Shown: positions 1-41,175 of the stretch, one piece after another | Layout of the letters: each line of letters opens with the position of its first letter | How positions within the stretch are numbered: position 1 is the first letter of the stretch | DNA from: a virus | Lineage: Duplodnaviria > Caudoviricetes | DNA: 41,175 bases | IMG/VR virus record: IMGVR_UViG_3300020045_012955 | Span: 1 to 41,175 of that record | Direction: 5' to 3' (one strand) | Notes under the pieces: generated by a model | Database searches by the model: none | The model's input: only the letters and a program-made list of their open reading frames with translations | What the model was told of the DNA's origin: nothing | Position numbers and translations under genes: made by a program

Positions 1-1
1 C

Positions 2-997
2 CTGTCGGTCAAAGCCAAGAACTCTAATAGGGGGTTCGAAGCTGATATGGGAGAGGGGAGCAAGATCGTCATTCAAGATGAGTCAAGTCTTATCCCAGAC
101 CAGATTGAGTCAACCATCTTCCGTATGATTGCAGGTAAGAAGGATGCCGTATATGTGAAGATTGGAAACCCCTTCTATAGGAATCATTTTTATAAAAGTG
201 CTATAGACCCTAGGTACGAGAAGATATTTATAGATTTTAAGCAGGGATTAAAGGAAGGGCGTTATAACTATGATTTCATAGAGGAAGCCAGGACTAAACC
301 TAATTTTGACATTCTTTATGCCTGTCAGTTCCCCCCAGAAGGGACGATTGGTAAGGATGGGTATACGAGGTTACTTACTGATAGAGAGGTGGAGAATGTA
401 GTAGTACCCCAGGGAATACACTCCGGCTATAAGATCCTGGGCATTGACCCTGCAGCCGGAGGTGACAACTCAGCTATCGTATTAAAGAGTGGGCAATACC
501 TCGAAGTCCTCTTTAACCAGCAGCTTTCTAATACCATGGACCTCGTGGGCGTGGCGATGGATTTGTATAGGGCTAAAGGAGCTGATTACATAGTGGTGGA
601 TAAAACCGGGGTGGGGCAGGGGGTATATGACCGCCTCATGGATGGGGGGTACCCTATGCGGGGTGTCTCCTTCGGAGAGAAGAGTGAGGATGATATGTTT
701 GCGAACTTGAAGGCGGAATGGCACTGGCGATTACGAGAGTGGCTGTTAAAGGGAGGGAGATTAATCACCAACCCCGGTTGGCACGAATTAAGAAATATTC
801 GTTATAAGAACCGCGATGGAAAGATTTCTATCCAACCCAAGGAGGAATTGTTCAAGGAAGGTATTGCTTCCCCTAACTGTGTGGATGCCGCTGTATTGAC
901 AATGGTGATAGGAGACCTGACGATTAGGAACGATAGAATCTTTCGTAGGCAGGGTAATACGTTCAAAGATTCAATGACTGACATTTGGAGAGCGTAA
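2..997 (+). CDS. terL: Terminase large subunit, 5'-truncated by the window edge
   Basis: Frame is open from position 2. Walker B-like IVIQDE, motif III-like IGNP, RNase H-type nuclease motifs GIDPAAGGDNS, VVDKTGVG and SPNCVDA. Lies upstream of the portal. Confidence 0.9.
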   Translation: MSVKAKNSNRGFEADMGEGSKIVIQDESSLIPDQIESTIFRMIAGKKDAVYVKIGNPFYRNHFYKSAIDPRYEKIFIDFKQGLKEGRYNYDFIEEARTKPNFDILYACQFPPEGTIGKDGYTRLLTDREVENVVVPQGIHSGYKILGIDPAAGGDNSAIVLKSGQYLEVLFNQQLSNTMDLVGVAMDLYRAKGADYIVVDKTGVGQGVYDRLMDGGYPMRGVSFGEKSEDDMFANLKAEWHWRLREWLLKGGRLITNPGWHELRNIRYKNRDGKISIQPKEELFKEGIASPNCVDAAVLTMVIGDLTIRNDRIFRRQGNTFKDSMTDIWRA

Positions 998-1000
998 TAT

Positions 1001-1408
1001 ATGAAAAAGAAATTCAAAGACGTACAGAAGTTCGGAGGGAAAGAGGATTTGGGAAGTGTAAAGTTCAATGGTAATACCCACGAAGCCTCAAGTCTTGAAG
1101 TTACTTCTGATACGAAACTTGAACATGATGAAGGATACGGAGAAGCAGCAATCATCAGACGTTTTACGTTTGGTATCAATCCCGAATCGTTTAAGAAAGC
1201 ACCACCAACGAAACAAGAACTCTTTAATTCACATCTCAAGGGAATTGAAATTGCTCTGTGGAGAGATGGCATGAAGATCATGACCGAAGTGGAACCGAAG
1301 ATTGGTTTTGAAAAGTCTACCTACCATATTTATGTTGGCGCTCGTCCCATGAAGGGGCACATACTCACGCAGCGTCCACAGACTTTAAGCGAGATTGCTC
1401 ATGGCTGA
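1001..1408 (+). CDS. Hypothetical phage protein, 135 aa
   Basis: Packed tightly between terL and the portal; no recognised motif. Confidence 0.7.
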   Translation: MKKKFKDVQKFGGKEDLGSVKFNGNTHEASSLEVTSDTKLEHDEGYGEAAIIRRFTFGINPESFKKAPPTKQELFNSHLKGIEIALWRDGMKIMTEVEPKIGFEKSTYHIYVGARPMKGHILTQRPQTLSEIAHG

Positions 1409-3386
1409 GAAAGAATTAAGTGTACAGGAGATTAGAGATTCCCTCCCGGAACACACAAAGAAGATTTACTCCAACTACATGGAGTCTTTCTATTTCTTGG
1501 AACCGAGAAAGCGAAGACAAGCAAATCAAATTGCACTTCTCAATAATCTCCAGAGAGGAGATGAAAACATTTCAAGTACTCTCCTTCTCACATTGTTCAA
1601 TCGAACGATGAGTAATCTCTACGACGATAAGATGCAAATCAAATTCGTCCCAAGTGAAGAGATGGAGCAGAAGAAAATTACTTCTCTCAACATTCTCGCA
1701 CAGAATGATTATCGAGAGATGGGAATGAAACGATTGGATTACGACTGGACGTGGGACACTCTCTTCTTCGGGAGAGGCTATATCGAGACTCTGCGTTTTG
1801 ACCACAAGAGAAAACTCATGCAGCCGCATGTGATTAACCCACTGGTGTTTGGTTATGACCCTTTCTTTGAAGATCCACAGCAGTGGCGCTACTACTGGAA
1901 GTGGCTGACCAAATCCAGCACTGAAATAAATAAACTAATCAACGCAGGAATCATCACGGGTATTACACATGCCTCAGAGATCCCTTCAGGTATTGATCCC
2001 TTCTTGTGGAACTATCGTGTCATTAAGGAAAGGGCTAAATACGTAACACCCCAGGCTAACGACACCTACCAAGGAGATATTCACCAGATACTTGAGTACT
2101 TCGGCTACGATGAGAATGGAGATAAATGTGTCTACTGGTTAGATAAGAACTTCACAAAGGTTTTGTATAAGGAGAAGTTAGACCTCCGTGATGGTCCTGA
2201 CATTCTCGCTCCTGATGGAAGTCCTATAACCACGCAGTCGCGCTGGCCGATAGTGGTAAAGGAAGCATTCCGTGAGCCACACTCATCAGTGAACTTCTCA
2301 GTCGCCGACCTCCTCGAAGATAAACACCGCGCACGTAGTGTCCTTCTCAATCTTGCATTCCTCGCAGCGAAAGATAAGGCAAACCCTATCTATCAATACA
2401 ACCCTGACAAGGTTAAAGATGTTACGCAGCTCTTCTCACGTCAGATTTACCAGCACATCCCGGTGACTGACGTAGCAGCAGCAATTGCACCACTCAACAC
2501 AGACCCTGCGATGGACCCAACCCTCCAGGTGTTCATGCAGGTGATGAACCAGGAAGCATCTGACCCTATTGGTACTAATATCCAGGCTGCTCCACAGAAG
2601 AAAGGAAGCGAGACCGCAACGGAAGCAGCGATTCAACAGCAGCTCTCAGACCTCGCGCAGTCACTGCAATCCAAAGTCCTCCAAATTGGGGTCGAAGAGT
2701 TTTGGAATCATTGGTACGCACGCTACAAGCGCTATGCAAAGGCAGGAGATGAGAAGGTTGCAACCGTTGTTGGTGTGAAGGGACTCTCATTTGAGACGAT
2801 AAAGCTGGAAGAAATCATCACGACCTTCCCACCAGGCGTTCAAGTCTTCTCTGCGAAGGAAGCAGAGTATAAGGAACTCGTGGAACGTCGTGACTTAATG
2901 GAGATAATCCCAATGCTCCAGGAACATTTGACGCCAGATGGTATCAAGAACTTCTACAAGTATGTCTTCTTGCCGAAGTTCCAGTCACTCGACCCGCAGA
3001 CTATAGAAGTTCTTCTCCCTGATTCCTTCGATGAAATCAAGGCAGAAGAAGAAAACGATTCTCTCGACCAGAATAAACTCCGTGATGTACTCCCAACTGA
3101 TAATCACGAGCAACACTTGGCAGTACACGCGCAGGGAGTTAACACGTGGGCGAAGTTTATCCACATGCAGTGGCACGAAGAACTCCTCTCAGAGCAGCGT
3201 AAGCAAGAACAGGAGATGCAGATGATGGCGATGCAACCAGGTTCCCCAGGGGCTGATAAGATGAAGCTACCGGATGAACCGGCAGAGCCAAAAGTCGGCG
3301 TTACAGAGCAGTCTCCTCTGAGCGCGGCAGCATCGTTAAGAGACAAAACATTACAAAACATAGGTCAGAAAAACATAATGCAATAA
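1401..3386 (+). CDS. Portal protein (podovirus/P22-like size)
   Basis: About 660 aa after terL; WDTLFFGRG, ETATE motif, helical Q/E-rich C-terminus. ATG at 1401 preferred over the TTG at 1395. Confidence 0.8.
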   Translation: MAEKELSVQEIRDSLPEHTKKIYSNYMESFYFLEPRKRRQANQIALLNNLQRGDENISSTLLLTLFNRTMSNLYDDKMQIKFVPSEEMEQKKITSLNILAQNDYREMGMKRLDYDWTWDTLFFGRGYIETLRFDHKRKLMQPHVINPLVFGYDPFFEDPQQWRYYWKWLTKSSTEINKLINAGIITGITHASEIPSGIDPFLWNYRVIKERAKYVTPQANDTYQGDIHQILEYFGYDENGDKCVYWLDKNFTKVLYKEKLDLRDGPDILAPDGSPITTQSRWPIVVKEAFREPHSSVNFSVADLLEDKHRARSVLLNLAFLAAKDKANPIYQYNPDKVKDVTQLFSRQIYQHIPVTDVAAAIAPLNTDPAMDPTLQVFMQVMNQEASDPIGTNIQAAPQKKGSETATEAAIQQQLSDLAQSLQSKVLQIGVEEFWNHWYARYKRYAKAGDEKVATVVGVKGLSFETIKLEEIITTFPPGVQVFSAKEAEYKELVERRDLMEIIPMLQEHLTPDGIKNFYKYVFLPKFQSLDPQTIEVLLPDSFDEIKAEEENDSLDQNKLRDVLPTDNHEQHLAVHAQGVNTWAKFIHMQWHEELLSEQRKQEQEMQMMAMQPGSPGADKMKLPDEPAEPKVGVTEQSPLSAAASLRDKTLQNIGQKNIMQ

Positions 3387-3387
3387 T

Positions 3388-3819
3388 ATGGCAAGCAATT
3401 ACTCCGCAGGGATTCCAATTGGCAACAATGGAACACCCCAAATAGGTTCCCCAGCTCCCTTCAAAGCAGTTGGGCGTTATTTCGTAGAAAACGGTGTAGT
3501 CTCTTCAGTGATTACGCTCACCGCAGACACAACCGCTATTGAAATAGCGAACTCTTCATTGAACCGCGCAGTTCTCCTTCGCTGGGTAGCAACCAGTGAC
3601 ACCGCAGCGAGTGTGACGACAGCTAACTTCGACCATGCAGTCGCAGCGAACGACTATCGTCGCTTCGTAGTCCCTATTGAGGGTATCAACAACTCACAAG
3701 GCTACGGCTCTATGGTAGGGGCAAACATCGCAAATGGCCTCTTCCGTCGTGTCGCAGTCATCAGTGCAGGTCCTGCATCAATTCTTACTACTGAATACGG
3801 TTCATCTAACAGTTACTAA
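3388..3819 (+). CDS. Putative virion structural protein, 143 aa
   Basis: Small-residue, beta-rich composition; starts 1 nt after the portal stop. Confidence 0.6.
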   Translation: MASNYSAGIPIGNNGTPQIGSPAPFKAVGRYFVENGVVSSVITLTADTTAIEIANSSLNRAVLLRWVATSDTAASVTTANFDHAVAANDYRRFVVPIEGINNSQGYGSMVGANIANGLFRRVAVISAGPASILTTEYGSSNSY

Positions 3820-3820
3820 C

Positions 3821-3991
3821 ATGGCAAAGAAGAAAATTGAGACCCCCGAGGTCGCAGAAGTCGTAGTAGCGGAGGTAAAAGTATCCCCGCTCTCTATTGA
3901 CTTAGGAAGGGAAGACCTCAACACTGTAGTTACAAAGTTAAATGAAGTAATAGACTTCTTGAATCATGGAAAAGAAAAAGACAATGGGTAA
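3821..3991 (+). CDS. Small hypothetical protein (MAKKKIETPE...)
   Basis: ATG 1 nt after the previous stop; C-terminal amphipathic helix LNTVVTKLNEVIDFLN. Confidence 0.6.
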   Translation: MAKKKIETPEVAEVVVAEVKVSPLSIDLGREDLNTVVTKLNEVIDFLNHGKEKDNG

Positions 3992-4052
3992 GATGCACAA
4001 GAGTAAGGTCAAGAGCGCAGCGTCGAAGGCTCTTGGTAAGAAATACAAGTAA
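3966..4052 (+). CDS. Lysine-rich micropeptide, 28 aa
   Basis: Manual translation MEKKKTMGKMHKSKVKSAASKALGKKYK*; fills the gap in the head operon; too short for the ORF track. Confidence 0.45.
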   Translation: MEKKKTMGKMHKSKVKSAASKALGKKYK

Positions 4053-4084
4053 AAGGTCGAGTTAACAGATAAACAATAAAAACT

Positions 4085-4591
4085 ATGGCAATTCGATTCC
4101 CTTTGCAGACAGTTCTTTACTCTGACAACTCAACAGAAGTCGGAGCAGGTTCAGCTGTCGGAGGTGTAGCGCTTCCTTTCGTCATCCCACAGGATACGGA
4201 CGGAGTTGTGGTGAAGTTCGTCGCTTCAGTGGCTGGTGCGGGTGTCTCGGCACTCCTTCAGACGACTGATGACGGTGGAACGACCTGGTATGACGTTGCT
4301 CGTACCTCAGTCGTATCCAACGCAAATGGAGCTACCGCAGTATGGTGTGCTGGTCCAGTCGTAGGTGCAGGTATGGCTACCGCTCAAAACGGTTTCCCTA
4401 CCGCTTCTATCTTGACTGTCGGCATCCGTTCAACGGCAGCCTCGACTCTGGCTACAAACCAGATTTCAGGGCTTCCAATGTTGAGTCAGCAAGCACGTGT
4501 CTTCCTCATCCTTGGGGGAAACATTACATCAGCGGCTTCAAACTCGCTGATTACGGAAGTATTGGTCAATAGTCAGTCAGCAACAGCCTAA
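4085..4591 (+). CDS. Putative virion/decoration protein, 168 aa
   Basis: A/S/T/G/V-rich with a TTDDGGTTW (Asp-box-like) motif; AT-rich leader. Confidence 0.6.
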   Translation: MAIRFPLQTVLYSDNSTEVGAGSAVGGVALPFVIPQDTDGVVVKFVASVAGAGVSALLQTTDDGGTTWYDVARTSVVSNANGATAVWCAGPVVGAGMATAQNGFPTASILTVGIRSTAASTLATNQISGLPMLSQQARVFLILGGNITSAASNSLITEVLVNSQSATA

Positions 4592-4956
4592 TGAATAACT
4601 CATCTATCAGACTGGAATCCTTTGAACCACCTTCGGATGAACTGAGACTCAAAAAGCTCAGAGAATTAGAGGGAAGGAACATACGGATCATCACAGCGAT
4701 AGAAGAGATTCAGAAGACTGCTGCGTGGAGTTCTTTGAAAGAAATAATCTTTGATGGTCTAGTCTCGGGGCTTGAGAAATCAGTCCTCGAAGAGGCTACC
4801 AAGGATACTCCTGAGCCTTTGAAGCTCTCTCGCCTTGCGGGAGAACTGACATGGGCACGTCGTTTTGCAGATTTGACTGGCTATGCAAACGAAAAGAGGA
4901 GTGAACTATTAGCGATAAGAGAACAGCTTTATGGCAAATCAGAAAACAGAGGGTGA
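4591..4956 (+). CDS. Hypothetical helical protein, 121 aa
   Basis: TAATG stop/start overlap; lies between portal and scaffold. Confidence 0.7.
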   Translation: MNNSSIRLESFEPPSDELRLKKLRELEGRNIRIITAIEEIQKTAAWSSLKEIIFDGLVSGLEKSVLEEATKDTPEPLKLSRLAGELTWARRFADLTGYANEKRSELLAIREQLYGKSENRG

Positions 4957-5359
4957 AAACCCCGCGACGGAGCGCGATACTGCTCCTGCTACCGTAACGC
5001 CCGTAGCTGCGGCTCCACGATACGTCATGCCTCATGAATATGAGGTTGAGCGTGTCGGGAATCTATCTTCAGGGGTCACGATTGTGTTCCCCGAAGTCCG
5101 TGGCGGTGTGTGCGAGTGGTGTGGTGTTATTGATGGGAATTATCCCTCTCAGTATCAGTACAAGCTCTGCCCTCACTACCGCGGCAAGCAGCTGTCGTGT
5201 TCCTATTGTCCCGCCGAAAAGGATGTGGACGATGTTATCAACCACTCAGTGCTACGAATCATGCAGCACCCGGATCATCCAAAGAAGTTGTTGATCCACT
5301 GCAACTCGTATAACTGTTTGAGGAAACACGAACAACGCTGGAAGATAGCAAATTCGTAG
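4931..5359 (+). CDS. Cys/His-rich putative zinc-binding protein
   Basis: CEWC, CPH, CSYC and CNSYNCLRKH motifs. Confidence 0.65.
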   Translation: MANQKTEGENPATERDTAPATVTPVAAAPRYVMPHEYEVERVGNLSSGVTIVFPEVRGGVCEWCGVIDGNYPSQYQYKLCPHYRGKQLSCSYCPAEKDVDDVINHSVLRIMQHPDHPKKLLIHCNSYNCLRKHEQRWKIANS

Positions 5360-5451
5360 GCAGGAGTTGGTCTCCCTACCTACTGTAAGGACCAATTCGT
5401 GAGCAGTGGTTCGCCGCCCTGCAAACATTGTTACCAAATAAATCAAATAAT

Positions 5452-5931
5452 ATGGCAGAAGAAGGACAAACAATTACTCAAACCGCTCCTACTGAGGGTC
5501 AAAATGAAACTCGCAGTAATGAACGGATCACTCAACTCTCTGAGAAAGTGAAAGTAGAGGCTGAGGCACGCGCAGCGGCAGAACAGAAAGCCGCTGAAGC
5601 CGAGAGGAAAGCAGCATTTGCTGAAGGATACGCAGACTTTGCTCTCAAGAATCCCGTTGCGAAAGACTTCAAGCAACAGATTCAAGAGAAAGTCATGGCG
5701 GGTATGTCAGTTGAAGATGCTGGTTACGCCATCTTAGGCAGGGAAGGGAAGCTCGGTGCTTCCCCAACCCAGAGCATCGTGCAGAGTCCAGCAGGAGGTT
5801 CCGCGACAACCTATGTGCCAGCCGAAGGTCAGAAAACCATCGGCCAGATGACACAACAGGAACGTCGTGCAGCCCTCGCTGAACGTGCAGGTGAACTGGA
5901 AGATATCCTCGCTCCTCGCGCTCGCGCTTAA
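5452..5931 (+). CDS. Capsid scaffolding protein
   Basis: A/E/Q-rich coiled coil directly before the capsid gene; C-terminal MTQQERRAAL helix; ATG at 5452. Confidence 0.7.
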   Translation: MAEEGQTITQTAPTEGQNETRSNERITQLSEKVKVEAEARAAAEQKAAEAERKAAFAEGYADFALKNPVAKDFKQQIQEKVMAGMSVEDAGYAILGREGKLGASPTQSIVQSPAGGSATTYVPAEGQKTIGQMTQQERRAALAERAGELEDILAPRARA

Positions 5932-5952
5932 CGTACACAGAGAGAGAAAACA

Positions 5953-7047
5953 ATGGCAACAACTATTCGATCAACAAACTGGGGTGGTTCATCAGCGAAC
6001 ACTTCGGAGCTTCTCGTTGCATACATCAACGAAGAAATCCGCACGCTGGAACCAATGCTCCAGTATGCACGCTTGGGTGTGCGAAAAGACGCCCCGAAAG
6101 GCTTCGACCGCATTCTCTTCCCGCAAACTAACCAGCTTCCTAACAAGATCAACATCAACGTCAACAGCTCGGTAACGAGTTATGGTTCGTATGTTGGTGG
6201 TGGTATTGGTGGCTCGGTCTACGGTGCGGGCGCATCTGTTATTGGTGACGCTGCAATCGCTCCTGGAGCACCTGTCTCTTCGTCAACAGGTATGGCTGCA
6301 ATCGTTGAAGGTACGAACCCAACGTCAGTGACGTGGGGTGCTACCTCATACGGTTCTGGTCCTTTCCAGTACGGTATCTTGGTGCAGGTTTCGGACCTCT
6401 TGGTTCGTGACTCTGCTATCGAGGTGGTGGACTCGTGCTCACGACAGGTTCGTGAGTCACTCGCACGCCAGGTTGACGCAGTCATTCAGACTGTCGTGAA
6501 CTCGGGTGTGAACGGTGTCATCTACTCAGGTGGAAAGACATCTCGTGCAACTCTCGCAGCTGGCGACACAATCGCTCAGAGCGACATGGTGAAGGGAACG
6601 ACATGGATGCGTGCAGCAAACGCTGCAGGTGTTCGCCCGTTCGAGGGCGGCTACTATGTAGCAGTCATTCACCCATACGCGATGGGAGACTTGATGACCA
6701 ACACCGCAACAGGTTCATGGACAGACATGGCACGTTACTCGAACGTCGATGACGTACGAGCAGGACGTGTTGGTGACTTCCGTGGAGTCCGTTACTTGGA
6801 GTCTGCTCACCAGCAATACTTCAACTCAACGACCAACGTGCTCCCAACGACAATTATCGGAGACCAGTCATTCGGTTGGGGCTTCTTCCAGGAGCCAACA
6901 CCGATGCTTGTTACAACTCCAGACAGTAACAACCCATTGAACCTCTACACCTCGATCGGTGGAAAGGTTACTCTTGGTGTCACTCGTTTCGAGGACAAGC
7001 CAGGTGTCTTCCGTGTCGTTCGTGTTGAATCTGCAATCTCTAATTAA
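5953..7047 (+). CDS. Major capsid protein (HK97 fold, N4-gp56-like)
   Basis: 364 aa; EGTNP, QYGILVQVSD, YVAVIHPY, GRVGDFRGVRYLES, NPLNLYTSIGGK motifs; strong codon bias. Confidence 0.85.
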   Translation: MATTIRSTNWGGSSANTSELLVAYINEEIRTLEPMLQYARLGVRKDAPKGFDRILFPQTNQLPNKININVNSSVTSYGSYVGGGIGGSVYGAGASVIGDAAIAPGAPVSSSTGMAAIVEGTNPTSVTWGATSYGSGPFQYGILVQVSDLLVRDSAIEVVDSCSRQVRESLARQVDAVIQTVVNSGVNGVIYSGGKTSRATLAAGDTIAQSDMVKGTTWMRAANAAGVRPFEGGYYVAVIHPYAMGDLMTNTATGSWTDMARYSNVDDVRAGRVGDFRGVRYLESAHQQYFNSTTNVLPTTIIGDQSFGWGFFQEPTPMLVTTPDSNNPLNLYTSIGGKVTLGVTRFEDKPGVFRVVRVESAISN

Positions 7048-7056
7048 GATTGCTGT

Positions 7057-7089
7057 CATGGTGTGTCCCTTTAGGGGGACACCCACATG
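7057..7089 (+). promoter_or_regulatory. GC hairpin between capsid and adaptor genes, reaching the adaptor start codon
   Basis: GTGTCCC (7063-7069) pairs with GGGACAC (7076-7082); the outer CATG pair includes the ATG at 7087. Confidence 0.5.
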
Positions 7090-7773
7090 GCAACAAGCGT
7101 GTTGGCAGCAATACAGTACACCCAGCGTCTGGCACAGACGGACTCCAATGGTATCGGGAGTGTTTTAGGATTGTCTCTCTACAACGATGCACTGAATGAG
7201 ATGACGCGAGACATGCTCAACAGGAATCTCGACGCTGCACAGACGCAGGAAGCCTATTCTGATTTGACTACAAACAGTCCGAATACCTATGCGTGGCCGA
7301 CGGATATGTATTCTTTGAAGACGATTGAAGTGAACTTTGAAGGACAGGACGAGCAGAGCTATATCCAAGCACGTCCAATGGACGTTGCGAACATCCAAGG
7401 ACAGTCGTTCTCGTGGCTTCGTGTCCACCAGCCGAAAAATCAGCCACTCTTCGATAATCGTGGAGATACATTCGAGATTTTTCCCACACCTACGTTTGCG
7501 AACTCGCAAGGTCTCCGCATCTTCTACTTCTTGGTCCCAACTGAAGCAACGAGCGTAGAACAAGCAATCCAGTATCCACAGACACTCGATTACCGCGCTC
7601 TCTCTTGCAAGATGGCATCTATGTACTATCGAACTCAGAATGATGCAGAGATGGCAGCTATCTACGAAGCAGAATACCAACAGAGAATAGCGAAGATAAT
7701 CAATATCCTCGCTCCCGGCACACAGCAACCAATCCAACCTTCTCCTCTAGCAATTTCAGGCTGGCAATTCTAA
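7087..7773 (+). CDS. Head-tail adaptor / tail tubular protein A-like
   Basis: Position after the capsid; YAWPTD...LKTIEV and IFPTP motifs typical of podovirus adaptors. Confidence 0.65.
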   Translation: MATSVLAAIQYTQRLAQTDSNGIGSVLGLSLYNDALNEMTRDMLNRNLDAAQTQEAYSDLTTNSPNTYAWPTDMYSLKTIEVNFEGQDEQSYIQARPMDVANIQGQSFSWLRVHQPKNQPLFDNRGDTFEIFPTPTFANSQGLRIFYFLVPTEATSVEQAIQYPQTLDYRALSCKMASMYYRTQNDAEMAAIYEAEYQQRIAKIINILAPGTQQPIQPSPLAISGWQF

Positions 7774-7775
7774 TT

Positions 7776-7976
7776 ATGACGACCTGGACAGACATCCCAA
7801 AGCCAGTAGGTACGACATCTGTAGTGACCGTCGATTTTATTGGTGGAGTTCCCATTGGACTGCTTCTTTCTCTAACTCAGTCTTCAGTCATAGGGACAAC
7901 AATTGTGACTACCTCAAACTGGACAGAAGTCCCTTATAACAGTGCCTCTTGGTCTAATGTGCCAAAGGCAACATAG
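7776..7976 (+). CDS. Small virion protein, 66 aa
   Basis: Repeated W(T/S)x(V/I)P motifs and a GVPIGLLLSLT segment. Confidence 0.6.
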   Translation: MTTWTDIPKPVGTTSVVTVDFIGGVPIGLLLSLTQSSVIGTTIVTTSNWTEVPYNSASWSNVPKAT

Positions 7977-7978
7977 GT

Positions 7979-8509
7979 ATGGCTACTTTTGGAAAAACAG
8001 ACAGAGGGCCACTAGGAGCTGTACTATTCCCAGCTTCTTCAGTTATAGTCTCTGCTTCGAGATTCACACTCCCAGATAATAATGCTGTCATCTCAAAAAT
8101 GACATTCTTTTCATCAGCTTTGTCAGGAGACCCGGCTTCATCTGTCAAACTTCTTATTTATGACAAGGGGGGTAATGACCTCCCGTCATCTTTAATTGCC
8201 GTAACTCAAGCAGCTTCTGTCGGGGCTGGAGTGAACATCTTTATAGACGCTCCTTTTGCTTCACCTCCGACCCTCAATTCAGGTGATTATTTCCTTGGCT
8301 TAATAGCAAATGGACAGATATGGACAACTGCTTCAACCATAGGAGCCGGAACACTTCTTAACCCGGTATCAGGAAGCAATGCAAATGCGTATCCTACGGT
8401 TACAAGTCCTTTTCCATCTGTCGTTACGCTTTCAGCGAATCAGAAAGCTATCTACGCTACTTACACTGTTGATTCCCCATCAGAAGGATTTACTATTGCA
8501 TTAATATAA
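7979..8509 (+). CDS. Putative virion appendage / beta-sandwich protein, 176 aa
   Basis: S/T/A-rich with VKLLIYD and LNSGDYFLG beta strands; in the tail module. Confidence 0.55.
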   Translation: MATFGKTDRGPLGAVLFPASSVIVSASRFTLPDNNAVISKMTFFSSALSGDPASSVKLLIYDKGGNDLPSSLIAVTQAASVGAGVNIFIDAPFASPPTLNSGDYFLGLIANGQIWTTASTIGAGTLLNPVSGSNANAYPTVTSPFPSVVTLSANQKAIYATYTVDSPSEGFTIALI

Positions 8510-8514
8510 ACATT

Positions 8515-9966
8515 ATGGCTAACGTACCCATTACATACGGTTCAGGTCAGGCATCCATCGCTGGAGACACAGTGGGTGCTGTAACCTACCAACAAATTAA
8601 GATTGCAGACGGAACAGCAGGAGGAACCACAGGTCTCATTGTGAACGCTGATGGTACCCTGAACGCACGCATCAGTGGTTCTGTTCTCTCCGCAGGAAGC
8701 ACATTCAATGGCTCAGTCTCAGGAACTGTGGGAGCCTCAGTCATCGGCCACGCTCCCGTCTTCATTGTTGGCGGTTCAATTGCAGGGACCTTTACTACAG
8801 CAAACCAATCAGTTTCAGGTACAGTCGGCGCTTCAATAATAGGAACAGTTCCCGTTGTTCAATCAGGAACTGTCATCACCTCAATAGCTGGCACGGCAAA
8901 CGTATCAGGCTCCGTCGCAGCATGGATAAACTCATCTAACTCATCTGTCATCGGAGTACAGCAAGGTTCAGTTGCAGTAGCCATCATCTCAGGCTCTATC
9001 GCTGCCACCTTCACTCCTCCGGCTAACCAGTCAGTCTCTGGCACAGTTCAGACTGATGTACGAGGCTCGGTTGCCGTTGCAATCATTTCCGGTTCAATAG
9101 CGGCAACCTTTTCGCCCCCTGCCAATCAATCAGTGTCGGGGACCGTCGGAGCTTCCGTGATAGGACACGCTCCTGTAGTAATCGTTGGAGGCTCAATAGC
9201 GGCATCGTTCACGCCACCTGCAAACCAGTCGGTTTCAGGAACCGTGAACATTGGCACAGGAGGTCCTGTATCGGTTCTGGGAACAATGTCAGTCATTGGG
9301 ACTGTTCCTGTTACACAAAGTACTAATCCGTGGACTGTTGTCTCTTCTCTCGCAGGGGGCATCTTCCCAATCTCTGGTTCAGTTGCAGCAGTCGTAACAA
9401 ACACAGTTCCAGTTACAGCTGTTGGTTCAGTAATTGCAACAAACATTGGTTCAGTCATCACTGTCTTCCAAGCCCCTTCAATCGTTGGATCATACGCAGA
9501 AGATGCAGCGTTTGCTCAGAACGACAAAGGTCTCTTTGTCCTCGGAGTACGAAATGACAACATGTCATCGGTTACATCTGCTGATCTCGACTACTCTCAG
9601 ATGGCAGTTGGTCCAATAGGTGAGAACATTGTCGCTAACGCTCCAATTACCAAGTGGGTACAGGGGACAGCTGACTTCAGAAACGGTAATGCAGGAGCAT
9701 CCATTATCGCCATTCCCTCAGGAGGCTCGTCAGTGTTCACCTATATCACTGGTGTCCAGGTAGCTAACATGGGGTCAGCAAGTGTACTAGTCACTCTAGC
9801 CTCAGGTGGTTCAATTCTCGGATACACAATAGCTCCCGCAGGAGGTGGTTCAAACATCATCTACCGTAACGCCTTGAAGACGCCTGGAAACTTCGGCTTC
9901 GCCGCTTCATTGAGTGGTATTGCATCAGTTCTCCTATCAGCTCAAGGCTTCACAGCACGTACCTAG
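8515..9966 (+). CDS. Ser/Gly/Val-rich repetitive fibre protein, 483 aa
   Basis: Repeats of (S/G)GSIAATFTPPANQSVSGTV; in the tail module. Confidence 0.7.
   Translation: MANVPITYGSGQASIAGDTVGAVTYQQIKIADGTAGGTTGLIVNADGTLNARISGSVLSAGSTFNGSVSGTVGASVIGHAPVFIVGGSIAGTFTTANQSVSGTVGASIIGTVPVVQSGTVITSIAGTANVSGSVAAWINSSNSSVIGVQQGSVAVAIISGSIAATFTPPANQSVSGTVQTDVRGSVAVAIISGSIAATFSPPANQSVSGTVGASVIGHAPVVIVGGSIAASFTPPANQSVSGTVNIGTGGPVSVLGTMSVIGTVPVTQSTNPWTVVSSLAGGIFPISGSVAAVVTNTVPVTAVGSVIATNIGSVITVFQAPSIVGSYAEDAAFAQNDKGLFVLGVRNDNMSSVTSADLDYSQMAVGPIGENIVANAPITKWVQGTADFRNGNAGASIIAIPSGGSSVFTYITGVQVANMGSASVLVTLASGGSILGYTIAPAGGGSNIIYRNALKTPGNFGFAASLSGIASVLLSAQGFTART
8800..9246 (+). repeat. Four ANQSVSGTV peptide repeats, three at an exact 33-aa period
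   Basis: Copies start at 8800, 9022, 9121 and 9220; synonymous codons differ between copies. Confidence 0.85.
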
Positions 9967-9967
9967 T

Positions 9968-10417
9968 ATGAAAGTACTTAAAGCTCTTATTGAGGTGAAT
10001 CACGAGGGAGGAGGGACAAATTATCTTGGATACCCACAGGTCTGGCTTGATAACAAGGAGTCAATTCCTGCCATCCTCTATCCCGAAAACAGAGATGAAG
10101 AGATAGTCATTGGCGATAAGTTGTTTAAGGTCGTCTTCCCACTAGTCCCAGAAGAGAAAGTAGCAGAATTCCTGGCGGCAGGGCTTGAGTTAGCAGATCC
10201 TATAGAAGTTGAGGCTGCCTCAAATAAACACTGGCCGAAGAGGGAGGTCGTGAATGATCAAGCAAAGCTGAATACGATATTGCTTAAAGTCGCTAGAAAG
10301 GAAACACTCACTCCCCTTGACGAGAAGGCACTTGATCCTAATGACCCTGAATCGGGAGTCATCATGACGAAGAACTTCGTGGAAATAGCTAGAGATTATG
10401 GAGCAGACAATGTTTAA
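9968..10417 (+). CDS. Hypothetical protein (MKVLKALIEV...)
   Basis: ATG 1 nt after the fibre stop; ALDPNDPESGV motif. Confidence 0.65.
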   Translation: MKVLKALIEVNHEGGGTNYLGYPQVWLDNKESIPAILYPENRDEEIVIGDKLFKVVFPLVPEEKVAEFLAAGLELADPIEVEAASNKHWPKREVVNDQAKLNTILLKVARKETLTPLDEKALDPNDPESGVIMTKNFVEIARDYGADNV

Positions 10418-11015
10418 GCCGAAGGTGCTTGTCACAATCATCCAGCAGGGCTGGGTGAGGACTGAATTGCTACCGAAACTTTTAGAGATGTCGAAAGATC
10501 CGAGGATAACGATTTCGACGCTCTTTATTAACAAGAGACCCTACGAAGATGCTCTCAATACAGCTCTGAAAGAGGCACGCGAAGGTTCATTTGATTTCTT
10601 AATCTCTTTCGACCATGACAATGTTCCGACGAGGAACCCAATTGACCTTATTTTCATAGGAAAAGATGTTATTGGGATGCCTTATCCTACCTATCGTCTA
10701 AATGGGGATGGCTCAATTGAGATGGCTCTCCTCGCAATGAATAAGCAAGCAAATGGTGAATATCTTGATCATAAAGTGCGGGATGGTTTGCAGGAAGTGG
10801 ATGCGGTAGCGAGTGGTGCTTTGGTAATAAGTAAGAAGGTCATCGACTCTGGTGTCCACTTTGCACGGAAGTGGGGGGAAGATGGATTCTCGAAGACAGG
10901 TATCGACTTTCATTTCTGTGAGAAAACAAAAGAAAACGGTTTCCACATCTTTTCCCATTTTGGTTTTCCTGCGTCACATTATAAGGAACTTGATCTCTTG
11001 AGCATGATGAAGTGA
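10410..11015 (+). CDS. GT-A fold (GT2-like) glycosyltransferase inside the structural module
   Basis: FLISFDHD DxD motif, EVDAVASGALVI, GIDFHFC, terminal His motif. Confidence 0.7.
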   Translation: MFKPKVLVTIIQQGWVRTELLPKLLEMSKDPRITISTLFINKRPYEDALNTALKEAREGSFDFLISFDHDNVPTRNPIDLIFIGKDVIGMPYPTYRLNGDGSIEMALLAMNKQANGEYLDHKVRDGLQEVDAVASGALVISKKVIDSGVHFARKWGEDGFSKTGIDFHFCEKTKENGFHIFSHFGFPASHYKELDLLSMMK

Positions 11016-11016
11016 T

Positions 11017-11706
11017 ATGGCTAACTACCTTCTTGCTGTTGATAATGTGACGAAAGCCTGGCAATTTCTCGGTTTTTCTTCTACCGTTAACGCCAGTTTT
11101 GCAAATGCTGAGATAAAAGGGATTGCATGGCTCGAGCCAGATGTTTATTACGGTTCGACGACTGGTCCTTCTTACAAGAAGGGAACGGGGTTTTCAGCAA
11201 CGGTTCAATCGAGCTTCTCCTATGCTTCTGCGGCCGATGGAATGGCTTTTGATTCAAGTGGAAATCTCTCAATTTCCGTGTTTGGAGATGCGAATATGAA
11301 GAGGTTTTCAGGGTTTAGCTCAACAATTACTGCTTCCTTTTCTATCGGCACAGCGCCTCGTGGAATCACTAGTGATGGAACGAATGCGTACACGGGGTCA
11401 GATGTTGTTGATGGTCCTAATAAATATAGGAAGCAGTCTGGATTTACTTCAACTGTTACTTCTTCTTTTGTTGCTGGAGCGAATGTAAGTCGTGACTGTG
11501 CGTGGGATGGGACCAATTTCATTGGTTCAGGAAACAATGCAGGAACTGGTCTATTAAAGCTCTATACAGGATTTACCTCAACTGTCTCTTCTTCTTTCAC
11601 GAAGGCTGTAACGAGCGATTTAATCGGTATTGATTGGCAAATCGGAGCAGAAGGAGGTGGCACAGTACGAGATGCACGTAAATTAACTCTGTTAGGAGTT
11701 GGATGA
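11017..11706 (+). CDS. Five-repeat probable beta-propeller virion protein
   Basis: Five roughly 40-aa repeats containing GF(S/T)(S/A)T(V/I)x(A/S)SF with WDG/FDS turns; ends in LTLLGVG. Confidence 0.65.
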   Translation: MANYLLAVDNVTKAWQFLGFSSTVNASFANAEIKGIAWLEPDVYYGSTTGPSYKKGTGFSATVQSSFSYASAADGMAFDSSGNLSISVFGDANMKRFSGFSSTITASFSIGTAPRGITSDGTNAYTGSDVVDGPNKYRKQSGFTSTVTSSFVAGANVSRDCAWDGTNFIGSGNNAGTGLLKLYTGFTSTVSSSFTKAVTSDLIGIDWQIGAEGGGTVRDARKLTLLGVG

Positions 11707-11709
11707 TAT

Positions 11710-13344
11710 ATGGCAAAACCTGAGACAATCGTAATAACAAACTTCGGAGGACGACTCACCCGTTACAAGAACGGTGCTTTGAATAGTGGGATGGCAAAGT
11801 TTGATACTTCTTTTGGCTACGACCCTTTCTCAAAGCCAGGAAACCTTACCTGGCTCAACCAACCAGATGACATCAAAGGAAGCACGATTACTGATGCAGT
11901 CCTTGCAGGGAAGATTATCTCCCCATCAACGAATGAACAGTATGTCTATGCCATTGGGAATACTGGGAGACTCTACAAGGTAGACCCTACCAACTCATCC
12001 TCGACGAACATTCCTCTTTTTGATTCTCCGAGCCTCATAGCAGGACTCAACAATACCCTCGCAGGAGGCCAGACATCTGTCGCAGGTAACTTCAACTATG
12101 GTGCTGATATCGACTACTACAATTCAAAGCTCCACATTACATCAGACTCGACAATCATTCGCTGTAACATAGATGGGTCATCAATTGGGAGTGTAACGGG
12201 AGCTAACTCTGTCCAGTCAACTCGTTATCACCCGATGGTGCAGTTCCTCGGGAGTCTCTATATTGGTAACGGGACCAATCTACTCAAGATTGATACCACT
12301 GGACTCGTCGTGAGTGCAGCTGTTCTCTCCCCTGCTCTCCCTTCCGGCATGGAAATCTCTGACCTCGATGTGACGCCTGACGGTGTGTACATGATAATCA
12401 CTGCTTCGTACCTATACCCGAATGCAATCGGAACACCAACAACTTCAGCGCGTGGTCAGCCCTACGCTGTGGATTCATACAAGTTCTACTGGAACGGTAC
12501 CGATGCAGGAATCACCGCTTTTGAAGCACTTCCCTCATTCCCTGCAACAGCGCTGAACACTTTCCTCGATAAGAACTTCACGTTCAACCAAGATGCCTTT
12601 GGTACGGCAATCTACGAAGGTCCTCAGAAGCTCTTGTCCTTGCCTAATAACTTGTCCCCAATGCCGAATGCCGCAGCTCCGAACGGTACGTTCCTTACGT
12701 GGGCATCAACTGAAGGGACTGGCACTGTCACATCAGCTGACACGAGCTACGACAACACCTTCACGTCCTTGTACTACTACGGGAGACTCGATGCAGAGAA
12801 TCCACCAGGCTTGTGGCGACTCTTGCGCATCACACCTACGTCAAATGTAGCCTATCGTGCCCCTGTGAACATGATGGTCAACAACTTCACCATGTCACGT
12901 CAGTTCGTGGCAGGATGGGGTAAGCACTACATCTCCGCTTGGGAAGTGAACACGGATGGCGATACGAACACGTTTCACTTCTACCGCTTCACACTCCCGC
13001 CTACAGCGAACACTTCCCCTGTCCTCGGCGTGTACGAGACACAGACACAGCTCTTCTCAAAGCGTATCCACGTTGACCAGGTCCGTGTGTACACCGAAGG
13101 AACTGCTGCGAACAATGGATTCCGTATCGACCTCATCGGAGCTGATGGGAATAGCAATTACAACAGTACCTATTCGTACGTCGCAGGTACTGATGAGACA
13201 AAGCTCCAAGGGTCACTAGAACGAATCAACTTCAACCCTGATATTGAATCAGGCTATGCAGTAGGGTTGAGAATCACGAACACGGGTACGGCTAACATGA
13301 CTATTCCAAAGATTGAGATTGATATCTCAAGTGAAGGACGCTGA
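11710..13344 (+). CDS. Tail stabilisation / tail tubular protein B-like, 544 aa
   Basis: N-terminal ITNFGG motif, beta-propeller-like body, C-terminal YETQ...LRI; typical podovirus position. Confidence 0.6.
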   Translation: MAKPETIVITNFGGRLTRYKNGALNSGMAKFDTSFGYDPFSKPGNLTWLNQPDDIKGSTITDAVLAGKIISPSTNEQYVYAIGNTGRLYKVDPTNSSSTNIPLFDSPSLIAGLNNTLAGGQTSVAGNFNYGADIDYYNSKLHITSDSTIIRCNIDGSSIGSVTGANSVQSTRYHPMVQFLGSLYIGNGTNLLKIDTTGLVVSAAVLSPALPSGMEISDLDVTPDGVYMIITASYLYPNAIGTPTTSARGQPYAVDSYKFYWNGTDAGITAFEALPSFPATALNTFLDKNFTFNQDAFGTAIYEGPQKLLSLPNNLSPMPNAAAPNGTFLTWASTEGTGTVTSADTSYDNTFTSLYYYGRLDAENPPGLWRLLRITPTSNVAYRAPVNMMVNNFTMSRQFVAGWGKHYISAWEVNTDGDTNTFHFYRFTLPPTANTSPVLGVYETQTQLFSKRIHVDQVRVYTEGTAANNGFRIDLIGADGNSNYNSTYSYVAGTDETKLQGSLERINFNPDIESGYAVGLRITNTGTANMTIPKIEIDISSEGR

Positions 13345-13345
13345 T

Positions 13346-14605
13346 ATGGACGAAAACGAAAAGAAAGAGATTCAAAAGATGATAGATGAGGCGGTTGAAC
13401 GCTACGCTGCGTACACGACTCGTAAGGTTGGTGATACTCCAACTGACGCTATTCAGTTAGCGAATAAACGATACGTCGATAATCAGGTAGGAGGTGTTGA
13501 TACCGCGACGAACTTTGGTGGTAACGGCTCCGATGGAGCACTCTCAGCAGGAGGAACCATAAATCTTGGCTCTGCCTCGTACGTTGTGAAGAACTACACG
13601 ACAATCGATATTGCTGTAGGACAGACCGTTGAATTTTCTAATCCAAACAGTGCAGGAACAGTCGTCATTTTCAAAGCAACAGGCGATGTGAATATCGGAG
13701 GAGTCATTGATTTACAAGGAGATGGGGCAATCTTCGGCTCAGGTGGGGGCGTAGCATCAAGTGGCTCTGCTGGGTCAGGCTCTCCCGGCAATGCAGGTAC
13801 CGAGATAAATACTGACATCATTCTCTTCCAAGGGTCAGTCGCAGGGCGCGGAGGTCCAGGAGGACATCAAAGTGTTGGAGGGACTTTAGCAGGAGGAGCA
13901 GCAGGGACAACGCCACCTAATCGAGTCTTCTATACATTCACCTCATCGACTGATTCAGGGAAGATTGATGGGAGGAGAGGTATCTACATTTGCTGTGGTG
14001 CAGGAGGAGCCGGAGGTGGAGGTGGTGGGGATAACAACTCTGGCGATACAGGAAACACAGCTGGCACAGGAGCATCAGGTGGGAGAGGAGGAGGCGCTCT
14101 CTTGATTGAATGTGCAGGTACTCTTACATTTACAGGTAGCATTGTAGCTTCAGGACTTGATGGAAGTCAGGGAAATCAACCAGTTGCAGGTTCACCTCCA
14201 CCCGATGAAGGGACGTACGCATGCGGAGGCGGTGGGGGCGGTGGCGCAGCAGGTATGGTTGTAATTCTTGCGAAGGATATTGCTGACCAATCAGGCACAA
14301 TTACCACGGCAGGTGGTGCAGGTGGAGCGGGGGGCAGCTCGAATCTTGGTACGAATAACCTATCTTGTGATCCTGGTGGCGGTGGTGGTGGAGGTGGGGC
14401 AGCCTCATTCGTTGCAGCAGGTGGTGCGGGAGGCGCTCCCGGTGATGCGGATCAAAATGGTTCAAATGGTTCAGCGGCAGCAGGTACTGGCGCAGGAGGT
14501 GGAGGTGGTGGTGGCGCAGGATGCAGAAGAACGGGGACAAAGACAGGAGGATCAGGTGGTGCTGGAGGTTCCTCCTATGGCGGCTTGATAATAGAAGTGG
14601 GATAA
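13346..14605 (+). CDS. Glycine-rich tail fibre/spike protein
   Basis: ANKRYVD motif, FGGNGSDG, extensive GGxGG repeats; ATG at 13346. Confidence 0.7.
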   Translation: MDENEKKEIQKMIDEAVERYAAYTTRKVGDTPTDAIQLANKRYVDNQVGGVDTATNFGGNGSDGALSAGGTINLGSASYVVKNYTTIDIAVGQTVEFSNPNSAGTVVIFKATGDVNIGGVIDLQGDGAIFGSGGGVASSGSAGSGSPGNAGTEINTDIILFQGSVAGRGGPGGHQSVGGTLAGGAAGTTPPNRVFYTFTSSTDSGKIDGRRGIYICCGAGGAGGGGGGDNNSGDTGNTAGTGASGGRGGGALLIECAGTLTFTGSIVASGLDGSQGNQPVAGSPPPDEGTYACGGGGGGGAAGMVVILAKDIADQSGTITTAGGAGGAGGSSNLGTNNLSCDPGGGGGGGGAASFVAAGGAGGAPGDADQNGSNGSAAAGTGAGGGGGGGAGCRRTGTKTGGSGGAGGSSYGGLIIEVG

Positions 14606-14616
14606 TAATCTAAAAT

Positions 14617-16488
14617 ATGGCAACAGCTCAGGGAACTTATAAAGGACAAACAATCTACGCAGGAGATGATGCGTACATTTCTTCACAGATGAAGGCAATT
14701 GACAGTGCCTCGACTCCAACCGCACCTGCGCCGACAATGGCTCCAACGACAGCATCTTCTCCAAGTTCCTTCACGCTCACCCCACAAGCGCAGCAAGGTC
14801 TCTCCTACGTTCAGAAGACTAATCCACAGCTGGCTCAACAGATTCAAGGTGCTACTACTCCACAGGCGCAACCAGTCCAGCAACCAACACAGACCACACA
14901 ACCTTCAGCTCAGACAACGACGCAACAGGTAGCAACAACTGCTCAGCAACCAACAAATGCTCCTCAATCAAACCTCCAGCCAGGAGCACAAGGTCAACAA
15001 GTGAATGAACTCCAGTCCATGCTTCAGACGCTTGGCTACCTCACTCCTCAGCAGATTGCAACAGGTCCTGGTATTTACGGTCCCGCTACTACGGCAGCAG
15101 TCGCTAAACTCCAAAAGGACCTCGGTGTCCAGACAGGAGGGAATGAAGGCTTCTATGGTCCAAAGACACGAGAAGCACTGAAGAATAAATACCGTGATGC
15201 GTTCGGGCAGCTCTCTGGTACCGCAGTCCCCGATAGCCAAGGTGCAGCACGTGGCGCTATTGATGGCTTCCTCGATGGGCAACCAGGGAATGAGGATAAG
15301 CAACGAGCCTACTTTGAGGAGCTGTTCAACATGAATCCCGTCGAGTCTGCAATCTTCCAGCAGCTCGGCGACCTTTTCAATCCTGAAACACAGAAGCAGT
15401 CTCTCGTTGAAATGATGGGTCAAATGACCAAGGAGGAAGGAGTCCTCGACCTCAAACTGGAGTTGGCAGACATGAAGAAGATAATGGACGGTACCGAGGA
15501 TGACATTCGAGAAGAAGTGACCAAGGCAGGTGGCTTTGCAACAGAGAGTCAGGTAAAAGCTCTCTCAGGCGCACGTAACAAAGTCCTCCTCCGGGAAGCG
15601 CAATACCTTTCAGATGTGATTCAAGCAAAGGAAGCTTACATAGATAAGATCGTGAATCTCACTCAAGCAGACCGAGAACAATTGGATAGGGATATGGATA
15701 AGAAACTCGGGATTGGAAAGATGATATTCGACATGACTCAAACCTTGCAGAAGAATGCAAAGGATAATCTCCAATCCATTGTGAAAGACATGGGCTACGA
15801 TTCTCTGGTCGATTCGATTTCTTCTCAGAAAGAGCTTGAGACAGTAGCCAAGACCCTTGGGGTAACCCCGCAAATGTTGTTGTATCTCGGCTCACAAAAG
15901 ACAAGTGCTCAACGTTCACAACAACTTGATGAGATGAATTTCCAGCTCTCTGTGGATAAATTCAACGAGGATAAGAGACAGTTTGGGCTTAAATATGCTC
16001 TCGACCAGCAAGAGGCAAATTCAAAGTTTGCTGCTAACACGATAATTTCGCCCTACCAAGCTGAGAGGACTACTCGAAATATCGCCACAATTGACTCCCT
16101 GCTCCCAAAGATAGGAGTAGCGACAGTCGGAGCTGGGTCTTACCTCTCTTATGTAGCAGGGACGACAGCACGAGATTTTGATGCAGAGGTAGCTGCTCTA
16201 AAAGCTAATATCGCCTTTAGCGAACTGACAGCGATGCGAGAGGCTTCAAAAACAGGTGGGGCGCTAGGAGCGATTTCGGATAGGGAATTGACTCTATTGC
16301 AATCCTCCCTAGGAGCACTTGATACTGGGCAGAGTCCAGCAGCTTTCAAGAAGTCATTAGAGACAGTCAAGAATAATATCTATCGTTGGAATGCTCAAGT
16401 TCTATCGGTCGGTAACGGCTATGATTATGATGAGGCAAAGAAAGAGGGATATACAGATGAGGAAATCTTTAATTTCTTAAACAAATAG
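14617..16488 (+). CDS. Internal virion (ejection) protein with a peptidoglycan-binding domain
   Basis: PG_binding_1-like LQPGAQGQQVNELQSMLQTLGY...GIYGPATTAAVAKLQ...GFYGPKT; Q/T-rich linker; C-terminal ALGAISDRELTLL. Confidence 0.7.
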   Translation: MATAQGTYKGQTIYAGDDAYISSQMKAIDSASTPTAPAPTMAPTTASSPSSFTLTPQAQQGLSYVQKTNPQLAQQIQGATTPQAQPVQQPTQTTQPSAQTTTQQVATTAQQPTNAPQSNLQPGAQGQQVNELQSMLQTLGYLTPQQIATGPGIYGPATTAAVAKLQKDLGVQTGGNEGFYGPKTREALKNKYRDAFGQLSGTAVPDSQGAARGAIDGFLDGQPGNEDKQRAYFEELFNMNPVESAIFQQLGDLFNPETQKQSLVEMMGQMTKEEGVLDLKLELADMKKIMDGTEDDIREEVTKAGGFATESQVKALSGARNKVLLREAQYLSDVIQAKEAYIDKIVNLTQADREQLDRDMDKKLGIGKMIFDMTQTLQKNAKDNLQSIVKDMGYDSLVDSISSQKELETVAKTLGVTPQMLLYLGSQKTSAQRSQQLDEMNFQLSVDKFNEDKRQFGLKYALDQQEANSKFAANTIISPYQAERTTRNIATIDSLLPKIGVATVGAGSYLSYVAGTTARDFDAEVAALKANIAFSELTAMREASKTGGALGAISDRELTLLQSSLGALDTGQSPAAFKKSLETVKNNIYRWNAQVLSVGNGYDYDEAKKEGYTDEEIFNFLNK

Positions 16489-16490
16489 AT

Positions 16491-17897
16491 ATGGCTGAAA
16501 GAAAACCACTTGATGCTTTCTTCAAAACTCCTTCCGAAACAAACCGGAGCTTCCCTCCACTTAATCCTTCGCGTGGAGTAAGTCGAGAGACTCCTGTGGC
16601 TGAAACTGTGGTAGAAGCCGAAGAGAAAAAGAAGGGTTTCCTTGAGAGAGCAATGGATGTCGGAAAGAAAGTCACTGATACATTAGGACTAAGCGGCACT
16701 GCTGATACCTTAGGGACTAACATCGCAAATATAAAGAATGTCTTGAACCCAAAGACTTCTCTAGAAGAGAAAGTACAGATGTCAAAGGACTTGCCACAGA
16801 CAACTCTGAAACAGAACATAGGTGCTGGATTCCAATTAGGTTCCATGCTGAATCCCGTTGGTGGAGAGGCAGGGCTGTTGAAAACAGCAGTTATAGGAGC
16901 GGGAGGAGGGGCTGCAATAATGGGGGGGGGTGCAGCAACTGAGGGAAAGGAAACAAATGAAATTCTCTCAGAGGCTAAGAGCGGTGCAAAAATCGGAGGT
17001 ATTCTTGGTACTGCTGGAAAAGCCCTTGGTTCAGTGGGAAAAGTTCTCTACAAATCAATAATCCCTCGCGGCACTCGTGAGGCACAGCTCTTGCAAGCAT
17101 ACAAAGCGAATACTCCTCTCTTGGAGAGGATAAGGCTTGCAGCGACTGGTGCTAGTAAATCACCAATTACGGTGGGAGAGACAGCCTTTAACAAAGGACT
17201 TCTTGGTACGGAGTCGATGCTCGGAGTACAAGCAAAACAAGCAAAAAATACTTTGTGGAATGATTTGGTTCAGCCAGCGCTTACAAAAGCTGATAAGCAA
17301 GTTGAAATGAAAGGGTTTTTCGATGCAGTCGAAGATAAGATCGTAAGCCAGAATCCTGATTTCACTCGTCGGGCTGCTCTTTTGGAAGCACTACAAGCGC
17401 TGCGGGATGATTTCGCCAACTTTAGAGTTGCTGACTTGTCTCAACTACAGAAATTCAAAGAGGGGTGGGCGAAGTTTATTCCTGATAAAGCCTATAAAGG
17501 AAAGCCAATCGGAGCTGCCTTCAAGGAAGTTCAGGACGCTGCTGCCGATGAAGCGCGAGATACTATTTACACCGTCCTTGGCCCCGAAGTAAAGAGGGCA
17601 TATCTTGATTATGGAAATCTCCTCGCTATTGAGGAATTGGGAGTGAAGGCAATGACTGGTGGGAAGTTGAAAGGAGGAGCTGGATCATTCCTTAGCGGAA
17701 TTTACGAAATGGCTTTGACACCAGTTGCAACAATAGGCGGGAAAGTAATCTATAAAACTGGTGAAGGTATAACATTGGTTGGGCCACCTGGCGTAGGGAC
17801 ACTGGGTCAATTACTAGAGACACCTGACTCCGAAGAAGACCAGCAAGAGACCCCACCACCCACAGGACGGCGACCAATAGAAGAATTCCAATTATGA
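16491..17897 (+). CDS. Internal virion (ejection) protein, 468 aa
   Basis: Helical, with G/A-rich hydrophobic segments; follows the other ejection protein. Confidence 0.6.
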   Translation: MAERKPLDAFFKTPSETNRSFPPLNPSRGVSRETPVAETVVEAEEKKKGFLERAMDVGKKVTDTLGLSGTADTLGTNIANIKNVLNPKTSLEEKVQMSKDLPQTTLKQNIGAGFQLGSMLNPVGGEAGLLKTAVIGAGGGAAIMGGGAATEGKETNEILSEAKSGAKIGGILGTAGKALGSVGKVLYKSIIPRGTREAQLLQAYKANTPLLERIRLAATGASKSPITVGETAFNKGLLGTESMLGVQAKQAKNTLWNDLVQPALTKADKQVEMKGFFDAVEDKIVSQNPDFTRRAALLEALQALRDDFANFRVADLSQLQKFKEGWAKFIPDKAYKGKPIGAAFKEVQDAAADEARDTIYTVLGPEVKRAYLDYGNLLAIEELGVKAMTGGKLKGGAGSFLSGIYEMALTPVATIGGKVIYKTGEGITLVGPPGVGTLGQLLETPDSEEDQQETPPPTGRRPIEEFQL

Positions 17898-17905
17898 GTG
17901 ACATA

Positions 17906-18586
17906 TCAAGTGTAATTTCCTTTTCTTGTCGGTGTAAAGACAGCCAGGTGAGGCTCCCAGTGCATTTTCACTATTCTCTGGTAGAGAGTCGCATCCTTAA
18001 TACCACTCACATCAGACCACTCTTGAAGGCTCTTTCTCACTCCATTTATCGTCAAGAAAATCGTTCGACGAGTGTTGCAAGATTGTTCTCTCATGGTAGC
18101 CCATCTACAATTATCTCTGCAATAATGACCATTATTATTGATACGATCAATCGTTGTGTCTCTTTCTCCAAATCTGCTGATGTGACTCGAATAAGTATCG
18201 TACATATCACTTCTAAAATCCTCGAAAGTCTTCCACAAACACTTTATTCCGCGTCCACCATAATCCTTGTAAGCTGGGTGTTTCGGATTTGTGCATCGTT
18301 GAACAATACCCTTGTAGGTAGTGTAAAATCTCTTCTTCGACATGCCATGGGTAGAATTTTTCGACTCATATTTGAGGCAACCGCAAGATTTTGTCCAACC
18401 GCTACTCAATTTTCCTCCATCAACCAGGCACCTTTTACCACAATCACAAACGCATTTATAAGAGAAGCGTCCCCACTTATTTTTATTCCTTTCTTCAGCT
18501 ACCAATTTACCAAAACGCTGACCAGTGAAATCCTTAGCATTCTCAGCTTTCCTGCCATTGATGAATTGTCCTTTAACGTTTCTCAT
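17906..18586 (-). CDS. HNH-type homing endonuclease
   Basis: DFTGQRFGKL, CVCDCG, KSCGC, YGGRGIK, TIDRINNNGHYCRDNCRWAT; start set at ATG 18586 from promoter geometry. Confidence 0.85.
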   Translation of the reverse strand: MRNVKGQFINGRKAENAKDFTGQRFGKLVAEERNKNKWGRFSYKCVCDCGKRCLVDGGKLSSGWTKSCGCLKYESKNSTHGMSKKRFYTTYKGIVQRCTNPKHPAYKDYGGRGIKCLWKTFEDFRSDMYDTYSSHISRFGERDTTIDRINNNGHYCRDNCRWATMREQSCNTRRTIFLTINGVRKSLQEWSDVSGIKDATLYQRIVKMHWEPHLAVFTPTRKGNYT

Positions 18587-18593
18587 ACTATCC

Positions 18594-18621
18594 AGTATAA
18601 CCAACATTATTCATTTGTCAA
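18594..18621 (-). promoter_or_regulatory. Sigma70-type promoter for a leaderless HNH mRNA
   Basis: Minus strand TTGACA-N16-TATACT-N7-ATG. Confidence 0.7.
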
Positions 18622-18627
18622 TTAACT

Positions 18628-19548
18628 ATGAGTTACGACCTATTTAAGGAAGCAAGAAACGCCCTCTCTTTCTCTCAGAACATGAGAGACAGGCTATCCC
18701 AAGGTATGAGCAACTATGCTTCTACATGGGATATGGCAGGGAATGTGGCACGTGAAACTGTTAAAGCCCCTCTGCGCGTGGGAGGCGCTATGGTAGATGT
18801 AGGCCGTCAGGCTATGGGGCAACAGCCATTACCACGTACTAACATCCCAGGATTAGGTGAATTTGCGACCCCTGCACGTAACACCTACGACGAGTCCATG
18901 CAAACCAACGACCCTATGCAGCTCGCTTCAATAGGGCTGAAGAACGCGTCAGGCGGTATCATGGACGCAGCAGCTACAGGCGGCATGGCAAACTTAGCCC
19001 AGCGAGCAATTAAGCCTCCTTACGAAGCAGCAAGTCAGATAGACAACCACACAAAGACAGCTGAGATGATGCTCAAGGAATTCAAGGAAATGGAGATTGC
19101 AGGAGGGAAGCCAGTCGATGTCGCAGGGATTATGAAACGACTCAAGGTCAATATCGTCGATGATGCAGCTTCCAAGGCTCCTGAGATCGCAAGAGAGATA
19201 GACAAGCTCGATATCTCCAAGTTCATATCACCGAAGCACTTTGCAGAAGCAGCACTCAAGAAAGCTGAGGGACTCGGCTCTATGAAGAGTGACCTCATCG
19301 CTGCTTCCATCCCTGGTACTGATGCAGCAGTTGACACGGCAATGGACTCTCTCGAAGGAGATGAGAGTGATGATGCCGCAGTTGAGGAACTGTCTGCAAT
19401 GGGAGTCCTCAGTATGGGGAAGAGAGAGAAAGCAGCATGGCAGAAGGAGGTTGATGCCCTTCACGAGAGGATCAAGAATACAAGGGATATTAAGAAGAGG
19501 TCAGGTTTAATCAAGGCATTCAGACTCTTCTCAAAACTCATTAAGTAA
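18628..19548 (+). CDS. Hypothetical protein, probably virion-internal, 306 aa
   Basis: Long A/M/K-rich helical ORF continuing the late operon. Confidence 0.6.
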   Translation: MSYDLFKEARNALSFSQNMRDRLSQGMSNYASTWDMAGNVARETVKAPLRVGGAMVDVGRQAMGQQPLPRTNIPGLGEFATPARNTYDESMQTNDPMQLASIGLKNASGGIMDAAATGGMANLAQRAIKPPYEAASQIDNHTKTAEMMLKEFKEMEIAGGKPVDVAGIMKRLKVNIVDDAASKAPEIAREIDKLDISKFISPKHFAEAALKKAEGLGSMKSDLIAASIPGTDAAVDTAMDSLEGDESDDAAVEELSAMGVLSMGKREKAAWQKEVDALHERIKNTRDIKKRSGLIKAFRLFSKLIK

Positions 19549-19550
19549 CT

Positions 19551-19832
19551 ATGAACAAGTGGGACATCCCAATCGAGTTGATTTGGGGAATCATCGCAAT
19601 CAGTGGAGGTATAGCACGTTACTTAAATTCCTATATTACAGGGCATAAATTTAAGCTCTCAATCTTTATAGCCTCTGCTCTCGTAGCAGGGTTCTCAGGC
19701 TATATGTTTGCTTTATTAGGTGAGACCCTGGTATTGCCAGCTAACATGACACACGTGATGGCAGGTGTTGGCGGCTTCTTTGGAGAACAAACAATGAAGT
19801 TAATCCTTGAATCAATAAAGAAAAAGGTATGA
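19551..19832 (+). CDS. Holin (LydA-like, three TM helices)
   Basis: GGIARYL, AGFSGYMF, AGVGGFFG, basic C-terminus; overlaps the endolysin. Confidence 0.75.
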   Translation: MNKWDIPIELIWGIIAISGGIARYLNSYITGHKFKLSIFIASALVAGFSGYMFALLGETLVLPANMTHVMAGVGGFFGEQTMKLILESIKKKV

Positions 19833-20431
19833 GTATCTTCTATAGACCTCTCATCCGTTGGCAGATTAATCAGAAGTTTGGACAGAACAAGGCATGTGTG
19901 GATAACGCTACGTCCTCAAAGGTCATCAACTGCGATGGCCTGAACCCTCCTCAGGGCTACCGCTCTGTCTATGGGAACATGAAGGGTCACAACGGACTCG
20001 ATCTTGATGCAAGGAACTGGGACGTAGTGTACGCAGCACGTGAGGGACTTGTCATTGAGAAAGAGACAGAAACGAGTCGTGGGCTTGGTATCGGCATCCT
20101 CCACGGACCGTATAACGGTAAGTTCTATAAGACACGATACTGGCACCTCATCGCCATCGATGTGAACTACGGAGACTTCGTGAAGACAGGCCAGATGATT
20201 GGCTACGCTGATACGACAGGCTTCTCCTCAGCTCCGCACCTCCACTTTGAAATTAAGGAAACAGACTCTAAAGGAAACACATTGAATAACGATAATGGCT
20301 TCTTTGGTGCTGTTGACCCTGAACCGCTACTCTTTCCTACACCTGCACGGGATGTCTCTCTCTTGAATGGAATGGTAGAGAGATTGGCCTCACTTGTCGA
20401 TAAAATGGCTGATTTGCTGAGAAAAAGGTAG
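19829..20431 (+). CDS. M23 peptidase endolysin
   Basis: HNGLD (HxxxD), YWHL, GFSSAPHLHF (HxH), AVDP. Confidence 0.9.
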   Translation: MSIFYRPLIRWQINQKFGQNKACVDNATSSKVINCDGLNPPQGYRSVYGNMKGHNGLDLDARNWDVVYAAREGLVIEKETETSRGLGIGILHGPYNGKFYKTRYWHLIAIDVNYGDFVKTGQMIGYADTTGFSSAPHLHFEIKETDSKGNTLNNDNGFFGAVDPEPLLFPTPARDVSLLNGMVERLASLVDKMADLLRKR

Positions 20432-20445
20432 CTGTGGATAACTCA

Positions 20446-20474
20446 TTGCGTCGAATTTTATTAGCCAATATCCT
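20446..20474 (+). promoter_or_regulatory. Promoter for a leaderless small membrane protein, preceded by a DnaA box
   Basis: TTGCGT-N17-TATCCT-N7-ATG(20482); TGTGGATAA at 20433-20441. Confidence 0.5.
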
Positions 20475-20481
20475 TAAAGTT

Positions 20482-20661
20482 ATGGCAGAGAAAGTATTTG
20501 CCTTACTTGGAAGCGTGCGATTTTGGATCGTCACCCTCACGGCGGTAATTTCCGTCTTGCAGGGGACTCCGCTTCTTGAGACAGTACAGATGTGGGCTGC
20601 GGCAGTTGTTGCCATCGGCTCACTCGACAGTGTCGCAAGTCGCTTCGCTGGTTCCAGGTAG
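20482..20661 (+). CDS. Small two-TM membrane protein (holin/antiholin-like)
   Basis: LLGSVRFWIVTL...AAVVAIGSLD; in the lysis module. Confidence 0.6.
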   Translation: MAEKVFALLGSVRFWIVTLTAVISVLQGTPLLETVQMWAAAVVAIGSLDSVASRFAGSR

Positions 20662-20787
20662 TACCGTAATGGCATTCCCCGTCCCGCCTAGTCGTCGGGT
20701 AGCTCGGACTCTCTGTAAGGAAATAAGAGTCGGAGCCAGAAGGGGTGAGAAGCGTCTGATTTACCTCACCCCTTCACGGGTTGGCTT

Positions 20788-21201
20788 GTTAAGAAGAATC
20801 TATATAAAATACTCATAGCGTTACTTGTCCCAGCATGTGTCGTCTTTGCCTCCCCTGTGAGTGCAGAGGCACCAAAAGAAAGTTTTATTGTTCAATGGGA
20901 TTCAGTTACTATCAGCCCCCCACCAAGAGATGAGAGGCTGTTCTCCTGTGTTAAATATGTTCGTTCACTGGGACTTCCTGTTCCTATGATTGCGACTCCC
21001 GCTGACCTTGAGCCGAACGCAGAGCCTCGCCCTGGAGCTGCAATCCTACTCGATTACAACCTCGCACATATTGCCCTGGTCACTTCACATGGAGATGGAG
21101 AAGTGTGTTTTACAGAATCAAACTTCATAGAAGGAGAAGTGACCAATCGTTGTTTACCTGAATCAGATCCGCATATTAGAGGTTTTTGGTTCCCCGGCTG
21201 A
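20788..21201 (+). CDS. Secreted CHAP-domain amidase/peptidase; start codon uncertain and apparently non-canonical
   Basis: SCVKYVR, PRPGA, HIALV, ESNF, IRGF give a CHAP Cys-His-Glu arrangement; an in-frame signal peptide KKNLYKILIALLVPACVVFASPVSA lies upstream of the GTG at 20857. Confidence 0.7.
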   Translation, partial: VKKNLYKILIALLVPACVVFASPVSAEAPKESFIVQWDSVTISPPPRDERLFSCVKYVRSLGLPVPMIATPADLEPNAEPRPGAAILLDYNLAHIALVTSHGDGEVCFTESNFIEGEVTNRCLPESDPHIRGFWFPG

Positions 21202-21246
21202 TAGCAGTGCGGGATTCCCAATGAAGAGAACCCCGCGCCCAGCTAT
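21201..21246. terminator. Possible hairpin between convergent transcripts
   Basis: ATAGC/GCTAT and GCGGG/CCCGC stems; no U-tract. Confidence 0.3.
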
Positions 21247-21248
21247 CG

Positions 21249-21644
21249 TCAGGCACTTGCCTCTCCAATCAATGGACGTGAACCGAATTGAACCACGGGC
21301 TGCGGAAACCGCACCCATTGACCGTTGTGCTCGAAGCCGAGGACGAGGACACGAAATACACCGTATACCTTGCCGTTGTGCTCGAGCCGTTGGGTCAGCT
21401 CACCCGGTATCAACGCCACCTTTCCGAGGGCGCATCGTGGAGGTTGCACGTCACCGTTCACCACCTTGATGCCGTCTGCGAGGGGTTTGTCCTTGCGGAT
21501 AACCTCATCGAAGAGCGAGACGACTTCGCTTTCGGCGTCGCAAAACACACCGATAGCGACCTGTAATTGTTGTGCCTTCGCCGGAACGAAAGACGCTACG
21601 ACGATGCAAAACGCCAACAACAGCATTTCTGGAATGTACCTCAC
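21249..21644 (-). CDS. Secreted/periplasmic hypothetical protein
   Basis: Signal peptide LLLAFCIVVASFVPAKA; SD-like AAGGGAAAGG upstream of GTG 21644 (alternative ATG at 21626). Confidence 0.55.
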   Translation of the reverse strand: MRYIPEMLLLAFCIVVASFVPAKAQQLQVAIGVFCDAESEVVSLFDEVIRKDKPLADGIKVVNGDVQPPRCALGKVALIPGELTQRLEHNGKVYGVFRVLVLGFEHNGQWVRFPQPVVQFGSRPLIGEASA

Positions 21645-21768
21645 TAGGCACCTTTCCCTTTCTCCCACATCTCTCGATGGGGCTACGATCCTAGACCGAA
21701 GTCCAATAACGAGATGGTCGGAGTTTGATGCTTTACAGTCGTAAACTCCGTGAAACCGACTATCGGGA

Positions 21769-21957
21769 TTACTCCCGAACCTTTGGCTTCTTGGGATTGA
21801 ACGGGTCAGCCACCATGATGAGGAGATTGTTTTGCTCTGCCCACTCCTGCGCACAGGTGTATGAACAGAACAGGTTGTCGCCTACATACACGTGATACTT
21901 TCTCGTATCAACCAAGTCACCACAAAGGGGGTAATGACAAAACTTGTCTTTAGGCAT
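21769..21957 (-). CDS. Small zinc-finger (TRASH/FCS-like) protein
   Basis: CHYPLCG...FCSYTC; GAGGA upstream of ATG 21957. Confidence 0.55.
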   Translation of the reverse strand: MPKDKFCHYPLCGDLVDTRKYHVYVGDNLFCSYTCAQEWAEQNNLLIMVADPFNPKKPKVRE

Positions 21958-22045
21958 CTCGCACCCTATGTCCTCAAACAGACCAACGCTGATGAGGGTA
22001 CGTGGTACTAGAGTCGCGCCACGAACTCTCCCCGGCTTTCCTAAA

Positions 22046-22054
22046 ATTGTAACA
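22046..22054 (-). promoter_or_regulatory. Extended -10 promoter for the 21.2-22.0 kb cassette
   Basis: Minus strand TGtTACAAT in AT-rich context. Confidence 0.4.
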
Positions 22055-22170
22055 TGAAAATTTGATGAACAACCCAATGTGAGGGATAGAATGGGTTCTT
22101 TCGCCAGCTCTTTCGAGCGACGCCGCAGGTTCCCCTTTTGGCAATCCTTCTATCCCTCGCAGCGGGTTAC

Positions 22171-22350
22171 TCAAAGGCGGGTGGGATACAGATAGGTCTT
22201 CATAAAGCTTTCTATTTGTTGAGTGGTCAGGTAGTAGTCATTTTTGTCGCCGACTGTTTGCTTGTTTTTCATTGCAAATAACATCATCTCTCCAAGCATC
22301 GTGGCAAACGCAAGATTCTTCTCCATGCCTTGTTTTTTCATATCTCTCAT
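22171..22350 (-). CDS. Small hypothetical protein, 59 aa
   Basis: Manual translation MRDMKKQGMEKNLAFATMLGEMMLFAMK...YLYPTRL*; not in the ORF track. Confidence 0.5.
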   Translation of the reverse strand: MRDMKKQGMEKNLAFATMLGEMMLFAMKNKQTVGDKNDYYLTTQQIESFMKTYLYPTRL

Positions 22351-22376
22351 GTGTGCTAGTTATTTGGTATTGTCGT

Positions 22377-23042
22377 CTATGGCTTTGGAAACAGCCAGTA
22401 AATGATGTCTTCATTAGTAACAAGATTCTTTGGGTCTTTTATACGATCTTCGTTGAGCCATTGCCGCAGAAAGCCGATGTTGTTTTGTATCTCCCGCTTC
22501 TGTTGGGTGAGGGTGCGTTCGATGAATTCTTCAATGGAGTCTTGTGTAGCGAGATAGAACGCCAGATTAGGACGGCTTGCTTTGAAGACGCCGTACGCTG
22601 TGGTTACGGAACCTGTAATAAGGCCATTATCATCGGGCGATTTTACAAGGTAGAGGTCGCGCAATCCCTCTCTCCATCCCTTCTCTTTAGGGGCGGCAGG
22701 GCAGTCTTTATAATGCTCACCTTTCATAAGAGCAGAATACCCGCGATTGCCGCATAGACATATCTCATTCACCCCCTTCTCGCTATCGGGGGTGATGATG
22801 CCTCGTATTTGTTCAATCATTTCGAGATTCTTATCACAGCCATCACATCCACCCTCGCGAACTCGTTCGTTGGAATTGAAGGCAGTCAATATCCTCTCCC
22901 GCTCCTCCTCCCGTATCAGCTTCTCATGTTCGAGGAAGAGGGTGAGGAGTTTTGGGCGAGCATAGAATATATTAAGCTGGCCGCGCTCGGTGCTATCGCG
23001 CAATATCTTTTCCACCTTCTGAATAAAGTCGTTGGTGTTCAT
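22377..23042 (-). CDS. Hypothetical early protein, 221 aa
   Basis: ATGA overlap with the YopX gene; CDGC and CLCG motifs. Confidence 0.65.
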   Translation of the reverse strand: MNTNDFIQKVEKILRDSTERGQLNIFYARPKLLTLFLEHEKLIREEERERILTAFNSNERVREGGCDGCDKNLEMIEQIRGIITPDSEKGVNEICLCGNRGYSALMKGEHYKDCPAAPKEKGWREGLRDLYLVKSPDDNGLITGSVTTAYGVFKASRPNLAFYLATQDSIEEFIERTLTQQKREIQNNIGFLRQWLNEDRIKDPKNLVTNEDIIYWLFPKP

Positions 23043-23461
23043 ACAGTCTTGTTAGTGAGTAGTTCGGGGTTCTCGTAGATGTTGCCGATGATTTCGACAG
23101 AGTATCTGTATAGAGGCTCGAAGTCTTGGCCTGTCTCACCAATACCGAGACTACCGCGCTCAAATCTCACAGGCAATGTAGAATCACCTGTTACTATAAC
23201 ATCCCCCTCATATATCTCCTTGCCGTTCTTATCCTTGAGGCCGGTGAATTGCATGAGGACATGATTACTTGGAGAGGATTTATATTGTGCCGCAATAGAA
23301 ACTGTGTCAGGACTTACTTGGTCTTCCGTTGTTGGCTCTCTCCACGTCTCCATCGTTACAAACCATCCCCACTCTCCATCATGCCCAGACGACATACTAA
23401 CCACGTCACACATTTGTTTCTTTTCTTTGTCCCACGCACGAAATTTAATTTCTCGGTTCAT
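23039..23461 (-). CDS. YopX-family protein
   Basis: REIKFRAWD, MQFTGLKDKNGKEIYEGD, EIIGNIYENPELL. Confidence 0.92.
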   Translation of the reverse strand: MNREIKFRAWDKEKKQMCDVVSMSSGHDGEWGWFVTMETWREPTTEDQVSPDTVSIAAQYKSSPSNHVLMQFTGLKDKNGKEIYEGDVIVTGDSTLPVRFERGSLGIGETGQDFEPLYRYSVEIIGNIYENPELLTNKTV

Positions 23462-23766
23462 ACCTTTTCATTTGCTAGTCCCTTAAAGAATGATTCGATG
23501 TCGCCGCCATACCCGTTGTAGATGAAGAATTTTTCTCGCAGTTTCAGCCCGTTTAGTTTTCTCGCTCGTCCTAAGCATTTCCACCAATCCACCTCCAACA
23601 ACATCTGATGCACCGTCACAAGCTGTGAGTGATGTCCTTCTTGTGTGCAGAGAAACTGGTCGCCTCTTTGAATACAGAACACCGTGCCGCCATTCCATTT
23701 GTAGCCGCCCTTTACTGCGTCTTCTACTGCTTTCTCGAAGTAAGTGAGGGGGGTGGTTGGGGTCAT
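23458..23766 (-). CDS. Hypothetical protein, 102 aa
   Basis: AVEDAVKGGY...WWKCLGRA; coupled overlaps with neighbours. Confidence 0.65.
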   Translation of the reverse strand: MTPTTPLTYFEKAVEDAVKGGYKWNGGTVFCIQRGDQFLCTQEGHHSQLVTVHQMLLEVDWWKCLGRARKLNGLKLREKFFIYNGYGGDIESFFKGLANEKV

Positions 23767-23769
23767 ACG

Positions 23770-24339
23770 CTAGAACGGTACGTCGTCAGGATCTGGAGCG
23801 TCAGGACCGTATGCTGCTTTCTTGTAATCGTAGTTTCCTTCTCGTGCTTCTTCCTTCACTTCTTTCTTACCCTTAATCTTTTCAATGATTTGTTCAGGGG
23901 TTGGCTTTGATTTCAACTCTTTCAAGAGTTCAGCACTGACAGGAGTCTCCTTACGAGAAGCGATGACAGTGTATTCAACCTCCTTTGTCCCTGCTCCCTT
24001 CGCTTTGATGTTAATTGCGTAGGGCATAGGGAAGGAGTCGAACGCAGTCTCTTCATCGAGTTGGTATGCTCGGATCGCTTTAATCACCGTGTAGGGCAAT
24101 TTAGCTTGTTTAATCACACCATCCTGCAAGAGCCAGCATACCCCCTTAATCGAGGCTCCCTTCTCTCCTTCGACAGCTGCTCGGTATGTCTTCGTAGAAG
24201 GCTCGTAGACCTGCGCGAGAGGAGGACAGTGCGTAAGAATCTGCACACGATTATCACCTTCGACAATCTTGAAATAACCTTTCTCGTACTCTTCTTCCTT
24301 AACTTTCTCTACTTCATCAATCCATGACATTGGGTCCAT
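23770..24339 (-). CDS. Putative single-stranded DNA-binding protein
   Basis: YFKIVEGDNRVQIL, IKAKGAGTKEVEYTV, acidic SSB-type tail PDDVPF. Confidence 0.6.
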   Translation of the reverse strand: MDPMSWIDEVEKVKEEEYEKGYFKIVEGDNRVQILTHCPPLAQVYEPSTKTYRAAVEGEKGASIKGVCWLLQDGVIKQAKLPYTVIKAIRAYQLDEETAFDSFPMPYAINIKAKGAGTKEVEYTVIASRKETPVSAELLKELKSKPTPEQIIEKIKGKKEVKEEAREGNYDYKKAAYGPDAPDPDDVPF

Positions 24340-24341
24340 AT

Positions 24342-24641
24342 TTATTCTGTTATCTTTGGTAATTTGCTTTCTCGTGCTTCTGCACGGTTCAAAGCCCTCT
24401 TAATAACTTGCACTGCAAACTTCTGTAGGTCACTCATTGCTTGATACGTTTCAACATGATTAGCCTCACCTGATAATTGCCTATCAATGAAACCATTGTA
24501 GTCACGATCCGCAATCCCCGTCTGATTCATGTTCATCTGGAGTGCCTTTCTGTGTTCCTCGAATATCTCTTCCATTGTCCCTTCTACCTGGAACTCTATG
24601 TAGCAGTATTCTTTGGTTGCGATTCTAATGTCAGCTTTCAT
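24342..24641 (-). CDS. Hypothetical protein (MKADIRIATKEY...)
   Basis: ATG 1 nt after the upstream stop. Confidence 0.6.
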   Translation of the reverse strand: MKADIRIATKEYCYIEFQVEGTMEEIFEEHRKALQMNMNQTGIADRDYNGFIDRQLSGEANHVETYQAMSDLQKFAVQVIKRALNRAEARESKLPKITE

Positions 24642-24642
24642 A

Positions 24643-24852
24643 CTATCTTTTGATGAAGACTTCTGGTTCCACCTCTTTATATCCTCGTGAATCATGTGGC
24701 AATCGACCATGCTCCAACAACCATTCCTCGTAGCGTTCTGCGAGCCTCCATTCATTCCTTGTTCCAATCCAAGCCATGCCTTCTTGTCCCCCGAGACCAC
24801 ACAACGTAAGTCCTGCCTTAATCTTGCCCTGAATTGCTGCTGCTGTAGTCAT
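24643..24852 (-). CDS. Hypothetical protein (MTTAAAIQGK...)
   Basis: ATG 1 nt after the upstream stop. Confidence 0.55.
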   Translation of the reverse strand: MTTAAAIQGKIKAGLTLCGLGGQEGMAWIGTRNEWRLAERYEEWLLEHGRLPHDSRGYKEVEPEVFIKR

Positions 24853-24853
24853 A

Positions 24854-25441
24854 TTAGTCAATTTTAATTCCTTTTGCCTCTCTAATAAGGTTAATGTACA
24901 ACTGACCCTCTGCCTCGTGTTTACGGAACCCAGTCCACAACTTCGCACAGCCCTTAACTTTGATTGCACAGTCCAAGAAGAAGCGGCGTGAGCTTTCATT
25001 ACCCTCCGCAATATCCCGCGCTTCTTTCTCGGTGATTTCAACACCATGCAACTCTTTCCACTTTCCAATCAGAGTCGGCAATTTCGTCTGGCGTGGCCCG
25101 TTTGAATAGCACTCCTGATTTACTTTCCCTCCTCGCTTAAAACACTTCGACACGACCGTTCCATCATCTACCCAGCTTTGTGGCGGGTCGAAGGTTTGAA
25201 AGATTTCCCCTTCTTTCATTACATGGTTCTTACTCTCTTCCATCCACACTAACGCATCGAGTTTTGTTTCCAATTGTTCTACTGACAAGCCCTCGAATGG
25301 CGCTACCTCTGATGCCTCGGCTACCTGGAAGGAATTTGACGCCTCCAACTGCTTCGGCACCCACACTTCACCAAGGTTGAGCGCTACTGCACCGATACCA
25401 ATGAGTGCAAGTGCTATTACGATTCTAATGATTTTCTTCAT
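24854..25441 (-). CDS. Membrane-anchored/secreted protein with a possible lysozyme-like (lytic transglycosylase) fold
   Basis: N-terminal signal/TM; LDALVWMEES and SNGPRQ resemble SLT motifs I and II. Confidence 0.5.
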   Translation of the reverse strand: MKKIIRIVIALALIGIGAVALNLGEVWVPKQLEASNSFQVAEASEVAPFEGLSVEQLETKLDALVWMEESKNHVMKEGEIFQTFDPPQSWVDDGTVVSKCFKRGGKVNQECYSNGPRQTKLPTLIGKWKELHGVEITEKEARDIAEGNESSRRFFLDCAIKVKGCAKLWTGFRKHEAEGQLYINLIREAKGIKID

Positions 25442-25442
25442 G

Positions 25443-25601
25443 TTATTGATTTGCGCGCGCCTTTTTAATCTGTTCTTTCATCTCCCCTGACACAATGTCC
25501 GAGTAGTCGTACATGTGTTCTGCGAACTCAAGTGCCTTATCCCATTTCTTCTCTTCCAGTGAGTCAACGAAGTCGGCATAGATTGCTTCCATCGTTCTCA
25601 T
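25443..25601 (-). CDS. Small acidic helical protein, 52 aa; first gene of the leftward operon
   Basis: Manual translation MRTMEAIYADFVDSLEEKKWDKALEFAEH...ARANQ*; stop is 1 nt before the next ATG. Confidence 0.55.
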   Translation of the reverse strand: MRTMEAIYADFVDSLEEKKWDKALEFAEHMYDYSDIVSGEMKEQIKKARANQ

Positions 25602-25629
25602 TGTTGCTGAATTGATTGACATATTTTCT

Positions 25630-25857
25630 AATTAAGCGGTTAAGTTCTCCCCGCTTGTTTCCCTTCCTCGCCGCCTTGTGAGTAAGCGAGGAGGAAAGGA
25701 ACACAAGACCTATAGAGCGACCTGTAAGCAGGTCAGAGAGCCACATGGCGTTGAGGGAAGCCCTGTGGGAAGCGCAAGCACGATTTAGTAGTTTGACTAA
25801 CATAAAACTTGCGCTTCCCAGGTGGACTGCCCAGACGGTTGCAGCTCTCTTTGCTCT
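25630..25857 (-). ncRNA. Long structured 5' leader or small RNA of the leftward transcript
   Basis: Perfect 13-bp stem 25766-25778/25808-25820; further stems 25719-25734, 25665-25692, 25634-25656. Confidence 0.45.
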
Positions 25858-25863
25858 TTTGCT

Positions 25864-25892
25864 AGGTTAGCAGGTGTACAAGGTTGTGTCAA
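25864..25892 (-). promoter_or_regulatory. Leftward promoter PL
   Basis: Minus strand TTGACA-N17-TAACCT with an extended -10 TG. Confidence 0.75.
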
Positions 25893-25918
25893 ACAAGAGG
25901 GTGTGGACAAGTGTACAA

Positions 25919-25946
25919 TGGACAAAGATTCTTTCTATGGTATATT
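25919..25946 (+). promoter_or_regulatory. Rightward promoter PR (leaderless)
   Basis: TGGACA-N16-TATATT with an extended -10 TG; ATG 7 nt later at 25954. Confidence 0.7.
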
Positions 25947-25953
25947 GCCCGTA

Positions 25954-26112
25954 ATGCCAGAGGAAACGCGGAGGAATAGGGAAATCTTCGATTACAATGT
26001 AAAGGGTCTCGGAGCACGGAGGCTTGCCAAAGTGTACAATATTACCCCACAAAGGGTGAGTCAGATTATTAAGGCACAACGTAAGAAAGTTTCCCCGGGA
26101 AACTCGAACTAA
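25954..26112 (+). CDS. Small HTH regulator (Mor/Cro-like), 52 aa
   Basis: RRNREI...GARRLAKVYNITPQRVSQII. Confidence 0.75.
   Translation: MPEETRRNREIFDYNVKGLGARRLAKVYNITPQRVSQIIKAQRKKVSPGNSN
26088..26104. repeat. 17-bp palindrome AGTTTCCCCGGGAAACT, copy 1
   Basis: Exact copy at the end of the HTH gene, 9 nt before the recA-like ATG. Confidence 0.95.
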
Positions 26113-26113
26113 C

Positions 26114-27031
26114 ATGTCCATCTTCAAAGCCTCTGAATCACCGTATCGAGACCTCACAGTTATCCCCACAGGCTTCTCTAAACTAGATTCCCTCATCGGG
26201 ATTGGTGGTATCCCCACACGGAAGATAACTGAGATCTCAGGGAAGTACTCGGTAGGTAAGACGACACTCGCACAGACTATCGTTGCCAACGCTCAAAAGA
26301 TGGGGATGCAATGCTTGTACGCTGACACTGAATTTTCCTTTGAAGAGAAGTATGCTGCGAGTCTCGGAGTTGACCTTGAGAAACTTGAACTGTGTATAAC
26401 TGACCACGCTGAAAAGCTGCTTGAAGAAATGGAGACTTGGGCAAAGGACCACGAGAACGCTGTTATTGTTCTTGACTCAGTCGGTGGACTACTTGCCCGA
26501 GATGAAGCGGAGAAGGAGACCGGGGCACGTGTCATCGGAGGACAAGCTAAACTCGTTGCTACCTTCACCAGAAAGATGGTTCCAATACTTGCCATCAACA
26601 ACATTGCACTCATTGTCCTTAACCACCTTGTCCTTGATGTGATGAATGGAAATCTCCATACCAGTGGGGGGTGGAAATTGGCATACCACAAAAGCCTCGA
26701 AATTCGCCTCTCCAAGACAAAAAACGTCATTAAGCGTGGGGAAGCCATCATCGGTCGTGAAATCGAAGCTAAGGTGGCAAAAAACAAGCTAGGCGGCATG
26801 CCAGACAACGACGTGAGTCTCCAAATGCTCTATGGCGCTGGATTCAGTGTCGCAGCGGATACGCTCGGTGAAGCAATCGACAAGGGAATCATCCAGCGTA
26901 AAGGAGCCTCGTTCTTCATGGATGGGGAGAAGATTGCCCACGGTCAGGACAACATGAGGAAGATGCTGAAAGAAGATGAAGAACTAACTGCGCGTGTCCT
27001 AGAGAGGATCTCTCAGATATCCACAACATGA
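26114..27031 (+). CDS. recA: RecA/UvsX-like recombinase
   Basis: IPTGFSKLD...GIGGIP, Walker A GKYSVGKTT, DTE, Walker B IVLDSV, SGG, VAKNK. Confidence 0.9.
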   Translation: MSIFKASESPYRDLTVIPTGFSKLDSLIGIGGIPTRKITEISGKYSVGKTTLAQTIVANAQKMGMQCLYADTEFSFEEKYAASLGVDLEKLELCITDHAEKLLEEMETWAKDHENAVIVLDSVGGLLARDEAEKETGARVIGGQAKLVATFTRKMVPILAINNIALIVLNHLVLDVMNGNLHTSGGWKLAYHKSLEIRLSKTKNVIKRGEAIIGREIEAKVAKNKLGGMPDNDVSLQMLYGAGFSVAADTLGEAIDKGIIQRKGASFFMDGEKIAHGQDNMRKMLKEDEELTARVLERISQISTT

Positions 27032-27055
27032 AGATGAAGATTCAGTGAAATCGTA

Positions 27056-27064
27056 TGTTATTGT
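27056..27064 (+). promoter_or_regulatory. Extended -10 promoter upstream of the replication module
   Basis: TGtTATTGT, 6 nt before ATG 27071; near-DnaA box ATATCCACA at 27017-27025. Confidence 0.55.
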
Positions 27065-27070
27065 ACGTGG

Positions 27071-27145
27071 ATGAGTCTAGGACACTCGAAGATTATTAAC
27101 GGCCTGAATATCGTCCTAGACGTTCAGGCCTTTAAGAGTCTTTGA
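27071..27145 (+). other. Leader uORF (24 aa) overlapping a hairpin/pseudoknot
   Basis: MSLGHSKIINGLNIVLDVQAFKSL*; stem GGCCTGAA/TTCAGGCC; loop GTCCTAGAC is complementary to GTCTAGGAC at 27075-27083. Confidence 0.55.
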
Positions 27146-27147
27146 GT

Positions 27148-27858
27148 ATGGCGCAACGTAGAATGTTCAGCCCAGAGATAGTCGGAAGTGAGGAGTTTAA
27201 GACAATGCCGATGTCATCTCAGGCACTTTATTTCCATCTTGGAATGGATGCTGATGATGATGGCTTCATTCAGCCAAAGCTCTTGATGAGAGCAATCGGG
27301 TTTACTGATGATGACCTGAAAGTACTCCTCGCAAAGAGATTTCTACTGCAATTCGGAAATGGTGTTGTTGCGATAAAACACTGGCTTATTCATAACATGA
27401 TCCGTTCTGACCGTTATAAGCCTACAAGATACGTTGAAGAGAAGAACTCTCTTTTCATCAAGGAAAATAAGGCTTATACAGACCGGCAACCAAATGGCAA
27501 CCAAATGGCACCACAGGTTAGGTTAGGAGAGGTTAGTAAAGGTAATACTAGCGAAATTAAAATTTCGCAAATTATTGAGATAACCCCTGAAGAGGAGAAG
27601 GAGCCACGTAAGAGGCAAGATACAGCGTATCGTGAGATATTCGATCTGTGGGGCAAGTACCCACTTTCATGGCGCACCAACAGGAGCATGATACAGGCCG
27701 CCAAAAATCTACTTGCTAGTAGGAGTCGTCAGGATTTAGTGGATGCCCTTGATTTTGCAAAGAAGCACGCCAATGATGGTTTTTGTCCTCAGATACTCTC
27801 ACCCTGGGATTTAGACAGTAAGTGGGAGAAATTAGTAGCCTATAGCTTAAAAAAATAA
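27148..27858 (+). CDS. Phage replisome organiser / replication initiator
   Basis: MAQRRMFS...SSQALYFHLGMDADDDGF...IKHW..HN.I..DRY N-terminal domain; iteron-encoded linker. Confidence 0.85.
   Translation: MAQRRMFSPEIVGSEEFKTMPMSSQALYFHLGMDADDDGFIQPKLLMRAIGFTDDDLKVLLAKRFLLQFGNGVVAIKHWLIHNMIRSDRYKPTRYVEEKNSLFIKENKAYTDRQPNGNQMAPQVRLGEVSKGNTSEIKISQIIEITPEEEKEPRKRQDTAYREIFDLWGKYPLSWRTNRSMIQAAKNLLASRSRQDLVDALDFAKKHANDGFCPQILSPWDLDSKWEKLVAYSLKK
27485..27568. other. Candidate replication origin (iterons) inside the initiator gene
   Basis: GGCAACCAAAT twice (27485, 27496) plus a partial third copy, GGTTA repeats, inverted repeat GCGAAATT-AA-AATTTCGC (27551-27568). Confidence 0.6.
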
Positions 27859-27859
27859 T

Positions 27860-28216
27860 ATGGTCTGGAATAAAAAAGAGGACGGGGTAGAGAAACCAAC
27901 TAAGATAGAGATTTCACCAAAGGAGATCGAGAACTTGCGTGAAGCTCTCAAACCATACAAGCAAAAGCGTATTCAAGGTGTCCTGGTATCAAGATTTGAC
28001 CAGTACCTCCTAGACCTTGGAACCACCGTCATGCGTGATGGTGATATACGAGTCAAAGATCCTGTTGGATACACGAAGATGTCAAAGATAAACGCCAAGA
28101 TGGAGATACTGGACGATTACCGTGCCGAGGACATTTTCAAGACCTTCCCCGAGGAGAGAAAGAAGTTCCAGGAGAAAATAAGAGCCTTGGGAAATAAGCT
28201 CAGGATGGGTGTATGA
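27860..28216 (+). CDS. Hypothetical protein, 118 aa
   Basis: Starts 1 nt after the initiator stop; K/E-rich. Confidence 0.65.
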   Translation: MVWNKKEDGVEKPTKIEISPKEIENLREALKPYKQKRIQGVLVSRFDQYLLDLGTTVMRDGDIRVKDPVGYTKMSKINAKMEILDDYRAEDIFKTFPEERKKFQEKIRALGNKLRMGV

Positions 28217-28659
28217 CTCCCCAATCACTCCTCGACACAGCTCGACAGCTTAACTCCGAAGCGGAGAAGAATATCTTGGAACTGGGACTCGTCCTTCTCA
28301 AGATCCATGAGACCAACGCATACGAGCATGAGGCAGCCACCTTCTCCCAGTGGTGCCAGGAAGAGCTAGGCCGCAGTAAGGGATTCGTATCTAAGCTCCT
28401 GATATCAGCGACATTCCTGAAGACCCACGCAGTTTCCCCGGGAAACTTGCCGGGACTCACCGCCACCAAGCTCTACACGGCCATCAACAGCTTCCCCGAT
28501 GAGAAGCCCGACTACATCCTCGCCGCAGCAACCAACAACACCAGGGATGAACTCATCGAAGAGAAGAGAGAGAGGAAGATGGGGTCAGGCCACGAGCACA
28601 CTCCCAAGGATGAACAGCGATACGCAATCTGCAGCTGCGGTAAATGGTTAAAAGTATGA
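28213..28659 (+). CDS. HTH DNA-binding protein (DUF3102/partition-protein-like) with a C-terminal Zn motif
   Basis: ELGLVLLKI...Y...TFSQWCQEELGRSKGFVSKLL; HEH...CSCGK; contains palindrome copy 2. Confidence 0.6.
   Translation: MTPQSLLDTARQLNSEAEKNILELGLVLLKIHETNAYEHEAATFSQWCQEELGRSKGFVSKLLISATFLKTHAVSPGNLPGLTATKLYTAINSFPDEKPDYILAAATNNTRDELIEEKRERKMGSGHEHTPKDEQRYAICSCGKWLKV
28431..28447. repeat. 17-bp palindrome, copy 2
   Basis: Exact AGTTTCCCCGGGAAACT just after the HTH codons. Confidence 0.95.
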
Positions 28660-29150
28660 CCGATGACATCCGAGTCGTGACCATGAAGCCTCGCCGTTCG
28701 CGTAAAATTAAGCGTAGCAAAGCGAAACGTGAAAAGTCGATATCAGCTCTGGTCAAAGAATTAGATGCGCTGGTGAGCCGTGTAGTGCGTTTGGGGGCAT
28801 GTGATAGTGAAGGAATGGTGAAGTGCTACACATGTGGGTATAAAACCCACTACAAGAAAATTCACTGTGGTCACTACATCAGCCGATTTTATAAAGAGAC
28901 CCGGTGGGACTTACGAAACCTCCGACCTCAATGCTTTAACTGCAATATCTACCGCAAAGGGAATGCGGTTAGTTTCAGGCAGAAATTAGTTGAGGAATAT
29001 GGGGAGGAGGAAATAAAAGAGATGGAAAAGAGTGTGGATTTTTTGGTACGAGGTGGGAAGACAAGGGAATGGCTTGAGAAAAGCATCGAAATTGAGAAGA
29101 AATCACTAGAAACGCTTGAAAGTGAGTTATCCACAGAGATGAAAATTTGA
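28656..29150 (+). CDS. NinG/Rap-like recombination endonuclease
   Basis: LDALVSRVVR, CYTCG, HCGHYISR, TRWDLRNLRPQCFNCN. Confidence 0.85.
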   Translation: MTDDIRVVTMKPRRSRKIKRSKAKREKSISALVKELDALVSRVVRLGACDSEGMVKCYTCGYKTHYKKIHCGHYISRFYKETRWDLRNLRPQCFNCNIYRKGNAVSFRQKLVEEYGEEEIKEMEKSVDFLVRGGKTREWLEKSIEIEKKSLETLESELSTEMKI

Positions 29151-29172
29151 TGAAGAAAAGTCGTGATAACCT
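29127..29172 (+). promoter_or_regulatory. DnaA box plus extended -10 promoter of the glycan cluster (leaderless)
   Basis: TTATCCACA (29127-29135), TGaTAACCT (29164-29172), ATG 6 nt later. Confidence 0.6.
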
Positions 29173-29178
29173 ATCGGA

Positions 29179-30357
29179 ATGGAAGTGAAAAAGGTTAAAG
29201 TATCTCTCCCGAAGAACAAGTATTACTCGAAAATCGAGATAAATGACGACGGACTTAACCTTGAATTGAAGAAAAAGAAGAAAGTTGCCCTCCTTTTGAT
29301 AGGACTGAACACACACTACTGGCCATACCTTAAACAGATAATTGAGGACGCCAGACAGCATTTTTTGCCACAACACAACGTTGATTACTACGTGTGGACA
29401 GATATTCCTGAGTCCGATAAAGACTTGGAAAAGAAGCTCGCAGCCCACCCCACTGAGGAGCAGATAGGGCAGCTACGAGAGTTCGCCAAAGACTCCGACG
29501 ACCTCATTCAGATACAGAAGCTCATTTCACGTGAAAAGCTCATGGAGGTGGTGAACTTCATGCGTGCAAAGAAGGACATTGTGATAACAGAAACAGACCC
29601 CCTCGAACACCGCTTCTGCACGCTCATGCGCTACCACCTCTTCCTCGGCAAGGAGAAGGAGTTGAAGGGCTACGAGTACCTGTTCTATGTCGATGTGGAT
29701 ATGCGCATGGTATCCAAAATCAGCGATGAGGTTTTAGGTCAGGGACTCACCTGTGCAGAGCACCCGATGTACTCACTTGCCCCAAAGTACATCCCCCCAT
29801 ACGAGCCAAACAACAAGTCCACGGCATTCATTCCACGACTCGGCCAAGTGATTGAGGATGCGAAAGGAAAACGATTCCGACCCTTGTACCTTGCCGGTGG
29901 ATTCCAGGGTGGAAAGACAAAGCCATTCATCAAAGCAATGAAGGTGATGAAGAAGAGAATCGACAAAGATCTCGACAGTAACTACGTGGCAATTTGGAAT
30001 GATGAATCCCACTGGAACAGATACCTCTTTGACTACAAAGGTGATTTGACCGTCCTATCACCCGCCTACATCTACCCTGATTCTCTCATCAAGGAATACT
30101 ACGAACCATTGTGGGGACGTGCCTACGAACCAAAGATAATCACCATCACGAAGCCCTTCATGCTTTCAAAGGCAGCAGGAATTGAATTGCGGGAGCAGAT
30201 GGGAATCAATCAAGACCACACGCCTATCCTCCTAGCCAACAAGATTCAATGTGAGAAGTGTGGCGATGTCATGCAGCAGAAGAACATGCACCTCAAACGA
30301 GTCATTTCGTGTGAAGGATCTGGTAAGCCCCACCAGCTTGAAATGAAACCTCTATGA
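29179..30357 (+). CDS. Glycosyltransferase family 6 (ABO/alpha-1,3-Gal/GalNAc transferase-like)
   Basis: YVWTD, TLMRYHLF, FYVDVDM, YLAGGFQGG, AIWNDESHWNRY, LSPAY. Confidence 0.88.
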   Translation: MEVKKVKVSLPKNKYYSKIEINDDGLNLELKKKKKVALLLIGLNTHYWPYLKQIIEDARQHFLPQHNVDYYVWTDIPESDKDLEKKLAAHPTEEQIGQLREFAKDSDDLIQIQKLISREKLMEVVNFMRAKKDIVITETDPLEHRFCTLMRYHLFLGKEKELKGYEYLFYVDVDMRMVSKISDEVLGQGLTCAEHPMYSLAPKYIPPYEPNNKSTAFIPRLGQVIEDAKGKRFRPLYLAGGFQGGKTKPFIKAMKVMKKRIDKDLDSNYVAIWNDESHWNRYLFDYKGDLTVLSPAYIYPDSLIKEYYEPLWGRAYEPKIITITKPFMLSKAAGIELREQMGINQDHTPILLANKIQCEKCGDVMQQKNMHLKRVISCEGSGKPHQLEMKPL

Positions 30358-30572
30358 GAAAGAAGCGTTTTCTCTTCCCAAGCAAAAAGACAATCGGTCG
30401 CACAGTATCGATACCCCTGAATGATGATACCCCTTGGCAGGAACAGATTGCAGCGGCAATAAAAAGCTACCATGACACCTACACCTTCCCTAAAGGAGTT
30501 GAAATTGGTTACTCAATACATTCAGGCATGAAGGGCTATGCGATTATCACTTTTCTAAAGCGAAACAACTAA
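30354..30572 (+). CDS. Hypothetical protein, 72 aa
   Basis: ATGA overlap with the GT6 gene. Confidence 0.55.
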   Translation: MRKKRFLFPSKKTIGRTVSIPLNDDTPWQEQIAAAIKSYHDTYTFPKGVEIGYSIHSGMKGYAIITFLKRNN

Positions 30573-30578
30573 TTCACT

Positions 30579-30695
30579 ATGAGAAAGAGAAAGAAGCCAG
30601 CAGAGAATCATCCGTGGAAACTCGATCACATCGGAGACCTAAAGAATTCAATCAAGAGTGGATTCGTCTTACGCCAACCACTTAAAATAAAATGA
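30579..30695 (+). CDS. Small basic peptide, 38 aa
   Basis: MRKRKKPAENHPWK...; its stop overlaps the next ATG (ATGA). Confidence 0.45.
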   Translation: MRKRKKPAENHPWKLDHIGDLKNSIKSGFVLRQPLKIK

Positions 30696-31366
30696 ACTTC
30701 TCAATCATCATCCCCTCATATGGACAAGTTCGCTACCTACGGGAAGCGATTGAGTCAGCGCTTGCACAGACCGTGAAGTGCGAAGTGATTGTGGTCGATG
30801 ATGGTTCGACCGACGGCTCACTCAAGATTGCAGAAGAATATGCAGACAGGCTGAAGGTAATCAAACAGGTGAACAAAGGACTCGCCGCAGCACGTAACAC
30901 TGGTATCATGAACGCAACGGGAGACTGGATACTCCCACTCGACGCTGACGATATTTTAATGGTGAATTGTGTTGAGAAACTCATGGAACTTCACACGAAA
31001 TATCCTGATGCAGATGTACTCGCCCCATCATTCCAAACTATTGGAGTCGTCCAGGAACACATCACCCTCATGCAGGAACCAAGGTTAGAACATTTCCGCA
31101 CCGCAAACAGAATCGGCTACTTCTCAGCAATCAGGAAATCAGTCTTACATGAAGTTGGTGGCTACTCATCACGGATGGAAGAAGGGTACGAGGATTACCA
31201 CCTGTGGTTCAACCTCCTCACCCGAGGAAAGAGGATAGTAACGACTCCTGAGATTCTCGTGCTCTACCGAACGAAGGAGGAATCAATGTGGAGGAACGCA
31301 GTGAAGCATCACGTGAAGTTGATGAATCAAATTTATAAGGACTTCCCTCAAATTTTACCTGTATGA
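30692..31366 (+). CDS. GT2 glycosyltransferase
   Basis: SIIIPSY, VVDDGSTD, GLAAARNTG, LDADD, YEDY. Confidence 0.92.
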   Translation: MNFSIIIPSYGQVRYLREAIESALAQTVKCEVIVVDDGSTDGSLKIAEEYADRLKVIKQVNKGLAAARNTGIMNATGDWILPLDADDILMVNCVEKLMELHTKYPDADVLAPSFQTIGVVQEHITLMQEPRLEHFRTANRIGYFSAIRKSVLHEVGGYSSRMEEGYEDYHLWFNLLTRGKRIVTTPEILVLYRTKEESMWRNAVKHHVKLMNQIYKDFPQILPV

Positions 31367-31956
31367 AAGTAAGCATTTGTGTTCCCTACCACGATACTCC
31401 AAAGACAGCCTTCTTCCTGTCACGCCTTCTCAATTCAATTGCAGAGCAGACGTTCACAGACTATGAAATCGTCCTCGTGAAGAAAGGGAGAATGGCAGAG
31501 ACCTACAACGAAGCAATCAAGCAGTGCAAAGGTGAAATCATCAAGCTCATGGGCATGGATGACTACTTCACGGATAAGTATTGCCTGGAAGAATTAGTAC
31601 AGAAGTTTGATGAAGGAGCGAAGTGGGTAGCGAGTGGCTGCATACATGACGATGGGAGTGGATATAAGAATCCCCACCAACCTTCATGGAATGACAAACT
31701 GTACGCAGGGAACAATACGCTCGGCGGTTTCTCTGTCATCACGCTCCTCAATGGCGATGTCCCGAAGATAGATGAGACCCTGGATTGGGTCGTGGACTGT
31801 GAGTGGTACTGGAGACTCTTTCAGAAGTGGGGAGAACCAACACTCTTCAAAGAAATGAATGTTGTCATCGGTATTGGCGATCACCAGACTACTAATAATT
31901 TATCAGATGAACAAAAGATGCGTGAATACGCATTAGTACAAAACAAGTATGGTTAA
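31363..31956 (+). CDS. GT2-like glycosyltransferase
   Basis: VSICVPY, NEAIKQCKGEIIKLMGMDD, VDCEWY. Confidence 0.8.
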   Translation: MKVSICVPYHDTPKTAFFLSRLLNSIAEQTFTDYEIVLVKKGRMAETYNEAIKQCKGEIIKLMGMDDYFTDKYCLEELVQKFDEGAKWVASGCIHDDGSGYKNPHQPSWNDKLYAGNNTLGGFSVITLLNGDVPKIDETLDWVVDCEWYWRLFQKWGEPTLFKEMNVVIGIGDHQTTNNLSDEQKMREYALVQNKYG

Positions 31957-32974
31957 ACGTCTTTTACTCACAGGAATTGGAGGAAGTATTGGTGCTCACT
32001 TCTTGGCACACATCATGCACAACACCAACTGGGAGGTGGTGGGTATTGATTCATTCCGTCACAAGGGATGGATGGACAGAGTAGTCGAGATTACCTCGGA
32101 GCATGAGGATTGGCAGAAGCGAATAAAGATTATCGTCCACGACATGAATGCGCCGTTCTCACCACTCACGGTGAAGAAGATTGGCCACATTGATTACGTC
32201 ATCAACATGGCGTCCCTCTCGGATGTCGAAGCAAGTATCCAGGATCCTGTCCCTTTCATTCAGAACAACGTGAATTTAATCCTTAACATGCTCGAATATG
32301 CGCGGGAAACAAAACCAGAAATATTCCTTCAGATTTCAACAGACGAGGTTTATGGAGCAAGTGCAAGTAAATTTGGAGATCTTCGGAAAGAGTGGGACGC
32401 AATCATACCCTCGAACCCTTACGCAGCTTCCAAAGCGTGCCAGGAAGCGATTGCAATCTCTTATTGGAGAACTTATGGAGTGCCTCTCATCATCACCAAC
32501 ACGATGAACAACTTTGGGGAGCTACAGCAACCCAACAAGTACCCCGTGATGATTCAGCGTGCGCTCATCGACGATAAGGAAATTACCATCCACGGCAAGG
32601 AAGGACTCATCGGCTCACGATCCTACATACACTCACGTAACTTCGCTGATGCGGTGCTGTTCCTACTCAAGAATTGTCCTCCCCACATGCACGTGCCTAA
32701 CACCGCAGACCGTCCTGACCGCTACAACATCGCAGGTGATAAACAGCTCGATAACTTGGAACTCGCACAGGTGATTGCGAAACTCATGGGGAAGACATTG
32801 AAATACAAGCTCGTGGATTCACACACGGCTCGTCCCGGCCACGACCCGCACTACGGCCTCGACAGCACCAAACTGTACTCACTCGGATGGAAGCCACCAC
32901 TCACCTTCGAGGAGAGTCTTAAAAATACGCTGGACTGGCAGACAGCACATAAGGAGTGGATACAGGATGTATGA
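31949..32974 (+). CDS. NDP-hexose 4,6-dehydratase (RmlB-like)
   Basis: TGIGGSIG, STDEVYG, PSNPYAASKA, NNFG, RPGHD. Confidence 0.88.
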   Translation: MVKRLLLTGIGGSIGAHFLAHIMHNTNWEVVGIDSFRHKGWMDRVVEITSEHEDWQKRIKIIVHDMNAPFSPLTVKKIGHIDYVINMASLSDVEASIQDPVPFIQNNVNLILNMLEYARETKPEIFLQISTDEVYGASASKFGDLRKEWDAIIPSNPYAASKACQEAIAISYWRTYGVPLIITNTMNNFGELQQPNKYPVMIQRALIDDKEITIHGKEGLIGSRSYIHSRNFADAVLFLLKNCPPHMHVPNTADRPDRYNIAGDKQLDNLELAQVIAKLMGKTLKYKLVDSHTARPGHDPHYGLDSTKLYSLGWKPPLTFEESLKNTLDWQTAHKEWIQDV

Positions 32975-33570
32975 GAAAGGTACGGCAGGAAATTGGCGGA
33001 TTAGGTAATCTCCTCTTCAAAGAGGCATACATCTGGTCACAGTTTCGTGACAGTGAAATCCCTGACATCTACGTTCAGTCCATGAAGTATTGGGAGAAGT
33101 ACCGAGAAGAGATACGCAACCGATTTGGAAATGGCATAGGGAAGGTAGACCGTATTGCTCTTCACATTCGTCGTGGGGATTACCTCAAAGTCTCGCAGTT
33201 CCACCGTGACCTATGGGAGACCGACTACTACAAAGAAGCAGTGAAATTGTTTCCCGGGGAAAAGTTCCTGGTGTTCTGTAAGGACAACCAGAGTGGACAA
33301 CAAGATGAGGATGACCGGGTGTGGTGTATGGATAACATGCCATTCCTCCTCCCTGCAGACCGCTACGAAATGTATAACCACACCACTGAGACTGACGACC
33401 TCAACGCCATGGCAAGTTGCAAAGGAATCATTGGAGCTAACAGTTCGTTCTCATGGTGGGCAGCATTCCTTGGAGACAACGACAAGAAGGTAGTCATGCC
33501 ACGAGCTGACAGATGGTTTGTGGATAAGAAAATTCGCTGTGAATTACCAAGTGAGTGGACAACGCTATGA
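32971..33570 (+). CDS. GT11 alpha-1,2-fucosyltransferase-like
   Basis: GGLGN, HIRRGDY, ANSSFSWWAAFL. Confidence 0.88.
   Translation: MRKVRQEIGGLGNLLFKEAYIWSQFRDSEIPDIYVQSMKYWEKYREEIRNRFGNGIGKVDRIALHIRRGDYLKVSQFHRDLWETDYYKEAVKLFPGEKFLVFCKDNQSGQQDEDDRVWCMDNMPFLLPADRYEMYNHTTETDDLNAMASCKGIIGANSSFSWWAAFLGDNDKKVVMPRADRWFVDKKIRCELPSEWTTL
33248..33264. repeat. Degenerate, opposite-orientation copy of the 17-bp palindrome (14/17)
   Basis: TGTTTCCCGGGGAAAAG. Confidence 0.45.
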
Positions 33571-34559
33571 AGGTGTTGATAACTGGGTCACTCGGACTCA
33601 CCGGGCAAGCATGTGTTGACCTCTTCCTTTCAAAAGGATGGGAAGTCATAGGAGTTGATAGGAATATGCGCTCCCATTTCTTTGGGACTGAAAAACAGTA
33701 CGCAAAAGCAGGACAAGAGAACATCCACTTTGACATTGATATACGAGACCTCGTGACAATGGAGGAGCTGTTTGAGCAACACACATTCAACGCCATCATC
33801 CACGCCGCAGCGCAGCCAAGCCACGACTATGCCACTGAGCACGTCCTAGAAGACTTCGATGTTAACGCACGAGCTACTGTCATCCTCTTTGAACTTGCGC
33901 GTAAGTATTGCCCTGACGCAGTCATCGTCCATGTGTCCACAGACAAAGTGTATGGGGAGAGAATGTTCGATGACTTGAAAGAATCAGATACAAGGTACGA
34001 GCCTATGTTCAAAGTGTGGGGATTCAATGAGGAGTTAGGACTCGACTTCGCAGGAGACCGCAGTTTCTTTGGCTGTTCCAAAGCAGCAGCAGATATGTAC
34101 GCACAGCAGTACGCTGCACGGGGAATGAAGGTAGGCATCTTCCGCCCTGGCTGTATCACTGGGAAAGTCCACCAAGGGGCAGAACAACATGGCTTCCTTG
34201 CTTACCTCGCTAAATGTATTAAGGAAGGCAAGACCTACAAGATTTTTGGTCACAAAGGGAAACAAGTGAGAGACCAGATACACGCTAGTGACCTTGCTCG
34301 TGCGTTCTGGCATTACATCAATACTCCTTGGCCGGGAGAGGTGTACAATATCGGAGGAGGACCTTTGCGCAGTGTTTCAATTCTCGAAGCAGGTGCGATG
34401 ATAGCAGAGAAGACAGGGAAAGAATTCAAGTATGAAATCCATGAGGCTCGTAAGGGAGACCGAGTATGGGATGTCCACGACACTTCAAAGTTCAGGAAGC
34501 ACTATTCCTTTTGGAAGCAGAAGTACACATTACAAGCAATAATAGATGACCTTTTATGA
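33567..34559 (+). CDS. NAD-dependent epimerase, CDP-paratose/tyvelose 2-epimerase-like
   Basis: TGSLGLTG, HAAAQPSHD, STDKVYG, FGCSKAAAD, GKQVRD. Confidence 0.82.
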   Translation: MKVLITGSLGLTGQACVDLFLSKGWEVIGVDRNMRSHFFGTEKQYAKAGQENIHFDIDIRDLVTMEELFEQHTFNAIIHAAAQPSHDYATEHVLEDFDVNARATVILFELARKYCPDAVIVHVSTDKVYGERMFDDLKESDTRYEPMFKVWGFNEELGLDFAGDRSFFGCSKAAADMYAQQYAARGMKVGIFRPGCITGKVHQGAEQHGFLAYLAKCIKEGKTYKIFGHKGKQVRDQIHASDLARAFWHYINTPWPGEVYNIGGGPLRSVSILEAGAMIAEKTGKEFKYEIHEARKGDRVWDVHDTSKFRKHYSFWKQKYTLQAIIDDLL

Positions 34560-35746
34560 GTTATAGATGGATGTACGGTGGCGCTCTCATTGGTAAAGAA
34601 GAGAAGGCAGCCATAATGAAGTTTGTTGATAAGAATTGGTGGCCTTTCGCAGAAGAAGGAGCAAAGTTTGAAGAAGAAGCAGCTAAATATCTAGGAACAA
34701 AATATGCAATCGCAGCAAACTCAGGATCGTCAGCAGGATTACTCGCCCTCGCCGCTCTTGAACTTCCGAGAGGACATGAGGTCATTATACCCGCTACGAC
34801 ATTTCCTACTATTTTTAATATTATTGTTCAGCTCGGGCTTGTCCCTGTTGTGGTGGATTCTAAGGTAGGAACCTATAACCTAGACCCGGATGAGATAGAA
34901 AGCGCTCTTTCACCAAAGACAAAGGCAATCATCTGTGTGCACGCAGTCGGCAACCCCTGTGATATGCCGAAGATTATGAAGATAGCTAAGAAACATAACT
35001 TGTATGTCATTGAAGATAATTGTGATGGGTGGGGAGGAACAATACACGGAAGAAGAGTTGGCAGTTTTGGACATCTCTCGTTTACGTCCTTCCACGCAGC
35101 CCATATTGTTGCAATGGGTCAAGGCGGTGGTGTCTTCACGAACGATAAAGAAATTGCCAGTAAGGTGCGCATGTACCGAGATTGGGGAAGGCAAAAGGAC
35201 ACCTCAAGCCGTACGAATCACAAGTGGCCAACCCTTCCAACTGACTACGACTCCCGATTCATCTATGAAAAGATGGGCTGGAACCTTTCGCCCTTGGAGT
35301 TACAAGCTGCAATGGGACGAGTCCAACTGAAGAAGACTGAGAACATCAAGAAGCGTCGCAGAGCGAACTACGAATACCTGTACAAACACCTCTCGCAGTT
35401 CAATGACCTCATCATGCCAACACCGATGAAAGGCGCTGACCCGTCATGGTTCTCTTTCCCGCTTACCTGTCTAGGTCCCCGAGGTCCACTCGTAGCACAC
35501 CTCGAAGCATGTGGCATTGAAACAAGGTCGATGTTTGCAGGGAACATTCTGAAGCACCCAGGCTATCTGAAAGTGAAGCACCGAAAGGGAACGAGCCTCA
35601 TGGAGGCTGACTTCATCCTTCATCAGAGCTTTTGGATACCATGTCACCCCCGCTACAAGCCGAGTGACCTTAAGGGAATTATTGACGCATTCAAAGAATA
35701 CTATGCTACGGCTTCCACAGGTGACTCTCATCGCATTGACGAATAA
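34556..35746 (+). CDS. DegT-family PLP/PMP enzyme, RfbH/DdhC-like NDP-4-keto-6-deoxyhexose 3-dehydrase
   Basis: NSGSSA, TFPT, IEDNCD, SFHAAHIVAMGQGG (His in place of the Schiff-base Lys), RDWGR, ETRSMFAGN. Confidence 0.82.
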   Translation: MSYRWMYGGALIGKEEKAAIMKFVDKNWWPFAEEGAKFEEEAAKYLGTKYAIAANSGSSAGLLALAALELPRGHEVIIPATTFPTIFNIIVQLGLVPVVVDSKVGTYNLDPDEIESALSPKTKAIICVHAVGNPCDMPKIMKIAKKHNLYVIEDNCDGWGGTIHGRRVGSFGHLSFTSFHAAHIVAMGQGGGVFTNDKEIASKVRMYRDWGRQKDTSSRTNHKWPTLPTDYDSRFIYEKMGWNLSPLELQAAMGRVQLKKTENIKKRRRANYEYLYKHLSQFNDLIMPTPMKGADPSWFSFPLTCLGPRGPLVAHLEACGIETRSMFAGNILKHPGYLKVKHRKGTSLMEADFILHQSFWIPCHPRYKPSDLKGIIDAFKEYYATASTGDSHRIDE

Positions 35747-36293
35747 GGACTTTGAAGGACATCAGCGAGCACTTAAGAAATCATGTGAAGGCATTGAATG
35801 GGGAGCAACAAAACTAATCTGGGATGAAGGAATCAAATCAATCGATGACTGGAATTACAAGATAATCTATGAACTCCACAACTATGTTCAAACAGATTAC
35901 GCGTTTCTATTCCACGCTGACGGATTCGTATGTGACCCCCTACAGTGGCGTGAGGATTTTCTACGATACGATTTCATTGGCGCTCCGTGGCCTCTACCGC
36001 GCGATAACTACTCGTACCGAACGCCCGAAGGCGAGCTTATTCGAGTCGGAAACTCAGTGGGAATCCGCAGTAGACGCCTCCTTCAGCTACCCTCATTTCT
36101 CAAGATACCGTGGAAAAGCTACTATGGGAACACAAACGAAGACGGATTTCTCTGTGTCCACAATAGGAAGCTCCTCGAAAGCCACGGGTGCACATTTGCA
36201 CCTATCCAAGTCGCCAAGCACTTCAGCAAAGAACATGAAATCGAAGAGAACCAAGGCATCAAAACCTTTGCGTTCCACCAAGTAGATACATGA
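35703..36293 (+). CDS. DUF5672-like putative glycosyltransferase
   Basis: HADG, YDFIGAPW, VGNSVGIRSR, NEDGF, FAFH. Confidence 0.7.
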   Translation: MLRLPQVTLIALTNKDFEGHQRALKKSCEGIEWGATKLIWDEGIKSIDDWNYKIIYELHNYVQTDYAFLFHADGFVCDPLQWREDFLRYDFIGAPWPLPRDNYSYRTPEGELIRVGNSVGIRSRRLLQLPSFLKIPWKSYYGNTNEDGFLCVHNRKLLESHGCTFAPIQVAKHFSKEHEIEENQGIKTFAFHQVDT

Positions 36294-37006
36294 GTACACT
36301 AATCACAGGACATCGAGGCTTTATAGGACGTAAGCTCGCAAAGGAGTTACGTGGGGCTAAAGGTATTGATGTACGATCTGGGGATAACCTCCTCACCTGT
36401 CAGTTACCCAAAGGAATCGATACCATCTTCCACCTTGCAGCGCAGTCAGACGTAGCCGCCTCATGGCGTGACCCACTCCATGACCTCGACAATATCCGCA
36501 TCACCGCACGATTGGTACACGCCTACCCTGATGTGAAGATTATCTATGCCAATTCCTGTGCCTCAATGGATAAGAAATCACCGTACGGTTTCTCTAAATG
36601 GGCATCAGCGGAGTATCTGAAGAGCTTCCACACCAACTATGTGGATTGTGTATTCCCCAACATCTTTGGTGAAGGTTCTCGCAGTGTTGTAGATATATTC
36701 AAAGGGAAAGAGAAGGTGACGATATACGGCAATGGACAGCAGACGCGAGACTACGTGCATGTCGATGACATTGTTCGTGGACTCTTGATGGCAGTGAACT
36801 GGAAACCAGGAACGTACTACATGGGAAGTGGGAAGAGCACCACGGTACTCGAACTGGCGAAGGGAAAAGAGATTGTGTTTGCACCGCACAGACGTGAAGC
36901 ATTTGACGTGAGAGTCCCGAACACCACACCACACGGGACTTGGAAGCCAATGATTGAGGTGTTAGAGTATTTGAATGAGAGACCAGAGAGGAGAGAAAAA
37001 TTGTAA
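36290..37006 (+). CDS. Compact NAD-dependent epimerase/reductase (extended SDR)
   Basis: TGHRGFIG, HLAAQ, SPYGFSK, GQQTRDYVHVDD. Confidence 0.85.
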   Translation: MSTLITGHRGFIGRKLAKELRGAKGIDVRSGDNLLTCQLPKGIDTIFHLAAQSDVAASWRDPLHDLDNIRITARLVHAYPDVKIIYANSCASMDKKSPYGFSKWASAEYLKSFHTNYVDCVFPNIFGEGSRSVVDIFKGKEKVTIYGNGQQTRDYVHVDDIVRGLLMAVNWKPGTYYMGSGKSTTVLELAKGKEIVFAPHRREAFDVRVPNTTPHGTWKPMIEVLEYLNERPERREKL

Positions 37007-37376
37007 TTGGAAGCCGGATTCAACGAATTATTCGACTATTCATAAATGGATTGTAAGAGAGTTTGGCAAAGCAACAGAATGTAAATTCTGTGATAATAAA
37101 ATGGCAAAGAGATACGAATGGGCTTTGAGGAAGGGACGCGAATACAAGCGCGATGTTAATGATTTTATTCAGCTGTGTACTTCGTGTCACCATAAGTACG
37201 ATGGACATGTCAAAAACCTGCCTCGTCCTAAATTGACTGCCGAAATTGTGAGAGAGATAAGGAAGGAATTTACTGACAGACGTGGTGAATTGACGAGGCT
37301 TGGCAAAAAATATGGAGTTACTTACTCAAATATAAGAATGATAGTAGACAGGAAGCGGTGGTCTAATCTATGTTAG
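36975..37376 (+). CDS. HNH-like endonuclease with a C-terminal HTH
   Basis: YSTIHKWI, CKFC, LCTSCHHKYD, KLTAEIVREIR...LGKKYGV. Confidence 0.7.
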   Translation: MRDQRGEKNCNWKPDSTNYSTIHKWIVREFGKATECKFCDNKMAKRYEWALRKGREYKRDVNDFIQLCTSCHHKYDGHVKNLPRPKLTAEIVREIRKEFTDRRGELTRLGKKYGVTYSNIRMIVDRKRWSNLC

Positions 37377-38119
37377 CGTGCATCTTTCATAAAGGTAGTG
37401 GCCTTGGAGACCAGCTCCACCGCTATATCACCGTAAAGACTCTCGCACAGAGTAAGGGACGGGACTTTGGTGTAGTTTCCCCGGGAAACTTCAAGGGAGC
37501 CTCGTTCATGAATCTTGATATGGGGGCAACCCCACCTGAGGGGATGACCCAGTGGATGGAGAAGGACGTACGCGACGCAGAAGGCGATGATATTCGTAGC
37601 TATGACCCTGAAATCAATTTCGTAAAGGACAACACACTGATAGATGGGTACTTCGAGGATGATAAATACTGGAGATGGAGATTGGGAGTGATAACGAACT
37701 GGCTCAAAGTAGAACCACTCGACATCTCAGATAACACCTGTGTCATTGGATTTAGAGGTGGGGAGTTCTCAACTGACCCACGCCTGTTCCTCCCTTTGGG
37801 CTATTGGAACACAGCCATAGACCTTATGAAGTCACAGAATCCCCACCTCACCTTCGAGGTGCATACCGATGATGTAGAGAGGGCAAAGGCCTTCTTTCCT
37901 GACTTCCCCTGTGTTCACGATATAGGCACGAACTGGCGCTCTATCCGCTACGCACGCTACTCAATCATTGCAAATTCAGCGTTCTACATCATGCCGCGAA
38001 TACTGGCGCACTATCACAACAATAAAGCATTTACCATTGCTCCCCGAGGGTGGGCACGAGCAAACATCGGTAAGTGGGCACGACCTGCTTGCTACTATCC
38101 TGAATTTTTATATGTGTAG
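37370..38119 (+). CDS. Second, divergent GT11-like glycosyltransferase
   Basis: GSGLGDQL, DGYFED, FRGGE, IIANSAF, IAP. Confidence 0.72.
   Translation: MLACIFHKGSGLGDQLHRYITVKTLAQSKGRDFGVVSPGNFKGASFMNLDMGATPPEGMTQWMEKDVRDAEGDDIRSYDPEINFVKDNTLIDGYFEDDKYWRWRLGVITNWLKVEPLDISDNTCVIGFRGGEFSTDPRLFLPLGYWNTAIDLMKSQNPHLTFEVHTDDVERAKAFFPDFPCVHDIGTNWRSIRYARYSIIANSAFYIMPRILAHYHNNKAFTIAPRGWARANIGKWARPACYYPEFLYV
37474..37490. repeat. 17-bp palindrome, copy 3
   Basis: Exact AGTTTCCCCGGGAAACT. Confidence 0.95.
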
Positions 38120-38312
38120 TGTCGTCATTAAAATCAAGAAAGGACAGATATGGAGAAGTAAGACATCCGGTAGGCAATACCTCGTTGTCTCACGCACAAA
38201 GACAGACAGGTGGCGTACGGTAGAATTGACCAATAAACCGGGGAGGTACTCTTCGACGCACTCGTTCCTCCCTATTGTCTTAAATAAGAAGTTTGAACTA
38301 ATGAATGCATGA
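38112..38312 (+). CDS. Small basic hypothetical protein
   Basis: IKKGQIWRSK; coupled overlaps with neighbours. Confidence 0.55.
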   Translation: MCSVVIKIKKGQIWRSKTSGRQYLVVSRTKTDRWRTVELTNKPGRYSSTHSFLPIVLNKKFELMNA

Positions 38313-38773
38313 AAAAATGTATTAAATGTAACAAGGAATTTGTTAAGCCAACGAGATATAGTTGGCGACAATGGGACGAAAAGAAATTGTGTTCAAGGCA
38401 ATGTGCTGCTATCTATTACCATGAAAATTATCGTCATTCGTCCGAGACCAGAGAGAAATTACGCTTGGTTCACTTAGGGAAACCACAGCCTTGGAAAGAA
38501 GGCAGCAAGAGCCATCTCTGGAGGGGAGGGCGCACTAAAGAGGTTATATTGCTACGAGAGTCTGCACGCTACGGAGCCTGGAGGCGAGCCGTCTACGAGA
38601 GAGATAACTGGACTTGCCAGGAGTGCAAACAACGCGGAGGTAGACTCAATGCTGACCATATTAAATCCTTTGCGAGGTTTCCTTCTCTACGATTCGAGTT
38701 AGAGAATGGGAGAACGCTCTGCGAGGATTGCCATAGGAAGACACCAACATTTGGAGGGAGATCACGAGTATGA
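38309..38773 (+). CDS. HNH endonuclease with a NUMOD3-like motif
   Basis: HSSETREKL, WRRAVYERDNWTCQEC, ADHIK, NGRTLCEDCH. Confidence 0.88.
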   Translation: MKKCIKCNKEFVKPTRYSWRQWDEKKLCSRQCAAIYYHENYRHSSETREKLRLVHLGKPQPWKEGSKSHLWRGGRTKEVILLRESARYGAWRRAVYERDNWTCQECKQRGGRLNADHIKSFARFPSLRFELENGRTLCEDCHRKTPTFGGRSRV

Positions 38774-39423
38774 ATAAAATACCTGCAATTTTAATTAACT
38801 ATTGTTCGGACCCCACGTGGTTAAAAGACTATCCACAGCTTGATGTGACGCTCTATGATCGCTCTGATGATGGAGTACCGAGAGATTTAACCGTGTATGG
38901 AAAGGTGATACGTAGCCCGAACCTTGGAGATGTGGACTTCGATAAATTAACGTGGCTCGTAGAGAACTATGACAACCTACCTGAGGTATTTGTGTGGGGC
39001 AAATCGAACCTCTTTAAGTTTGTAGACCAAGAAAGTTTTAACAAAAGTGTTCAAAAGAGTTTATTTGCCCCACTCCTTAAACTAGACCATAAAACCTACT
39101 ATGACCAATACGGAGAGGTGTGTAAGTACGTGGGGACAGAGCATGGAGCGATGTACGCAGAACGTGCAGACTCGTGGTACTTCAATGCAGGATTAGACAA
39201 TAAGGGGAACTTCAGATCATGGCACGAATGGGCGTATGCCTTCAGATTGCCCGTAGAAGCCTTTGTTCCATTCCCTCCTGGTGGAAACTACATTCTGACC
39301 AGAGAACGTGTCCTACGCCATTCTAGAGACCTCTACGATGAAATGAGAAGCACACTCAACTATGCAGCGCACCCAGTAGAGGCGCATTGCTGTGAACGCA
39401 GTTATTTCTATCTATGGCGATAG
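38770..39423 (+). CDS. DUF3431-like putative glycosyltransferase
   Basis: PNLG, ENYDNLPE, FPPGGNY, HCCERS. Confidence 0.6.
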   Translation: MNKIPAILINYCSDPTWLKDYPQLDVTLYDRSDDGVPRDLTVYGKVIRSPNLGDVDFDKLTWLVENYDNLPEVFVWGKSNLFKFVDQESFNKSVQKSLFAPLLKLDHKTYYDQYGEVCKYVGTEHGAMYAERADSWYFNAGLDNKGNFRSWHEWAYAFRLPVEAFVPFPPGGNYILTRERVLRHSRDLYDEMRSTLNYAAHPVEAHCCERSYFYLWR

Positions 39424-40196
39424 TCGATGTATTTACCTACAACGGAGAACGAGATGTATTACGCATCCACCTATCAGCTACCCCCTGGGTAGATAAGTAC
39501 ATCATTTGTGAGAGTAAGACTACCTTCACGAGGAAACCTAAGGAACTGTATTTCTTCAGAGACCAGAGATATTTCAAACAGTGGTGGCCTAAGATTGATT
39601 ACTACGTCATCAATGATAACTATTCTGATGAGGAGTTAAAATTGGCTCAACAAAGCCCTAATACAGTAGGTGCTGACCATTGGACTTGGGAGTTCTTGCA
39701 AAAGGAGAGAATAAAGAAGGGATTGGTGTCCTGCGGCGTGCAGGATGATGACCAAGTGTATATAGGGGATGTGGATGAGATACCCGAACAAGTTTCCCCG
39801 GGAAACTCACCCCTGAAGCTCAAGCTACGAGTCTATGCCTACTACCTAAACAACCGCTCAAATGAAGAGTTTTGGGGCACCTATGTAGCCCCGTATCGCT
39901 ATATAAAAGACAAGATACTGAATCACGAGCGTAGCAGGACTGATATACGCACCGAGGACTATAAAGGCTGGCACTTCACCTCAATGGGTGGCTATGATGA
40001 AGTAAAGCGTAAGCTCGAATCATCCTATACCGCAGAAAGCTATTACACCCCTGAAGTCCAAGCCCACCTCAAAGAGAGACTTGGATCGGGCACCGATTAT
40101 ATGGGTAGGAATTTCACCTTTACCCTCAATGAGGCAGAATGGCCCGATTATATTAAGAATAATCGAGCCAAGTACCGCCATTTACTCCGAGATTAA
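39414..40196 (+). CDS. GT17 (beta-1,4-GlcNAc transferase III-like)
   Basis: ESKTTFT.KPK, GDVDEIP, GWHFTSMGG, KLES. Confidence 0.82.
   Translation: MAIVDVFTYNGERDVLRIHLSATPWVDKYIICESKTTFTRKPKELYFFRDQRYFKQWWPKIDYYVINDNYSDEELKLAQQSPNTVGADHWTWEFLQKERIKKGLVSCGVQDDDQVYIGDVDEIPEQVSPGNSPLKLKLRVYAYYLNNRSNEEFWGTYVAPYRYIKDKILNHERSRTDIRTEDYKGWHFTSMGGYDEVKRKLESSYTAESYYTPEVQAHLKERLGSGTDYMGRNFTFTLNEAEWPDYIKNNRAKYRHLLRD
39791..39807. repeat. 17-bp palindrome, copy 4
   Basis: Exact AGTTTCCCCGGGAAACT. Confidence 0.95.
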
Positions 40197-40248
40197 CCTC
40201 CGATTATATTGGTATTTCAATCCCTATCGCTCAAACGTGTGTCGGATG

Positions 40249-40407
40249 TCATTTCGTATCGAGCGTAGCCTCACCGGATTTCGCTTCGATTATATTATGA
40301 TTCTTCCGTGGCCTTCCGCCTTTCTTCCCATTCTCACGGCTCGATGCAGCTTTGCGTTCGCTCTTAATTGAACCAAGTGCAACCGCTGCAGGATTCTTTT
40401 CAGTCAT
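40249..40407 (-). CDS. Small basic KGG/AT-hook-like protein, 52 aa
   Basis: Manual translation MTEKNPAAVALGSIKSERKAASSRENGKKGGRPRK...TK*. Confidence 0.65.
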   Translation of the reverse strand: MTEKNPAAVALGSIKSERKAASSRENGKKGGRPRKNHNIIEAKSGEATLDTK

Positions 40408-40417
40408 AGTGTCATTG

Positions 40418-40720
40418 TTATTTCGTAATTTTGTGTGGGCATATACCCTTGTTGTTGCGTCTTCCGATATTGCAGTTAAAACAGAGTATTTGTATTCCCG
40501 TCGGGTACTGTAGCCTTATCAAGGTTTCGTAAAGGGCGTATCCCTTGTATCTTGTGTTTGCTGTCCCGTGTTCTTTCCCGTTGTTTTCAATGTGGTCAAC
40601 CGTAAGAAGTTTTACGGTGCTCTCACCGCAACAAGCACAAGATTGTCCGTAATGAGCGAGTATTTTGTGCAAATACTCAATAGCCTCGAGGCGTTGAGCC
40701 TCTTTTTCTTTTTTAGTCAT
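40418..40720 (-). CDS. HNH-like zinc endonuclease, 100 aa
   Basis: YG..CACCGE, LTVDHIENNG, QILCFNCN, CPH. Confidence 0.8.
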   Translation of the reverse strand: MTKKEKEAQRLEAIEYLHKILAHYGQSCACCGESTVKLLTVDHIENNGKEHGTANTRYKGYALYETLIRLQYPTGIQILCFNCNIGRRNNKGICPHKITK

Positions 40721-40807
40721 AATCCTATTTAATTGTAAATGAGCAGCAACACTAGCAAGTGCTGGCAGTACTTTCTAACGTACCGCATAGAAGGCTCAAA
40801 AAGCCCT

Positions 40808-40942
40808 CTAGCGAGACACAAGATCCTCAACACAAACCTTGCCGTTCCAAGTCATCGCACCTCCCAAAGTGCAACCTGTCTCTAACCAAAACATATAACC
40901 TAACCCTAGTAAAAAGAGAACAACAAACGTTATTAATCTCAT
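40808..40942 (-). CDS. Small single-TM protein, 44 aa
   Basis: MRLITFVVLFLLGLGYMFW...; ATG 8 nt after the -10 box. Confidence 0.55.
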   Translation of the reverse strand: MRLITFVVLFLLGLGYMFWLETGCTLGGAMTWNGKVCVEDLVSR

Positions 40943-40950
40943 ATACAAAT

Positions 40951-41035
40951 AGTATATACCAAGCGTTAGGATAGTCAAGCAATCATGTGTGGATAACCTA
41001 ACTGTATTGACTAAAACCACACCACACATAACAAT
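40951..41035. promoter_or_regulatory. Divergent promoter pair flanking a DnaA box
   Basis: Minus: TTGACT(40973-40978)-N16-TATACT(40951-40956). Box TGTGGATAA at 40988-40996. Plus: TTGACT(41007-41012)-N17-AACAAT-N7-ATG(41043). Confidence 0.6.
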
Positions 41036-41042
41036 GAACAAT

Positions 41043-41162
41043 ATGGCAACACTCCTACAGAAAAAACTGGCTCGAAAACGGCTTAAAGTCTGGCTTATTG
41101 CGTCACGTACTTCATCAACAGAAGCGCTTACGTTGAGATTAACTGCCTTCTCTGCTGCATAA
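41043..41162 (+). CDS. Probable terminase small subunit N-terminus, apparently disrupted after about 11 codons
   Basis: MATLLQKKLAR start at the position expected upstream of terL on a circular map; the rest reads as protein-like only on the minus strand. Confidence 0.35.
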   Translation: MATLLQKKLARKRLKVWLIASRTSSTEALTLRLTAFSAA

Positions 41163-41175
41163 GTACCAAAGACTT

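Follow-up and report, generated by a model that had tools for sequence, protein, structure and literature searches.

The window analysed here is the whole 41,175-nucleotide stretch of a viral genome record (Caudoviricetes; IMGVR_UViG_3300020045_012955) that is 95% complete, about 5% of the phage genome being absent. A motif scan of the whole window located exact copies of the 17-bp palindrome AGTTTCCCCGGGAAACT at 26088, 28431, 37474 and 39791, and a variant with three mismatches and the opposite centre base at 33248. This is the set listed in the first-pass annotation, and it exceeds what shuffling of the window predicts at a tolerance of 3 mismatches (0.24 matches), none of 100 shuffles reaching five. 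The palindrome is the sole family of 12- to 17-mers with at least four copies across the window. Neighbouring sites lie 2.3–4.8 kb apart and so are not clustered at one locus, and all five fall within a single rightward gene run. With up to 3 mismatches allowed, the 1-bp-centre form did not recur left of 26 kb, and the canonical parS 16-mer, at the same tolerance, occurred in the window only at chance level. The sites and the genes around them are as follows.

25919..25946, + strand: promoter-like match upstream of site 1 (1 found against 2.5 expected, that is, not above chance)
25954..26112, + strand: gene of a Mor-like HTH protein of 52 aa (Mor match, E 4e-5), a rival reader
26088..26104: site 1, exact palindrome, within the closing codons of the 52-aa Mor-like HTH gene; its end lies 9 bases upstream of the recA start codon
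26114..27031, + strand: RecA-like gene, directly following site 1
28213..28659, + strand: gene of the likely reader, 148 aa, with a long N-terminal helix, a predicted ParB/Noc/KorB-type HTH and a C-terminal His/Cys knuckle
28431..28447: site 2, exact palindrome, within the likely reader's gene, where it codes for the linker that follows the recognition helix
28644..29150, + strand: NinG/Rap-like nuclease gene, a recurrent neighbour downstream of the reader gene
33248..33264: site 3, variant (14/17, opposite centre base), within a GT11 gene in another frame (FPGEK)
37474..37490: site 4, exact palindrome, within ORF 37370–38119, which has no significant Pfam family
39791..39807: site 5, exact palindrome, where a GT17 gene encodes a hypervariable loop

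The genes assigned to the sites by the first-pass annotation stand in part: the 33248 variant does lie in a Pfam GT11 ORF (32956–33570), whereas ORF 37370–38119, previously called GT11, has no GT11 match. All four exact copies encode the peptide VSPGN in one common frame, as had been reported. Given the codon usage of the window, the probability that three extra copies would be identical in both codons and flanks is about 2e-13.

Orthologues of the sites were compared using four runs, X1 and X4 among them, in which relatives are represented at small word shares and the window phage itself is not, and from which no habitat was therefore drawn. In runs X1 and X4, site 2 is replaced by a perfect 18-bp palindrome, and in close orthologues three bases are altered together with the palindrome still perfect. 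Peptides compatible with the site occur in two frames among GT17 relatives, and the X4 alignment leaves out 25857–26086 and picks up again at site 1. The symmetric triple change, the GT17 frame switching and the identical wobble bases support the earlier suggestion that selection acts on the DNA rather than on the peptide. A peptide-level repeat or chance would account for the frame and peptide common to the four copies, but is refuted by these same data, and its probability is negligible. A generic test, based on the longest palindrome that each peptide could encode, gave no discrimination, and a motif-specific test was used instead.

The structure model of the protein encoded at 28213–28659 has a pLDDT of 93, and its predicted HTH domain spans residues ~16–127, with the recognition helix at 53–66. 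In structural comparison the protein aligns to the DNA-binding domain of the ParB family only: the top five rows were KorB 8qa9 (Z 6.5, rmsd 5.5, 94 aligned), Noc 7ol9 (6.5, 3.5, 101), Noc 6y93 (6.2, 3.5, 101), ParB 6sdk (6.1, 3.1, 98) and KorB 1r71 (5.9, 2.9, 86), below which Z falls to 4.8 and then 3.1, and Z values below 8 can reflect merely a common helical arrangement. Foldseek returned Noc and ParB rows at non-significant E values of 4.5–5.9, and a sequence-profile search of the PDB gave no ParB among its matches and nothing significant. The ParB CTPase domain (PF02195, ParB_N) was absent from a six-frame search of the window at E up to 1, the positive control scoring 11 of 14. Together, the model and the alignments point with moderate strength to a ParB-type HTH DNA-binding domain. 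This ORF is the likely reader of the palindromes. It quite probably binds them, and would do so as a dimer, in keeping with the earlier proposal that the palindromes are loading sites for a dimeric protein, for which this ORF had been put forward as a candidate.

The earlier reading had missed the predicted ParB-type domain in this ORF. DUF3102 clusters occur among the Atlas neighbours; DUF3102 itself (PF11300) was not found in the window reader, and in its kin it scored below the Pfam cut-off of 24.4 bits (2 of 48 members, best E 0.068; in the related phage G416, 13.4 bits, E 0.002). A system of this kind was not found described in the literature searched.

The KorB operator OB of the IncP plasmid RK2, given as ATTTTAGCGGCTAAAAG in PMC11790492, shares with the phage site a 13-bp palindromic core, TTTxxC-N-GxxAAA, and a 1-bp centre, which therefore has precedent and is not new; KorB chains are also among the top structural rows listed above. 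OB sites can be far from promoters, and KorB carries a CTP clamp, works with a partner protein (KorA) and takes part in partition (PMC11790492). The phage reader, in contrast, consists of one stand-alone domain of 148 aa that bears a His/Cys knuckle and has no ParB_N match; the phage sites lie within genes and vary between lineages, and in relatives their centre can be 1 or 2 bp long. The suspected kinship with parS and NBS was supported at the level of half-sites, the phage half-sites being equal to parS or NBS half-sites (GTTTCAC and ATTTCCC; PMC7383237); the outer G and inner CCC of the phage site combine features of both. Unlike the phage site, these known sites have no central spacer (PMC7383237). 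In the protein, G170-K171-S172 of ParB aligns with G53-R54-S55 of the reader, whereas R173 and N178 of ParB are K56 and K61 (ParB residues as in PMC7383237). By motif alignment, the Q position among the Noc specificity residues is K56 and the R201 position T85; the phage pair departs from Noc–NBS (unspaced ATTTCCC-GGGAAAT; Q/K/K/R residues) in its outer G and 1-bp centre. The phage further differs from ParB–parS and Noc–NBS in having no match to ParA or the CTPase domain and no clustering of its sites.

Single-protein and small-alignment locus scans found no loci, and tblastn of cultured phages gave no match; a RecA single-protein scan returned distant recA loci only and was left out of the analysis. 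The motif scan of relatives that had been suggested revealed lineage-specific copies: of the 10 records of related phages that have the reader gene, 7 carry 3–12 copies of TTTYNC-N-GNRAAA against 0.1–0.2 expected, the pattern being partly derived from genomes in which it was counted. Two of the records were reached after the pattern was fixed, G415 through RecA and G416 through DNA. G002, G003 and G004, which also have the gene, hold just 0, 2 and 1 one-base-centre sites, respectively, and G003 has three 2-bp forms. The natural variants comprise TTTCCC, TTTCGC and TTTCAC/TTTTAC with a 1- or 2-bp centre. Restriction to the 26–40 kb arm, as first described, applies to the window genome and not to its relatives, since in G005, G415 and G416 copies are found across the whole genome, mostly within genes. 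A DNA-first scan that picked records by one site recovered the reader gene in just 1 of 43 (G416, 12 copies), the other eight records that were at least 90% complete having 1–4 copies each. G009 has seven sites and no reader gene in its record, which ends before the region holding the gene in its kin; no complete related phage without the reader gene was found as a control.

The palindrome inside the reader gene lies at the same linker in the window phage, G001 and G416, is degenerate in three relatives and is absent in 5 of 10 (G005–G008 and G415). Family-wide, an in-gene copy occurs in no more than a minority of members. In the motif-specific test, 11 of 79 family linkers were able to encode the core, compared with 7 of 708 control segments; none of the 31 linkers of the G005–G008/G415 subfamily could. 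In G416 and G001 the half-site tracks the reader protein and not terminase or RecA. Despite a quite different recognition helix (NPGHASIL), the G005–G008/G415 subfamily has a similar site, and the G008 protein, nearer to this subfamily, is paired with a TTTCGC core; protein–site covariation, which rests on eight genomes, is therefore loose.

Among 146 cellular or metagenome loci with the exact 17-mer, 30 have a parA or parB match, some being the same element twice, and up to 19 copies of the identical 17-mer are grouped around repA-parA-parB. The site lies 16–70 bp behind parB in 10 of 21 ParB loci, and 16 of 20 full-length ParBs at 17-mer loci have an [IV]SK helix. The recognition helix of the Planctomycete-element ParB (GKSKGEISKLL) is nearly identical to that of the phage reader (GRSKGFVSKLL), against GKSRSHVANTM in Caulobacter, and profile–profile comparison gave a probability of 83% (E 8.5e-6). 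The Planctomycete proteins differ from the reader in being full-length (ParB_N and HTH_ParB), with ParA present and sites clustered at the par locus. In genome contigs the 70 exact 17-mer matches are close to chance (~69), so that the only informative features among them are the link to parAB and the 25 titles that name Planctomycetota. We propose from these sequence associations that a widespread repA-parA-parB element of Planctomycetes may use the 17-mer as its parS; the available part of PMC5352709 describes no parS.

We tentatively suggest, at somewhat less than an even chance, that the palindromes are docking sites of the phage's own 148-aa ParB/KorB-type protein, which would tag and organise replicating DNA as 'self'; the tagging role alone is about half as probable as binding. 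The reader would sit as a dimer on the five palindromes, spaced a few kilobases apart, and mark replicating phage DNA. Without a CTPase domain, the protein would remain fixed at the palindrome instead of sliding, and could then serve as a landing point for a partner, whether the NinG nuclease encoded next to it, a methylase or a host organiser. The in-gene site would move with the reader gene on exchange, so that reader and site stay matched, and may also damp the gene's expression. A lineage-specific half-site with a 1–2-bp centre, unlike unspaced chromosomal parS, would keep the system private. The window sites span 26–40 kb only, a poor fit to whole-genome tagging.

With this pairing, a phage protein family that has no name (82 proteins listed) acquires a specific predicted DNA target, and related phages carry their own versions of protein and site, which makes the family directly testable. 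The natural variants of the phage sites extend ParB/Noc specificity studies, and small orthogonal protein–site pairs could serve as DNA labels. Two questions are raised: which role a ParB-type reading head has when the CTP clamp is missing, and why phages accept a cost to the peptide in order to place such sites in protein loops.

The same reader might instead act as a KorB-like repressor or roadblock that damps the rightward replication–glycosylation operon and its own gene. The single rightward gene run holding all five sites, the position of site 1 just before recA and a G007 site ~20 bases before its recA match are consistent with this, and KorB represses from OB sites of the same geometry (PMC11790492). 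Most sites, however, are deep within genes, structural genes of relatives included; the long-range action of KorB needs the CTP clamp (PMC11790492), a domain not found in six frames, and the promoter match is at chance level. We consider this role rather unlikely. It is improbable, too, that the phage has a private, split ParB, whose stand-alone HTH would mark spacer-shifted, parS-derived sites ignored by host ParB and recruit in trans a separately encoded ParB_N–methylase, the neighbouring NinG nuclease or host ParA/SMC; swapping the gene with its built-in site would then re-address the whole genome and give each lineage its own self-label. G415 and G416 encode a ParB_N–methylase ahead of their terminase genes, and G006 has a similar protein; the window record lacks this region.

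That the sites recruit a host factor resembling ParB, Noc or KorB, as initially proposed for a ParB-like one, would fit the parS- or NBS-like half-sites, the cellular ParBs that adjoin the exact 17-mer and the similar sites in phages with different recognition helices. Patescibacteria are a likely but unproven host group: the G415 KH protein matches 59 of 61 genomes from the phylum to which a Saccharibacteria MAG belongs (to 45%) versus 5 of 31 Bacteroidota (to 34%), and the reader-family profile had no match in 401 genomes of that phylum. In the same 401 genomes one GTTTCNCNGNGAAAC occurs in 17 and two in none, about the level of the control; unspaced canonical parS is present in 12 of 101, in clusters in 6. 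In sampled Patescibacteria, parS is thus unspaced and the 1-bp form is not clustered, two of their contigs with paired 2-bp-centre sites have no ParB or reader-family gene nearby, and the cores are phage-specific, tracking the phage protein in two discordant cases (G416 and G001). These observations make a host factor quite improbable.

It is very unlikely that the sites, first envisaged as centromere-like, form a genuine ParABS centromere for a prophage maintained like a plasmid, since no ParA was found among 64 ORFs of the 95%-complete record and no ParB_N in six frames, in agreement with the earlier remark that neither ParA nor classical ParB is visible, and the sites are single and kilobases apart; in its favour are the clusters around repA-parA-parB, a full-length ParB_N protein encoded by G007 and the missing ~5% of the genome. 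It is highly improbable that another phage protein reads the sites, for example the 52-aa Mor-like HTH protein, whose gene contains a site. Its tblastn search gave 0 matches in nine related records tested, all with sites, although homologues of so short a protein may escape detection, and in X4 its gene diverges while the site persists.

The palindrome set in the window is a real feature under DNA-level selection. Four exact 17-mers and one variant lie at the positions reported in the first-pass annotation:

26088: site 1, exact 17-bp palindrome
28431: site 2, exact, inside ORF 28213-28659
33248: site 3, variant
37474: site 4, exact
39791: site 5, exact, in the GT17 gene
28213-28659: ORF for a 148-aa predicted reader of the sites

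Shuffling of the window gave a chance expectation of 0.24 matches at ≤3 mismatches. All four exact copies encode VSPGN, and the chance of three further copies with identical codons is near 2e-13. The annotation had attributed this to selection on DNA rather than peptide and had suggested inspecting orthologues around VSPGN, and this comparison bore it out. Around site 2, contigs of relatives from sequencing runs X1 and X4 differ from the window at 16/149 and 17/158 bases, yet three changes within the site, common to both, are symmetric and yield a perfect 18-bp palindrome reading VSPGK. Members of the ORF's protein cluster carry VSPGKL (P0083–P0085) or VSPGNL (P0001–P0003). Site 5 falls in a hypervariable loop of GT17; among the best 120 of 632 homologues, compared as peptides with encodability judged from protein sequence, the 13-bp core can be encoded by all 7 nearest sequences (74–100% identity, the window's included), as VSxGN or, in another frame, F[HP][GR]E, and by 9 of 113 more distant ones. 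The X4 alignment passes over a diverged small HTH gene and picks up again at site 1, where none of the 40 listed differences falls. At its loose end, a site is followed by letters translating like the end of an SSB gene, a position without a site in the window genome but with one in the related phages G005, G007 and G415.

Next, we examined the product of ORF 28213-28659, a likely and well-supported candidate reader of the palindromes. No Pfam family matches it significantly; it has 46 relatives at the 50% level, and a profile search gave 41 hits. Its predicted model is confident (pLDDT 93); Foldseek returned nothing significant for it, and re-alignment of Foldseek's 164 chains placed KorB, Noc, Noc, ParB and KorB on top (Z 6.5–5.9), followed by rows at Z 4.8 and 3.1. 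This gives moderate support for a ParB/Noc/KorB-type fold, over the DNA-binding domain only. Site 2 encodes the linker directly after the recognition helix. Binding of the sites by this protein is probable.

The gene and the sites occur together in related phages. The gene is present in ten further records: eight were reached by way of the gene itself, G415 through RecA and G416 through DNA. The motif scan of relatives proposed earlier was positive: TTTYNC-N-GNRAAA occurs 3, 7, 6, 5, 4, 7 and 12 times in G001, G005, G006, G007, G008, G415 and G416, respectively, against 0.1–0.2 expected and 0–2 for a reversed control. The AT-rich G002, G003 and G004 have 0, 2 and 1. Half-sites with a 2-bp centre add five copies in G416, one each in G005–G007 and G415, and three in G003. 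Searching from DNA first (43 records, from 50 of 118 loci) recovered the gene in one record, G416 with its 12 copies; the others hold 1–4 copies each, the selected copy included. G009 has 7 sites and no gene, and its record stops before the region concerned; G417 (45% complete) has 4 sites and no gene. Half-sites are lineage-specific: TTTCCC in the window (10/10), TTTCGC in G001, G416 and G008, and TTTCAC/TTTTAC in G005–G007 and G415. G416 combines a terminase shared with the TTTCAC group (60–72%) with the HTH protein and core of G001; the RecA of G001, in turn, falls in the TTTCAC group. A tidy helix–site code is argued against because G008 is out of step with simple helix–core pairing, the TTTCAC-group helix is very different, and the in-gene copy is present in 2/10 relatives and degenerate in 3.

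The exact 17-mer was also found at 125 metagenome and 70 genome loci, 25 of the latter with Planctomycetota titles. Of these, 146 were examined with flanks (76 metagenome, all 70 genome), and 30 matched parA or parB. Planctomycetota commonly carry repA-parA-parB elements, whose parS is likely GTTTCCC-S-GGGAAAC; as many as 19 copies surround the operon, or a single copy lies 16–70 bp behind parB (10/21 ParB loci):

L079:7915-10470: parS-candidate locus
L069:8000-10160: parS-candidate locus
L175:4957-6017: parS-candidate locus
L216, L166, L182, L185, L197, L199, L210: parS-candidate loci

Every copy has a 1-bp centre at 17/17 counted loci, which were chosen for one such site. Of 20 full-length ParBs at 17-mer loci, 16 have a recognition helix of [IV]SK type, with GKSKGEISKLL as its typical form; the phage helix is GRSKGFVSKLL, against GKSRSHVANTM at the equivalent place in Caulobacter ParB. 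Profiles of the phage family and ParB aligned over 99 columns (83% probability). Proteins with such a helix thus adjoin the 17-mer in two unrelated settings, and the link between helix and site is inferred from neighbourhood. The other four ParBs (Sutterella-type) have a different helix and lie >2 kb from their sites; on such parAB elements (L037:5218-7940, L050, L075, L186, L201) the same site stands at least 2 kb from parB, and another protein may be the reader. In many ParBs of the Planctomycetota elements the residue matching Noc R201 is also R, and L175 carries GECR instead of GERR.

These observations allow us to propose, tentatively, that the product of 28213-28659 would tag and organise phage DNA by binding dispersed sites. 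We prefer this role because the sites of relatives spread genome-wide at few-kb spacing inside genes, often at inherited positions, and because the protein lacks a clamp domain to reach promoters. Repression or roadblocking by this reader is the main, less probable alternative, favoured by the one-operon layout of the sites in the window. Reading by a host ParB is unlikely if the host lies in Patescibacteria, a group to which the KH protein of G415 gives a lead and which was sampled through a Saccharibacteria MAG; there the spaced site occurs once in 17/401 genomes and twice in none (control pattern, ~22), and ParB sites take the unspaced canonical form (12/101 genomes, clustered in 6); the suggested host scan thus found clusters of parS but the phage form only at about control level.

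The centromere-like (ParABS) reading was not sustained: the system falls outside ParABS, and a search of the window record for ParB_N domains found none. That record is linear and 95% complete, with terminase, SU10-type portal, major capsid, RecA, DnaD-like loader, NinG and a glycosyltransferase cluster; since it begins within the terminase frame and no terminal repeat was found in it, it must lack ~2 kb in the terminase region. The equivalent region of G415 and G416 holds ParB_N–methylase fusions preceding the terminase genes. Other candidate partners are methylases, which flank the reader gene in G005 and G007, and NinG, whose gene follows it directly both in the window and in six or more relatives. 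The earlier likeness to parS and Noc sites holds for the half-sites, whereas those sites have no central spacer (PMC7383237). The 1-bp centre noted in the annotation has precedent because the KorB operator OB of RK2, printed as ATTTTAGCGGCTAAAAG in PMC11790492, shares the 13-bp geometry; in F sopC the centre measures 2 bp (PMC3597684). Recognition thus resembles KorB–OB, and the phage protein and sites, which lie outside the KorB, Noc and DUF3102 systems as well, would constitute a new variant of ParB-family protein–site systems. A survey of the ParB-CTPase fold records phage ParB_N–methylase fusions and, in the main-text portion available, does not name DUF3102 (PMC12704722). The site is not described in the accessible portions of PMC4409726, PMC7022226, PMC5352709 and PMC7205306, and in the literature searched, which covers few subscription journals, neither a phage system of this kind nor the Planctomycete site was found.

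Several further features were observed. The KH-domain protein of G415 (L368:7323-10048) matches Patescibacteria more closely than Bacteroidota, the two phyla compared; the gene, also in G005 and G007 with Patescibacteria likewise nearest, is followed in all three by genes resembling GroES and GroEL by eye. One Patescibacteria genome (G055:C2-C4) has seven clustered canonical parS and four dispersed GTTTCGCGCGAAAC sites. A perfect canonical parS 12-bp core, TTTCACGTGAAA, without the outer G and C, lies within the window's GT6 gene (29525-29536) and could be either fortuitous or a target of host ParB; G417 also has this core, at 12908. Besides the stand-alone HTH gene, G007 has a gene for a full-length protein with ParB_N and HTH domains, next to SSB and exonuclease (L155:7429-8307). 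In the DnaD-like replication gene, an inverted repeat with 8-bp arms (27551-27568), which includes two TTTCGC half-sites in reverse arrangement, is a candidate origin element. Window start codons mostly follow A/T-rich stretches with no clear Shine–Dalgarno motif by eye. The large sugar-modification cluster (29179-40196) comprises GT6, two GT2, GT11, GT17, three epimerase/dehydratases, a DegT aminotransferase, DUF5672 and DUF3431, and may act on the capsid, DNA or the host surface. HNH and small genes at 36975-37376, 38309-38773, 40418-40720 and 30354-30572 are missing or replaced in close relatives: X1, X2 and X4 contigs skip 30351-30577, those of X1 and X4 also pass over roughly 38316-38815, and the X1 contig diverges over 36881-37369.
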